In this document: piece after piece, positions 1 to 61,013 of the stretch
How positions within the stretch are numbered: the stretch's first letter is position 1
Layout of the letters: each line of letters opens with the position of its first letter
Virus record (IMG/VR): IMGVR_UViG_3300027734_000072
Coordinates: 1-61,013 of that record
Source: a virus
Lineage: Duplodnaviria; Caudoviricetes
Strand: one strand, 5' to 3'
Length of the DNA: 61,013 bases
Program-made: the position numbers and the translations under genes
Notes under the pieces: generated by a model
What the model was told of the DNA's origin: nothing
Database searches by the model: none
The model's input: the letters and a program-made list of their open reading frames with translations, nothing else

Positions 1-59
1 GTAGTAGTTTGGTAAAAGAATATATATTAGCTAAGTTGAAATTTGAAGATTTAGAATAG
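1..59 (+). CDS. phoH: PhoH-family protein, C-terminal fragment (5' truncated by window)
   Basis: Frame reads (R)SSLVKEYILAKLKFEDLE*, matching the PhoH C-terminal RS-LVKEY motif; phoH-exonuclease-gp33 order is typical of cyanophage-like T4 relatives. Confidence 0.65.
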   Translation, partial: SSLVKEYILAKLKFEDLE

Positions 60-76
60 AAAGTTAATTATATACT

Positions 77-730
77 ATGTTTAATTATTGCACACCAAAA
101 AAACTACAAGATTTAAAATCTGAAACATTTCCTGATGGTAAAAGATATTATACTTTACCTGATGGTACAAAATTGCCTTCTGTTACCACCGTACTAGGCG
201 CCCAAAAGAAACAGGCCATTATGGAATGGCGTAAGAGAGTTGGTGAAGAAGAGGCCAATCGTGTATCTAAGAAAGCGACCAGTCGTGGTACCAATGTACA
301 TACACTATGTGAGAGGTATTTGAATAATGATCCGTTGGGTGATATTATGCCTGATGCCAAAGAGATGTTTGTATCATTGAAGCCATTACTCAATCGTATT
401 AACAACATTCATTACCAAGAGGCGGCCTTGTGGTCTACTAAATTGGAGATGGCAGGTCGTGTGGACTGTATTGGTGAGTTCGATGGTAAACTATCTGTAA
501 TTGATTTTAAAACATCTAAGAGAGTTAAATCGATTACTAGTATTGAAGATTACTTTTGGCAGACCTCAGCATATTCTTTGATGTATGAAGAACTAATTGG
601 TGTACCTATTGATAATTTAGTAATCATTATGGCAGTAGAAGATGAACAACCATTATTATTTCAACAAAAAACGGAAGATCATATTCCAGGTTTAGTAAAG
701 GCAATTAAGTTTTACAAGGAACAAAAATGA
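77..730 (+). CDS. PD-(D/E)XK exonuclease (T4-like phage exonuclease A type)
   Basis: Motifs PSVTTVL, RGTNVH, GRVDCI, IDFKTS, Q-x-x-AY. Confidence 0.85.
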   Translation: MFNYCTPKKLQDLKSETFPDGKRYYTLPDGTKLPSVTTVLGAQKKQAIMEWRKRVGEEEANRVSKKATSRGTNVHTLCERYLNNDPLGDIMPDAKEMFVSLKPLLNRINNIHYQEAALWSTKLEMAGRVDCIGEFDGKLSVIDFKTSKRVKSITSIEDYFWQTSAYSLMYEELIGVPIDNLVIIMAVEDEQPLLFQQKTEDHIPGLVKAIKFYKEQK

Positions 731-1311
731 GTGAATTGAGCCATTTAAATATTGGTGTATTAAAAGATAAGTTTGATCTACAGGATTTTGTAGAAACTGG
801 TTGTTATCTTGGTAATGGTATACAATGTGCAACTGATAATAATTTTACCAATTTATATTCTTGTGATATTAATCAAATTTATGTTACAGATTGTAAAACT
901 AAATTCCCTAATGCCAATATTGTACATTCGGAGAGTTTGGCTTTTTTAAAACAATCACTACCAACACTTAACAACAGGACATTGTTTTGGTTAGATGCTC
1001 ACTTTCCTGATTACTATGGTACTAATGATAAAACAGAAGAATTTAGAATACCATTGATTACTGAAATGGAACTAATCAAACAGTTGAAACCAGACTACAC
1101 CAAAGATGTTTTCATTTGTGATGACATGAGAACCTTCCGATCACCTTTAAACTCAAGGTACAACGAAGGAGAGATAGAGGAACGGTTCTGTATTGATGTA
1201 GATTGGAATTATTTTACTAATATTTTTGGCGCCACACACCAGTATGAGTTGATTAATGCTTTGGATGGCGTTATGGTATTTTACCCTAAAGATTACAAGG
1301 AACAAAAATGA
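712..1311 (+). repeat. 19-bp direct repeat TTACAAGGAACAAAAATGA (712-730 and 1293-1311)
   Basis: Identical copies flank the 727..1311 gene; both upstream proteins end in YKEQK. Confidence 0.9.
727..1311 (+). CDS. Putative class I SAM-dependent methyltransferase-like protein
   Basis: FVETGCYLGNG motif-I-like loop, FWLDAH and ICDD motifs. Confidence 0.55.
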   Translation: MSELSHLNIGVLKDKFDLQDFVETGCYLGNGIQCATDNNFTNLYSCDINQIYVTDCKTKFPNANIVHSESLAFLKQSLPTLNNRTLFWLDAHFPDYYGTNDKTEEFRIPLITEMELIKQLKPDYTKDVFICDDMRTFRSPLNSRYNEGEIEERFCIDVDWNYFTNIFGATHQYELINALDGVMVFYPKDYKEQK

Positions 1312-1745
1312 AAAACATACTAATTGCATTACTATTGGTTACTTCAACAACAGTATTTGCACAAAAACAAAAAGAAGGCGTAACATATAACGCCACCATC
1401 ACCAGAGTGATCGATGGTGATACTGTAGCATTTCAAGCATTATGGTTACCCGACCCACTAAAGAAAGAATTGTCTATTCGTGTATTTGGTGTGGATACTC
1501 CAGAAAAAGGATTTAGAGCACAATGTCCTTCTGAAGATGCTCGTGGACAGGCCGCATCAGCATTTACCAAAAGTATGATTAATGGTGCCACTACTCGCCA
1601 AGTGGTGTTAATGGATTGGGACAAGTATGGTGGTCGTGTCCTAGGTGATGTATTGTTAGATGGTAAGTCGTTGCGTTCCATGTTGATCCAACAAGGATAT
1701 GCACGGGAATACTATGGTGAAGCTAAGACCAGTTGGTGTAATTGA
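1308..1745 (+). CDS. Thermonuclease (SNase-like) with N-terminal signal peptide
   Basis: RVIDGDT, IRVFGVDTPE and DKYGGRVLG motifs; MKNILIALLLVTSTTVFA signal-like N-terminus. Confidence 0.88.
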   Translation: MKNILIALLLVTSTTVFAQKQKEGVTYNATITRVIDGDTVAFQALWLPDPLKKELSIRVFGVDTPEKGFRAQCPSEDARGQAASAFTKSMINGATTRQVVLMDWDKYGGRVLGDVLLDGKSLRSMLIQQGYAREYYGEAKTSWCN

Positions 1746-1751
1746 AATTTG

Positions 1752-1759
1752 GATAAATA
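1752..1759 (+). promoter_or_regulatory. T4-type late promoter (GATAAATA)
   Basis: Variant of TATAAATA in an intergenic region; the window encodes gp33. Confidence 0.6.
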
Positions 1760-1763
1760 ATAT

Positions 1764-1812
1764 TACTAGATAACACACAACCGTCTAGTAACACACATAA
1801 ACACACATAGGA
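1764..1812 (+). promoter_or_regulatory. 5' leader hairpin plus three ACACACA repeats
   Basis: TACTAGA(1764-1770)/TCTAGTA(1784-1790) stem; ACACACA once in the loop and twice before the AGGAG SD. Confidence 0.55.
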
Positions 1813-1820
1813 GTACAAGC

Positions 1821-2099
1821 ATGACACCATTCGAGATCCGCCTCGAACTTTTAAAAATGGCCAGAGACCTTCTGGTTGATGATTTTAAAAGTCAAAAACA
1901 ATCCCTCGTAGAAAACTGGCAACAACAAGTCGAATCGGCTAAGGTAGCAGGCACAGCCTCACCTGAATATCCAGTACTACCACAATTCCCAACTGAAGAT
2001 GAAATTGTAACCAAAGCAGATACGCTTAATCAATTCGTTTCTCAGACACAACCGCAACCGCAACCTGAAATCAAAATAATAAAGAAAACTAATTCATAA
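1821..2099 (+). CDS. Hypothetical protein (MTPFEIRLELLKMA type)
   Basis: AGGAG SD, 92-aa helical ORF. Confidence 0.75.
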   Translation: MTPFEIRLELLKMARDLLVDDFKSQKQSLVENWQQQVESAKVAGTASPEYPVLPQFPTEDEIVTKADTLNQFVSQTQPQPQPEIKIIKKTNS

Positions 2100-2120
2100 T
2101 TGTTGCATAAACAAGGAGAT

Positions 2121-2648
2121 ATGATGTTTAATTATAAAACATTAGTAATGATATTGGTCAGTTTGGTGACCCTCTATACGGCACCAACCATATCAGCAGA
2201 ATATGTTAATACATTAGCCGAGAAAGAAGTAACGGCAGAATATAACAAACAAGTAGAATGTCTTGCAAAAAATATTTACTATGAATCCGGTAGTGAGAAA
2301 TATGAAGGCAAGTTGGCTGTGGCACAGGTAACATTGAACCGTGTTAATAGTGGAAAGTTTCCATCTGACATATGTTCCGTTGTTTACCAAAAAACCACAG
2401 ACCAAAATTTAAGAACCGTTTGCCAATTCTCATGGACCTGTATGGTCAAAGAGATGGTAAAAAAAGACAAGTATATGTGGGAAGAATCGGTAAATATTGC
2501 TAAAAGAGCATTGACAGAACCATTTGTACATGATACCATAGCACAATCAAATGCATTGTATTTCCATGCAGTTTATATAAAGCCTAATTGGAGTCAGACC
2601 AAGGTCGTTAAACAAATAGGGAATCATATATTTTATAGTAAGATTTAA
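2121..2648 (+). CDS. SleB-like cell wall hydrolase (Hydrolase_2)
   Basis: CLAKNIYYE, AVAQVTLNRV, CQFSW, ALYFHA and IGNHIFY motifs; ATG at 2121 follows AGGAG; hydrophobic N-terminus. Confidence 0.88.
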   Translation: MMFNYKTLVMILVSLVTLYTAPTISAEYVNTLAEKEVTAEYNKQVECLAKNIYYESGSEKYEGKLAVAQVTLNRVNSGKFPSDICSVVYQKTTDQNLRTVCQFSWTCMVKEMVKKDKYMWEESVNIAKRALTEPFVHDTIAQSNALYFHAVYIKPNWSQTKVVKQIGNHIFYSKI

Positions 2649-2649
2649 T

Positions 2650-2871
2650 ATGCCAAGTCGTGAAGAAATTAAAAATTTTAGTATGTTGATTGAAGAGTTG
2701 GCAACCAGTAAACGAATAGGCCTAATGGATTCTATATGTCATCATTGTAAAGAATCCGGCCTTGAAGTTGAGGTTGCTGCCACTCTATTATCATCCGCTC
2801 TCAAAGCAAGAATCAAAGAAGAAGCACAAGAATTAAACCTATTGAAAAAAAGTTCTAAACTACCAATATGA
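2650..2871 (+). CDS. gp33: Late promoter transcription co-activator gp33
   Basis: FS-IE, D-I-H-C, LK-RI-EA-LN-L and KLPI pattern; sits before gp59/gp32. Confidence 0.85.
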   Translation: MPSREEIKNFSMLIEELATSKRIGLMDSICHHCKESGLEVEVAATLLSSALKARIKEEAQELNLLKKSSKLPI

Positions 2872-3488
2872 CAGAAAACACAGGCTTTGCATCATATGCC
2901 TTGTGGAATTCTTTGAAGTTACATTTTACATCATCGTCATACGATTACTTCAAATACCACGGCAAGACCAATGTATCAAAGCAATCATTTACCACTCGTA
3001 AAGACAAGTACCAATTCTCCAAGTTGTCCCGTAAATACAGTTTGGAAGAATTGAGGGACTTCTATGTGGCAAACTTTGTTAATGGTAATGGTGATTGGGT
3101 AGGTAACCTATTACAAGATGGTGATGAGAATTATACCAAGTGGCAAAAGATTCAACAAAGCTTGACTTATACCTTTGAGAATGATATAATATACTTGTTC
3201 GATAGCGTTGATGGTGCGGAGTTCTGGTCTATGGATGATTACTTCAAACCTGTTGATGGTGGTTGGCCGATGTTAATCACCAAACTAATGCACAATAAGA
3301 TTACACTAGAAACGGTTTGTATATTGATTGATATTGTTGGTTGTATGCCTCGATGGGAAAAACAAATAACAGAAGATATTATTTGGCCAACACACCATAG
3401 AATTATTACAAAATATACTCCGTTTATAAAATACGATAAAGATAAGTTTTTACATATATTAAAGAAAAAGATTAAAGAATATGCCTGA
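2868..3488 (+). CDS. gp59: Helicase loader gp59
   Basis: LKLHFT-YDYFKYHGK, RKDKYQF-KL and ITLET motifs; synteny. Confidence 0.88.
   Translation: MTENTGFASYALWNSLKLHFTSSSYDYFKYHGKTNVSKQSFTTRKDKYQFSKLSRKYSLEELRDFYVANFVNGNGDWVGNLLQDGDENYTKWQKIQQSLTYTFENDIIYLFDSVDGAEFWSMDDYFKPVDGGWPMLITKLMHNKITLETVCILIDIVGCMPRWEKQITEDIIWPTHHRIITKYTPFIKYDKDKFLHILKKKIKEYA
3162..3190 (+). promoter_or_regulatory. Sigma70-like promoter inside gp59
   Basis: TTGACT-17bp-TATAAT with extended -10 TG. Confidence 0.6.
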
Positions 3489-3972
3489 AGTTAAAATTAG
3501 TAAAATATACTTGGACATGGATGGTGTGATTGCCGACTTTGATAACCGATATAAACAACTATACAAGATTTACCCAAGTGAAGCCGATACCTACAAGGTG
3601 TTCGACAGTTTCTTTGCACAGTTTATTGCTGACGAACAATTCGCCAAATTGGACTTATTGCCTGATGCTGTAGAATTGATTGAGTACCTAAAGACTTTAT
3701 CAATACCTACCGAGATTCTATCATCAACATCATCCGAGAGGCGTGATGCTGATATTAGAAAGCAGAAATTGGAATGGTTGGATAAACATGGTATTACATT
3801 TCCTGTAAATCTAGTACCAGGTAAAAGATTCAAGAAAGATTATTCGAATTCAAGTGTACTATTGATTGATGATACATCCGTTAACATCGATCAATGGCGT
3901 AGAGAAGGTGGTATTGGTATACTTCATAGTGATACCGCCACCACACTCAATATATTGAAAATGTACATTTGA
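3481..3972 (+). CDS. HAD-superfamily 5'(3')-deoxyribonucleotidase-like protein
   Basis: YLDMDGVIADF motif I, ILSS motif II, K, LIDD motif IV. Confidence 0.8.
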   Translation: MPEVKISKIYLDMDGVIADFDNRYKQLYKIYPSEADTYKVFDSFFAQFIADEQFAKLDLLPDAVELIEYLKTLSIPTEILSSTSSERRDADIRKQKLEWLDKHGITFPVNLVPGKRFKKDYSNSSVLLIDDTSVNIDQWRREGGIGILHSDTATTLNILKMYI

Positions 3973-3997
3973 CATTGGATAAATATTCTGATATAGT
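3969..3997 (+). promoter_or_regulatory. Composite promoter for gp32: sigma70 TTGACA-17-TATAGT with late GATAAATA (3978-3985) in the spacer
   Basis: Direct sequence match upstream of gp32. Confidence 0.7.
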
Positions 3998-4071
3998 AGT
4001 TGATTATGAGCAGTACATTGAAAGTAGTTTATATTCCGTTAATACTCCGTTTATACGAAAGGTAGCACAAT

Positions 4072-4962
4072 ATGAGTTTTGCAAATCTAAAACGCCAATC
4101 TGGCAATCTCGATAAATTATCTAAAGCAATCGAGGCACTCTCCCAAACATCCGAAGGTGGTTCAGAGAAATCTGATAATTTCTGGCGTCCAGAAGTTGAT
4201 AAAGCAGGTAACGGCATGGCTGTTATTCGTTTTCTCCCAGCATCCGAGAAAGATGGCGATGATGCATTACCTTGGGTTAAAATTCATTCTCATGGATTCC
4301 AAGGACCTGGTGGTTGGTTAATTGATAATTGTTTGACCACCAAGAACCAACAATGTCCTGTATGTGAACACAACTCTACATTATGGAATTCAGGCATTGA
4401 AGCCAACAAAGATGTAGTCCGTAAACAAAAGCGTAAATTGAATTACATCGCCAATGTGTATATCGTTTCTGATCCTAAACATCCAGAAAACGAAGGACAA
4501 GTGAAGTTGTTCCGTTTCGGTAAGAAAATCTTTGATAAGATTACTGAAGCAATGAATCCACAGTTTGAAGATGAAACACCAATCAATCCATTTGATTTAT
4601 GGAAAGGTGCTAACTTTAAGTTGAAGATTCGTAAAGTGGAAGGTTATCAGAACTATGATAAGTCCGAGTTCGATACATCTGAACCTTTGTTGTCTGATGA
4701 TGATGAGTTGGAAAAGATTTATAAGTCCGAATTCTCTCTTCAAGAATTAATTGGAGATAAGGAGTTCAAGTCTTATGATGAGTTGAAGAAACGCCTTGAC
4801 AAAGTTCTCGGTCTCAATGGTGAAGCACCTAAGACAACCGTAGAACAAGTTAAAGCTAAGACCTTTGATGCACCTAAGGCTAAGGCAGAAGATTCACCCT
4901 TTAAAGATCATGCTGAAGAGGATGATCTAAGTTATTTCAGTAAGTTAGCTGAAGAAGATTAA
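4072..4962 (+). CDS. gp32: Single-stranded DNA-binding protein gp32
   Basis: DKAGNG-AVIRFLP, HGFQGPGGW, C-x8-CPVC zinc site, FGKKIFDKI, acidic tail DDLSYFSKLAEED. Confidence 0.96.
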   Translation: MSFANLKRQSGNLDKLSKAIEALSQTSEGGSEKSDNFWRPEVDKAGNGMAVIRFLPASEKDGDDALPWVKIHSHGFQGPGGWLIDNCLTTKNQQCPVCEHNSTLWNSGIEANKDVVRKQKRKLNYIANVYIVSDPKHPENEGQVKLFRFGKKIFDKITEAMNPQFEDETPINPFDLWKGANFKLKIRKVEGYQNYDKSEFDTSEPLLSDDDELEKIYKSEFSLQELIGDKEFKSYDELKKRLDKVLGLNGEAPKTTVEQVKAKTFDAPKAKAEDSPFKDHAEEDDLSYFSKLAEED

Positions 4963-4981
4963 ACCTAAGACCCCTTGGTTT

Positions 4982-5006
4982 AAACCCACCGAAAGGTGGG
5001 TTTTTT
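4982..5006 (+). terminator. Intrinsic terminator between convergent blocks
   Basis: AAACCCACC-GAAA-GGTGGGTTT stem with GNRA loop and T-run. Confidence 0.88.
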
Positions 5007-5011
5007 ATTGG

Positions 5012-6295
5012 TTAAACTACTCTGGTACTTTCGTAAATCATTTTTGCGAATGTTTCTTCTTGATTTCTTACTGGCGGTAGTGGACCTTTGGTACTAGTAG
5101 ATGATAATGATTTACTAATTGCATTGTTATTAACTACCGATTCACCTTCAGATAATTTTTCTTGTACTTTTGCATTTAAATTCTCACCTTGTACCTGATT
5201 CAATTGTTGACCAGTATTTGGAGAAGAAGTGCCTTGTGCCATTGCAGTTGGCGCAGGTGAAGATTCAGATCCAGTAGGTGATGCAGTTGGTGCAGATGGT
5301 GTACTTGCTGGTGTGGATGATGTTCCAGATTCCGGTTTTGGTGCAGGAGTATTTGTTGTTCTATCTTGGATTGGTGTTGTTAAGTCCATAATTTGTTCAG
5401 GACTATAACCTTTAGATGCCAAAAACTCAGGTACTTTATTTCCAAAATATTTTGTTTTCCATGGTGCATCTTTTAATGCAGCATTTAAACTATCTCGTCT
5501 GGCTAATTCGGCTTTCTTTTCTTCTTCAGTTAAGTCCTCAAAAGCTTTGTTTGCATCCAATTGCTGAGTTGCACCACCGGAAGCATCCATTGCACCCGAA
5601 ACTTTACTTGCAGTTTCATGTGATTCATCGCTAGCTTGTGACATTGCATAAAATAATGCACCTAAACTGGCCGCAATCAAAATAGGTCCACCAACGGGAC
5701 CAACGAAGAATTTACCAATAGTACTGAGTAAGCTTATTGCTGATTTTGCGCCACCAAATGCATCTAAAATATCACCAAGAATACCTCCTGGATTGAATTC
5801 ATCTTCTTTCTTTTTGACTACTGATGCTTTACCTGCATATGGTTTACCGGTAATGGCTTCCATCAATTCTTTGTGCCTTCTCAGCCGTTCCATTTCTTTT
5901 TCTTCTTTGAATTTATCTTGATCATCACGCATCTTTGCATTATCTTCATTTGTCTTTTGCATCAATGAATAAATTTTCATTAACATATCAACCATTTCAT
6001 TACCAGCTTCCAGTTTACCTATTTTGGTAGAGGTCTTTTTACCGGTAAAATGTTCCATATCCTTTTGACTTCTACCAGACAATTTACCAACAACGGCTGC
6101 ACCTAGTTTACCACCAAAAAACTTACCAATGTTCATAGGATCAAATTTTTCTTTGATGCCAGTCATTCTTGCTTTAGAACCCTCACTTAATGTGGATTTA
6201 ATGGATGAACCAATGCCTTGACCTTCAGTCAATTTATCGGCCATTCTAGAACCGAATGATTGTCCTCTAATTTTTTTAGCGTCTTGGTAATCCAT
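5012..6295 (-). CDS. Baseplate hub/tape-measure-like protein (paralog B)
   Basis: Lies downstream of gp26/gp51; coiled-coil plus hydrophobic segment; N-terminus strongly similar to 6299..7867. Confidence 0.5.
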   Translation of the reverse strand: MDYQDAKKIRGQSFGSRMADKLTEGQGIGSSIKSTLSEGSKARMTGIKEKFDPMNIGKFFGGKLGAAVVGKLSGRSQKDMEHFTGKKTSTKIGKLEAGNEMVDMLMKIYSLMQKTNEDNAKMRDDQDKFKEEKEMERLRRHKELMEAITGKPYAGKASVVKKKEDEFNPGGILGDILDAFGGAKSAISLLSTIGKFFVGPVGGPILIAASLGALFYAMSQASDESHETASKVSGAMDASGGATQQLDANKAFEDLTEEEKKAELARRDSLNAALKDAPWKTKYFGNKVPEFLASKGYSPEQIMDLTTPIQDRTTNTPAPKPESGTSSTPASTPSAPTASPTGSESSPAPTAMAQGTSSPNTGQQLNQVQGENLNAKVQEKLSEGESVVNNNAISKSLSSTSTKGPLPPVRNQEETFAKMIYESTRVV

Positions 6296-6298
6296 CTA

Positions 6299-7867
6299 TT
6301 AACCTTTTTTCTTTAAATGTGCAGGTCTATCATCAACAGTTTCAGTTGATTGTTTGGTTTCTTTATTCTCGGCCGAAACGGTAGTATTGTTGGTAGTAGT
6401 TTGTTTTGGTTTATCTTTATTTAAGCTTTCTTTTAAATCTTTATTCTCTTTAGATGCTTGGTCTAGTTTGGAACCAGTTGAAACATTTCCATCAAGTGCA
6501 GCAGAATATTCATCCACTTTTGAAAGTATTTTTGCACCAACACCCACATCCAAATTTAATTTTGCTCCACCAATTGCTTGTGTAACTGCTCTATTGGCTG
6601 TCTGTTGGTCAGTAAAATCATTTATTTTATTACCAACACCTTTTTTAACAAATGCGGCCACAATTGTAGCATCAATATCTGGTTGATTAACCAAGTCCGG
6701 ATTACCAACCAAATCTTTTTTTACAACATCACTATAAGCTTTATAATTATTTTTACCTGTCAATTGTATGGAACCACGGCCACGATATTTAAAACCATCA
6801 CCTTCTTGTGTGTTACCCATACTTTGGCCAATTTTGGTATCTTTACCATAAACCATTTCACCAAATTTATACGGATCTTTTTTAATTTCATTTAATTCAG
6901 CATCAGAATATTTTTGTGTTCTGCTGGTAAAAACTTCTCGTATTCTTTCATTCGAAGTGTTTCCATATGCGGCAAGATTTTCATCACGGGGTTTAAAACC
7001 TGTTTCTTTACCCACATTAGCAATAACTGCTTTTTGAGCATATGCATTAGTAATTCCAGCTGCAACCAAACCAGTAGTAATGACTCCAATTACACCAGCA
7101 CCAGATGCAACCGTACCTGCAATACCTTTGCCAGCTGTAACAGGGGCTCTTGGTGCTGAAGGTGTTGGAGCTTTTTCTGCTGATGGTTTTGCTGTAGGAG
7201 GTTTAGGTGCTTCTTTAGGTGGAACCTTTTCAGGAGCTTTAGGTGCTTCTTTAGGAGTTGGTGCCTTTTCAACCTTTGGTTTTTTCTCAGTAGGCTTTGG
7301 TGCTTCTTCTTTTTTAGAAGGTTTCTTAGGTTCTGGCTTAGGTTCTTCTTTTGTAGGCTTTTCTTTTTTTGGTTTTTCTTTTTTTCTTCTAGCCGTAAGA
7401 GCTTTAACCAATTCTTGGTTTCTAAGTTCTTCTTCAGAATCTTTTTCTTCTATTGAACCCTTTTCTTCTTCTCTTCTAAGTTTTTCATCATCCAAATTTC
7501 TTAACATTAAACGATAAATCAAACCAAGAGCATCTACAGCCATACTATCTGCTTGAGAATCTAATTGACCTGGGGTTTTGTTTTTACCTGGACCTCTTGT
7601 TTTCTTGTCGGTAAAGAATTTCATGTCCTCTTTTGACCGACCCATCATTTTACCATATAAAGCAGGACCTAGTTTACTACCAAAGGTCATGGTTTTAACA
7701 ATGTTCATAGGATCAAAGGTTTCTTTGATACCAGTCATTCGTGCTTTGGTTTTTTCTGAGAGTGTTTCACGCAGGGAAGAACCGATCCCTTTGCCGCCAG
7801 TTAATTTGTCGGTCATAAGGTCGGAAAAGGATTTATTCCTTAAATCTTTGGCCTTTTGGTAGTCCAT
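6299..7867 (-). CDS. Baseplate hub/tape-measure-like protein with GH19 (chitinase/lysozyme) domain (paralog A)
   Basis: ETG...ENL and GDGFKYRGRGSIQLTGKNNY GH19 signature; K/P/E-rich linker. Confidence 0.7.
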   Translation of the reverse strand: MDYQKAKDLRNKSFSDLMTDKLTGGKGIGSSLRETLSEKTKARMTGIKETFDPMNIVKTMTFGSKLGPALYGKMMGRSKEDMKFFTDKKTRGPGKNKTPGQLDSQADSMAVDALGLIYRLMLRNLDDEKLRREEEKGSIEEKDSEEELRNQELVKALTARRKKEKPKKEKPTKEEPKPEPKKPSKKEEAPKPTEKKPKVEKAPTPKEAPKAPEKVPPKEAPKPPTAKPSAEKAPTPSAPRAPVTAGKGIAGTVASGAGVIGVITTGLVAAGITNAYAQKAVIANVGKETGFKPRDENLAAYGNTSNERIREVFTSRTQKYSDAELNEIKKDPYKFGEMVYGKDTKIGQSMGNTQEGDGFKYRGRGSIQLTGKNNYKAYSDVVKKDLVGNPDLVNQPDIDATIVAAFVKKGVGNKINDFTDQQTANRAVTQAIGGAKLNLDVGVGAKILSKVDEYSAALDGNVSTGSKLDQASKENKDLKESLNKDKPKQTTTNNTTVSAENKETKQSTETVDDRPAHLKKKG

Positions 7868-7870
7868 CTA

Positions 7871-8065
7871 CTATCTCTTCTGTCTTTCTCGTATCTTTTG
7901 GTTTTCTTCTTCAATATACTGAATCAACATAGCGATGTAAATATCTCTTTCCCAAGGTATCATGCTTTCAAGTTCGGTTAAACTGTACTTATGGTGTTGC
8001 ATTAACGAAAAATTCGTTTTATAATAATTACTCAGATTGTCATGACGAAATGTTAACCGAAAAAA
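7871..8065 (-). CDS. gp51: gp51-like baseplate hub assembly protein (not in ORF track; first ATG at 8002, conserved part extends upstream; probably reached by -1 frameshift from gp26)
   Basis: Frame reads FFRLTFRHDNLSNYYKTNFSLMQHHKYSLTELESMIPWERDIYIAMLIQYIEEENQKIRERQKR*. Confidence 0.78.
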   Translation of the reverse strand, partial: FFRLTFRHDNLSNYYKTNFSLMQHHKYSLTELESMIPWERDIYIAMLIQYIEEENQKIRERQKR

Positions 8066-8784
8066 CTTTCTAACCCTTCCACCTGTATCGTGTGGTCAAA
8101 ACCACACTTACTACATTTGATGTTAATGGTCTCTTGTAACTTTGGTAAGTTCTGTATAAACTTTTCTACTTTGGAGAATTGTTCTTGGTTCATGCCTTCA
8201 ACAAAGGTCATCATCTCACCAGGTTCTGCCTCATGGCCATAATAGAATTGTTCTTCATTGATATCATAGATGTACTCAATACATTCAGCAATCATATTAA
8301 AGGTAACATCGTTAATGCTTTCATACTTCAATGAATCTTTAACAATACCAAACTCCGGATATTTCATTTTGATGGTAAGATTGGGAGTCAATTGAATTTC
8401 TGGTTCTGATGGATCATCTTGAACGACTTTGATCTTTGTTAGGTCAATATCTTTTTCCATGATGTTACCACACTCTTTATCGTCAACCTCATTGTTACAA
8501 CGGTATCGACTTTCGACAATCTCACCAACAGACTTGGCTCTCAAATTAATAAAATAAAACTCAATATCAATAATAGGTAACTTATCAATATCAAGGTTTT
8601 CTGTCAAAGTACAGTTATTAAGAATATCTCTTACATTTTGTTGTATGGTCGTAGAATCTGTTGATTCCATGGCCATTAACAGATTCTTCTGCTCTTTAAC
8701 CAGAAAAGGTCTGTATTTAATTCTTTTCTTTGAAACCGGCAATTCAAGTTCATATGTCGGCACATCAATCTTTGGTAAAGCCAT
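8053..8784 (-). CDS. gp26: Baseplate hub assembly protein gp26
   Basis: MALPK, YRPFLVKE-K-LL, LRAKSVGE, CxxC, terminal GLESFF. Confidence 0.9.
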   Translation of the reverse strand: MALPKIDVPTYELELPVSKKRIKYRPFLVKEQKNLLMAMESTDSTTIQQNVRDILNNCTLTENLDIDKLPIIDIEFYFINLRAKSVGEIVESRYRCNNEVDDKECGNIMEKDIDLTKIKVVQDDPSEPEIQLTPNLTIKMKYPEFGIVKDSLKYESINDVTFNMIAECIEYIYDINEEQFYYGHEAEPGEMMTFVEGMNQEQFSKVEKFIQNLPKLQETINIKCSKCGFDHTIQVEGLESFFG

Positions 8785-8806
8785 AATTATCTCCTATTAT
8801 AAAAAA

Positions 8807-9535
8807 TTAATAAATTCCTTCACCACTATCATTAACTTGTAAATTCAATTCTCGATTAAATTCAGTACGATCTTCAACACTTAAACCTGAACTATCCGTA
8901 CCTAAAGAACCTGAACCGATACCAGCATTAGGACCAAATAAATCAGCACCAGCAATCGCATCAGCCAAGCCATTAATACCGTAATCGAGCAATTGCATTC
9001 CAACATCCTGTAGAGAATTGTTTTGCCAGTTAGTATAAGCAAAGGTTATAACCAACTTATGGATGCCTTCATTACTCCAGTCCAATTCCATTTGATTCAT
9101 TGCAATTGGATAAGCATCATATAAATTAACAGAATAACTTAATTCATTTTGTACATCATATTGATTGATAGTAATAGCCGTTGTATAATCACTCTTATAT
9201 CTCATATTAAAATTATAAACAGGACTAATATAATTCATCCAACCATCAAACAATAATTTTTGACGCATATCATCGTCAACGAGAAATGTTAAATCAATAT
9301 CTTGATAGGTTGTCATGTATGGAAATTTTTCTACAGGTGCAGATCCAAACTTTTGTTCAGTTGTGGCAAATGTTTTACCTGGCAAATTAGCACTCTCACA
9401 ACGAAACTTTAATGTTCGTGTGGATTTAAAATAGGGTAGAAGAACCAAAGGAATAGGAACAAAAACATCGAACCTATTGGCTCGAGCAATGTCTTTGGTG
9501 AAACTTGATTTAAATTCGCTAATATTACCAGCCAT
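8807..9535 (-). CDS. Tail-tube-fold protein (gp54/gp19-like baseplate tail tube initiator)
   Basis: ARANRF-V, CESANLPGK, DAYP and L-ITFAY-W tube-fold motifs; likely start at ATG 9535 overlapping the gp2 stop. Confidence 0.72.
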   Translation of the reverse strand: MAGNISEFKSSFTKDIARANRFDVFVPIPLVLLPYFKSTRTLKFRCESANLPGKTFATTEQKFGSAPVEKFPYMTTYQDIDLTFLVDDDMRQKLLFDGWMNYISPVYNFNMRYKSDYTTAITINQYDVQNELSYSVNLYDAYPIAMNQMELDWSNEGIHKLVITFAYTNWQNNSLQDVGMQLLDYGINGLADAIAGADLFGPNAGIGSGSLGTDSSGLSVEDRTEFNRELNLQVNDSGEGIY

Positions 9536-10134
9536 TATTGTTTCCTTATTTCTTCTATGGATTCTTTCCATACTTTGTCGGTTCTGGCACCCTTAAATTG
9601 CTGTATAGGTAAGAAAGATGCCACTTCCCACTCATTTGGCTGAATGGTAAGTAATTTTGATCTCATATGGTTATAGAGATACTTTTTAAGACACGGCCTA
9701 AACTCACGGAAGCGCTTGGATGCAGTCAAAATGTCATAAGTAACTCTCAACCTTTGGACTTCATCTTCTTTGTTTAGGACTGCGTATTGCAATAGTTTGT
9801 TTAAAAATGCCACTCTGTAACGGTATGGTAAGTAATGTAGGTTTAAACCTAGAAAACCATCAGCATACTTGTCCAATACCAAAATCAATGGAAATCTATC
9901 ATAATATGGTAAATCATCTTTGGTCTTAGGATCATAGTAAAAACAGTACAATCTACCCAACTTAATATTGGTAGTATGTCTGGACTTATCAGAAAGCAAT
10001 TCCCTACCTATTTGTGAAGGATTACGAATATCTCTAATCTTATCTAAAATCCAAGTTACAGATTGTTTACTCAATATATCGGCATTGAGTTTTGAGTGTT
10101 CTTCAGCAAGTTTGGATAATTTAGAGGTAAGCAT
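9535..10134 (-). CDS. gp2: DNA end protector gp2
   Basis: YDPKTKDDLPYYDRFPL, GLNLHYLP and CLKKYL motifs. Confidence 0.9.
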   Translation of the reverse strand: MLTSKLSKLAEEHSKLNADILSKQSVTWILDKIRDIRNPSQIGRELLSDKSRHTTNIKLGRLYCFYYDPKTKDDLPYYDRFPLILVLDKYADGFLGLNLHYLPYRYRVAFLNKLLQYAVLNKEDEVQRLRVTYDILTASKRFREFRPCLKKYLYNHMRSKLLTIQPNEWEVASFLPIQQFKGARTDKVWKESIEEIRKQ

Positions 10135-10139
10135 TCAAT

Positions 10140-10147
10140 TATTTAGT
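10140..10147 (-). promoter_or_regulatory. Late promoter ACTAAATA, 5 nt before the gp2 ATG
   Basis: Reverse-strand match to the late motif. Confidence 0.5.
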
Positions 10148-10580
10148 TGAGGCCTAGGTGATCTTCTGTGAGTATTTTGAACTCCCAACCTCGGTCTAAA
10201 CAATATTCTTCAGCTGCCTTCCATTTGGACTGGTTGACACCCCATGTAACCACCTCATTGATGTATTGTTTGGTTTTTCTTTTTTGTGGTTCTGGTGGTC
10301 TTGTCTGTTTTTTAGGTTTGACCTCAAGCATCATCGTTTTGGTGGTACCTTCTCTGGTTTTAACTTTAACTAGAAAGTCCGGAAAGTACCTATGGTAACG
10401 ATTATCAACGGGTGAGATGTATGGAATGATTACTTCTTCTGAAGCCCAAGATATGATATTGTCGTTTAGGTCGAGCCAAGACATCACCTTACACTCCCAT
10501 GTGGAGCGGTAGATGATGTTATTTGAGTCCCCTATGTACTTTTTGGGGTTTCTTGGTCTGAATTGTCCTGTATAAGCCAT
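10143..10580 (-). CDS. gp4: Head completion nuclease gp4
   Basis: P-NPKKY-GD, YRSTWE, WASEE, RYFPDF, EVKP and NQSKWKAA motifs; start MAYTG at 10580. Confidence 0.92.
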   Translation of the reverse strand: MAYTGQFRPRNPKKYIGDSNNIIYRSTWECKVMSWLDLNDNIISWASEEVIIPYISPVDNRYHRYFPDFLVKVKTREGTTKTMMLEVKPKKQTRPPEPQKRKTKQYINEVVTWGVNQSKWKAAEEYCLDRGWEFKILTEDHLGLN

Positions 10581-10587
10581 ATAAATA
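10580..10587 (+). promoter_or_regulatory. Late promoter TATAAATA for the baseplate operon
   Basis: Exact T4 late consensus about 30 nt before gp48. Confidence 0.8.
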
Positions 10588-10616
10588 TGTATAATCAATC
10601 AAATTAAAGAAAAGTC

Positions 10617-11579
10617 ATGGCAATCATTTCTATTCCATCCAGTATCGGCGGTCTAGCTATTCCAGGTTTAACAAATATACCTGGTGGTCCACTAGGCGTA
10701 TTATTTGGAAACTCAAATCAATTGGCCATTCACCAATATCCTAGAGATTTAGGTTCTGCAACTAAAGGTCACTCCATTAAATTTGAAATTAATGAAATAG
10801 AACCGGTTAATTACGATGTTCAAGGTGGTATTACTGACCTTGGTAATCTCTTTAAAGGTGGCAGCGGAGCAGTTTTAGACACATTAGGAACATTTGCGTC
10901 AAATTTTTCAAATTTTCTTGGTGACACAGCTGAAAATGGTGTATCTGAATCTTTTAATGTATTATTGAATAAAAGAAAAAAGAGAATTGCAGCTACAGTC
11001 GCTTTATATATGCCAGAAACGGTTGCTTTTCAATATAATTCATCATATGGAAAAACTAGTTTAGTTAATGCATTAATAAAAGGAACTAGTTTAGTGCCTA
11101 AAGTTGGTAGTTCAGTTGCTTCATTAGCTTCAAATGTTTTAAATTCAGACCTAACAAAATTAACTTTGGCAACACAAGGACTGGCATTAAATCCACAAGA
11201 TCAAGTATTGTTTGATGGTATAGATTTCAGAACATTTCAATTAGCTTTTACTTTTACGCCATATTCAAGAGAAGAAGCTCTTGAAGTTCGAAATATTATT
11301 AAACTATTCAGGCAATATGCAGCACCAAGACTTCAAAAAGGTAGTGGTGGAATGTTTTTTATTCCTCCAGGAACATTTGATTTAAAATTTTTGTTTAATG
11401 GAAAAGTAAACAGAAATATTACTCAAGTAGGAGAATGTGTTATAGAAAGTATTGATGTCAATTATGCTCCTAATGGATGGTCAACACATTCTGATGGCGC
11501 TCCAGTACAAACAACATTAACAATGTCATTTAAAGAAATACAATTGGTTGACAGAACAAAAATTGAAAAAGGTTATTAA
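10617..11579 (+). CDS. gp48: Baseplate tail tube cap gp48
   Basis: YP-DL, LYMPE, NP-LF-GIDFRTF-F-F-P, and GAPVQ-L-FKE motifs. Confidence 0.82.
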   Translation: MAIISIPSSIGGLAIPGLTNIPGGPLGVLFGNSNQLAIHQYPRDLGSATKGHSIKFEINEIEPVNYDVQGGITDLGNLFKGGSGAVLDTLGTFASNFSNFLGDTAENGVSESFNVLLNKRKKRIAATVALYMPETVAFQYNSSYGKTSLVNALIKGTSLVPKVGSSVASLASNVLNSDLTKLTLATQGLALNPQDQVLFDGIDFRTFQLAFTFTPYSREEALEVRNIIKLFRQYAAPRLQKGSGGMFFIPPGTFDLKFLFNGKVNRNITQVGECVIESIDVNYAPNGWSTHSDGAPVQTTLTMSFKEIQLVDRTKIEKGY

Positions 11580-11582
11580 TAA

Positions 11583-12176
11583 ATGCAATACTTCAATACA
11601 CTACCAAAAGTTATTTACACAACAAATGGCGTTTCAAACATCTACACTAATTTGATGAGTAGGGTGAGTGTTGTCCCTAGTTTTCTTAAAAACCCTGCCA
11701 TATATTACCAATATGATATACATGAAACTGATACACCGGAAATTATTGCTGCTAAGTATTATGGTGATTCTTATAGATATTGGATTATATTGTTTATTAA
11801 TCAGTTGTCTGATCCACAATGGGATTGGCCATTGCATCCTAAAGCATTTGAAGATTATGTAACACAAAAATATTCTGATGTGAACCCACGGGCTATTGTA
11901 CATCACTATGAGAAAACCATAACACAGTCCAATAGAACATATTTGGTTGATACCGTCAATACATTTACTTTAGGTTCAATTGAATATTCACAAACTGACA
12001 CACAATCTTATACAAAATATGTTGGTAATGAAGAAATTCTTTTTAAAATAACAAAAGAAGTTGTATCTCTATATGAATATGAACAACGATTAAATGAATC
12101 AAAAAGAACAATCAATATTTTAAATAGCACTTATGTTGATGAATTTGAGAAACAATTTAAAAAACTAATGGCTTAA
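11583..12176 (+). CDS. gp53: Baseplate wedge protein gp53
   Basis: YF-LP, DTPEIIA-KYYGD, WIIL-N-DP-WDWP, YEYE-NESKR-I. Confidence 0.9.
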   Translation: MQYFNTLPKVIYTTNGVSNIYTNLMSRVSVVPSFLKNPAIYYQYDIHETDTPEIIAAKYYGDSYRYWIILFINQLSDPQWDWPLHPKAFEDYVTQKYSDVNPRAIVHHYEKTITQSNRTYLVDTVNTFTLGSIEYSQTDTQSYTKYVGNEEILFKITKEVVSLYEYEQRLNESKRTINILNSTYVDEFEKQFKKLMA

Positions 12177-12182
12177 TATTTT

Positions 12183-13607
12183 ATGTTAGAAAATCTTTTT
12201 GCACCTGGCCAAGAATCTTCTGGTGTTTATTATCCTCAAGATTATTCATTAAACACTTTAAATTTTGTAACTGCGGCCAGCAAAAAATTTGAAATTAAAC
12301 GGTTGGTTCAAGAATTTTCATATCATGAAGATATATACACTTTTGTTGTTTCTGGTTATGTAACATTAACTGACGCACAAGGTTTTGTAGAATTGTTTCA
12401 ATTAACTGGTAATGAATATTTGGAAGTAAATTTTGGTAAAACAAAAGATGGTCCAAATAACATTAATAGAACATTTAGAGTATATAAATTGGCTCCTAGA
12501 GTTCCAACTGGTAACATGAATACCGAACAATATACGTTATATTTTTGTTCCGAAGAATTGCTTTTGTCTGAACAAATTAAGGTGTCTTATTCTTACAAAG
12601 GCACAAAAATATCCGATAATGTTCGTGATATATTAACAGAAAAATTAAAAGTGCCATACGATAAAATTGAAACAATTGAAGAAACAACTGGTATTACCAA
12701 TTTGGTGATGCCTAGAGTAAAGCCTTTTGAAGCAATCAGTTGGTTGTCAAATTATGCAAGACCACAATCAACGGGTACTGTTGGTGCCGATATGTTATTC
12801 TTCGAAACTAAAAATGGTTTTAATTTTAGATCATTACAATCAATGTATAAAAGTAATGTGTATGCAACTTATAGATATGATGCAAAAAATATTGATGATA
12901 AAATTCAAAGTCTACAAGATAAAACAACATCAATTTTAAAGTATGAAATTGTTAAAACATATGATATAGTAAACGAGATCAACTCAGGAACTTTATCCAA
13001 TAAATTAATATCATTGGATCCTATAACAAGAACTTTTCAAGTTACTAATTTTAATTATAGTAAGTACAAAGATCAATCTAGTTCTTTGAATCCAGGAGAT
13101 GTTACCAATAAATTAAAAAATAGATTTGGTAAAACGGAAACTGAAAGTTATGAAGGTACTTTAAAGATGGTTGTTGGTAATGCAAACCAACAGAATAACG
13201 AATATATTAAAAATACAGATGTTGATGTTAAAGATGTTTTTATGGAGAATAATGTTCCAAATAGAACGGCACAATTAGCTTTAGCTAACTATACTGTTAT
13301 CAAGGCTTCTATTCCTGGTGATCCTGGTATTACAGCGGGTAGAACAGTACAGTTTGACATTTATTCTTTAAAGCCATCCTCTAATATAAGAGAGCTGGAC
13401 AAATTTTATTCTGGTAAATATTTGGTAACGGCAGTTAGGCATGTTATTGTGGCACCAAGTACTTATCAAACAATTTTGGAATTGGCCAAAGATAGTTCAA
13501 CAACAAGTTATGTTAAGCGTGATAGTGATAGTGCCGAAGCAAAAGAGTTTTCTGGTTTTACTGATGCATTGAATAGTGTTAATAAATTTATAGGTATGTT
13601 TAGATGA
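12183..13607 (+). CDS. Putative baseplate hub protein (gp27-like)
   Basis: Sits between gp53 and gp5; PF-AI-WL, FFET-GFNF and SGKYLVTAVRH motifs of hub proteins. Confidence 0.6.
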   Translation: MLENLFAPGQESSGVYYPQDYSLNTLNFVTAASKKFEIKRLVQEFSYHEDIYTFVVSGYVTLTDAQGFVELFQLTGNEYLEVNFGKTKDGPNNINRTFRVYKLAPRVPTGNMNTEQYTLYFCSEELLLSEQIKVSYSYKGTKISDNVRDILTEKLKVPYDKIETIEETTGITNLVMPRVKPFEAISWLSNYARPQSTGTVGADMLFFETKNGFNFRSLQSMYKSNVYATYRYDAKNIDDKIQSLQDKTTSILKYEIVKTYDIVNEINSGTLSNKLISLDPITRTFQVTNFNYSKYKDQSSSLNPGDVTNKLKNRFGKTETESYEGTLKMVVGNANQQNNEYIKNTDVDVKDVFMENNVPNRTAQLALANYTVIKASIPGDPGITAGRTVQFDIYSLKPSSNIRELDKFYSGKYLVTAVRHVIVAPSTYQTILELAKDSSTTSYVKRDSDSAEAKEFSGFTDALNSVNKFIGMFR

Positions 13608-13954
13608 AAAACTTTTTAGGTAAAGATGGATTCAACTGGTGGGTCGGTGAAGTGGAAACTAGAATTGATCCACTAGGACTAGGTCGTTGTCAAATTCGTA
13701 TTTTTGGTTGGCACTCAGAAAATAAAGAATCAATTCCTACAGAAGATTTGCCTTGGGCTCTTCCAATGTATCCAATAAATAATTCAAAGTCTTTTCAAGT
13801 TCCTAGAATAGGAGATTGGATTGTTGGTTTCTTTATGGATGGTGAATCGGGTCAATTTCCAATTATGATGGGTGTTTTACCTGGAATTAAAAAAGTGCCA
13901 GCAGATTCATCGTTGGCAACAAACAGATATGATGAGGAGGGTAATATAAAATGA
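13604..13954 (+). CDS. gp5: gp5 N-terminal OB-fold domain as a stand-alone ORF
   Basis: WWVGEVE-DPL-LGRC-RIFGWH, LPWA, GFFMDGE-Q-P-MG. Confidence 0.85.
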   Translation: MKNFLGKDGFNWWVGEVETRIDPLGLGRCQIRIFGWHSENKESIPTEDLPWALPMYPINNSKSFQVPRIGDWIVGFFMDGESGQFPIMMGVLPGIKKVPADSSLATNRYDEEGNIK

Positions 13955-14175
13955 GTCAAAATTTATTAGATTTGCACATGATGGCTGCAGAATCTCAAAT
14001 TCACCATGCACATCTTGCTGGCGGATTAATTACAGATAAAGAATATAAAGAAAAAATTGAATTGTTAAAATCACATTGTGATATTATAACAGAACCACAT
14101 CATTGTGATAGAGATTGTCATTATCGTGAAATATTGGATGGTGCAATTCGATTAGCTGATACTATTAAGGATTAA
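13951..14175 (+). CDS. Small His/Cys-rich hypothetical protein
   Basis: GAGGAGG SD upstream; HHAH and HCD...HHCDRDCH. Confidence 0.6.
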   Translation: MSQNLLDLHMMAAESQIHHAHLAGGLITDKEYKEKIELLKSHCDIITEPHHCDRDCHYREILDGAIRLADTIKD

Positions 14176-14177
14176 AA

Positions 14178-15089
14178 ATGGCTTTAGATACAACTCCAGC
14201 AGACCCACCAGTTTTAGGTACAGAAGGTACTGTAACTCCAGTAAACTCTGGTGATACAACACAAGTTAATGCTCCAACCACACCATCAACGGCCAGAGGC
14301 ATTGTTAAAAATACCACTTTAAACCAAATGAACAACAGTTTGGCTCACATGTGTGATTTCTCACAAGACATTAAGAAAAGTGTAACTCTTAAAAAATACA
14401 TTAAAGCAATTGCACAAGCAGTTCGAAAAGGTATTCGTGCCGTTAAAAGACTTTTGGGTCTAGGCGATGGTGGTGGAGTAATATCAACAATTATTCAAAA
14501 ATTAAAAGCTATTGCTTCAGAAATAAGAATGTTTATTAAAGAGTATATTACACCTATTCAAAAATTTATGAAAGATGTTGTTGGTTATATCAAATGGGCA
14601 ACAGCAACAGTTCAATGGATTTTAAGTTTACCTGCTAAATTTGTTACATTGTTGGCTGGTTGTTTAAAAAAAGTTATAGCAGCAATAGCTTCAGTTTTTA
14701 AAGATGCTTTAGCTGAAGCAGCCGCAGAAGATGCAGCCGAAAATCCAACCTTAGATGAACCGGGTATGAAAGAATTGATTGCTCAAGCAAAAGACACATT
14801 AAAAGCTGGTGGTGAATTAGTTTCTTCGGTAGTAAAAACTGTTGGTACCGTTGCAGCTACCGCAACATTAGCAACAACTGCATTAAGTTCGGCTGCTGCA
14901 AGTGTTCCTGGTGCTTCCACTTTAACAACTTCTCAAAAAACTATTACAGCAACACCAACAAGTTTAACGGATCTCAATAGTGCAAGTCAATCCGTATCGT
15001 TGGTGCAAGCATCAAATCCAACAACCGCTCAAGTAGCAGCTGGTTTTACATCCGCAACAACTAAACCTAATCCTAAACAAACAGTATAA
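14178..15089 (+). CDS. Hypothetical baseplate-associated protein (helical, Ala/Thr-rich)
   Basis: AAGGA SD; lies between the two gp5 halves. Confidence 0.6.
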   Translation: MALDTTPADPPVLGTEGTVTPVNSGDTTQVNAPTTPSTARGIVKNTTLNQMNNSLAHMCDFSQDIKKSVTLKKYIKAIAQAVRKGIRAVKRLLGLGDGGGVISTIIQKLKAIASEIRMFIKEYITPIQKFMKDVVGYIKWATATVQWILSLPAKFVTLLAGCLKKVIAAIASVFKDALAEAAAEDAAENPTLDEPGMKELIAQAKDTLKAGGELVSSVVKTVGTVAATATLATTALSSAAASVPGASTLTTSQKTITATPTSLTDLNSASQSVSLVQASNPTTAQVAAGFTSATTKPNPKQTV

Positions 15090-15091
15090 TT

Positions 15092-15970
15092 ATGGCCTTA
15101 TCTGAACCATTCAAACTACCTGATCCTCCCACAAAAGGAACATTTACTGAGCCTCCTTCAAGTGCGACAGAAGAAAATCCACCGGAATATCCGTATAATA
15201 ATGTACAACAAACGGAATCTGGCCATTCAATTGAAATGGATGATACTCCTAATCAAGAGAGAATTCGTATTCAACATGGTAAAAAACCAAGTTTTATTGA
15301 AATGCAGGCAACTGGTGATGTTGTACACAAGATAGTTGGTGATGGATATGAAATTATTGCCGGTAACAAAAATGTAATCATTTCTGGTTTTTGTAATATT
15401 ACTATTAATGGTGATTGTAATATGCATGTTCTTGGCAGTAAAAATGAAAAGATTGATGGCGATTACAATTGTATTGTAGTTGGAGAATATAATCTTCGTA
15501 GCGGTAAAGAAGTATCAATTTCAAGTGATGATGATATCTCAATTGCAGCCAATGAAAATTTTGGCGGTTCAATACGGTTATCTGCGGCAGATAATGTTTA
15601 TGTAAATGCAGATTTGGATGTGGGTGGTTCAATCACTTGTGATACACTTACTGCGGAATCCCGTGTTAATGCGGGTATGGGAGTAGCTGCTGGACCGTAC
15701 GGATTCACTTCAGCGTTGGGTGGTTTATCTTTGGGTATACCTTCACCAGCAACACCTTTGGCAACTCCTGGTTGTATCCATACAGTAGGAACAATTAACT
15801 CTCTTGTATCAGTTAATGCACCGGTTGCTAATTTTCCTGTTATGGCTTCAATAGGATATATGAGCGCTCTTTGGATGACCGATACAGTAAATACAAAAAT
15901 GTATAACATTCATACACATATTGGTAACAGAGGATTCCCAACAAGTGGTCCTTTAACACCAATGATTTAA
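15092..15970 (+). CDS. gp5: gp5 C-terminal beta-helix/central spike protein
   Basis: YPYNNV-TESGH-EMDDTP-ERI, VxGxxxxx-type repeats, C-terminal HTH (HxH). Confidence 0.82.
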   Translation: MALSEPFKLPDPPTKGTFTEPPSSATEENPPEYPYNNVQQTESGHSIEMDDTPNQERIRIQHGKKPSFIEMQATGDVVHKIVGDGYEIIAGNKNVIISGFCNITINGDCNMHVLGSKNEKIDGDYNCIVVGEYNLRSGKEVSISSDDDISIAANENFGGSIRLSAADNVYVNADLDVGGSITCDTLTAESRVNAGMGVAAGPYGFTSALGGLSLGIPSPATPLATPGCIHTVGTINSLVSVNAPVANFPVMASIGYMSALWMTDTVNTKMYNIHTHIGNRGFPTSGPLTPMI

Positions 15971-15980
15971 GGAATATATT

Positions 15981-16805
15981 ATGGCACAAGTTAGCGATGC
16001 AACTGGATTATATGCAACATTAGGATACAATTTTGACGATCCGAATGGAGCCGTAGCTACATTGTCGGCTGAAACACAACAAACAATGTCAAATTTACCA
16101 CCAGTAATAACTGCTTGGCAAGCACAAGACATAAAAAATAGTGATGTCGGTGGATACTTTCAAAATCCTGTTGCAACATCGGTAAATAGTATCATTACAT
16201 TGTCTAGTCAAATTAGAGTTTTGGCGAATTCAACAACTGCCAATGATACCACATATACGGGTTCTGTTGACTTTGGTCCTATGATTACTGCGGCTGATAC
16301 TTTAAATAGTACAGCACAATCATTTCTGGTACACACCAATAAAGTTTCAGGAGTAACATCTATAAACGGTCAAACTGACATTGAAACCAATCCTTATTAT
16401 CAAACCGCTGTAAATTATGGCAAACAAGCGGTTCATTTAACAAACCAAACAGATGGAGTAGTAAATAATTCTCCTATTATGGGTTGTATGACCAGTATTC
16501 TGGTTGGTCCTCAAATTAGTGCCAATGCCAGTACACTTTCAGCAGATTATGTTATATTGACCAATGGTATCAATGCAAGTAACATTACAATTGGTCAAGC
16601 CAGTCTAATTACGGCACATTTAACTAGTACCAATTCATTTTTATCTGGTCGGAAATCAAATGATGTAACTTTTTTCGGTAGAGTAAAGAGTTTGGTTGAT
16701 AATTATAATACCACCAAGCCCCTGACCTCAATGGGTGAGACCGAATCGTATTTGTGTAATAATTTGATTGGAACCACAAAACTAATATCAAGAATCAATT
16801 CCTAA
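15981..16805 (+). CDS. Hypothetical virion protein
   Basis: AAGGA SD; structural-gene composition; between gp5 and gp25. Confidence 0.6.
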   Translation: MAQVSDATGLYATLGYNFDDPNGAVATLSAETQQTMSNLPPVITAWQAQDIKNSDVGGYFQNPVATSVNSIITLSSQIRVLANSTTANDTTYTGSVDFGPMITAADTLNSTAQSFLVHTNKVSGVTSINGQTDIETNPYYQTAVNYGKQAVHLTNQTDGVVNNSPIMGCMTSILVGPQISANASTLSADYVILTNGINASNITIGQASLITAHLTSTNSFLSGRKSNDVTFFGRVKSLVDNYNTTKPLTSMGETESYLCNNLIGTTKLISRINS

Positions 16806-16811
16806 AACCAT

Positions 16812-16819
16812 CATAAATA
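16812..16819 (+). promoter_or_regulatory. Late promoter CATAAATA
   Basis: 4 nt before the gp25 ATG. Confidence 0.6.
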
Positions 16820-16823
16820 ACAC

Positions 16824-17216
16824 ATGGCAACCTTAACAAAAATCTACTCGGACATCGATTTTACTTTTACCAAGAAGCCGGTAACAGGTGATATCGCTTT
16901 GGGTTATGATTCTCAAGCGGTAATCCGTTCAATCCGCAACCTATTACTGACAAAACGATATGAGAGACCGTTTAATCCAAATTTAGGTTCAAATATAGAC
17001 GCATTGTTATTTGAAATGGTATCACCGGTCACGGCATCCTCATTGGAGTCGGAAATAAGAAATGTTATAGACAACTACGAACCAAGAGCACAGGTGAGTG
17101 ATTTGATTGTAAAATCTAATCCAGACGGAAATGCATATAATGTTACAATAACTTTTTATATTGAAAATGCCACTCAACCAACAACTGTAACCCTTCTTTT
17201 AGAGAGAAATAGATAA
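16824..17216 (+). CDS. gp25: Baseplate wedge subunit gp25
   Basis: YSDID, SIRNLLLT-ERPFNP-GS, YEPR. Confidence 0.92.
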   Translation: MATLTKIYSDIDFTFTKKPVTGDIALGYDSQAVIRSIRNLLLTKRYERPFNPNLGSNIDALLFEMVSPVTASSLESEIRNVIDNYEPRAQVSDLIVKSNPDGNAYNVTITFYIENATQPTTVTLLLERNR

Positions 17217-17217
17217 A

Positions 17218-19050
17218 ATGGCAGGCGCTAATACTAATGTCCAAATGACAGATTTGGACTTTAATTCGATCAAGAACAATCTAAAAACATTTTTACAGTC
17301 GCAAGATACACTAAAGGACTATAATTATGAAGGTTCTGCTTTATCCACATTATTGGATGTTCTCTCTTTCAATACTCAATACAATGCCTATTATTTAAAT
17401 ATGGTGGCCAATGAGATGTTTTTGGATTCTGCCATTCAAAGAGCATCGGTTGTTTCTCACGCAAAAACATTAGACTATACACCAAGATCATATACTGCAC
17501 CAACTGCAACAATTAATCTTAACATCAATTCTGTTACCGCAAATTCTTTGACACTACCTAAATTTACCAGTTTTATGTCGGAGTCAATTGATGGTGTAAA
17601 CTATAATTTTGTTACTACTGACCAAAAAACTGTAACTGTTGTAACTAATACAGCAACATATAATAATTTAGTTTTAAAACAAGGTATTCCAACAAGTTTA
17701 ACATTTCAGGTTAATCTAACAACAAACCCAGCCACAATGTTTGAAATACCAGAAGTTTTGGTGGATATTTCAACTCTTGATGTTGTGGTTCAAGAATCGT
17801 TTTCGAATACATCAACTACAACTTATACACAGGCAATCGATTATCTTTCTTTAGATGGCACTTCAACTGTATATTTTCTACAAGAAAACACCAAAGGTTC
17901 TTATGAGTTATATTTTGGTGACGGTGTGATTGGTAAAAAATTAACAGAAGGTAATATTGTAAGACTTTCTTATTTGATTACTCAAGGTAGTGCCGCAGCA
18001 GGTGCCAATAATTTTGTATTAATGGATCCAATTAGTGGTTATTCAAATCACACACTATTTCCAATTTCAGCGGCATCTCAAGGTTCAGACAGAGAATCTA
18101 TTGAATCAATTAAGTTTCAAGCACCAAAACATTATGCTGCACAAAAACGTGCAGTTACTAAAGAAGATTATATTACAATTATTCAAAGAAACAAATTTAA
18201 CATACCAGTACAATCAGTAAGTATTTGGGGTGGAGAAGAGAACGATCCACCAAAATATGGTGCTATCTATGCGGCTATTAAACCAACCGGTGATTACTAT
18301 CTAACAGATTATCAAAAACAAGTATTGATTGATGATGTTATTAAACCTATCTCCGTAATGACAGTAACACCAGAAATTATTGATCCTGATTATGTTTATT
18401 TGACATTAACTTCTGAAATTTTGTATGATGTTAAAAAGACCACGTTAACCGCAGCACAAATTGAGGCTGTAGTTAAACAAGGTGTTATTCAATTTACTAA
18501 TGCAAATTTAAATACATTTAACTCAACTTTTGTTATTGGAGATTTAATTGCATATATTAAAACATTAAATACTGCCATTGTTGGTGTTGACTTTGATGTA
18601 TTCTTACAAAAACGAATTATTCCAAGTTTAAATAAGAGTTTGGATTACACAATTAAGTTTTCAAATACTATTGAACAAACATTAGGTGCAAAACAAGTTC
18701 AAATTATTCCTTCTTTTTCACAATATGATTCTGATGGAACATTAATTGAAAATATTTACTTTGAAGAATCTTTAGATTTTCCAGGTACTTTAAAAACTTA
18801 CTACTATTTGAACGGAGTTAAGTATATATTACATAACTCAAATGAGAGTGATAATGCCGGAACAATTGATTATATTAACGGCACCATTACATTAAATAAT
18901 TTTGTACCAAACTCAATTAATGCTACTGATGGCGTTTTGAGAATTAATGCTACTGCGGCTAGTAGAATTGTTTCCACAGCATACAATAGAATTTTAACTT
19001 TGGATGAATTTGATCCCGTTGCAATTACTGTAAACGTCACATCAAAGTAA
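17218..19050 (+). CDS. gp6: Baseplate wedge subunit gp6
   Basis: LDF-IK-L, DYNYEGS, ANEMFLDSA, FGDGVIG, RAVT-DY, WGGE. Confidence 0.93.
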   Translation: MAGANTNVQMTDLDFNSIKNNLKTFLQSQDTLKDYNYEGSALSTLLDVLSFNTQYNAYYLNMVANEMFLDSAIQRASVVSHAKTLDYTPRSYTAPTATINLNINSVTANSLTLPKFTSFMSESIDGVNYNFVTTDQKTVTVVTNTATYNNLVLKQGIPTSLTFQVNLTTNPATMFEIPEVLVDISTLDVVVQESFSNTSTTTYTQAIDYLSLDGTSTVYFLQENTKGSYELYFGDGVIGKKLTEGNIVRLSYLITQGSAAAGANNFVLMDPISGYSNHTLFPISAASQGSDRESIESIKFQAPKHYAAQKRAVTKEDYITIIQRNKFNIPVQSVSIWGGEENDPPKYGAIYAAIKPTGDYYLTDYQKQVLIDDVIKPISVMTVTPEIIDPDYVYLTLTSEILYDVKKTTLTAAQIEAVVKQGVIQFTNANLNTFNSTFVIGDLIAYIKTLNTAIVGVDFDVFLQKRIIPSLNKSLDYTIKFSNTIEQTLGAKQVQIIPSFSQYDSDGTLIENIYFEESLDFPGTLKTYYYLNGVKYILHNSNESDNAGTIDYINGTITLNNFVPNSINATDGVLRINATAASRIVSTAYNRILTLDEFDPVAITVNVTSK

Positions 19051-19054
19051 TTAA

Positions 19055-21814
19055 ATGTCAGATAGAACAATAGCCCTAAACCCAATTGCATTACCGGAGA
19101 AGTCTTATACAAATAAGACCTCTATATTAATTCCTTCTCAGTTACCAGAATTTGTTCGTGATGATATCAATTATGAAACTTTTGTATCATTCCTTAAAGC
19201 TTATTATGAGTGGATGGAACAAGAGAATGGTGTAAACTTTAATGTTAAAGGCATTCCACAATTTACAGATATTGATACAAGTTTAGATGGTTTTGTAGAA
19301 CAATTTAAAAAACAATATCTTGCTTTCTTTCCTACTGGTTCGGCTGTAGATGAAAGAAAAATAATTAAAATGATTAGGCAGATGTATCAAACTAAAGGTA
19401 CGCCAGCCTCTTTTGAATTTCTATTTCGGGTATTATACAATTCAGATGTAAACCTATACAACACCAAAGATTTTATTTTCCGTGCTTCTGATGGTAAGTG
19501 GATTGCTACTAGGTCTTTAAAATTAGCCACTACCGACCAATTTTGGTTGAGAACAAAAAATTACAAATTATTTGGTGAAACATCTAAAGCTTATGCAACC
19601 ATTGAAAATATATTCATTGATGGTAATAATGTAAGATTGGTTTTATCCAGAATTCAAGGCAACTTTGCCGCTGGAGAAATTGTTAAAACCGTAGATGTAC
19701 ACGGTAGAGATTATAAAGTTGATGATGTTCTTCCTAGATCCCGTATCGTTGGTCTGTTGTCATCGGTAACTATTGATAAAATAAACCATGGTAGTGGATA
19801 TAGTGTTGGTGATCCTGTTGTTTTTTATGGTGGTTTGGACACCACCGTAGATAATCCGGTCGGCGCAGAAGCTTTTATTTCAAGTGTTACTAGTGCTTCT
19901 ATTAAAGGTGTCACCGCAGCATATCCTGGTCATGGATATAGAAAAGGTGCCTTTACAGAAATTAATTTAACTGGTGCTGGTGAAAATGCAAGGTCAATTG
20001 TAACCAAATTAAATGATGATGAGTATAACATTTTTTATGTGCCTAATGATACTATCGGACCTAAGGCAAATATTTTCTTAGGCAATACAGCATTTAGTTC
20101 TGGTGCCAATCCTGCTGGAAATAGCATATACTATTTTGCAAATTTAATTAATGCAAATGCTAATACAACATTGGCCGAAGCTCTATCTTTTCCAATTCTA
20201 AAAACTTACGGTATTGATTCTGTTGAAGTTGTAAGTGTGGGAACAGGTTATGATGGTTCTACTATTGCTAATGCAATTGCTTATTATACAAAAGATAGTG
20301 GCGAAAGAACACCATTGCCAAACTTAGGTATTTTACCTCCACCCGTTATTGTGTCTAGTGGTAGAAACTATAACGTAGGGGATACAATTGATTTTACTGG
20401 TGGTTCAGGTTATGGTGCTTGGGCTGTTGTAACAGCTGTTTCAAATCAAACCGCAGGAATTACTGAGGTAATTTATGTTTCTGATCCTAATGGCCAGAAA
20501 AAATATCCTTTGGGTGGTATGGGTTATCAAATCATGTTGCCTGACATAGTTATTAATAGTTCAACAGGTTCCGGTGCAGTGTTACAATTCCCTGGTTTAG
20601 TAGGTAATGATGCAGCTTTTAATGTTACAGGTTCACCTTACGGACAAATTTTAGAAATATCTTTAAGTAATCCTGGTGAAAATTATGTTTCTACACCGAA
20701 TGTTTCATTGCGTATTGAAGATATATTAGTAGCTTCTTCAAATGTTACTCCAATTAGAGGAGATAGATTATATCAAGGTACCTACAGTAATCCTACTTAT
20801 CAATCAACCATTGATGCAGCATTTGGTTACTCAGCAAACACAATTCAATTAAGAACCTATGAATACAATGGTGTAATGAATGCCAATACAACATTATCAT
20901 TGGTTAGAGGTTCGAATACAATTTCTACAAGTGTAACACTTAGAGATTTCACCAATGAAAAATATACTAATGGTAGAAAAATCTATGGTAATGGTATTGC
21001 TAAAGCCAAAGCATCATTCACAAATGGTATTACATTAGGTTCTGGTTTATATTCTAACGAAGATGGTCATCCTTCTGCTTACTCCGTATTTGAAAATGAA
21101 ATATATAACGAATACACATATTTGTTACAAGTAGAAGAAGCATTATCTAAATATAAATCTTCTGTGTTTGGATTTTTACATCCATTAGGTTTAAATTATA
21201 ATACCTACAATATTCTCAAAAATGAAGAATCTTTTAATTATTCTATGCAAACAGAGAGTCTTAACCTTTACGCATTAAAAGATTTAATTGACACAACAAA
21301 TTATTTGGCAACTATTTCTAATAATACAGTTAGTTTCACAAACATTGGTAGTACGGATCTTACTGGTGTAGTTTCAGCAGATTCTTACATTACAATTTCT
21401 ACAAAGAATGGTGATCCGTTTACTTCTAAAATTATATCGGTATCTCAAAACACAATTACGATGGACGATAGTTGTACAACCACAGTACCTAATGTTGCTA
21501 ATGCTACAGTAACCGCTGGATCAGACATCATAAATATCAGTAGATTGACAAAAGCATGGAATATTGCAACAGGTAATGGTGCCACATATTTTAGTGATTT
21601 TATGCACACATATGATTTTGTTTCTTTTGATGGTACAAATTACAAATTAATAACTCATGTGGACCAACCAGTAACAGTTAATGGTACTCTTTTCCCTCCA
21701 GCAACTATAAGAGTTAATAGTGTGTATAGTACAGCACAATCTGGATACCTAAGTTTTAGACAGAATACCAATTCAAGTAATGTTTGGATAAGTTCAATTA
21801 ACCTTGTAAATTAA
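19055..21814 (+). CDS. gp7: Baseplate wedge initiator gp7-like
   Basis: QLPEFV, FLKAYYEWME, KGT-S-FLFR-LY, and HP-G motif; synteny 6-7-8. Confidence 0.75.
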   Translation: MSDRTIALNPIALPEKSYTNKTSILIPSQLPEFVRDDINYETFVSFLKAYYEWMEQENGVNFNVKGIPQFTDIDTSLDGFVEQFKKQYLAFFPTGSAVDERKIIKMIRQMYQTKGTPASFEFLFRVLYNSDVNLYNTKDFIFRASDGKWIATRSLKLATTDQFWLRTKNYKLFGETSKAYATIENIFIDGNNVRLVLSRIQGNFAAGEIVKTVDVHGRDYKVDDVLPRSRIVGLLSSVTIDKINHGSGYSVGDPVVFYGGLDTTVDNPVGAEAFISSVTSASIKGVTAAYPGHGYRKGAFTEINLTGAGENARSIVTKLNDDEYNIFYVPNDTIGPKANIFLGNTAFSSGANPAGNSIYYFANLINANANTTLAEALSFPILKTYGIDSVEVVSVGTGYDGSTIANAIAYYTKDSGERTPLPNLGILPPPVIVSSGRNYNVGDTIDFTGGSGYGAWAVVTAVSNQTAGITEVIYVSDPNGQKKYPLGGMGYQIMLPDIVINSSTGSGAVLQFPGLVGNDAAFNVTGSPYGQILEISLSNPGENYVSTPNVSLRIEDILVASSNVTPIRGDRLYQGTYSNPTYQSTIDAAFGYSANTIQLRTYEYNGVMNANTTLSLVRGSNTISTSVTLRDFTNEKYTNGRKIYGNGIAKAKASFTNGITLGSGLYSNEDGHPSAYSVFENEIYNEYTYLLQVEEALSKYKSSVFGFLHPLGLNYNTYNILKNEESFNYSMQTESLNLYALKDLIDTTNYLATISNNTVSFTNIGSTDLTGVVSADSYITISTKNGDPFTSKIISVSQNTITMDDSCTTTVPNVANATVTAGSDIINISRLTKAWNIATGNGATYFSDFMHTYDFVSFDGTNYKLITHVDQPVTVNGTLFPPATIRVNSVYSTAQSGYLSFRQNTNSSNVWISSINLVN

Positions 21815-21822
21815 AATAAATA
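21815..21822 (+). promoter_or_regulatory. Late promoter AATAAATA before gp8 (others inside genes: CATAAATA 21529, GATAAATA 23008, GATAAATA 30326)
   Basis: xATAAATA motif near gene starts. Confidence 0.5.
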
Positions 21823-21829
21823 AGACACT

Positions 21830-23203
21830 ATGACAAATATCGTTAAAGGACTATTGACCAACTACGGTTCAACCTCTCAGGTTGAATTGAGTTATTATTT
21901 TGTTGTTTCTGGTAATGGTTATGTTCCAAAACATGAGACCAGTTCATATTTCTTTATTGGAAGAGTACAGCCTTGGGATGACGAAAACAATCCACAAACT
22001 CCTTCACAATCACAGATTGCTGTCAAAACAACATTCAAGAACATGATTGCAGCAAAATTGTTGACCTCGTCCAATATGTCACCGGTTGTACGAAGAATTG
22101 ATTGGGAATCTGGAACAGTATATGATGAATACAAAGATACTGTAGATATGTTTGCCAGAGATGCCCTTGGTAATTTAACTCATACTTTCTATGTTCGAAA
22201 TCGTTTTGATCAAATTTTTAAATGTTTGTATAATAAAGGTGGTTTGGCATCAACGGTAGAACCAATTCTACAAGCAGGTACAACAGAACCGTCACAAACA
22301 TTATATTTGGCCGATGGATATAAATGGATATATGTCACTACAATCAATAAAGGCTTAAAGAAAAACTTCTTTGATAATGATTGGATGCCTATTACTATTG
22401 GTTATGGTGCTCCTGATGCTGTTAGTGTGGCTGGTTTAGGTGCAATTAACGCCATTAATGTTACAAATTCTGGCGATCTAAACTATACAGACGGTATTAA
22501 TACAACCATAGTAACTATTACTGGAGATGGTGAAGGTTGTTCTGCCTATGCCAATGTTTCCAATAGTTTTGTTAGTGATATTATTGTAACAAACTCAGGA
22601 AATAATTATACTTTTGCTACAGTAACCATTGAACCTAATACCGGTTATGCTGGTGATAACGCTGCAGCGGTTGCCGTAATCTCTCCTGTGGGCGGCCACG
22701 GTGCTGATCCAGTTTCAGAGTTGGGTTGTAATCGTGTTATGTTTAGTGTTGAATTGGATGGATCCGAAGGCGGTATTATCCCAACCGACATTAGTTTTAG
22801 ACAACTAGGTATTGTTGTTAATCCAGAACTAGTTGACGGAACCACACCAACAGGCACGGTGTATAACACCACAGACTTGGCTTATGTTTCATATGGTTCG
22901 GATCTATATACAATTGGTGAAAGAGTTTATCAAGGCGATAGCCTATTGGATTCAACTTTTTCAGCTGAAGTTTGTTCATTTGATTCCGTAAACAATATTA
23001 TTTACTTGATAAATATAGTAGGTACATACACTATAGGTCAACCAGTTTATGCTGTGAGTTCTGGTACCACAAGAATTTTATTGAATTACACCAAAACAGA
23101 TTTCTCGGTAGGTTCAGGTTATATGATGTATTATGAGAATAGAACGTCAATCCAAAGATCAGCAGACGGCAACGAACAACTAAGATTACTATTAAGTTTT
23201 TAA
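21830..23203 (+). CDS. gp8: Baseplate wedge subunit gp8
   Basis: FIGR-PW, RIDW-SGTVYD, KCLYN, DGYKW-Y, P-GGHG-D-ELG, Y-ENR-I-R. Confidence 0.88.
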   Translation: MTNIVKGLLTNYGSTSQVELSYYFVVSGNGYVPKHETSSYFFIGRVQPWDDENNPQTPSQSQIAVKTTFKNMIAAKLLTSSNMSPVVRRIDWESGTVYDEYKDTVDMFARDALGNLTHTFYVRNRFDQIFKCLYNKGGLASTVEPILQAGTTEPSQTLYLADGYKWIYVTTINKGLKKNFFDNDWMPITIGYGAPDAVSVAGLGAINAINVTNSGDLNYTDGINTTIVTITGDGEGCSAYANVSNSFVSDIIVTNSGNNYTFATVTIEPNTGYAGDNAAAVAVISPVGGHGADPVSELGCNRVMFSVELDGSEGGIIPTDISFRQLGIVVNPELVDGTTPTGTVYNTTDLAYVSYGSDLYTIGERVYQGDSLLDSTFSAEVCSFDSVNNIIYLINIVGTYTIGQPVYAVSSGTTRILLNYTKTDFSVGSGYMMYYENRTSIQRSADGNEQLRLLLSF

Positions 23204-23212
23204 GGCAAATAG

Positions 23213-26200
23213 ATGAAAAATTACAATGTAACTCCATATTTTGACGATTTTGATCCGAACAAGAATTACCACAGAGTTCTGTTCAAACCAGGTCAGGCCG
23301 TTCAAGCTCGTGAGTTAACACAATCACAGACTATTTTACAAAATCAAATATCTGAGTTTGCTTCTTCAATTTTTTCTCAAAATACTCCAATTTCTGGCGG
23401 TAGAATTACCACCAATTTATCATGTGAACACATCAAACTCAATTTGTTTTATGAAAATTCAGCAATTTTGGTTACAGATTTTGAAGATAAAACAATTACA
23501 GATTCTACTGGTACTATTACAGCTAGAGTTATTGCTGTTGCAACAGAAACAGGAAATTCTATAACTGCTGGTGATCCACCCACATTGATTGTTTCGTATA
23601 TTTCAGGTAAAAAATTCTCTGATGCCACGACAATTTACATAAAAGAGGGATTTGCTACTATCCCTAAAGCCACATCAATTGGTATTTCTGGTGGTACAAC
23701 ATCTATTGGTAAGTCAGCTGTTGCTTCTATTTCTGAAGGTGTATTCTATGTTTTGAATGGCAACAATGATGTGCCTAGTGCCACCGCCGGAGTTTCAGCA
23801 ACACAATATTCTATTGGTAATTTTGTAAAAGTTTTACCGCAAACTATTATTATAGAAAAATATGACAACACACCAACTGGCCGTGTTGGTCTTAATATTG
23901 TAGAAACTACAGTAACCAGTTCTGATGATTTATCTTTATTGGATCCAGCAACCACATCTTCAAACTATCAAGCTCCAGGTGCAGACCGTTATAAAATTGC
24001 ATTAGAATTAGTAAGTATATCATTAGCGCCAGGAAATGATGATAACTTTATTGAATTGACAAGAATTGAAGATGGTACTATTTTAAAACAAACTGACAAT
24101 ACCGTTTATTCATCTATTAATGATTATTTTGCTAAGCGTGATTATGAATCCAACGGTGATTACATTGTTGAAGATTTTAAACTAATAGCGTCAGCCAATA
24201 CTGCTAGTCCAGATACTTACAACTTAACTATAGGCAAAGGTATTGCTTATGTTCGTGGTTACAGAATTGAAAATACTGGTCCATTAAAATTAATCACAAA
24301 TCGTGCAAGAACAACCGATACGATTCCAAACAACTCTGTATATGTGGATTATGGCAACTATTTTGCTGTAAGTAAATTGGAAAGTATGTTTGACACCACA
24401 ACAATGCCGGCAATTGATTTGCATTGTGTCCCATCTGAAACTGTTGACCGAACTACAGCTCTCAAATACAATTCAACAAGAATTGGTACAGCTTACATTA
24501 GACAGTTGGATTACCAAAACAACACAAATCCAGCAAATACACAAACACAAGTGTTCAATGCTCATGTATTTGATGTTAATGTATTGACATTTACTGGTAA
24601 TACAACAAGTGCTACATCAACCACATTAACCATCAACGATGCTGGTGGAGTTTTTGCCAGAGCAAATACTGCTTATGTCGGTTCTAAGTTAATTATTACT
24701 GGTGGTACAAATATTGCAGATGTTAAGACAATTTCGGCCTATGACGGAGTGGCTAAAAAATTAACTGTTTCTAGTCCGTTTAACATCACACCAGATAATA
24801 CAACTAAATTTGCCATCGACTTTGATATCTCTGATATTGATTGTTTATATCAAATTTCGGGTTCCGTTCCTTACACCAAAGAAGCTGCGGCCAATATTGA
24901 TAATTCAGGTAGAGTTAATGGTGCTGGTAGTGCTGCACTTTTACAGAGTGCAGGAAATTCTGAGTTATTATTTAAAAATGGATACAAATATTCTGCTTCT
25001 GTAAATAATTCAAATTATTTCAGCACTCAAATTTTTAGAAATGTTGGTTTTTCAGCTGTAACGAATAGCTTTACAATTACTTCTCTAGATCCAATTCAAT
25101 TTGAAGGACCATTAAACACACCAATTACTGGCGAATCATTTAGACAATTGTTTACATTGGTTAACCGTGCTAATGGTGCAATCTTAAATTTTACTGATGC
25201 CACAGTAGGTTATGCAACAAAAACATCACCAACAACAGTAACATTCACTTCATCAACATTCTCCAGTATTACTTATGGTATTGATGTTGTTGCTTCAATG
25301 AGTGTATCTAATGGTAACAATACAAACTTAGTTTTAAAAGACAAGAATTTAGTTGTTGGTAATACAGCATATATTGGTGCACTAACAACGGTTACTGGAA
25401 ATACTAAAATTGATTTGGCTTTTGGCCAAACTTTTATTCCAAATGCTGCAATCACTTCTTCAGATATTAGTCTGTATGTTTCTGATGTTAAAAAAGTTAC
25501 TCAAATTTTAGAGATTACTTCCAATGCACCAACAGGTGCTTTAGGTTCTTATAATGATATAATTAATTCTTTTGCTATCAATGATGGACAAACAGATAAT
25601 TACTATAATCATGCGTCAATTAAATTATTACCTGGTATTCCAAAACCTAAAGGTAACTTATTAGTAATTTATGATTTCTATTCACATTCTGGTGGTGATG
25701 GTTACTTTAGCGTTAATTCTTATTTGAATTCAACTAAACCTGAAGTTTATCCTGAGATTCCAACATACACAGCCAAGAGTGGTGTAAAGTATGAATTGAG
25801 AGATGTTATTGATTTTAGACCTTCTCGTAGAAGTGGTGTGGCAACATTTGAATGGGAATATAAAACACTTACAAATTCCAATAATGTAAATATTAAAGGT
25901 ACATTAATACCTAAAGTATTGTCAAGTGTCGTATCTGATTATTCATACTATCTGGCCAGAAAAGATAAATTGGCTCTTACCAAAGATGGCAAGTTCTTAA
26001 TCGTTGAGGGTACTCCTGCTCTAAATCCACTATACCCAACGGAGCCAGATGGTTCAATCATTTTGGCAAATCTGTCATTGGATCCATATACATCATATGT
26101 TCCAGGTGAAGGTCCAGCTAAATCACGCAGTGTTCCAACCAATCTATCAATTAACAAAGTTTATCATAAGCGTTGGGCTAAATCTGATATTACAGATTTA

Positions 26201-29200
26201 CAAAAACAAGTTGATAATTTGGAATATTACACAACACTAAACTTGTTAGAACAAAAAGCATCTTCACAACAAGTACCTGATGCAAACGGTTTAAATCGTT
26301 TTAAGAATGGTATTTTGGTTGATGATTTTAGTTCTTTTAGCGTTGCAGATACTAACGCACCAAACTACGCCGCAAATATTAGTATTAGAAAAGGTCAATT
26401 GAGTGCATTGAATGACATTTCAAATTTTCAATTACAAAATCCTAATGCAATGAAATCTCTTGGTACTGTTAGAAATACCAATACCTACTCAACATGGAGT
26501 TTAGCAGGTGCAAGAACAAACATCTTTACATTACCATATACAATCAAGCCATTAATTAAACAACAATTAGCAAGTAATATTATTAGTGTAAATCCATTTA
26601 ATATTGCTACTTATGAAGGTGTTGCAACTCTTAATCCACCGATTGACAATTGGGTTAATACGGTCAAACCACCATCAATTACAATTAATGATCCAAAGAT
26701 GCAGTTTGATCAACAGAATAATGGTATTAATATATTGAATGGTGGAGATTTCCAATCTATTCCAGGAACCACAACAACATATAGTGACACACAGGCACAG
26801 CAATCAACTGCTTATGCAAGTCAAACTCAAGGTTTGTTGTCTGGCGAGAAATCTAGTGCCGCTGCTTCTGGTATGGCTGCTGATAATGGTTATGTTAATA
26901 ACACAGCAGTATCACCATTTATTCGACCACAAGAGATTATTGTTCGTGCAAAAGGCATGACAGTTAATACTCCAATTAGTTGTTATTTTGATGGTGTCAA
27001 TGTTAACAAATACATGACAATTCCAAATACCATTGAAGTAATTAATGTTACTGGTAAATTTAAACAAGATGATATTATTGGTTTCTATGCAACTAACATT
27101 GGTATTTTTTATCCAATTGCTCGTGTAGTTTCTGTTTACAAATATCCAAATACATCTAACTATCGTTTGTATGTTTCAGAAACAACAAACCCACCAAATG
27201 CGGTGGCCACAACACGTTTAATTAATGCAACTTTTGATATTAATGGAAATTACGTTTCATCAAGTGCTACAGGTACAGTAGTATTTAAGAACGGATCATT
27301 AACATCTATTCATATGTCTGGTGATGTTTCTGGTGTGGGTGGAGGATTTACAACAGCAAGCGAACCAACACCACAAAATATTTTCAAATCTCCATACATT
27401 AATGGATTCTCCGCCTATGCAAACAAGTATACTGCTTGGGGAGATCAGAATAATGGCTCAACATATAATGCGGCATTTAATTGGGCGGCTCCTGCCACCG
27501 GAACATATACTATATCTGCATGGTGTACTGGATACGCAAGTGTTTCATTAGGTTCTGGTATAGGTATAATTACTTTATCTTATTATGGTCAAACAGGTAC
27601 CACCACAGTATCATTAACCAAAGGACAAACATATTATCCACAATGGAATGCTGTTAACCAAGGTAGTATTTCTGGTATTGGTGTTGTAATTACAGATGCG
27701 GCCGGTACAATTGTTTGGAATAACTTAACACCAAACGGATTAAACTTTAATGCTGTTGGTACGGAATATGCAATGCCGGGCGGTGGTTCATATTATATTG
27801 GAACAACAAAAGTAAAACTAAGTCAAGCTGCTTCACAGACAAATGAGTTCTATACTGGTTCCACTATTGCAATTAGATCATCATATGTTTATGAATACAA
27901 ATATGGTGCAACATATGTTCCGCCTTATCCTTATGCCGGTGGTGATGGAGATTGGGTTCATTATGGTTGGTGGCAAGAGTTAGCTGCTCAATGGAATGCC
28001 GCATATAATACTGCTGTAGCATATCGAAACTCAACAATCAAATTCTTAGCAATTGATGAGTTTGAAGCAGACATTATTGCTTATGATGGTGCAACACGAA
28101 CAGCAACTTTGGATCCAAAAGATCAAAAAATAAGTATTTCTTTAGGTACAAATTCACAATATGGTACATTGAATTCCAAGTACACAATTAAAGGTACTAT
28201 TGGAAGTATTGCTGATGCGATTCAAGATGGTACTTCACCACCAACTTTGTCGACAGATGAACGTGGCCAATTTGTTGCTCTTTTCAATTGTCCTGGTTCC
28301 GTATTCAACTCCGGTTCGAAATTATTCCGTATTGATAACCGATCAGTTCCAGAAGAACCAGCCACAGCAACAACATGGGCTCAAGCAATATTTTTGGCCG
28401 GCGGTTTACAAGGAACCAATATTACAAACTTCTCACCATCGATTGATTCGTCTGCTGGTAAGATTACTCCTATAGCACAACAAGTCTATAGTGTACAGAA
28501 CATAAGTGGTTCTCAAGATCCTGTTGCACAATCTATTATTGTATCTAAAGATAATTATCCAAATGGAGTATTTTTAAGTTCAATTAAATTGTTCTTTGCT
28601 CCATTTGCAACAACACCTGATGTTCCGGTAACAGTTTCAATTGCTAACACATTGAACGGCGTTCCAAATGGAGCAATATTGGATTATTCAACAGTATCAT
28701 TAGATGCTGATGAAGTTAATACATCAGCCTCGCCACATTATTTGGATCCAAAAACTTATACAGAATTTACATTTAGTGCTCCTGTTTATTTACAACCAGG
28801 CGTTTTATATGCAGTTCTAGTTAAGGCCGCATCTTCTGATTATAAGTTGTATTATGGTCAGCAAAATCAAGTTGCTATTCCATCTACAGGAAAAGCACTA
28901 CCAACCGATGCAAATCCTACAAACCCAACTAAAATTGGTGCAGCACCTTATATCGGCGCATTGTTCGAATCTCAAAACTCCATCACATGGACAGCAGATC
29001 AAACTAAACAAATGATGTTTGTAATTAATAATTATGAATTTGATATTACACAATCACCTACTTTGCCGTTTGTTGTACCTAAAGGTTTACCATTAAGGAA
29101 ACTAGGTTCAAATGAACTCATGAACAGAATAGATGCAAATGCTGTAAATACTTTAGTTGGTGGCGGTGGTGCACAAACAGGTCCAATGCACGCTTTCAAC

Positions 29201-30193
29201 ATATCAACTACTGATTTTGTTCCAACTGGTACTGATATTCGTTATAACTATCAAACCACTTTAACAAGTGATTATTCTGTGACAGATCCAGTTCCTTGCA
29301 CTCCAGGTAAATATGGTACTCCTTTACAGGAAAATATTTTCTTGAATGATGGTAAAGGTGAAAGAATTTTGTTGAATGAATCTGAAGCTTCTTTTGGTCT
29401 ATTAGCAACACTTACTTCAACAGATAAGTATGTTAGCCCAATTATTTCTGATGATGCTGTTAGCTTGTTTAAAGTAATTAATCATATCAACAATATGGGT
29501 CTTGAAGGTAGTAACATTATTAGCATTGTAAATGAAGGTGCAAATTATAATGTAAATACAACTACTATTTCTGTTAGCGCACCAGATATTGGTTCAGATG
29601 ATGCTGTATTAGGATTTACGGCCAATACTACAACTGGTGGAATTGAAAATATCTTCATTGAATACCCTGGTTCTGGTTACCTCACCACGCCAACAATTAC
29701 AATTACCGATGAATCCGAAAGTGGTTCTGGTGCAACTGCAACTGTTTACGGTGAAACATCTTCATCGGGTGGTAATGGTTTTGCTAAGTACTTTACTAAG
29801 AAAGTAATTCTTACACCAGGAAATGATTCTGGTGATTTGAAGGTATACTATAGCGCATACAAACCTTTAGGTTCTGAAGTTTATATCTACTACAGAATTC
29901 TAAATGCTAATGATACTGAACTGTTAGAAAACCAAAATTGGCAGTTGATGACTCCAGCAACAAATGTTTCTGCCTATTCTAAAGATAGATTGGATATTAT
30001 TGAATTTGAATGTGCTCCTGGAGTGTATGGTAACACACCTGACGATGGTATTACATACACCAATCAAGCAGGCACAACCTATTCAACCTTCATTCAATTT
30101 GGAATTAAAGTTGTTATGGCATCTAGTGACAAGACCAATGTTCCGTTTTTGACAGACATTCGAGCAATCGCATTACCATCTGGAGCAGCTTAA
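23213..30193 (+). CDS. Large virion structural protein (DUF4815/VrlC-like)
   Basis: YNVTPYFDDFD, LFKPG-VQARELTQ-Q, APGADRYKI, GIAYVRGY, LEYYT-L-LLE, RFKNG-VD-F; follows gp8. Confidence 0.78.
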   Translation: MKNYNVTPYFDDFDPNKNYHRVLFKPGQAVQARELTQSQTILQNQISEFASSIFSQNTPISGGRITTNLSCEHIKLNLFYENSAILVTDFEDKTITDSTGTITARVIAVATETGNSITAGDPPTLIVSYISGKKFSDATTIYIKEGFATIPKATSIGISGGTTSIGKSAVASISEGVFYVLNGNNDVPSATAGVSATQYSIGNFVKVLPQTIIIEKYDNTPTGRVGLNIVETTVTSSDDLSLLDPATTSSNYQAPGADRYKIALELVSISLAPGNDDNFIELTRIEDGTILKQTDNTVYSSINDYFAKRDYESNGDYIVEDFKLIASANTASPDTYNLTIGKGIAYVRGYRIENTGPLKLITNRARTTDTIPNNSVYVDYGNYFAVSKLESMFDTTTMPAIDLHCVPSETVDRTTALKYNSTRIGTAYIRQLDYQNNTNPANTQTQVFNAHVFDVNVLTFTGNTTSATSTTLTINDAGGVFARANTAYVGSKLIITGGTNIADVKTISAYDGVAKKLTVSSPFNITPDNTTKFAIDFDISDIDCLYQISGSVPYTKEAAANIDNSGRVNGAGSAALLQSAGNSELLFKNGYKYSASVNNSNYFSTQIFRNVGFSAVTNSFTITSLDPIQFEGPLNTPITGESFRQLFTLVNRANGAILNFTDATVGYATKTSPTTVTFTSSTFSSITYGIDVVASMSVSNGNNTNLVLKDKNLVVGNTAYIGALTTVTGNTKIDLAFGQTFIPNAAITSSDISLYVSDVKKVTQILEITSNAPTGALGSYNDIINSFAINDGQTDNYYNHASIKLLPGIPKPKGNLLVIYDFYSHSGGDGYFSVNSYLNSTKPEVYPEIPTYTAKSGVKYELRDVIDFRPSRRSGVATFEWEYKTLTNSNNVNIKGTLIPKVLSSVVSDYSYYLARKDKLALTKDGKFLIVEGTPALNPLYPTEPDGSIILANLSLDPYTSYVPGEGPAKSRSVPTNLSINKVYHKRWAKSDITDLQKQVDNLEYYTTLNLLEQKASSQQVPDANGLNRFKNGILVDDFSSFSVADTNAPNYAANISIRKGQLSALNDISNFQLQNPNAMKSLGTVRNTNTYSTWSLAGARTNIFTLPYTIKPLIKQQLASNIISVNPFNIATYEGVATLNPPIDNWVNTVKPPSITINDPKMQFDQQNNGINILNGGDFQSIPGTTTTYSDTQAQQSTAYASQTQGLLSGEKSSAAASGMAADNGYVNNTAVSPFIRPQEIIVRAKGMTVNTPISCYFDGVNVNKYMTIPNTIEVINVTGKFKQDDIIGFYATNIGIFYPIARVVSVYKYPNTSNYRLYVSETTNPPNAVATTRLINATFDINGNYVSSSATGTVVFKNGSLTSIHMSGDVSGVGGGFTTASEPTPQNIFKSPYINGFSAYANKYTAWGDQNNGSTYNAAFNWAAPATGTYTISAWCTGYASVSLGSGIGIITLSYYGQTGTTTVSLTKGQTYYPQWNAVNQGSISGIGVVITDAAGTIVWNNLTPNGLNFNAVGTEYAMPGGGSYYIGTTKVKLSQAASQTNEFYTGSTIAIRSSYVYEYKYGATYVPPYPYAGGDGDWVHYGWWQELAAQWNAAYNTAVAYRNSTIKFLAIDEFEADIIAYDGATRTATLDPKDQKISISLGTNSQYGTLNSKYTIKGTIGSIADAIQDGTSPPTLSTDERGQFVALFNCPGSVFNSGSKLFRIDNRSVPEEPATATTWAQAIFLAGGLQGTNITNFSPSIDSSAGKITPIAQQVYSVQNISGSQDPVAQSIIVSKDNYPNGVFLSSIKLFFAPFATTPDVPVTVSIANTLNGVPNGAILDYSTVSLDADEVNTSASPHYLDPKTYTEFTFSAPVYLQPGVLYAVLVKAASSDYKLYYGQQNQVAIPSTGKALPTDANPTNPTKIGAAPYIGALFESQNSITWTADQTKQMMFVINNYEFDITQSPTLPFVVPKGLPLRKLGSNELMNRIDANAVNTLVGGGGAQTGPMHAFNISTTDFVPTGTDIRYNYQTTLTSDYSVTDPVPCTPGKYGTPLQENIFLNDGKGERILLNESEASFGLLATLTSTDKYVSPIISDDAVSLFKVINHINNMGLEGSNIISIVNEGANYNVNTTTISVSAPDIGSDDAVLGFTANTTTGGIENIFIEYPGSGYLTTPTITITDESESGSGATATVYGETSSSGGNGFAKYFTKKVILTPGNDSGDLKVYYSAYKPLGSEVYIYYRILNANDTELLENQNWQLMTPATNVSAYSKDRLDIIEFECAPGVYGNTPDDGITYTNQAGTTYSTFIQFGIKVVMASSDKTNVPFLTDIRAIALPSGAA

Positions 30194-30194
30194 T

Positions 30195-30416
30195 ATGAGT
30201 TTAGTTAAAGTTAATAACACTAATTTTGTTAGAGATACTGAAAGTATGGCCATTATCAATGTTGATAATAATGCCAAAAACGAGTATTATGAGAAGGTTC
30301 GTCTGGCCAAGTCACAAAAAGAACAGATAAATAAGATGAACGCTGATATATCCGATTTACGCAATGATATTGGCCAAATCAAACAATTAATTCAACTTTT
30401 GGTTAATAAACAATAA
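30195..30416 (+). CDS. Small coiled-coil hypothetical protein
   Basis: RD-S-AIIN motif plus heptad C-terminus, typical after DUF4815 genes. Confidence 0.7.
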   Translation: MSLVKVNNTNFVRDTESMAIINVDNNAKNEYYEKVRLAKSQKEQINKMNADISDLRNDIGQIKQLIQLLVNKQ

Positions 30417-30796
30417 TGGCAAATACTGTTACAATTTTAAGCTATGCCAACACCTTTGGCGAGTGGATGGTTAACACCAATCAACTTGCTAGAGAAATTA
30501 ACGATTTGGCCGCAGGCACTTATACTAAAAACACAGGTTTATTAGTATTAAATAGTTCCAATACAAGTTTACAAGTATCTAATACTGCCTTGTTTACTGG
30601 CAATATCAGACTTACTGGTTCAGGAACAGCTTTAACCACCACAAATGATATACAAGTTGGTCGAAATATCAATATTGTTAATACAGTAACCACAGCAAAT
30701 TTGGTTGTAACAGAATCTCTTGGTGGTACAGCTGTTATTTTATTCAGACAGAGAATATTAGATGAAGCAATGGCAATGTCTATTGCTTTGAGTTAA
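30416..30796 (+). CDS. Virion fibre-base protein
   Basis: NTFGEW-TN N-terminus; ends AMAMSIALS. Confidence 0.6.
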   Translation: MANTVTILSYANTFGEWMVNTNQLAREINDLAAGTYTKNTGLLVLNSSNTSLQVSNTALFTGNIRLTGSGTALTTTNDIQVGRNINIVNTVTTANLVVTESLGGTAVILFRQRILDEAMAMSIALS

Positions 30797-30811
30797 TCAT
30801 AGGAAAACTAA

Positions 30812-31144
30812 ATGGCAAATACTTTTAAATCTTATCCCGCAAGTCAAGTTTCAACAACTGGTGGATTGATCTATACTACACCTTACTTAACTCAAACAGT
30901 TGGTGTTGGTATGGTTATTTCTAACACAGCAAGAGCACCATACTCTGCCAATGTTGAAATTCAACGCAATTCAAATACTTACTACATTGTTGCTAATGCG
31001 ACAATTCCTGTTGGCGGTTCTTTAATCGTTACTGGACTTGATCAAAAACTGATCATGCAAGCCAATGATCGTATTATTGTTACCCCATCTGCAAACAATT
31101 GTTGTGATGTGTGGCTTTCAATAATGGAAGTTGTACCAACGTAA
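30812..31144 (+). CDS. Small virion adaptor protein (MANTFK type)
   Basis: AGGA SD; beta-rich 110 aa; similar size and character to 52516..52845. Confidence 0.6.
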   Translation: MANTFKSYPASQVSTTGGLIYTTPYLTQTVGVGMVISNTARAPYSANVEIQRNSNTYYIVANATIPVGGSLIVTGLDQKLIMQANDRIIVTPSANNCCDVWLSIMEVVPT

Positions 31145-31167
31145 CATCATTTTAAAGGAATTATATT

Positions 31168-32580
31168 TTGGGCTACCTTGGAAATTCAAATGTAGAATCA
31201 TGGTCAACACCTAGTATAGAATACTTCTCTGGTGATGGATCAACTACAACTTTTAAATTAACAAAAGTTATAAATTCTTTTTACGAATTATGGGTTGTTG
31301 TGGAAAACGTTCTTCAACATCCTGATGAATCATATACATGGGATTATACAACCAATTCTATTATTTTCTATGAAGCCCCACAAACTGGTGTTGATAACAT
31401 CTATCTGAGATTTAATTCTCGTCAAACAACAATTATTGCTCCTGGTCAAGGTACTGTTACAGATGCTTCACTATCAGTTGGTGCACCAAAATGGAATCCA
31501 GCAGGTAATTTAACTGTTGCGGGTACAATGCAAGTTGCAGCCAATTTAACGGCAAATAATATTACTTCAAATAATACTATTACTGCTGCCAATGTTTCAG
31601 CTACCTATTTTACTGGTAATGGTGCATTAATTACAAATTTGAATGGTGCTAGTATTGCTACGGGTCAAATTCCTGTAGCAAGAATGGGTACAGGCACACC
31701 AAGTTCTGCAAATTATCTTCGTGGTGATGGCGCTTGGGGTGCAGTAGCAACATCTGTTAGAACTACAGTTGGTTTTACTCCAACCACATTAACCACAGGT
31801 TCAATTACGATTTCGGGTACTTTGGCTACGGCCAACGGCGGTACAAATTTAACTTCTTTTACGGCCAATGGTGCAGTTTTTGCAACTGATACTGCAACTC
31901 TGACAACAGGAACTTTACCTGTTAATGCTGGAGGTACAGGTTCAACAACACTCACGGCAAACAACGTATTGATTGGTAATTCAGCAAGCGCAATTAAATC
32001 TGTTGCGCCAGGAACAGCAAACAACATTTTAGTATCTGACGGAACAAATTGGGTTTCTGGAAGTGCTACATCATTTGGAATTGGTGTTTCGGGTGGTGGT
32101 GGCCGTGGTACAATTTATACTGCCAATGGAACATTTACTGTGCCTCTAGGTATCAGTCAAGTTAAAGTTACTGTTATCGGTGGTGGCGGCGGTTTTATGA
32201 TTTCTCCAAATTTACAATATGGTGGTAATGGTGGTCCAGGTGGTACAGCAATAAAATATGTGACCGGTTTAACGGCAGGTCAAACTATTGCTGTAACTGT
32301 TGGAACAAAAGGTGCGTCAGCAAATGCTTATACCGGCGCTGCTGGTTCAGGTAGTCCATCATCATTTGGTGCATATGCAGTTGCTACTGGCGGTAGCGGT
32401 TCTTATTATGACATTTATGGTGTTAACAATGATGGTGAACCTGGTTTAGGAACTACAGGTGATTTTAGTTTGACCGGTACAAGATTGAATCCTATCAACA
32501 CATCATATTACTATGGACAAGGCGACATTAGAGGGTTGACATCATCTATACCTAATGGTGTGGTGTTAGTCGAATACTAG
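31168..32580 (+). CDS. Tail fibre-like protein with Gly-rich C-terminal domain
   Basis: TTG start; GDGSTT-F module, GGTG repeats, FTVP-G...VIGGGGG domain. Confidence 0.7.
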   Translation: MGYLGNSNVESWSTPSIEYFSGDGSTTTFKLTKVINSFYELWVVVENVLQHPDESYTWDYTTNSIIFYEAPQTGVDNIYLRFNSRQTTIIAPGQGTVTDASLSVGAPKWNPAGNLTVAGTMQVAANLTANNITSNNTITAANVSATYFTGNGALITNLNGASIATGQIPVARMGTGTPSSANYLRGDGAWGAVATSVRTTVGFTPTTLTTGSITISGTLATANGGTNLTSFTANGAVFATDTATLTTGTLPVNAGGTGSTTLTANNVLIGNSASAIKSVAPGTANNILVSDGTNWVSGSATSFGIGVSGGGGRGTIYTANGTFTVPLGISQVKVTVIGGGGGFMISPNLQYGGNGGPGGTAIKYVTGLTAGQTIAVTVGTKGASANAYTGAAGSGSPSSFGAYAVATGGSGSYYDIYGVNNDGEPGLGTTGDFSLTGTRLNPINTSYYYGQGDIRGLTSSIPNGVVLVEY

Positions 32581-32581
32581 A

Positions 32582-33523
32582 ATGGTAAAAAGATTATCAA
32601 GAATTTCTGCCAATGCCATATCAATTGGTCCTGCTAATACTACAACGGCAAATATAGTTACCAAAAATGATTTAGGTTTAGCAATCTATGACGCCAATAC
32701 ATTTACATCGACAAATGGATGGATAACACTTCAAGCCAACTCAGCATCTTGGGGTCCAAGTTTAAATCTCGTATCAACATCCGCTAGTAATACAACAATT
32801 AGTGGTAATGTGGTATTTACTCAAAGCGTAGAGGTCAATACAAAAGGTACTACTGCAAATAGTGCGTTACGATTAACTGATATTGCCTCACTAGGTGCAG
32901 ACTTTCTTATCACAACTATTGGTTCTTTAGATTTACAGTTCACAACAGTAAATTCTTATGCCGCTTCGGTTGATGCTTCTGGCACTCCGTCATACATTAC
33001 AAATTTTTCAAACGCACAATATAGCCCTCCTTTAGTTTCGGGTATAGGTACTACAAATCAAACGGTTGCTCCTTATATTTTAGGTAATGCTTCTTCTCTA
33101 GGTACCGATTATACCGTTATTAATGCTCAATATGGTGCAGTTAGATCGGGCTTTAGCTATTCACATGTTAACGGTACAGTTACTATGGTGATTGATTTGG
33201 CAAATGCTTCAGGTTTACAAGACAATCAATATCTTCCAGGAACATCTCAAATTAATCCTGCTTGGAAAGGTAATTACAAATTTGATGCTTTTAGTTCTTT
33301 GTTTAAAATGAAAGAATATAACTTCTACGATTATTTTGGTGCGCAAGATACTTTTGAATATTCTGTAAATATGATTCCAAAGTCATTAGATTATACAAAT
33401 GCAAATTATGGAAAATATGATGTAAGCGCTGTATTGTGGGCTGCTCAGGCTTATCACTCCGCCAATCTAGGTGCTCGATGGATGGGAATCGCCACAAAGG
33501 TGAGAAACATCGTACAGGTCTAA
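32582..33523 (+). CDS. Hypothetical virion-type protein, paralog of 33614..34648
   Basis: Shares GSLD-QF, SGTP-YI-NF, YTVINAQY, AFSSLFK and NLG-RW. Confidence 0.7.
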   Translation: MVKRLSRISANAISIGPANTTTANIVTKNDLGLAIYDANTFTSTNGWITLQANSASWGPSLNLVSTSASNTTISGNVVFTQSVEVNTKGTTANSALRLTDIASLGADFLITTIGSLDLQFTTVNSYAASVDASGTPSYITNFSNAQYSPPLVSGIGTTNQTVAPYILGNASSLGTDYTVINAQYGAVRSGFSYSHVNGTVTMVIDLANASGLQDNQYLPGTSQINPAWKGNYKFDAFSSLFKMKEYNFYDYFGAQDTFEYSVNMIPKSLDYTNANYGKYDVSAVLWAAQAYHSANLGARWMGIATKVRNIVQV

Positions 33524-33613
33524 AAATGAAAATTTCGAATTTTTTCATTCCGGCCTCAAATTTCTCCGGCGAGTTTCCAAGAACCAAAAAAGCGAATTTA
33601 CTTTTAGGCGCAT

Positions 33614-34648
33614 ATGTTAACTCAAATTAAAGCCAATGGTACAACAATTGGACCATCTAGCACTAAAGGTTCACCAGAAGATGTAGTACCTCATTTAGAC
33701 TTAGGTACTAGTGCTTTAGATTCAATTTTATATTATTCTAATGAAGGTTTAATAAAACTTAAACCACCAGAAGAATGGGCAACTTCAGCTAATATTTGGT
33801 GTCCAACGATTGATGCTACTGTAGCCAGTCCTGTCATAATTAATGAGCAAGTTTATATTGATCCGAGTCAAGCTAGAACGGCAAATTCAATTGCCCCAGT
33901 ACAGGCATATTTGGATATTCCTACAACATTATTAGTTACGACTATGGGTTCCTTAGATGTGCAGTTTTCAATACAAAATAAATTTACTTCGGCAGTTGAT
34001 AGTTCTGGTACACCTAATTACATTTCAAACTTTGTTTGTAATTATTTTTCTGGAGCTCCATTAAATACTGGTTATTCTAGTACAACTAATGATAATTATA
34101 ATACTTTAGGTACTCCACAATCTGGACCACCATCTATTGTAGGAAATGCTTCAACTAAAGGTGTAAATTATACAGTTATTAATGCACAGTATAATAGGGA
34201 TCCATCCAACTATGACGATTCTGGTAATTTAATATCCAGTAATAATTTTCATCCACCTAGTGGTAGATTGACTTATACATCAGGTAGTGTTGCAGTTAAT
34301 GTTATGGGTATCATTACAATGGTGATTGATGCAGCTGTTGCATCGGGATTGGAAGATACTAAGTATATTGGTACATATATCAATCCAAAATGGAGAGGTA
34401 ATTTTAGATACACAGCATTCTCTTCACTATTTAAGATTAGAGAAGAACGGTTTTGGGATAGAGCATATCAACATAATAATTTTGCTCAAGAAATTCAAAT
34501 GACAGCGGTAACTACTGATCCAGATAATGCCAATTATGGTAAATTTAATGTGACCATTAAAGCTGAATCACCTTCATCGGTTCATGCAAAGAATTTAGGA
34601 TTTAGATGGTTAGTATCCATTGTAAAATATAGAAACTTTATTACTTAA
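33614..34648 (+). CDS. Hypothetical virion-type protein, paralog of 32582..33523
   Basis: Same motif series in the same order. Confidence 0.7.
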   Translation: MLTQIKANGTTIGPSSTKGSPEDVVPHLDLGTSALDSILYYSNEGLIKLKPPEEWATSANIWCPTIDATVASPVIINEQVYIDPSQARTANSIAPVQAYLDIPTTLLVTTMGSLDVQFSIQNKFTSAVDSSGTPNYISNFVCNYFSGAPLNTGYSSTTNDNYNTLGTPQSGPPSIVGNASTKGVNYTVINAQYNRDPSNYDDSGNLISSNNFHPPSGRLTYTSGSVAVNVMGIITMVIDAAVASGLEDTKYIGTYINPKWRGNFRYTAFSSLFKIREERFWDRAYQHNNFAQEIQMTAVTTDPDNANYGKFNVTIKAESPSSVHAKNLGFRWLVSIVKYRNFIT

Positions 34649-34664
34649 TTATTGAAAGTGTATT

Positions 34665-35654
34665 ATGAGAATGTTTTCGTTGCCGTACACAAAAGGTATG
34701 TTACAAGTACTTGAACAGTTACCTGTAAAACAAATTAGTGACGTTTATTTTTCTGATAACAGGTTTGGTTCAGCCAGAGCATTAAGTTTGGACGAAGAAC
34801 AACTGGCAGAATTGTATGAAATCAGAAACAAATATGGAATTAAGTTACACTATCTAATTAATGGTAACTATTATTCAAATGAATCTTATGAAAAGGTTCA
34901 TGAAATTGTTGATCATATGAAAGAAATGGATGTTGATATTCTAACCATGAATAACACTTATGTTATGAGAGATAGGCAGTTCATTGACATTATTAGAACC
35001 TGTACACCAAGAGGTATAGAGATTAAGAATAGTGTTAATAACTTACCTAGAACAGTAAAAGATATAGTGTTTTTGGTTGAAGTATTGGGTATACGCCATG
35101 TGGTGGTAGACAGGTCTTTAAACCGTAATTTGGATGAACTAAAGAAGATTAGAGAATATTGTAAAACACGAAATATAAATATTACAATGTTGGTAAATGA
35201 AGGTTGTATTGTTGATTGTATGTGGAAGAACTTTGATGACATGATGATTGCACAGACAAACGAGAAGTCCAACATGAAGGTTATTTCAATAGTACACAAC
35301 AGATTAGGTTGTGTAGATTACTTTGAAGAAAAACCGGGTGAGTATTTAAAGACGGCATTTACTTTACCGTCAGATTTAAATAAGTTTGATGGTTTGGTTG
35401 ACATTGTTAAACTTGCTGGTCGTGGAGTATCTATTGAGAAATGGTTGAGTATGTGTAAAGCATACATGTATGGAGATGGAAATGTTCCGTTGAAAGTTTT
35501 ATTTTCAACCAAACCACCTAATCAATTAATGAATGTTACTGTGAATGATTTAACTGATTTAAATTTTAATAAAATTACTAATAATTGTAAGAATGTTTGT
35601 GGTACCGAATGTACTCTCTGTGATGACATTACGAACAAACTTAAAAAGGCTTGA
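34665..35654 (+). CDS. U32 peptidase-family-like protein with Cys clusters (putative Fe-S enzyme)
   Basis: YLIN, DRSLNRN, VNEGC-x3-C, KLAGR, C-terminal CKNVCGTECTLC. Confidence 0.7.
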   Translation: MRMFSLPYTKGMLQVLEQLPVKQISDVYFSDNRFGSARALSLDEEQLAELYEIRNKYGIKLHYLINGNYYSNESYEKVHEIVDHMKEMDVDILTMNNTYVMRDRQFIDIIRTCTPRGIEIKNSVNNLPRTVKDIVFLVEVLGIRHVVVDRSLNRNLDELKKIREYCKTRNINITMLVNEGCIVDCMWKNFDDMMIAQTNEKSNMKVISIVHNRLGCVDYFEEKPGEYLKTAFTLPSDLNKFDGLVDIVKLAGRGVSIEKWLSMCKAYMYGDGNVPLKVLFSTKPPNQLMNVTVNDLTDLNFNKITNNCKNVCGTECTLCDDITNKLKKA

Positions 35655-35655
35655 T

Positions 35656-36321
35656 ATGTTAAACCAAAATGTTATTGAAACATCAACAAAATATGATGCA
35701 AATAAAGTATATGCTTTGTATGTAAACCCTGCCAACAGGCACATTACGGCTATGGTTGGGTTTGCTGTTGCAATTGAAAATTTAAATGATGGTAACAACT
35801 TTCTACATTATAATATAGATGACCTAACCGAACTAGAATATTATACTATTAGCCAAAGTATTTCTACAACCGATTCTGTAACTTTTTTAGGTGAAGATAA
35901 TCGAACCATTTCTGTTCGTAGATTAATGGTAGATTTAATGGATAATACCTTATTTGACGGCAAAACAGGAATGATTTTTGGTTTAAAAGAAACCATTAAT
36001 TTGAGAGTAAAATGTGTTGATGAAAATTTAAATCCAGCTTTTGATGTACAGAACATTGAAATAAAGAACATCAAAAAAGACCAAGTTCCTATGTCCTTGA
36101 ATGGAAACCAACCAGAAGTTCACAAAATTGTAATTGGAAACGGTTCAACCGTTCATTGTGAATTAATGGGTGAAGGAGTACATACAATTAAGATTAAAGC
36201 CAAGATACCAGAGATCGATTATCTTTGGTTAACTGTTTATCCACAAATGATAAGACCATCGGAAGAAGAATTGGAAAACATTAAGAATTGGTTGTTGGAA
36301 AATGCAGGACAACCAGCATAA
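35656..36321 (+). CDS. Hypothetical protein
   Basis: ATG 1 nt after the U32 stop; non-fibre composition. Confidence 0.65.
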   Translation: MLNQNVIETSTKYDANKVYALYVNPANRHITAMVGFAVAIENLNDGNNFLHYNIDDLTELEYYTISQSISTTDSVTFLGEDNRTISVRRLMVDLMDNTLFDGKTGMIFGLKETINLRVKCVDENLNPAFDVQNIEIKNIKKDQVPMSLNGNQPEVHKIVIGNGSTVHCELMGEGVHTIKIKAKIPEIDYLWLTVYPQMIRPSEEELENIKNWLLENAGQPA

Positions 36322-36324
36322 ATA
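36317..36324 (+). promoter_or_regulatory. Late promoter CATAAATA
   Basis: About 20 nt before the 36346 ATG. Confidence 0.6.
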
Positions 36325-36345
36325 TAAGATTAATAGGAAAAAGTA

Positions 36346-37047
36346 ATGACAAAAGCTGCCAATCTAGCCAATTTAGCCAGTAATACCAACTTTGGGGTGT
36401 TAAATATTAACCGTGGTGGTACTGGATTAAGTACTTTTACCGGTTCTGGTCTTTTGGTATATGAAGGTGGTGATTCTCTCAGTTTGTCGACTGCCAAAAC
36501 TGGCTATGGAGGAACGGGTCTGGCCTCGTTTAATATCGCTGGTGCTATGTATGCTGTCACTGCGAATACTTTAACGACCGGGACGCTTCCTGTACTATCT
36601 GGAGGTACTGGTACAACTACACTAGCAAACAATGCTTTGGTGGTGGGTCGTGGTGTTGATCCGGTATATACCATTTCTCCTGGTGTGGCAAACACCATGA
36701 TTATTTCGGATGGTACCAGATGGGTAACTAATACTTCTTCTCAAATTTTCTCTGGTGTAAATGCTCTCGGCGGTATACAACTTTGGTCTAATGTTACTGC
36801 TTCGAGAGCCATCAACACTTCATATACAAATTCAACAGGAAAACCAATTGTAGTTTCTGTTATTGTATCTGCCAATTCTAGCACGACACTCGCAGCAAAT
36901 GTTGGTACTATTAATATTGCCAACACAGCTCTTACCAATGCAATAAGGACAACAATACAAACAATTGTTCCTAATGGTAACACATATATGATTTTCACAC
37001 CAAACATTTCAGCAACTTCTGTCAGTTCTTGGGCAGAGTTGAGATAA
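36346..37047 (+). CDS. Tail fibre-like protein
   Basis: GGTG repeats; C-terminal SRA-NT-YTNSTGKPI-V domain ending WAELR. Confidence 0.7.
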   Translation: MTKAANLANLASNTNFGVLNINRGGTGLSTFTGSGLLVYEGGDSLSLSTAKTGYGGTGLASFNIAGAMYAVTANTLTTGTLPVLSGGTGTTTLANNALVVGRGVDPVYTISPGVANTMIISDGTRWVTNTSSQIFSGVNALGGIQLWSNVTASRAINTSYTNSTGKPIVVSVIVSANSSTTLAANVGTINIANTALTNAIRTTIQTIVPNGNTYMIFTPNISATSVSSWAELR

Positions 37048-37065
37048 TATACCAAAGGAAATATC

Positions 37066-38724
37066 TTGAGTTACTTAGGCGCCAAACCACTTACATCAGA
37101 ATATTACTACGACACCTTTAGAGGTGACGGATCAACTGTTGGTTTTGTAACCACAATTGCACCAGCATCACCTGTTTCGGTGCTTGTTATTATTGATGGA
37201 AACATTGTAGATCCTGAAGCTTATTTCTTTGAAGAAAATAATATTTACTTCTTAACCGCTCCTGCTAATAATAAAGTTATTCAACTAAGATATCTTGCTG
37301 TGCCATCTTCTGGTGTTGCTGCACCATATACCTATCGTGGTATCAATGAGTTTATTGCTACAGAAGGTCAAACAGATTTTGCTGTAAGATTTTATGACTT
37401 AGGTTATATTGATGTCTATGTGAACGGTTCACAACTAGGTAATGATGACTACCAAGCATCTGACGGTAACAATGTTATATTACAAACAGCGGCTCGTAAA
37501 GGTGACTTAGTAAGAATTGTTTCAGCATACAATACTGTATTGACAAGAAGCACACTTAACGCCACACCAAATACAGTTATCATAGGTAATGGATTAGATT
37601 CTCATAGAGAGATTTATGCTGGTTCTAGTGGTAATCTATTGACTTCAAACGGAATAAATTGGATCTCTTCAAATGTTATTAGTGGCAGTATCACAATCAC
37701 TAATAATTTAAGTGTTAGTGGTAATTTAACCGTTACTGGTAATTTAACTTCAATTTCAGCCAACAATCTTGTTATTGATGACACTATCATCTATCTCGCC
37801 AACAATAATTCTGCCAATGTAAATGACATTGGTTTTGCTGGTCATTTTACTGATTCAAAATATCAACATACTGGATTAATTCGTGATGCTTCAGATGGTA
37901 CATGGAAACTTTTTAGTAATGTGTCTCCAGAACCAACAGGAACAATTGATTTTAGTACCGCTGTTTATGATACATTAAAATTAGGTATCATACAAACGGA
38001 TATAGCAACTGTCAATAATGTGAATTTAGGTCCGTATACTCAATCTGCTTTTGATAAAGCCAATACTGGTGTAAGTGATGCTTCTTCAGCATCTTCTTAT
38101 GCCAATACCGGTATTAACAATGCGGCTTCTGCAAGTTTGTATGCCAATACAGGTATTAACAATGCGGCTAGTGCTTCATTGTATGCTAATACTGGTATTA
38201 ACAATGCGGCTAGTGCTTCATTGTATGCTAATACTGGTATTAACAATGCAAACTCTGCTAGTTTATATGCTAATACTGGTATTAACAATGCAGCTTCAGC
38301 ATCTCTATATGCCAACAATGCAATCAACAATGCAGCTAGTGCTTCATCATACGCCAACGTAGCAATTAACAATGCGGCTTCAGCAAGTGCATGTGCAAAT
38401 ACAGTTCCACAAAAAGCAACATCAAACAATTACAGTTTAATTCTTACCGATACAGGTAAACACCTATACTATGAAACGGCAGCAAATAATTTTTTATATA
38501 TTCCTGACAACGGTAGAGTTGGTTGGGCAGTAGGAACAACAATCATGATTGTTTCAAAAATGACAACAGGGAATGTAATAGTATCTCCAAATGCTAACGT
38601 TTCTATGTATCTTGCTGGTAACAGTACACCCATCTCACGAAATGTAAACACTTTTGGTGTGGCAACTCTTTTGAATACGGGTGCAAACACTTGGTTTATT
38701 AGTGGTTTTGGAATAGGTAACTAA
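37066..38724 (+). CDS. Tail fibre-like protein with 14-aa tandem repeats
   Basis: TTG start; GDGST-F and ATEGQT-F modules; RDASDG-WKLF. Confidence 0.72.
   Translation: MSYLGAKPLTSEYYYDTFRGDGSTVGFVTTIAPASPVSVLVIIDGNIVDPEAYFFEENNIYFLTAPANNKVIQLRYLAVPSSGVAAPYTYRGINEFIATEGQTDFAVRFYDLGYIDVYVNGSQLGNDDYQASDGNNVILQTAARKGDLVRIVSAYNTVLTRSTLNATPNTVIIGNGLDSHREIYAGSSGNLLTSNGINWISSNVISGSITITNNLSVSGNLTVTGNLTSISANNLVIDDTIIYLANNNSANVNDIGFAGHFTDSKYQHTGLIRDASDGTWKLFSNVSPEPTGTIDFSTAVYDTLKLGIIQTDIATVNNVNLGPYTQSAFDKANTGVSDASSASSYANTGINNAASASLYANTGINNAASASLYANTGINNAASASLYANTGINNANSASLYANTGINNAASASLYANNAINNAASASSYANVAINNAASASACANTVPQKATSNNYSLILTDTGKHLYYETAANNFLYIPDNGRVGWAVGTTIMIVSKMTTGNVIVSPNANVSMYLAGNSTPISRNVNTFGVATLLNTGANTWFISGFGIGN
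38059..38394 (+). repeat. Eight 42-bp tandem units encoding ANTGINNAASASLY
   Basis: Visible in both DNA and protein; terminal units degenerate. Confidence 0.92.
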
Positions 38725-38732
38725 TGTTCAAA

Positions 38733-38740
38733 ACTAAATA
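38733..38740 (+). promoter_or_regulatory. Late promoter ACTAAATA
   Basis: Intergenic, before a GAGGA SD. Confidence 0.5.
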
Positions 38741-38756
38741 CCAATAAGAGGATACG

Positions 38757-39080
38757 ATGCCAGCTTTATATAACAACCTGTATATTGAACAAGGTTCAAC
38801 ATATAATACTACAATCATAATTGATGGTATTGGTGCTTTGACTGGTAATTCTTCTAGTCAAATTCGTAAAACTTATAACTCTTCAAATACAACCGCTACA
38901 TTTCAAACGACTGTTAGCACACTAAATAATACAATTACATTACAATTGAGTTCTAATGTAACATCTAATATTGTTCCTGGTCGTTATGTTTATGATGCTA
39001 TTGTGAGAAATAGTGCAAACAATACTTCAATAAGAGTATTGGAAGGTATCGTTGATGTTTCTCCTTCCGTAACAAGGTAA
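38757..39080 (+). CDS. Small virion protein (possible Ig-like fibre attachment protein)
   Basis: NL-IEQG-T, GRYVYD, RVLEG-V-V-P-VT pattern. Confidence 0.65.
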
Positions 39081-39084
39081 AAAA

Positions 39085-41898
39085 ATGGCCACTAACGCAT
39101 TCGATCAAGCAAATTTAGCATTCGCACAAGCCAATTCAGCTTACACACAAGCTAATGCCGCCTTTAATAAAGCAAATACAGTTTCTAGTTCTTCTGGTAC
39201 TTTCACCGTTGGTGACGATTTAGTTGTTACTAATAATGTTTCTGTTGGCGGTTACATTGTACCCGTTGAGATTGGTCAAAACATTGGTAATGTGGACTAC
39301 AGATGGTACAACCTCTATATGGATGGTGGTATCTACGCTGATGGTTCTTTTGGTAATCCAGGACAAATTCTTTCTAGTAGTGACTACGGAACATTAAAGT
39401 GGATTGATGCACCATCAGGTAATACTGGTGGTGGAGGTGGTGGTACTGTTGATTCTTATGCTAGAGCAACTGCTAATATTGCATCATCAACAGCACAAGC
39501 GGCTTTCAATAAAGCAAATACAGCCGGTGCATCAAGTACAGATGCTTATGCCAGAAATACGGCTAACACAGCTTACAATAATACAATTGTAATTCAAGCA
39601 GTAAATGTAACACAAAACACCAGAATTACTACTGTACAGACAACAGCACAGGCGGCTTTTGATAAAGCAAATAATGTAAGTGCTTTATCTGGTGCTACTG
39701 GTGTTGCGGGTGCTTCGGGCATTTCAGGCGCCACAGGTATTCGAGGTGCTTCTGGTGTTGCGGGTGCTTCAGGTTTTATTGGGTCTAATGGTGCTACTGG
39801 TGTTCAAGGTGCTTCAGGTGTTAACGGTGCTACTGGCGCTGGTCTTTCTGGCGCTACAGGTATTCAAGGTGCTACTGGTGTTGCAGGTGCCGCTGGTGCT
39901 ACAGGTACCCCTGGTAATGACGGTACTCCGGGTATTGATGGTGCTACAGGTGCTGGTCTTACTGGTGCTACAGGTATTCGAGGTGCTACTGGCGTTCAAG
40001 GTGCTTCGGGTGTTGGTGCTACTGGTGTTGGTGTTCAAGGTGCTTCGGGTAGTGTTGGTCTTACTGGTGCTAGCGGTGCTGGTCTTACTGGTGCTACTGG
40101 TACTGCAGGACGAAGCGGCGCAAGGAATTTTGGAGTAACAAATAGCGGAGCTTCTGCTTATACTATTGATGGTGCTAGTAATCCAACATTATTCTTATTA
40201 CGTGGATTCACTTATACATTTACTGTAGATGCGTTTGGTCATCCATTCTGGATTCAATCGGTTTCTGGAGCATATAGTGTTGGTGATATTTACAATACTG
40301 GAGTAACTGCCAACGGAAATCAAGGTGGTGTCATAACTTTTGCAGTACCGTTTGATGCTCCTAGTACACTATATTATGTTTGTCAGTTCCATCCGTCAAT
40401 GGCAGGTACAATTAATATTGGTGATGCTTCTCCTCAAGGTGCTTCAGGTCCTTCTGGTGCCACAGGTTCTCAAGGTGTTCAAGGTGCTTCAGGTGTTGGC
40501 GCTACAGGTGCTGGTGTTGCTGGTGCTACCGGTTCAGCAGGTACTAATGGTGCTTCAGGTGCCAATGGTGCTGATGGTGCTACCGGTCCTGCAGGTGCTA
40601 ATGGTGTTGATGGTGCCTCTGGTGTTGCCGGTGCTACAGGTGCTGGTGTTTCTGGTGCCACGGGTACAGTTGGTTTAACTGGTGCAACAGGAACAAACAA
40701 CTTAGTTTGGGGTGCCACAGGTACAACAAGAACATTAACAGGTTATGTTGAGAATGGTACAACATCAACAGTTCGTACTGCAGCAATTACGGGTGGTGTT
40801 CTGTCATTAACATTGGCAACATTTACTCCATCAGTTAGTGCAGTTGCTTTGGCATCTTCTTCATTGAATTGGGATGTGGCATGCACAGGATTTACAGCTA
40901 CAGCAGATAATCCATCCGATGTTGTTGATCAATATGTTAGTAGTGTTGCTTCGATTGCTCAAGTATCCGGTTCAATAGCTACAACATTAGGAAACTACTC
41001 AGCTGGTTCTTACACAAATACACCGGCAGGTGGTGTAGATTGGAGTATTAGTTACACCCCAAACAATTCTACTTCTTATATTCGTTCCACTTCTACAACC
41101 ATTACTGGTGGTTCAGCAAGTGGTACAATTACTTTCAACTATTACAATGGTTCTTCATTCACAACATGGGGTACTACAGCATCATTTAGTGTAACATGGG
41201 CTACACCAACTCACAGTATCTCTTTAGGTTCATTGACTGGTAGCACATTCTTACAAACATATAATAGTGTATCATACACAGTATCAGGTACAGGTATTAC
41301 AACCTCAGCTAACAGAGTGTATGCTGTAACAGCAACTGGTGGTACAGTAAGTAGTGGCACAGGTTCAGGAACATTTACGTTTACTACACCAATTCACAAA
41401 GACAATACTGCTACATCAAGATACACAACTCTTACAACCACATTAACAAGACCAGTTGCCGTTACTGGTACTTCTTATACTGTAACTCTAGGTCCTACAA
41501 ATACTTCAAGTGCGTCAGCATCATTTACATACCCATCATATTGGTTGTGGACTGCAAGTGTTGCTACAGTACCTACAAGAGCAGATATTATTAACGGCAC
41601 AGGTGTTGAAAGTGGTGTTACTGTCCTAGGTGACCAAGTTAAAGCACTTACCACACAAGCAATAAATAATACAGATCCAAATCCAAGAGCATTTTGGTTT
41701 GCCGTAAGAACATCAGCATCACAACCTACAACATTCAAAACTGGCGCAAGTGCTGGTTTATTAAGTGACGTTTCATATACAGATGCTGGTTCAATTGGTC
41801 TAGAACCCGATTCTCCTCCAGCCAGTTACACTGCTGAGAATTATCATCTATATGGATTTACTTTACAACCCGGAACAACTTATGTGAGTATCTCTTAA
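39085..41898 (+). CDS. Collagen-like fibre protein with cupredoxin-like insert
   Basis: AF-KAN coiled-coil repeats, G-X-Y tracts, GHPF...[10 protein letters not shown]. Confidence 0.75.
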
Positions 41899-42815
41899 TG
41901 TCAAGCAACTACGATGGTTTAACAAGAAATGTATGGCCTGGTACCTGGAGTACCGGTACTAATGCGCCTATTGCTCTCGACACAGAGCTTAGAGGTACAC
42001 TACAAAGTATTAGTGGTGGATCGGGAGATAAATTAACAGATATTCCTGGTGCAAGAATCCAAGAAGGTATGTTGGTGTATCTAAAAACAGGATACACAGC
42101 AGGCGGATACACAAGAGCTAGTGATACATACTTCACTTATAAATTGGCTGGCGGTGAATCTCGCAGTGCAATTACTGGTGCAGTACCTAATGCCGAAGCC
42201 AATTGGTCTGAAGTATCTTTTGCTGGCGGTGCACCAACGGTTACAACAGTTACTACATCAGCTAACAACACAAATGAAACAATAGTTGATACTCTTGATC
42301 CAGCAACCGTAAGAAGTGTTCATTACGAAGCACAAGTAAGTTGTGGTTCACAGTATCAAGCAACTCAAATGAGATTATTAATAAGTGAGCCTAATGCTTT
42401 TCTTACCGAATATGCTATGATTGGTTCTTCATTAGGCAATTTTAATTCCTATTATTCACCAGCAACCAATAACTATTCTGGTGGAAATATAAATAATGGT
42501 GGAGCTTCATTGTGGAACGGTACAAACTTTAGAGTGTATACTTCTAATAATACTGTACAGTTGGCTTTGTTATCAGCCAATACAGGAACAGTTATAACTG
42601 GTGTAGATAGTGCTTCAGGTGCTTATACAGCCACATTGGCCAGTTCATTCACAGAAATAAGTACAAACAGATACGAGGCAACTACAACAACCAACCAAAG
42701 TCCATCAAAATTATTGAATAGCGTAGTATGGACAGGTACAGGTAACGTAGAATTGAGATTTACACCTGATAATATTTTAACAACAGTTAAGTTTATAGCA
42801 ACAACAATTTCATAA
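41898..42815 (+). CDS. Virion protein with interrupted C-terminal TEYA module
   Basis: Shares the D-R-Y-Q...TEYA...TP module with 42858 and 45184. Confidence 0.65.
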   Translation: MSSNYDGLTRNVWPGTWSTGTNAPIALDTELRGTLQSISGGSGDKLTDIPGARIQEGMLVYLKTGYTAGGYTRASDTYFTYKLAGGESRSAITGAVPNAEANWSEVSFAGGAPTVTTVTTSANNTNETIVDTLDPATVRSVHYEAQVSCGSQYQATQMRLLISEPNAFLTEYAMIGSSLGNFNSYYSPATNNYSGGNINNGGASLWNGTNFRVYTSNNTVQLALLSANTGTVITGVDSASGAYTATLASSFTEISTNRYEATTTTNQSPSKLLNSVVWTGTGNVELRFTPDNILTTVKFIATTIS

Positions 42816-42818
42816 ATA
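42811..42818 (+). promoter_or_regulatory. Late promoter CATAAATA
   Basis: Upstream of the collagen fibre gene. Confidence 0.6.
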
Positions 42819-42857
42819 GAATAATAGCACAAACACCACCATCTAGGAGATACAACT

Positions 42858-45149
42858 GTGGCAACCAATAATTCAAAATTCGTAGTTAAAAACGGTCTAT
42901 CCGTAGGTAACGGTGCAACCGGTCCAATAGATGTCCTTGACGCAAGCGGTAACTGGATAGGATCTTCTGGTGTAACTGGTCCCCAAGGTTCTACTGGTGC
43001 CACAGGTTATACTGGTGCCACAGGTTATACTGGTGCTACTGGTATTTCTGGTGCTACAGGTATTCAAGGTGCTTCTGGTGCCACAGGTATTGAAGGTGCT
43101 ACAGGTTATACTGGTGCCACGGGTGTTCAAGGTGCTTCAGGCGTACAAGGTGCTACTGGTATTCAAGGTGCTTCTGGTGCTACCGGTTTTGCTGGTGCTA
43201 CAGGTATTGCTGGTGCTACAGGACAAACGGGTGCTACGGGTGTACAAGGTGCTACAGGTTCCAAAGGTGATGACGGTGCTACTGGTTACCAAGGTGATCA
43301 AGGTGCTTCAGGTGCTACTGGTGCTGCTGGTCTCGATGGTGACAAATACAATACAACATCAACAACAACATTAACATTAGATGATTATTCTGTTGCACAA
43401 GAACTTACACTTTTTACAACAGATTTAAATTTAGATTATAGTCCACAACAGACTGTAATTGTTGTTGCTACTGCAAATGTTGCAGTTCATATTCATGGTA
43501 CTGTAAGCTCTTACAATCAAGGTAGTGGCGAATTAAAATTAACTATTACAAATATTGATAACGTAGATGCTACTGCACGATCATCATGGACAGTTAACTT
43601 AGATGGTGCTGTTGGTGTACAAGGTGCAACCGGTCCAACTGGTGGTACAGGTGTTCAAGGTGCTTCTGGCGCTACAGGTACTCAAGGTGCTAGTGGTTCA
43701 ACTGGAGCACAAGGTGCTAGCGGTTCAACTGGAGCAGTTGGTGCTACAGGTAATCAAGGCAATCAAGGTGCTTCGGGCATTCAAGGTGTTCAAGGTGCTT
43801 CAGGCGCCACAGGTGCTGCAGGTGCTACCGGCGTTCAAGGTGCTTCTGGCGCTACAGGTGCTGTAGGTGCTACTGGTGTAGTTGGCGCTTCAGGTGCTAC
43901 AGGTGCCAATGGTACTGATGGTGCTAGTGGTATCACAGGTCCTGTTGGTGCTTCAGGCGCTACAGGTGCTCAAGGTTTTCAAGGTGCTTCTGGTGTACAA
44001 GGCGCTTCAGGTGCTACTGGCCTAATTGGTGCAACCGGTCTAACAGGTGCCACAGGTTCTGCCGGTACTAATGGCGCTTCTGGTGCCACAGGTGCTGATG
44101 GTGCAACTGGTCTAACAGGTGCTACTGGTGTTCAAGGTGCTACTGGTGTTCAAGGTGCTTCAGGCGCCACAGGTGCTAATGGTGCTACAGGCCACACAGG
44201 TGCTACTGGTGTTCGGGGTGCTTCTGGTGCTACAGGTTCTGATGGTGCTACAGGTTACACAGGTGCTACGGGTATTGGTGGTGCTTCAGGTGCTCGAGGT
44301 GATTTATATGCGACAACATCAGGTTCAACATTCACAATTGGTGGATCAGGAAACATTGCATTAACTATTGCTGCTTCTGATCTTTCTTATTCGATTGGTC
44401 AAACAATTATTGTTGGATCTGTTGTTTCTCCAGCAAATTGGCAATTAGGTACTGTAGTAAGTTATGTTGGTACAACTCTTACATTTGCTAAAACAACTTA
44501 TGTTGGTTCTGGTGAATTCAGTAGTTGGACAGTTAACTTAGATGGTGCTCAAGGTGTTCAAGGTGCTTCTGGTGCTGATGGTGTTCAAGGTGCCACAGGT
44601 TACACAGGTGCTACCGGCGTACAAGGTGCTTCTGGTTCGACTGGACCACAAGGTGCTTCTGGCGCTACGGGTTCTCAAGGTGATCAAGGCTCTACTGGAC
44701 CAACAGGTGCTACCGGTATTCAAGGCGCTAGTGGATCGACTGGACCAACAGGCGCTACAGGTTACCAAGGTGCTTCAGGTGCTACCGGTTCACAAGGTGC
44801 TTCGGGTTCAACAGGATTAACTGGTGCTACTGGTACCGGTTTAACACAAGATACTGCAGCATTAACAACAACAGTAGGTAATCAAACAATTGATTCGTAT
44901 GATGCTACTGTATACAGAACTGCCAAGTATATCATTCAAGCTACACATTCAGGTGAAGTACATTCAACAGAAGTTATTGTGACACATAATGGTACTGATG
45001 CTTCTGTAACTGAATATGCCACCATGTACTCAACGGATTCATTAATGATTGTATCAGCAAATTACAATACTGGTATTGTTTATGTTAAAGTTACTCCAAC
45101 ATACACAAATACAACTATCGACTTCTTGCGTGAAGCAGTGTTAGCTTAA
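42858..45149 (+). CDS. Collagen-like fibre protein
   Basis: GTG start after AGGAG; KNGL N-motif; long GAT/GAS/GVQ tracts; two W-VNLDG globular inserts. Confidence 0.8.
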
Positions 45150-45183
45150 TAAAAAATAAAAACAATAATTTAGGAGACTGCTT

Positions 45184-48100
45184 GTGTCAACGAATGATAT
45201 AAAATTTAATGTCAAAAATGGATTGGCGGTTGGCAGTAATGGTGCTGTAGTAATCGATAGTTCTGGTCAATGGGTTAGTGTTCCTGGTGCCACAGGATCT
45301 CCTTATGGTGCTACTGGTGCTGTAGGTTCTCAAGGTGTTACTGGTGGCCAAGGCGATACGGGCACTACAGGTACTACTGGTCAAGTTGGTAATCAAGGAC
45401 TTGTAGGCTCTATTGGTACGACCGGCAATCTTGGCACAACAGGACAAACCGGCAATACTGGCACAACTGGTGGTGTTGGTCTTAATGGTTATGAAGGTCC
45501 GATTGGTGCTAATGGAACTCAAGGTGTTACAGGTGTTACAGGTACCAATGGTGTAACTGGTAATCAAGGAGATATAGGTCTAACAGGTACAAATGGTCTA
45601 GCTGGTAATATAGGTACATTCGGTGCCACAGGTCCTGCCGGTGATCAAGGATACCAAGGCACTCATGGTGCAAGATATCATACAACTTCAACAACAACTT
45701 TAAATTTAACAACAGGCGCTACAGGCGTTACAGTTGTTGATGACTATTTAAATTATTCTGTTGGTCAAACAATTTTATTGGCAACTGCTGGTGGTAAACA
45801 CATTCATGCTACTGTCACCAACTTTAACTCTGGCACAAAAATATTAGCATTTACTCCAATTGATCATGTTGGTACAGGTACAGGAAGTTCGTGGGAAATT
45901 AACCTTGATGGTGCAGAAGGTGCTGCTGGTGCAACTGGTATTACCGGTTACAATGGTGCTACAGGTGCCACAGGTTCTATAGGTACACAAGGTGTCAATG
46001 GTGCTCAAGGTACTACTGGTGATATTGGCACACAAGGTACAGTAGGACCTACAGGTGATCAAGGTATACAAGGTGCTTCTGGTGCTCAAGGCCTTACTGG
46101 TACTGACGGTACAGGAAAAATAATTACTGTTGGTGGTACACATGTAGGTGCAAACAGTTACACAGGATTCTTTTATAATGAATTGCTTAATGGTTCAGAC
46201 CCATATGGCGGACAAATAAGTTTATTTGATGTGCAAGTAGGTTGGTTGGCATATGGTCCAGGAGTAAATAATGTTCCTGTTACATCTCTTGATTTTGGTA
46301 ATAACAACATCACAATTGATTCATCATATAGTCAACAATTTCAAATAGGTGAAAGTTATACTTTTACCGGTGCAAGTATCAGGACTTTAAATAGAGGTTT
46401 CAGAGGACCAACAGGTGCCACAGGTATTGCAGGTTCTAATGGCACTCAAGGTGATCAAGGTATACAAGGCGCTTCAGGATCTATTGGTTTAACGGGTGCT
46501 ACTGGTATCTTTGGTGCTACCGGTCTACAAGGCGGTGATGGTTCAGGTGCACCAGCCGCAACACATTACTTTGGTACTGCTTGGTCTGACATGGCTTTTA
46601 CTGGAAGTGCTACAGGTGTTCCAGTACCAAAACTAGAGTTTACAAACACCGAACCAATTTATGCTCTCTTAAATGCTTTAAGTATTGGTAGTATTATAAC
46701 TATTGATTTTACACACGGTACTGGTGGTCAAACATTTCCACAAACAGTAACGATTCAGAGTGGAGTTCAATCTGGCGGTTCATATGCACCGTTTTTCATA
46801 CAAGTAAGTGCTGAACCAGGTGGAAGTTCAAGTAATTTCTTTGTTTCAAATTCATCAGTATTAGACAATATAGTTTTTACTACAGATGCAACAAATAAAG
46901 GTTACACAGGTGCTACTGGTGTTGATGGTGCTCAAGGCGGTGTTGGTAATGCCGGTTATAATGCAGATCAACTAACTACAGGTAATGCTCGTGGTGCATG
47001 GGATGCGTACACAACATACTATCCAGGTGATATTGTAGTTACTATTCCGGCCGATTCACACAGATGTATAGCAGAAAATACAGGTTTTTATCCAGATAGT
47101 TATCCAGAATATTGGGTGTGGACAGCTTGGGCTGGTGCAAGTGGTGCCACAGGTTATCTAGGTGCTACCGGTGCAGTTGGTACTAACGGCGCTTCAGGTC
47201 CTACTGGTGATCAAGGTGATATAGGTACTAATGGTGATCAAGGTATCAATGGTTCTATTGGTACTAACGGCGCTTCAGGTCCAACCGGTGCCAATGGTGA
47301 TCAAGGTATTAATGGTGATGTAGGTACGAATGGTGCTTCAGGTCCTACAGGTGGAACTGGTACAGATGGTGCCACAGGTTATCATGGCCTACAATTTAAA
47401 GCAACTGCCAATGGTAATTTTTCAATATCAGCTGTAGGTACGAATCAGTTAGCAGTTCCTTTCCTTGCTGATCCCGATTCAGGTAACACATTCTACAACT
47501 ACTCTGTTGGTCAAGGCATTGTTATGTCTAAAGATATCAACAACTATATGTTGGGTGATATTACAGCAACAGACGGAACATATATTGATTTCGTTGTAAC
47601 TAGATCCGTAGGTACTGCTTCAGGTGTAAGTGGTTGGGTAATTAACCTTGATGGTTCAGTAGGTATCGTTGGTGCTTCTGGCGCTACAGGACATATTGGT
47701 GCTACAGGTGTCACAGGTAATAACGGCACACAAGGTGTTGTTGGCGATCAAGGTGCTACTGGTGCTGATGGTGCTCAAGGTTATAAAGGTTCTACAGGTG
47801 CTACTGGTGTAACAGGTAATACTGGTGACCAAGGTATCAATGGTGCTCAAGGTACTGTTGGTAATATTGGTAATACCGGTATTATTGGTGACCAAGGTAC
47901 TCAAGGTATTAATGGTGCTTCAGGTGTTACAGGTATAAAAGGTTTCAGCCTTGTTACCGGTTCAACTGGATTATCTACAACATCATTAACAACAATTGAT
48001 ATGTTTGCTGCTGATGCAATTGGCACTGCTAAGTATCTTGTTCAAGGTGTTGATGGTTCAACCAACGTTCAAGCAACACAAGTTATTCTTACACAAAATA

Positions 48101-48267
48101 ATTCAAGTGTATTTTTAACTGAGTATGCTACACTAAGAACCGGTAGTAAAGTTATGGATGTAACTGCTACAACAGACGGTTCAATCATATCACTCAAAGT
48201 AACTCCAACAACTTCAAATACAACATTCTCATTTGTTCGAGAAGATGTTGTTGGTCGTATTGGATAA
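45184..48267 (+). CDS. Collagen-like fibre protein
   Basis: GTG start after AGGAG; KNGL N-motif; G-X-Y tracts; W-INLDG inserts; CBM5/12-like W-rich module. Confidence 0.8.
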   Translation: MSTNDIKFNVKNGLAVGSNGAVVIDSSGQWVSVPGATGSPYGATGAVGSQGVTGGQGDTGTTGTTGQVGNQGLVGSIGTTGNLGTTGQTGNTGTTGGVGLNGYEGPIGANGTQGVTGVTGTNGVTGNQGDIGLTGTNGLAGNIGTFGATGPAGDQGYQGTHGARYHTTSTTTLNLTTGATGVTVVDDYLNYSVGQTILLATAGGKHIHATVTNFNSGTKILAFTPIDHVGTGTGSSWEINLDGAEGAAGATGITGYNGATGATGSIGTQGVNGAQGTTGDIGTQGTVGPTGDQGIQGASGAQGLTGTDGTGKIITVGGTHVGANSYTGFFYNELLNGSDPYGGQISLFDVQVGWLAYGPGVNNVPVTSLDFGNNNITIDSSYSQQFQIGESYTFTGASIRTLNRGFRGPTGATGIAGSNGTQGDQGIQGASGSIGLTGATGIFGATGLQGGDGSGAPAATHYFGTAWSDMAFTGSATGVPVPKLEFTNTEPIYALLNALSIGSIITIDFTHGTGGQTFPQTVTIQSGVQSGGSYAPFFIQVSAEPGGSSSNFFVSNSSVLDNIVFTTDATNKGYTGATGVDGAQGGVGNAGYNADQLTTGNARGAWDAYTTYYPGDIVVTIPADSHRCIAENTGFYPDSYPEYWVWTAWAGASGATGYLGATGAVGTNGASGPTGDQGDIGTNGDQGINGSIGTNGASGPTGANGDQGINGDVGTNGASGPTGGTGTDGATGYHGLQFKATANGNFSISAVGTNQLAVPFLADPDSGNTFYNYSVGQGIVMSKDINNYMLGDITATDGTYIDFVVTRSVGTASGVSGWVINLDGSVGIVGASGATGHIGATGVTGNNGTQGVVGDQGATGADGAQGYKGSTGATGVTGNTGDQGINGAQGTVGNIGNTGIIGDQGTQGINGASGVTGIKGFSLVTGSTGLSTTSLTTIDMFAADAIGTAKYLVQGVDGSTNVQATQVILTQNNSSVFLTEYATLRTGSKVMDVTATTDGSIISLKVTPTTSNTTFSFVREDVVGRIG

Positions 48268-48272
48268 AATCA

Positions 48273-48320
48273 CCTATGGTTATTGATAAATAACCTATAA
48301 CAATTCGATTAACCATGGGG
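48273..48320 (+). promoter_or_regulatory. SD-sequestering hairpin enclosing late promoter GATAAATA (48285-48292)
   Basis: CCTATGGTTA pairs with TAACCATGGG, which covers the GGGG SD. Confidence 0.55.
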
Positions 48321-48330
48321 AAAATGAACC

Positions 48331-51300
48331 TTGGCAACGCAAAATAAAAAATTTGTAATAAAAAATGGTCTTGCCGTTGGCGGTGCTAGCGGAATAATTG
48401 ACATCGTTGATTCTAACGGTACATGGATCGGTGCAACAGGTATATTACATGGCGCCACAGGTCCTGCCGGTTCAAATGGTGCTACTGGCGTTAGTGTTCA
48501 AGGTGCTTCAGGTCCCTCTGGTGCTACCGGTATTATACAAAATTGGACACTTAAAACCACAACTTATACGGCTGTTAATAAAGATAGTATTGCAGCAGAT
48601 ACAACAGGTGGTGCTTTTACTATTACTTTGCCGGCAACTCCTTCTGCGGGACATAGTATAACTATTGCCGATAGTGGTCATTCATTCAATACAAATAATT
48701 TGACCATTGCTCGTAATGGTTCCACAATTGAAACACAATCACAAGATTTAGTTGTTGATATTGCAAACGTAATTGTATCATTGATTTACGATGGTACTAC
48801 ATGGAAAGTATTTTCGACTGTAGGTATTCAAGGCGCTTCAGGTGCTACAGGTTCAGCAGGAACTAACGGAACAAATGGTGCTACAGGCTCAGCAGGTACT
48901 AATGGTGCTACCGGTGCTGCTGGTACTAACGGAACAAATGGTGCTACTGGCGTTAGTGGTGCTACTGGTCCACAAGGTATTCAAGGTGCTTCGGGTGCCA
49001 CAGGTATTCAAGGTGCTAGTGGTGTTACAGGCTCTGCCGGTGCTACTGGTGCTGGTGTACAAGGTGCTTCAGGTGCCACAGGTATTCAAGGTCCAGCCGG
49101 ACAATCTTCAAGTTATTATTCTTACAAAGCCAAAACAACATCACAGTCTGGTGATCCCGGTAACGGTTACATTACTTGGAATAATGCAACTATACTTTCA
49201 GCTAATACTCTTCAAGTTAGCCATTTAACAAATGACAGCTTTGATATTGATATCTTTTTAACAATAGTAAGTATTGGCGACACTTTAATTATACAAGAAG
49301 CAACTGATTCAGCAAGGTTTCAAAAATGGCAAGTTACTGGAACTCCAATAGTATTTACAAATCAACATTATGAATATCCTGTAACACTATTAGATAGTGG
49401 TGGTACAGCAATAACTAATAATGATAATTTAATTTTAGCAGTAGTATCTACGCCTGTCGATGGTGCTACTGGTCCTGCCGGTACTAATGGCGCTACCGGT
49501 TCTCAAGGTGTTCAAGGTGCTTCGGGCGCTGCAGGTACCAATGGTGCTACTGGCGTTAGTGGTGCTACAGGTACCTCCGGTTCAAATGGAACTAATGGTG
49601 CCACAGGTATTCAAGGGGCTAGTGGTGTTGATGGCGCTTCTGGTTTTGTTGGATCAAATGGTGCTACCGGTGCTGCTGGTGCTGCTGGTGCTACAGGTTC
49701 AGCCGGTTCAAATGGAACCAATGGTGCAACCGGTCCTACCGGTGCTACTGGTGTTGGTACTTCTGGTGCTACCGGCATTATACAAAATTGGATAGTTAAG
49801 ACCACAACCTATACAGCTGTTAATAAAGATGCGATTGCTGCAAATACATCTGGTGGTGCGTTTACAATAACTCTTCCTGCCGCACCATCTACTGGAGATT
49901 CTGTAACCTTTGCTGATAGTGGTCATTCGTTCAATACAAATAATTTAACTGTTGGTAGAAATGGTTCTACAATCGAATCATCTGCAACAGATTTGGTTCT
50001 TGATGTTTCAAATGTATTTGTATCATTAATATATGATGGTACCACATGGAAAGCATTTTCAACCGTAGGTGTCCAAGGTGCTTCAGGAATTTCAGGCGCT
50101 TCTGGTTTTGTTGGATCAAATGGTGCTACCGGTGCTGCTGGTGCTACAGGTTCAGCCGGTTCAAATGGAACTAATGGTGCCACGGGTTCTGCTGGTACTA
50201 ATGGTGCTACTGGTGTTAGTGGTGTTAATGGTGCCACAGGTCCTCAAGGTATTCAAGGTGCTTCTGGTGTAAACGGAACCAATGGAACAAATGGTGCTAC
50301 AGGTTCAGCCGGTGTAAATGGTGCTTCTGGTTTTGTTGGATCTAATGGTGCAACAGGTGCAGCAGGAACAAACGGCGCTACTGGTGCCACAGGTATTATT
50401 GGTGGTGTAGAATCTTTAGGGGCTTCAGGTTCTTATTATCCTGTTCTTGCTGGTTCAACTGGTCCTTTATCTGCTGCTTATCTCAATACAAACTATACAT
50501 TTAACCCAGGTACAGGAGTATTCTCTACACCATTTGTTAACGCTACGGGTACAATTACTGGTTCACTTACTTCTGGTGCAATTTCTTACGGCACATTAAA
50601 TTATTCCGATGTTAATTTAATGGCATCATTTGCAAGTTCTGTTAATACATACAACCAAGTTTTATTACAGAACGGAAGTAATGGCACATCAGCATCAGCA
50701 AACTTTGTTGTGTCGAATGATTTAGCAACCAACTCAACCAACTATGGTGATTTTGGTATGAACTCATCAGGATTTAATGGTGGTTCTGATTGTGAATTCC
50801 ATAAAGCAAATACAGTTTATCTAGCAGCGCAATCGGCCGATTTGGCTATTGGTACTTACGGAACAAATAATGTTCACTTTATAGTTAACAATAGTGTTGT
50901 TGAGTCTATGACCATCAACGCAAACACTTCTATTCAAGTTAACTCACCACTTAAAGTAACTACAGGTGCTACAGGATTTACCGGTGCTACTGGCGCTGTT
51001 GGTGCTCCATCTGCTTACTTTAACAGTTTGTATGTTAATGGTACAGCGGTTACTGGTGGCGCAGGCGGTGCATCAATTACTGATGATACTACTACAAATG
51101 CTTCATACTATCCTGCCATGTACTCAGTAACAACTGGTTCACCAGCAACTGTATACACATCAAGCAGTAAAATATATTTTAACCCATCAACTGGTACATT
51201 AAACTCCACAATCTATAACTCTTTATCTGATGAGAACAAAAAGAAAAACATTAAGACAATTGGTAATGCTATTGATACAGTAAATCAATTAAATGGTGTT

Positions 51301-51495
51301 GAGTTTGATTGGAAAGATACTGGTGTAAAATCTTATGGTGTTATTGCTCAAGAGATTGAAAAAGTATTACCAGATTTGGTTACTATGGATGACCAAGGTA
51401 ATAAATCGGTTAACTATAACGGTTTGTTTGGATTCTTAATTAATGCAATCAAAGAACAACAGAAACAAATAGACGATTTAAAAGGTAAAAATTAA
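48331..51495 (+). CDS. Collagen-like fibre with C-terminal S74 intramolecular chaperone
   Basis: TTG start; KNGL; two internal DTTGGAFTITLP domains; SDENKK...GVIAQE...VNY chaperone. Confidence 0.82.
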   Translation: MATQNKKFVIKNGLAVGGASGIIDIVDSNGTWIGATGILHGATGPAGSNGATGVSVQGASGPSGATGIIQNWTLKTTTYTAVNKDSIAADTTGGAFTITLPATPSAGHSITIADSGHSFNTNNLTIARNGSTIETQSQDLVVDIANVIVSLIYDGTTWKVFSTVGIQGASGATGSAGTNGTNGATGSAGTNGATGAAGTNGTNGATGVSGATGPQGIQGASGATGIQGASGVTGSAGATGAGVQGASGATGIQGPAGQSSSYYSYKAKTTSQSGDPGNGYITWNNATILSANTLQVSHLTNDSFDIDIFLTIVSIGDTLIIQEATDSARFQKWQVTGTPIVFTNQHYEYPVTLLDSGGTAITNNDNLILAVVSTPVDGATGPAGTNGATGSQGVQGASGAAGTNGATGVSGATGTSGSNGTNGATGIQGASGVDGASGFVGSNGATGAAGAAGATGSAGSNGTNGATGPTGATGVGTSGATGIIQNWIVKTTTYTAVNKDAIAANTSGGAFTITLPAAPSTGDSVTFADSGHSFNTNNLTVGRNGSTIESSATDLVLDVSNVFVSLIYDGTTWKAFSTVGVQGASGISGASGFVGSNGATGAAGATGSAGSNGTNGATGSAGTNGATGVSGVNGATGPQGIQGASGVNGTNGTNGATGSAGVNGASGFVGSNGATGAAGTNGATGATGIIGGVESLGASGSYYPVLAGSTGPLSAAYLNTNYTFNPGTGVFSTPFVNATGTITGSLTSGAISYGTLNYSDVNLMASFASSVNTYNQVLLQNGSNGTSASANFVVSNDLATNSTNYGDFGMNSSGFNGGSDCEFHKANTVYLAAQSADLAIGTYGTNNVHFIVNNSVVESMTINANTSIQVNSPLKVTTGATGFTGATGAVGAPSAYFNSLYVNGTAVTGGAGGASITDDTTTNASYYPAMYSVTTGSPATVYTSSSKIYFNPSTGTLNSTIYNSLSDENKKKNIKTIGNAIDTVNQLNGVEFDWKDTGVKSYGVIAQEIEKVLPDLVTMDDQGNKSVNYNGLFGFLINAIKEQQKQIDDLKGKN

Positions 51496-52506
51496 ATGGC
51501 AATAACATTAAGTACTTTATTAGGATCAATAGCACCGATTGGAGCTACTGGTGTTACTGGTGCAACTGGTCCTAGTTTAGCCAGCGCAAACGGTGATATT
51601 ATGCCAGTTGTTGCTGGTGTTTCCAACATTGGTTCAGCAAATAATAAATTTAATAGTTTGTACACCAAGACTTTATTTCTTGATGCAAACACGCTATATG
51701 TTGATGGCGTTCCAGTTTTAAGTTCTTCTGCTAACAATATTTCGTTTAGTGCGGATCCAAATCAAGGCTTAAGATTTACTACAACTGGTACCGGCAATGT
51801 TGTATTGACCTCTAATGCAGGCACGACAATACAGACCACTGGCCAAAACGGTGATGTAGTAGTTCAATCTTCTGGTCAAGGTGGACTAACAAGATTAACT
51901 TCAGCCACTCAGGTAACACTCACGGCACCAACAATTGCTGTTGTTGGTAATCAAACTGTTTCTGCCAATTTATCCGTGTCTGGTAACTTTACCGTTGCGG
52001 GTAATGTAACATCTGTCGATTCCACAATAACTAACATTAAAGATAATATTATTACCTTGAACAAAGGTGAGACCGGTTCTGGTGTTACACTAAATGTATC
52101 GGGTATCGAAGTTGATCGTGGTGATTTGGCTCGCCAGCGTTTAATTTGGAATGAAGCGGTAGGTAAATGGACAGCTGGTCCAACATCATCAGAAGTTGCT
52201 TTAGCCACCGAAACTTTTGTTAATACCGGTTTATCGGGTAAAGCTAATACTGATCTCTCTAACGTTGGTACACTACCAGATGCCGTTATTAATCAGATTA
52301 GAGGTTACGCAGGTGCTACAGGTGTTCAAGGTGCTTCAGGCTCAGCTGGTGATAATGGTGCTTCCGGTTTTGTTGGTTCTAATGGAGCTACCGGTGCAGC
52401 TGGTTCTAATGGTGCTACAGGTTCTGCCGGTACTCAAGGTGCTTCAGGTGTTCAAGGCGCTTCAGGACCAGCAAGTATCAATCAATTCTTATTAATGGGC
52501 GCATAA
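51496..52506 (+). CDS. Fibre protein with short collagen tracts
   Basis: DNII-LN...GIEVDRG...WNE module; ends FLLMGA. Confidence 0.7.
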   Translation: MAITLSTLLGSIAPIGATGVTGATGPSLASANGDIMPVVAGVSNIGSANNKFNSLYTKTLFLDANTLYVDGVPVLSSSANNISFSADPNQGLRFTTTGTGNVVLTSNAGTTIQTTGQNGDVVVQSSGQGGLTRLTSATQVTLTAPTIAVVGNQTVSANLSVSGNFTVAGNVTSVDSTITNIKDNIITLNKGETGSGVTLNVSGIEVDRGDLARQRLIWNEAVGKWTAGPTSSEVALATETFVNTGLSGKANTDLSNVGTLPDAVINQIRGYAGATGVQGASGSAGDNGASGFVGSNGATGAAGSNGATGSAGTQGASGVQGASGPASINQFLLMGA

Positions 52507-52515
52507 GGAAAACAA

Positions 52516-52845
52516 ATGGCAACAATATATAAAGTCTTAGGACAAATTAATCCAACCGCAAATACAGCAACAACTGTATATACTGTACCCGCTTCGACTA
52601 ATACAGTTATTAGTACGGTTACAGTATGTAATCAAGCCAATACGGCCGCAGCATTTAGTCTTGCGGTACGACCTGCTGGTGAAGCATTAGTTACTAAACA
52701 TTATGTAAATTTTAACACTTCTATTCCAGCTAATGATACTCTTGGATTAACTTTAGGTATTACAATGGCAGCTACCGATGTTCTTACTGCCAATGCTAAT
52801 ACATCCACTATAAGTGTTAATGCATTTGGTACTGAGATTAGTTAA
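52516..52845 (+). CDS. Small virion adaptor protein (MATIYKVLGQ type)
   Basis: AAGGA SD; YTVP-T-ST-VCN and FG-EI motifs. Confidence 0.68.
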   Translation: MATIYKVLGQINPTANTATTVYTVPASTNTVISTVTVCNQANTAAAFSLAVRPAGEALVTKHYVNFNTSIPANDTLGLTLGITMAATDVLTANANTSTISVNAFGTEIS

Positions 52846-55800
52846 TGTCATTCAAAACAATAAGCCAAAATCAACTTGGCCAAGCCACCGCTTTAAATAG
52901 CCAAACGATTAGAACAGGTACTTCTGGTACTTCTAGTTCCGGTCCAGTAATTACTTCGGTTGTTGTAACCGATAGTGGTTACAGCAATTTAGACGATACA
53001 GCAATTGCTACCAGCAATTCATTCATTAAAATTATTGGTAGTGGTTTTACTGCTAATTCAAATGTATTCATTGGTAATATACAAGTGCCTGCAGCCAATG
53101 TAACCTTTACAGGTACAACTGAACTCAGAGTTGCGTTACCAAATATTACACTAGGCACAGACAGTACGGTTTCAGTATTCAATTCTACTGGTTCTGGTGG
53201 CATTTATGCATCTAGAATACTCTCTAGTGGATTTCCTACAGTTACAACATCTGCCTATTCTTCATCAACACTAACGATTAATACACAATTATTGGCCACA
53301 GGAGATGGATCATTAACTTATAGTTTAAAATCGGGTAGTTCTTTGCCAACAGGATTAACATTAAATGCCAATGGTTTAATTTCTGGAACAGCAACTGCTG
53401 ACCAAACAGCTTCGTTTACTGTATTGGTTAATGATTCACAAAATCAAACTACACAACAAGATATTACATTATTAATTAGTACCATAGATGCCTATTTTAA
53501 TAATACAACATTATTAGTACAAGCGGATAATGCCGCTAATAATTCAACTAATGGTTCTGCTTTAGATTCTTCAAACAACTATAATGTTGTAGCTTCAGGA
53601 GGAACACCTATACAAGGAAGTATAAATCCATTTGGTCAAGGTTGGAGTAATTCTTTTAATGGAACAAATCAGTATATAAGCGCATCAGCAAATACAGCAT
53701 TTGCTCTTTCAGGAGATTTTACAGTTGAATTTTGGGTGTATCCAACAACATTTAATCAATATGGATGTTTGGTAGATACACGGTCAGGCAGTGCCAATGC
53801 TACTGGATTTTATATAAGGTCACAAAGTTCATATACTTCTGGACAATGGCAAGTATCTAATGGTACGGCTTCGTTTAACATAAATGCATCAACTAATTTA
53901 ACGGTTAATACTTGGCAACATACAGCTTTAGTAAGGTCTGGATCAACATTAACTTTGTATTTAAATGGAATTAGTGTAGGAACCACAACGACATCACAAA
54001 ATTTTTCAGATGGTGCATTACGAATATGTAATGCTATTGACAATTATTATTTTCCTGGTTATATTAGCAATTTTCGTATTCTTAAAGGTACTGCACTTTA
54101 CACCACAACATTTACTCCATCTACCACACCTTTAACTGCAATTGCTAATACGTCATTGTTAACGTGCCAATCAAATAGAATTAAGGATGAATCAACCAAT
54201 GCGTTTACTATAACACCAACAAATTCACCAACCGCTGAAAGATTTAATCCTTTTGATGTTAATGCAAATTCATATACAACTCAAGCCAATACTATGATTG
54301 GTTCAACTTATGTTGGTAGCGGTTATCATTATTTTGGCCATAGCGGATTTGGCTCAGGAGATTTTAGTGTAGAATTTTGGACATATGTAACCGCATCTGG
54401 TGGATCTTTATTCAACAACTATGTACAATATTCTCCAGGTGACAACGGAATGTACATACTTTATGATGGATCCGGTAGTCGTTTTAATGCTTATGTAAAA
54501 AGAGATAATAGTTATGATTCAGGTAATTTATATGCTGGAACTGGTTTAAGTTTAAATACATGGTATCATGTAGTTCTTTGTAGAACTTCTGGAACTCTTT
54601 CGTTATTTGTAAATGGTGTTAGAGGATCGACTGTCGCTTCTTATGTTCAAACTTTTACTCAAACACAATCTGGTATAGGTAACAACGGAAGTGGTACTAG
54701 TTATCAAGGTAATAGCCAATGTGCTGGCGCTTATCTTTCCAATTTTAGAATAATGGCCGGAACAAGTGCATATAATGCAGCAAATAGTTCCTTTACTGTT
54801 CCTACAACACCATTAACTGCCGTAGCTAATACATTATTTTTAGCTTATCAAACTTCTCAAGGTGAATCTAGCAGAACCGTTACAACAAGCGGTACTGTTA
54901 CAGCATCAAAGCGTGCACCACCAACATTGTATCCAGCGGTTACTGATACATCTACTGCTAATACAATTTATAGTGGTTCGTATTTTTTAAATGGCACAAC
55001 TGATTATTTAAGTATTCCTTCTAATTCTCAAACAGCATTTCAATCAAACAACTTCACAGTAGAAGGTTGGTTTTATTTTGCAAATGGATCTGTAAGTGTA
55101 AATAGCGTTATTACAACAAATTATACTTCATTTAGTGCTGGTTCTAATTCTATATATTTTGGGAAACATAGTAGTTATTCTGGTGTTGTGACATTTTGGT
55201 GTTCAAATTATTCTGCTGCTGGACCATTATTAACTGATCCAACTTTACCTCCAACCAATCAATGGACACACTATGCTATAGTAAGAAATGGTAGCACATT
55301 TACGATGTATAGAAATGGTTCATCTGTTGTGACTGGTACTTATGCAGGCTCAATAACTGCAGCAACAAATGCTCTTTGGATCGGTACGGATGGCTCTTCA
55401 CCTGGTAGTATTCTTTTTAGTGGTTATATATCTAATTTCCGAATCGTAAATGGTACTGCTGTTTATACTTCCAACTTTACTCCTAGTACAACACCATTAC
55501 AACAAATAGCTAATACCTCTTTATTATTATCCGGAACCAATGCTGGTATCTATGATCAAACATTACAAAATAATATTCGAGGCTCTGGTGCAATTGTAAG
55601 CACCGATGTCTACAAGTATGGCACAGGCAGTATGTCCTTTAATGGGTCAAGCAGTTTTTTACAAGTTGGTACCACACCAGGTCCACTAACACCACTACTT
55701 ACGGCTGGTGCCGTTTTGACAATTGAAGCTTGGGTATATCCTACAGTTCTGAGAGCTCAAAGCGTATTGCCATTGTTTCCGTCAATAATTGGTTTAGGTG

Positions 55801-56177
55801 GAACATATATGAATTTTGGTGTTAATAATGGCGTGCCAACACTTTATTGGTGGACAGGTTCACCAAACACTATTACTTCCAGCATTTCAATTACTGCAAA
55901 TGCATGGAGTCATATTGCTTTAGTATTCAATGGTACAGGTTCTAATAACACAAAAATTTATGTTAATGGAGTATTGGGAGCAACCGGAACATTTACAAAT
56001 ATTAGTTGGGCTTCAGGATCCAGCGGTAATGATTTTTGTATTGGCAGAGAAACTCAAGGTGGCACTTCATATTGGCCAGGTTACATAGATGATCTTCGTA
56101 TCACCAGATCAGCAAGATATACTGCCAATTTTACTCCAAGTACTGTTGCCTTTAACAGTAAATCACGGTCAAATTAA
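52845..56177 (+). CDS. Multi-LamG/ConA-like lectin domain protein (putative adhesin)
   Basis: IPT/Ig-like N-part, then about four DFTVE-W...W-H-A-VR...GYISNFRI repeats. Confidence 0.8.
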   Translation: MSFKTISQNQLGQATALNSQTIRTGTSGTSSSGPVITSVVVTDSGYSNLDDTAIATSNSFIKIIGSGFTANSNVFIGNIQVPAANVTFTGTTELRVALPNITLGTDSTVSVFNSTGSGGIYASRILSSGFPTVTTSAYSSSTLTINTQLLATGDGSLTYSLKSGSSLPTGLTLNANGLISGTATADQTASFTVLVNDSQNQTTQQDITLLISTIDAYFNNTTLLVQADNAANNSTNGSALDSSNNYNVVASGGTPIQGSINPFGQGWSNSFNGTNQYISASANTAFALSGDFTVEFWVYPTTFNQYGCLVDTRSGSANATGFYIRSQSSYTSGQWQVSNGTASFNINASTNLTVNTWQHTALVRSGSTLTLYLNGISVGTTTTSQNFSDGALRICNAIDNYYFPGYISNFRILKGTALYTTTFTPSTTPLTAIANTSLLTCQSNRIKDESTNAFTITPTNSPTAERFNPFDVNANSYTTQANTMIGSTYVGSGYHYFGHSGFGSGDFSVEFWTYVTASGGSLFNNYVQYSPGDNGMYILYDGSGSRFNAYVKRDNSYDSGNLYAGTGLSLNTWYHVVLCRTSGTLSLFVNGVRGSTVASYVQTFTQTQSGIGNNGSGTSYQGNSQCAGAYLSNFRIMAGTSAYNAANSSFTVPTTPLTAVANTLFLAYQTSQGESSRTVTTSGTVTASKRAPPTLYPAVTDTSTANTIYSGSYFLNGTTDYLSIPSNSQTAFQSNNFTVEGWFYFANGSVSVNSVITTNYTSFSAGSNSIYFGKHSSYSGVVTFWCSNYSAAGPLLTDPTLPPTNQWTHYAIVRNGSTFTMYRNGSSVVTGTYAGSITAATNALWIGTDGSSPGSILFSGYISNFRIVNGTAVYTSNFTPSTTPLQQIANTSLLLSGTNAGIYDQTLQNNIRGSGAIVSTDVYKYGTGSMSFNGSSSFLQVGTTPGPLTPLLTAGAVLTIEAWVYPTVLRAQSVLPLFPSIIGLGGTYMNFGVNNGVPTLYWWTGSPNTITSSISITANAWSHIALVFNGTGSNNTKIYVNGVLGATGTFTNISWASGSSGNDFCIGRETQGGTSYWPGYIDDLRITRSARYTANFTPSTVAFNSKSRSN

Positions 56178-56185
56178 ACGCAACG

Positions 56186-56193
56186 AATAAATA
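56186..56193 (+). promoter_or_regulatory. Late promoter AATAAATA
   Basis: Intergenic, before the C1q-like gene. Confidence 0.5.
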
Positions 56194-56216
56194 GAAGTAT
56201 TAAAAGGTAAAATCAA

Positions 56217-56693
56217 ATGACATTATTAAGTAACCTATTAGGACCCACAGTTGCAAGTAGCGGCGGGCCAACTTTTTCTGCTTATGTTAGTGGAACCTTT
56301 AGTGGTACTAATAACACTTACACAAAAATTCCTTTTAATACGGAAACATTGGATACACATAATTGTTTTGATTCAACTACAAATTATCGTTTTACTCCAA
56401 CTGTAGCTGGACATTATCAAATACAAGGCTCTGTATATATTAATCCTGTTAACGCTACATCTGGTTTCACTTTGTCTGTTTATAAAAACGGTTCTGAATT
56501 TCAGCAGATACATCGTGAACAGTTTGCATATTATTTTAATCAAACAGCAAAAGGCAGTACAGTTGTATATTGCAACGGATCAACAGATTACATAGAATTA
56601 TATATTTGGCACAATGGAGGATCAACTCATACTTTTGGAGCCAGTTCTGCTTTGTCTACTTGGTTTAGTGGCACAATGATAAGGAGTGCATAA
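56217..56693 (+). CDS. C1q/TNF-like domain protein
   Basis: PTFSAY, IPFNTE-D, F-PTVAGHY-I, DYIELY, WFSG. Confidence 0.68.
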   Translation: MTLLSNLLGPTVASSGGPTFSAYVSGTFSGTNNTYTKIPFNTETLDTHNCFDSTTNYRFTPTVAGHYQIQGSVYINPVNATSGFTLSVYKNGSEFQQIHREQFAYYFNQTAKGSTVVYCNGSTDYIELYIWHNGGSTHTFGASSALSTWFSGTMIRSA

Positions 56694-56854
56694 TGACGTT
56701 ATACGAAAAACTTGTGGCAATTTATCCTGAGTTAACTGATTTAGATTTTTCAACTGTAATTGCTTTACAAAACGATTCGAATGGTAATGGTGATTACATT
56801 GCTAAATGGGAACATCCTACATTAGCTAGACCTACCACAGAACAATTAACATAA
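56693..56854 (+). CDS. Small XkdW-like protein (not in ORF track)
   Basis: MTLYEKLVAIYPELTDLDFSTVIALQNDSNGNGDYIAKWEHPTLARPTTEQLT*; TAATG overlap with the upstream stop. Confidence 0.7.
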   Translation: MTLYEKLVAIYPELTDLDFSTVIALQNDSNGNGDYIAKWEHPTLARPTTEQLT

Positions 56855-56868
56855 CGTTTTGGTGCAGA

Positions 56869-56876
56869 TATAAATA
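56869..56876 (+). promoter_or_regulatory. Late promoter TATAAATA for the glycosylation cluster
   Basis: Exact consensus, then GAGGAG SD. Confidence 0.8.
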
Positions 56877-56909
56877 TAAGTATACTACATTATTAATTGA
56901 GGAGTAATT

Positions 56910-58514
56910 ATGTCAAAGGTGAAGTTTCATACAGTTGACCAGCCGGACTCAGATACAACCACATTTGTATTATCATGTGACCGGCTGGATGTCTTAGAAA
57001 AAACCCTAGAATCTTTTTATAATACCAGAGATTACGTTACCAAAATGGTAATCGTGGATGATTCGGCTAAACCCGGTATCTTTGAATCTCTTGTTGAAAA
57101 ATTTGGTGACACCTGTGATGTGATTTGTTTTCCACGGAATCGTTCACAATGGTGGGCAATGGATTTTATGGTATCATACTGTGATTCAGATTATATTTTC
57201 TACCTTGAAGATGATTGGGAACTTACACAACCAGGATATCTAAACAAATCAAAACAGATTTTACAAAAGTACCGTGAAGTAGGTGTGGTAGATATATCAT
57301 GGAGAACTTTTGAGTGGCAAGGCATCGACTCATACGAAAAGAAATTGATTGATGATACATTCTTTTGGAAAAAACCATGGAAGATTACTGACCATCATGT
57401 AGCATGGCATGCTTGGTGTGGTTCTCCTAATCTCAGAAGGCGTGATGACCTTATCATGTTAGGTCGTGTGGAGAAATGGCATAACGAATGGAACATTGAC
57501 CGTAAGTTTACTGCCTTAGGATTTAAAGGTGTATATTTGAATGGTGAATATGCCAGACATTTAGGTGACCATTGTTCTAAGATGGCAGGTCAACGACCAG
57601 ATGATACTAAAGTTCCATATGATTTTTATCCAAAAGAATTGATGGCCAATCGTAGAGCACCACTAATTAACTTTAGAGAAATGGATTCTATCTATGAGTA
57701 TCCAGCCGATGTAACTTTGGTTACCATGGCATTAGATATTAATAGAGTCGACCGTAACTTTGAAGAACACTACATCAAAGGACTAGATAAATTATTATCT
57801 GTTCGTAATCCATTGGTAGTGTATGCTGATAAAAAATACCATGATTATATTGTTAGAAGGCGTAGAGAGTTAAGTATTGCCACTTCAAACAATCAGGTTC
57901 AAGTAAGAGAGATTGACCTTGAAACTTTAAAGAACCACAGATACTACAGTAGAGTTCAAAATATTATTTCTACTGATAAATTTAAAACTCAGGCACAATG
58001 GATTGATGGATCAGTATTAGTATCACCACATTATATACCATTGACACTCATTAAGAATGATTACTTACAGACCATTGCTGGACAAAATCCATTTGGTTCT
58101 AAACGATTCTATTGGATTGATGCCGGATTTACCAACAGTTTTAATGTAACAGAACCTATTGGTACATATGACTTTTTAAGAATCTCTAAAGATAACTTCT
58201 TTTTAACGTCATATAAATATAATGCCGACACAGAGATTCATGGTTACGATATTAATAAAATGACTGAGATGATTGGTAGAAGGCCAGAATATGTTTGTCG
58301 TGCTACATTATTTGGTGGTACATATAATCAGATTGTGAATTTTAACAATAAGTATTTTGATTATGTGGAAAAGTCTTTAGCTAATGGTGTAATAGGTACA
58401 GAAGAAGCTATATTTACTATTGTTGAAATGAAACATCCAGAATTGGTGACAAGGTTTGCAATGAATAACGGTGATATTAAAAATTATTTAAATGTAATTA
58501 GGAAGGATGCCTAA
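56910..58514 (+). CDS. Two-domain glycosyltransferase: GT-A (GT2-like) plus HtrL/YibB-like domain
   Basis: IVDD and FYLEDDW in the N-half; TLVT-D and NPF-S-FYWIDAG in the C-half. Confidence 0.68.
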   Translation: MSKVKFHTVDQPDSDTTTFVLSCDRLDVLEKTLESFYNTRDYVTKMVIVDDSAKPGIFESLVEKFGDTCDVICFPRNRSQWWAMDFMVSYCDSDYIFYLEDDWELTQPGYLNKSKQILQKYREVGVVDISWRTFEWQGIDSYEKKLIDDTFFWKKPWKITDHHVAWHAWCGSPNLRRRDDLIMLGRVEKWHNEWNIDRKFTALGFKGVYLNGEYARHLGDHCSKMAGQRPDDTKVPYDFYPKELMANRRAPLINFREMDSIYEYPADVTLVTMALDINRVDRNFEEHYIKGLDKLLSVRNPLVVYADKKYHDYIVRRRRELSIATSNNQVQVREIDLETLKNHRYYSRVQNIISTDKFKTQAQWIDGSVLVSPHYIPLTLIKNDYLQTIAGQNPFGSKRFYWIDAGFTNSFNVTEPIGTYDFLRISKDNFFLTSYKYNADTEIHGYDINKMTEMIGRRPEYVCRATLFGGTYNQIVNFNNKYFDYVEKSLANGVIGTEEAIFTIVEMKHPELVTRFAMNNGDIKNYLNVIRKDA

Positions 58515-59248
58515 TGTCATCTTTGAGTTTTGCTCTATTCACATCCAATCAACTTGCAGGTGCAGACTTCACTTTAAGCACCGTTCGCAAATTCTATCCC
58601 GATACTTATGTTTGTATTCTACCAGATGTTAATGATGGTTATACGGACTTGGCTCACAAGTATAACGCCGAATGTTTTTATCCAATTAATAAATTAGGTT
58701 ACCCATCACAACCATTTGGTTGGAGAAAAAAAAGTGTTATAGATTTTCTTGAAAGATTACACATTGCTTGTCTACGGTGTAACTCTACACACATCATGTA
58801 TACTGAAGAAGATGTAGTCATATTTAAACCATTGAATATACCAGATGATGCAGAACTTATTGGATTTAAAACTTGTTATCCAGATGGTTCAAAGTTCCCT
58901 AATGGATTCCCCGATGAGTTTATGAGAATCATTGAAGAGTTCTCTGGTGTTAAACCTAATGTAACTTCTTATGGTGCTCAAGGTGGTTGTGTACTTAAAG
59001 TGGATACCTTTGTTAATAACTTTCAAAGAATTAAAAAATTCATATCTGAAAATTTAGATTACATTCAAGACAACATCTACCCTACTGCTGGTTGGATTGA
59101 TTGTTTTTTAACATGGTTCTATCTACTCTGTGGAAAGAAATATATATTTAATCCAAACTACATGGAAGTATTTGATAGAAATTTTGAATATTCTCAGGCG
59201 GCACCACAGTATGAAATTGCCACACATTATAAAAAACATTACAAATAA
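58514..59248 (+). CDS. Putative GT-A fold glycosyltransferase
   Basis: VRKFYPD, MYTEEDV (DxD-like), terminal H-x-K; cluster context. Confidence 0.5.
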   Translation: MSSLSFALFTSNQLAGADFTLSTVRKFYPDTYVCILPDVNDGYTDLAHKYNAECFYPINKLGYPSQPFGWRKKSVIDFLERLHIACLRCNSTHIMYTEEDVVIFKPLNIPDDAELIGFKTCYPDGSKFPNGFPDEFMRIIEEFSGVKPNVTSYGAQGGCVLKVDTFVNNFQRIKKFISENLDYIQDNIYPTAGWIDCFLTWFYLLCGKKYIFNPNYMEVFDRNFEYSQAAPQYEIATHYKKHYK

Positions 59249-59260
59249 AGGAAAATAATT

Positions 59261-59890
59261 ATGTTTGATTTGAAAAAATATTGGCGTCCATTGGATGTTG
59301 TTAAGAGTGACCCTACATGGAATCAAGGATCTCTGGCATCTTCTGCCGAATTTGTAGGCATGGTTAAAACTCTTGGTGATAATATTACTGCTGCGGAAGT
59401 AGGTATTGCATTCGGATTAAACATTATGTATATGATGGATAAATGTCCCAATATTAAAAAGTATTATGCTATTGATCCACACGAAGCGTATCAAGATTGG
59501 GGTCCTAATGTACCTTATGGTAATATGGAACATGACATGATGGTTAAGGTTGGCCAAAAATTTCTAGAAAATTTAGATGCCTATGATAAAAAAGACCTTA
59601 TTGAATTCTTTAAGAAAACATCTGATGATGCTAAAGATTTAATACCAGATAACTCTATTGACTTTATGTTTATCGATGCCAATCACAGTACCGAATCTGT
59701 AAGGCAGGACTGCCATAACTATTATAGTAAGATGAAGAAGGGTGGCATTTTTGCTGGCCATGATATGGATGCCATCTCAGTACAAAATGGAGTACATCAA
59801 TTTGTGGATGAAATGGGTATACCAAGAAACAGAGTAATTACAGTTAGCCATCCGTATACACCACCATGCTGGATGATAAGAGTACTGTAA
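59261..59890 (+). CDS. Class I SAM methyltransferase (Methyltransf_24-like)
   Basis: EVGIAFG, AIDP, FMFIDANH, GGIFAGHD. Confidence 0.82.
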   Translation: MFDLKKYWRPLDVVKSDPTWNQGSLASSAEFVGMVKTLGDNITAAEVGIAFGLNIMYMMDKCPNIKKYYAIDPHEAYQDWGPNVPYGNMEHDMMVKVGQKFLENLDAYDKKDLIEFFKKTSDDAKDLIPDNSIDFMFIDANHSTESVRQDCHNYYSKMKKGGIFAGHDMDAISVQNGVHQFVDEMGIPRNRVITVSHPYTPPCWMIRVL

Positions 59891-59919
59891 AAAATTTATA
59901 ATTAATTGGAGAGTATATA

Positions 59920-61013
59920 ATGAGGTTTCATATCCTAGGTTTGCCACACACAGTAACATCAAAAGAGTATGTAGCCTGTGCCTACACACAAAAAGTTTGG
60001 AAGTTTGGTAAGATGATGACGGCTCGAGGTCATGAAGTAATTCATTATGGCCACGAAGAATCAGATGTGATTTGTACAGAACATGTACCAGTTACTAATA
60101 ATAAAGACCTTGAAATTGCCTATGGTTCACATGATTGGCGTAAGAACTTCTTTAAGTTTGCCACAGATGACCATGCCTATCAGACCTTCTATAAGAATGC
60201 CATTCGTGAGGTAGGTAAGCGTAAGCAACCTAATGATTTTATTCTGCCATTTTGGGGATCAGGTACTCGACCAGTTTGTGATGCACATCCAGATTTAATC
60301 TGTGTAGAACCAGGAATTGGCTATGCTGGTGGTCATTGGTCTAGGTTTAAAATCTTTGAATCATATGCCATCATGCACGCCTATTATGGATTAGAAGCCG
60401 TTGGTACTTGTAAGAACAACTTCTATGATGTGGTGATTCCAAACTACTTTGATCCTGAGGACTTTACCTATGCACCAGAAACCAAAGAAGATTATTTCCT
60501 ATTTTTAGGTCGTGTCTATGAAGGTAAAGGTATTCATATTGCCATTCAAATGACCGAGAAGATTGGTGCCAAACTCAAAGTGGCTGGTCAGAACAACCTT
60601 GAGGCCTGTGGCTATAAAGAGATACCAAAACATGTAGAATTCATTGGTTATGCTGACGTGGAGAAGCGTAGAGAACTCATGAGTAAAGCCAAGGCATCTA
60701 TCGTGGCCTCCATGTATGTCGAACCATTTGGTGGTGTACAGATTGAGAACTTATTTTCTGGTACTCCTACGATTACAACCGATTGGGGTTCATTTACAGA
60801 GAACAATCTCAATGGTATTACTGGTTATCGGTGCCGTACCATGGAAGAATTCGTATGGGCTGGTCGTAACATCGACAAAATTAAGCCTCAGGACTGTAGG
60901 GATTGGGCTATGAATTTCTCATTGGATAAAGTGGCATTAATGTATGAAGAATACTTCCAAGCCGTATTGAATATCCACGGAAAACAAGGTTGGTACGAAC
61001 CTAATGATGACCG
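59920..61013 (+). CDS. GT4 (GT-B) glycosyltransferase, 3' truncated by window (not in ORF track)
   Basis: MRFHILGLPHT start after GGAG; FLFLGRV-EGKG; EPFGGVQIE E-x7-E motif. Confidence 0.85.
   Translation, partial: MRFHILGLPHTVTSKEYVACAYTQKVWKFGKMMTARGHEVIHYGHEESDVICTEHVPVTNNKDLEIAYGSHDWRKNFFKFATDDHAYQTFYKNAIREVGKRKQPNDFILPFWGSGTRPVCDAHPDLICVEPGIGYAGGHWSRFKIFESYAIMHAYYGLEAVGTCKNNFYDVVIPNYFDPEDFTYAPETKEDYFLFLGRVYEGKGIHIAIQMTEKIGAKLKVAGQNNLEACGYKEIPKHVEFIGYADVEKRRELMSKAKASIVASMYVEPFGGVQIENLFSGTPTITTDWGSFTENNLNGITGYRCRTMEEFVWAGRNIDKIKPQDCRDWAMNFSLDKVALMYEEYFQAVLNIHGKQGWYEPNDD

Follow-up and report, generated by a model that had tools for sequence, protein, structure and literature searches.

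The window analyzed here, a 61,013-nucleotide (61-kb) stretch of DNA from an uncultured freshwater T4-like phage, contains four adjacent tail-fiber genes that carry matching end pieces. No match was obtained when 15 kb of it was compared with phage records by megablast. All features described below lie on the plus strand, and the proteins are named by the start positions of their genes. The putative chain initiator (41898..42815, 305 aa) has no KNGL start and ends in a C-terminal half that carries a TEYA motif and resembles the C-terminal domain of T4 gp9. The two candidate middle links are paralogues with the same architecture, in which an N-terminal plug is followed by runs of GXY repeats with globular inserts and then by a C-terminal socket; 42858..45149 (763 aa) has three runs and two inserts of ~90 aa, and 45184..48267 (1027 aa) has six runs. 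The candidate terminator (48331..51495, 1054 aa) consists of a plug, GXY runs, and repeated globular domains, without a socket. Upstream of these genes lie a gene for a collagen-like protein (39085..41898, 937 aa), the stop of which overlaps the start of 41898, and a gene for a small LtfC-like beta-sandwich protein (38757..39080, 107 aa; PF23926 at E 0.0014, under the cut-off, and phrog_3304 at 1.1e-12). A gene of the latter type is kept directly upstream of the chain in relatives (L030, L035), and in relatives a single protein holds both the collagen part and the TEYA domain with the insert. The N-terminal 125 residues of the 41898 protein matched no Pfam or PHROG family and only viral protein clusters without names, and the fold model of the full-length protein, made from a 7-row alignment only, had a pLDDT of 36.8.

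The Pfam collagen family (PF01391) was detected above its cut-off, with the best E value for the 42858 protein (1.9e-66) and further values of 3.2e-55 and 4.7e-43. The GXY residues amounted to 462 in the 42858 protein, 450 in the 45184 protein, and 336 in the 48331 protein, and GXY runs reached 234 residues. At the C-terminal end of the 48331 protein, residues 966–1018 (about 51226–51384) were identified as a Peptidase_S74 intramolecular chaperone (PF13884), which scored 56.5 bits where the cut-off is 22.

We aligned the C-terminal ends of the 41898, 42858, and 45184 proteins (alignment A1). As the original prediction had claimed, the three proteins end in one module, with TEYA at the stated positions and an insert of ~100 aa in the first copy. 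The module measures ~100 aa, and D, Y, Q, T-E-Y-A, T-P, T-T, and F are invariant among the three copies. Socket 1, the C-terminal half of the 41898 protein, extends over about 42273–42812 with TEYA at 42405–42416, and its HMM match is split in two pieces (1.9e-11); the orthologues L005 to L012 keep both the domain and the insert. Socket 2 (44844..45146, TEYA at 45009–45020; HMM 1.1e-40) and socket 3 (47953..48264, TEYA at 48118–48129; HMM 6e-33) are 42% identical (E 2e-16), and the three sockets of the window are mutually 25–42% identical. The HMM search for this domain gave none in the 48331 protein. After socket 3, out-of-frame codons for DKITYGY-stop form a deletion scar (48263..48286). They correspond to the end of an extra C-terminal domain of ~90 aa carried after socket 3 in relatives, in which about 100 further residues of the same protein follow the socket. 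Compared with L029, about 268 nt are absent at the scar; contigs from three other runs span the short form, and a fourth run has a longer form, with 272 more letters.

A full HMMER search found the TEYA domain in 5270 representative proteins; when the socket region was used as the query of a word-indexed search, none of 61 candidate proteins matched at an E of 0.001 or better. The domain match ended within 12 residues of the stop in 145 of 193 cases. The domain is also repeated in tandem inside single proteins, with as many as 8 copies, and so does not act as a terminal socket in every case. Because the conserved residues were identical in KNGL-linked and unlinked domains (24 versus 13 representatives), they may be structural rather than binding-specific. 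Residues specific to plug-linked sockets were sought in these 24 linked and 13 unlinked domains, and no clear difference was found; the sole contrast, a weak one, was at the fourth TEYA position, with A in 58% of the 24 linked and G in 69% of the 13 unlinked domains.

The AF2 model of socket 2 is an eight-strand antiparallel beta-sandwich with a pLDDT of 94.1. Its best PDB matches were T4 gp9 (1qex_A, Foldseek E 3.9e-5), with which it aligned over 108 of 109 residues (gp9 167–283) at Z 14.1 and an rmsd of 2.7, and 9f4a, the counterpart of gp9 in Klebsiella phage KP1/Lilla1, at Z 11.2. In an hhalign comparison of alignment A4 with gp9 (E 1.5e-4, probability 51.6, gp9 184–267), AKLLV was paired with AKYiiQ and SEYA with TEYA, and an hmmsearch of PDB sequences with A3 retrieved the 9f4a connector at a weak E of 0.17 with TEYA aligned. 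The A1 profile gave no match to PDB sequences. The A4 profile gave none to the T4 genome, so the link to gp9 is carried by the fold and by hhalign. PF23618 (T4_gp9_10_C), a model that does recover T4 gp9 and gp10, matched none of the three window modules even with the E limit set at 10; L023 (283 aa), which is a relative, scored 15.7 bits (E 0.019), and none of these socket proteins reached the gathering cut-off of 25 bits. Judged by the modeled fold, the TEYA module is homologous to the C-terminal "socket" domain of T4 gp9. A split domain finished by the first strand of the next protein was also considered and gained no support, as the socket 2 model is already a complete eight-strand domain that spans gp9 167–283 without the plug.

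The 42858, 45184, and 48331 proteins start with M-x-T-x-x-x-K-F-x-V-K-N-G-L-x-V-G, and MATQNKKFVIKNGLAVG is among their starts. Plug 1 (42858..42911; 19.9 bits), the KNGL-type N-terminus of the 763-aa protein, begins 45 nt past the stop of 41898. Plug 2 of the 1027-aa protein (45184..45237, MSTNDIKFNVKNGLAVGS; 14.3 bits) and plug 3 of the 1054-aa protein (48331..48384, MATQNKKFVIKNGLAVGG; 20.4 bits) begin 37 nt and 63 nt, respectively, past the preceding stops. When the 61-kb window was scanned with a degenerate DNA pattern encoding F-x-[VIM]-K-N-G-[LF], three matches were obtained, all at these plug starts, and 100 shuffles gave none. The KNGL start was absent from the neighboring fiber genes 37066, 39085, 41898, and 51496. 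The original reading of the ends, with no KNGL on the first protein, no TEYA domain on the last, which closes with the S74 chaperone, and three sockets pairing with three plugs in gene order, was reproduced on the open reading frames of the window. The core F-x-V-K-N-G-L is common to the three plugs and nearly identical in all links. Orthologues preserve the residues specific to each position: gene 2 has FVV...S, gene 3 has FNV...A, and gene 4 has FVI or FLV.

The start of T4 gp34 aligns with the KNGL motif (alignment A7), a correspondence by alignment only for a motif without a curated family. The pattern of a gp34-type N-terminus, M-A-x-x-K-(D/E)-F-x-(A/V)-x-x-G-L, was found in the first ~16 residues, and identity between the L061 plug and the opening 50 residues of gp34 was 45%. 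On these alignments, the KNGL start is homologous to the N-terminal "plug" of T4 gp34. The 39-aa plug gave no match to phage records by tblastn at E up to 1, and the plug profile A5 gave chance matches only among PDB sequences (best E 0.12, ribosomal protein L9). A closer plug alignment (A6) confirmed 8 close relatives and no more.

The pairing of TEYA and KNGL is a widespread gene-order rule. In TEYA-selected loci, 114 of 120 KNGL starts sit within 250 nt after a TEYA-ending gene, and in a sample selected by the motif, gathered with the degenerate DNA pattern, the TEYA domain lies directly upstream of 74 of 81 testable KNGL starts. The concern raised with the original prediction, that KNGL genes might often occur without TEYA modules, was not borne out by these counts. 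A KNGL start was found within 250 nt downstream for 35 of 54 dereplicated clusters of TEYA-ending genes, and 18 clusters had no KNGL gene behind. The 35 dereplicated junctions comprised 14 from initiator to middle link, 10 from middle link to terminator, 1 from initiator to terminator, 2 between middle links, and 8 in which the downstream gene was cut. In five further whole genomes, sockets and plugs numbered 3:3, 2:2, 2:2, 2:2, and 2:1. The cultured cyanophage S-TIM5 has a socket protein (gp132), an 81-aa protein with a plug (gp131), and a protein with both ends (gp024). The rule spans lineages in which the TEYA domains are about 25–35% identical and the middle parts are unrelated.

A multimer model of a TEYA trimer with KNGL plugs, the check proposed with the original prediction, was favorable. 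For plug 2 on socket 2, the complex score, which is the model's own confidence and was obtained with 3+3 copies and custom alignments, unlike the tool's calibration, was 0.87, against 0.00 for the best of three controls; of 80 solved complexes, 58 attained that mark, as did 2 of 110 mismatched pairs. At least 77% of contacts were common to the runs, and the pLDDT of the partner was at least 68. The predicted interface involves residues 50, 60–69 (including T64-E65-Y66-A67), 74, 77, and 79–81 of socket 2 and residues 1–12, 18, and 20 of plug 2. The model, which passes its controls, supports binding of the plug by the socket as a prediction.

Considering the motifs, the fold homology, the gene order, and the socket-to-plug counts, we regard it as likely that serial coaxial docking of the gp9/gp34 type joins the four proteins into an ordered, segmented collagen fiber. 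Each trimeric C-terminal socket would accept a coaxial set of three N-terminal plugs from the product of the next gene, and plug residues 1–12 are predicted to touch the conserved TEYA strand. We infer a linear order from the 41898 protein (socket only) through the 42858 and 45184 proteins (plug and socket) to the 48331 protein (plug only), which would form the distal end and be matured by its own S74 chaperone. The collagen triple helix has a rise of 0.286 nm per residue; if every GXY run in the 42858, 45184, and 48331 proteins folded as triple helix, the helical length would total about 357 nm. Collagen helices require a registration domain, and the socket domain probably also sets the register of the helix trimer, as stated for gp9.

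It is unlikely, in our judgment, that the TEYA domain instead serves as a C-terminal nucleus of trimerization and folding or as a receptor-binding tip, with the KNGL fibers competing for the socket of the 41898 protein and forming no chain. The need of collagen helices for registration is consistent with such a role, as are the 18 of 54 TEYA clusters without a KNGL gene behind and the near identity of the plug core in all links. Tailspikes with no known partner at that end (6e1r, 6c72, and 7xy1) also terminate in the gp9-C fold. The C-terminal domain of gp9 has itself been called responsible for folding and trimerization, a reading also given to the gp9-like C-terminus of RaK2 gp529 (PMC10253068). 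However, the repeated occurrence of KNGL starts after TEYA stops (114/120 and 74/81) would then be unexplained, together with the 10 of 35 junctions at which a terminator follows a middle link and the equal numbers of sockets and plugs in 4 of the 5 further genomes, and the complex model seats plug 2 on the distal socket 2.

Quite improbable is a promiscuous binding of plugs and sockets, leading to branched, mixed, or self-polymerizing fibers of variable ("extensible") length. Self-polymerizing or mixed fibers are conceivable because the 42858 and 45184 proteins carry both ends, and the common core of the plugs, the presence of lone plug-and-socket proteins in some genomes (e.g., S-TIM5 gp024 and L077/L078), and the coverage of one pair only by the complex model are consistent with them. 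Moreover, at 63–65% identity across their first 50 residues, the window plugs do not by themselves establish docking in a specific order. Against promiscuity, the plugs keep their position-specific residues across orthologues, the sockets show low identity among themselves, and sockets and plugs are counted one to one; branching would not be expected, because a coaxial three-fold socket would accept one trimer. Of the head-to-tail, extensible appendage originally proposed, the plug-and-socket joint gained support from the gp9 fold, the gp34-like start, the gene order, and the complex model, whereas "extensible" was backed by no test run. The idea that the arrangement is a by-product of tandem fiber-gene duplication, or chance, with no functional coupling, is hardly credible despite the paralogy of 42858 and 45184: two genes of the plug-and-socket type meet at only 2 of the 35 junctions, which rules out duplication as the cause of adjacency; initiators have no plug and terminators no socket; diverged lineages with unrelated middles follow the rule; and no shuffle reproduced the motif.

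An ordered fiber built by serial docking would have precedents in part. In T4, gp9 trimers are described as "socket proteins," on the C-terminal domain of which the long tail fibers dock coaxially (PMC3004832), and the fiber attaches through the N-terminus of gp34 (PMC10253068). Our system shares with T4 the eight-strand fold of gp9 167–283, the AKxxxQ and (S/T)EYA motifs, and a plug similar to the gp34 start, and the coaxial docking of trimer on trimer, described in T4 (PMC3004832), is predicted here. However, the T4 socket is located on a 288-aa baseplate protein and used once, with genes 9 and 34 far apart, whereas here three sockets, one after another, end long collagen-like fiber proteins, and the next gene always encodes the plug. 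The later joints of the T4 fiber (gp34-gp35-gp36-gp37) use other interfaces. The anchor-branch RBP systems (G7C, K1-5, KP32, and CBA120) also combine a docking domain of the gp9/gp10 family with an N-terminal peptide encoded by a neighbor (PMC6872550, PMC13352976), and here, too, the next gene opens with a short conserved peptide. In those systems, a T4gp10-like docking domain lies near the N-terminus and side branches bear different enzymes; by contrast, the docking domain here is C-terminal, with docking predicted to be coaxial and end to end, and the peptides are unrelated in sequence. Neighboring gene products of Anabaena myophage A-1(L), gp82-gp81-gp80, are described as a bead-chain-like neck fiber (PMC10966104), although the proteins differ, the fiber sits at the neck rather than the baseplate, and the likeness is one of description. 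The same C-terminal fold is found in the trimeric spikes RaK2 gp529, the Acinetobacter P1, Fri1, and AM24 tailspikes, and Klebsiella Kp9 gp42, in which it is read as a trimerization domain with no partner (PMC10253068); a KNGL plug gene behind them has not been described. A literature search that covered few subscription journals found no paper on a C-terminal gp9-like socket followed by a gene for a gp34-like plug.

Tail fibers determine the host range of phages, and for most uncultured phages it is unclear how their many fiber genes fit together. A rule of socket ends and plug starts would allow fiber architecture to be reconstructed from the genome alone and would assign a role to a domain in 5270 representative proteins that Pfam misses. 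Under such a rule, the gp9-gp34 joint, in T4 a lone contact at the baseplate, would become a fiber connector of general use, and a small, defined pair of modules would be available for linking trimeric rods. More tentatively, and with slightly less than even confidence, we suggest that the socket and plug form a portable coaxial connector with a grammar of initiator, middle, and terminator, by which thousands of uncultured phages would make length-tuned fibers from separate genes, with flanking residues setting the order of assembly and a single fiber of 0.35–0.45 micrometers in this phage. If this is true, the fiber would be about three times as long as the T4 long tail fiber, and the connector would be a ready-made part for fiber engineering.

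The putative chain comprises four plus-strand ORFs: ORF 41898-42815 (305 aa), with a C-terminal TEYA module (the socket); ORF 42858-45149 (763 aa) and ORF 45184-48267 (1027 aa), each with a KNGL start (the plug) and a TEYA module at the C-terminus; and ORF 48331-51495 (1054 aa), with a KNGL start and a Peptidase_S74 domain at its end (56.5 bits). The original prediction held that one module closes the first three genes and that a common motif opens the last three. Alignment bore this out, with invariant D, Y, Q, TEYA, TP, TT, and F in the module, an insert of ~100 aa in the first copy, and M-(A/S)-T-x-x-x-K-F-x-(V/I)-K-N-G-L-x-V-G at the three starts; the last gene is, as claimed, without a TEYA domain. 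A degenerate DNA pattern of the plug core matched the window three times, solely at the three KNGL starts, and gave 0 matches in 100 shuffles. Identity among the three plugs is 63-65%. The GXY totals are 462, 450, and 336 residues in the 763-, 1027-, and 1054-aa proteins, respectively. The collagen runs of both middle links (window 42858-48267) are broken by a recurring ~90-aa globular unit ending in SSW(T/E)(V/I)NLDG, present twice in 42858 and at least twice in 45184. A ~100-aa domain (IIQNW..KTTTYTAVNKD...TWK.FSTVG) occurs twice in gene 48331, at about residues 68-165 and 487-580, and its first copy matches phrog_31104, phrog_4302, and phrog_9648.

Socket and plug HMMs were searched in six-frame translations of the window and of 100 socket-fetched loci. 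Plug scores were bimodal, with 120 matches at ≥10 bits and 26 between 4 and 10. In these loci, a TEYA-ending gene had its stop ≤250 nt upstream of 114 of the 120 plug matches, in agreement with the proposed adjacency; the exceptions were three S-TIM5-like genes, one case in which two genes are inserted, and two cases at a distance of 373 nt. Clustering of the 161 TEYA-ending genes gave 56 clusters, 54 of which had downstream sequence present; a plug gene followed within 250 nt in 35, farther away in 1, and not at all in 18. A second, independent sample, mostly of one lineage, came from a scan of viral contigs with a DNA pattern for DFKVKNGL, which yielded at least 120 stretches, with 80 loci analysed. 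Among the 93 matches in the 80 loci listed, 81 had ≥400 nt upstream, and a TEYA domain lay just upstream in 74 of these (19/22 when the listed loci were counted per N-terminal cluster), the median gap between its end and the KNGL start being 34 nt. KNGL without TEYA is thus uncommon in the motif-selected loci listed.

Dereplication left 35 junctions: 14 from a socket-only initiator to a plug-and-socket middle gene, 10 from a middle gene to a plug-only terminator, 1 from initiator to terminator, 2 that join one plug-and-socket gene to another (these in the window's own clade), and 8 with the downstream gene cut by the locus end. Tandem duplication does not account for the adjacency in these junctions, with plug-and-socket pairs at 2/35. 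In whole records, the socket:plug count was 3:3 in a 160-kb relative (99% complete), 2:2 in a 202-kb genome, a 135-kb record, and the cultured cyanophage S-TIM5, and 2:1 in a 149.5-kb genome. In S-TIM5, the socket protein gp132 (674 aa) precedes gp131 (81 aa, MATNKHFHIKHGLTVG); each carries a virion structural protein annotation.

The TEYA module matched no Pfam or PHROG family, and a word-indexed protein search with the socket region returned nothing. Searched against 1.84 billion representative proteins, the socket profile detected the module in 5270 (E ≤ 0.001), 1440 of them with E ≤ 1e-10. In the fetched loci, 145 of 193 domain matches lay ≤12 residues from the stop codon, and a few proteins carried 4 to 9 tandem copies. 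Such tandem TEYA/gp9-C-like proteins occur in related loci L064 (87-3884), L065, and L100 and in proteins P0005, P0006, and P0008; in L064, the genes after them open with IGSxANDGTGDxLRxAxxKxNxNFxE, resembling the T4 gp9 N-terminus. The predicted fold is an eight-strand sandwich (pLDDT 94.1, 70-row alignment), and the top solved match was T4 gp9 (Foldseek E 3.9e-5; Z 14.1 and rmsd 2.7 over 108 residues against gp9 167-283). The gp9 homologue of the Klebsiella phage KP1/Lilla1 baseplate (9f4a) gave Z 11.2 and several tailspike C-terminal domains Z 7-10. Profile comparison with gp9 (E 1.5e-4) aligned AKLLV with AKYiiQ and SEYA with TEYA. The socket is probably also a registration domain of the collagen helix. 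In T4, gp9 trimers are named socket proteins, and the long tail fibres dock coaxially on the gp9 C-terminal domain (PMC3004832). According to PMC10253068, the gp34 N-terminus is the means of fibre attachment, and the gp9 C-domain also drives trimerisation. The plug motif, M-A-T-x-x-K-D-F-x-V-K-x-G-L-x-V in 42 N-termini of many lineages, aligns with the start of gp34 in the T4 record, and the plug of related locus L061 shares 45% identity with gp34 residues 1-50. No solved chain with the motif was found with the plug profile in PDB sequences.

A complex of three copies each of socket 2 and plug 2 was modelled with an own alignment for each chain. The median score was 0.87 (0.90, 0.87, and 0.84), and the best of three controls reached 0.00. 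The 0.87 mark was reached by 58/80 solved complexes and 2/110 mismatched pairs, counts that are only a rough calibration here, since the model relied on custom alignments and several copies of each chain. Contact agreement between runs was at least 77% and partner pLDDT at least 68. The confident interface joined socket residues 50, 60-69, 74, 77, and 79-81, in which 64-67 are T-E-Y-A, to plug residues 1-12, 18, and 20. The two motifs originally picked out by eye are thus predicted to touch; the model supports, without demonstrating, binding of socket 2 to plug 2.

An extra domain of ~90-100 aa, terminating in DKITYGY, lies C-terminal to the third socket in relatives, within the same protein. 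About 268 nt are absent from the window relative to related locus L029 (9334-9601), and the surviving final codons of the extra domain lie out of frame just 3' of the stop (window 48263-48286). Gene 45184 in the window represents a natural deletion variant. The short form is bridged in contigs of three other runs, and a relative with 272 additional letters at the site occurs in one run. Among metagenome runs X1-X24, which hold DNA like window 47600-48900, freshwater and lake runs were the best holders, and contigs of two runs apart from the probable source run matched this region without differences over 665 and 1141 bases.

The window record, a 61-kb IMG/VR virus record estimated at 37% completeness, encodes a T4-type baseplate, and its gp6-like protein has its closest counterparts in Pelagibacter phage HTVC008M (37%) and Methylophilales phage Melnitz (36.5%). 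The sequence thus identifies the phage as a freshwater T4-like myovirus, the freshwater origin following from contigs of freshwater and lake metagenomes that contain near-identical DNA. The fibre-gene block lies between 37 and 56 kb, with every gene on the plus strand and long collagen G-X-Y runs (PF01391) in many fibre genes. Upstream of the chain are a plus-strand fibre-like protein (37066-38724, 552 aa) with about seven near-identical 14-aa repeats (SASLYANTGINNAA), for which no Pfam or PHROG family was matched, and a small plus-strand LtfC-like beta-sandwich protein (38757-39080, 107 aa). Just past the fibres are a protein of 1110 aa (52845-56177) bearing four lectin domains of the concanavalin-A-like type (Laminin_G_3, E 1.3e-73) and one of 534 aa (56910-58514) that combines a glycosyltransferase family 2 domain with an HtrL_YibB domain. 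In other lineages (loci L014, L066, L068, and L102), an LtfC-like protein, not a KNGL gene, immediately follows a TEYA-ending gene. This small protein may be a second partner type for the socket.

Several observations weigh against serial docking: a third of TEYA-ending clusters (18/54) lack a plug gene behind them, the socket fold occurs at tailspike ends without a known partner and as an internal repeat, the same residues are conserved in linked and unlinked sockets, and the third socket of relatives is trailed by ~100 further residues. As the plugs are 63-65% identical, a single modelled pair does not distinguish strict order from branching or self-polymerisation. Serial docking is the most likely arrangement: ORF 41898 would supply the first socket, and trimers of the 763-, 1027-, and 1054-aa proteins would stack through three gp9/gp34-type joints. 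The chain would terminate with the 1054-aa protein, from which the S74 chaperone would be cleaved away. The collagen triple helix rises 0.286 nm per residue, so the 462 + 450 + 336 GXY residues of the three plug-bearing proteins would span ~357 nm, with globular inserts extra.

The proposed joint is of the same type as that of T4 gp9-gp34. T4gp10-like branching systems likewise pair a docking domain with a conserved peptide at the N-terminus of the protein encoded next (PMC6872550). A literature search of incomplete coverage found no description of the present arrangement. Its novel elements are the distal position of the socket on fibre proteins, the serial use of that socket, the collagen rods, and a conserved gene grammar in three parts.
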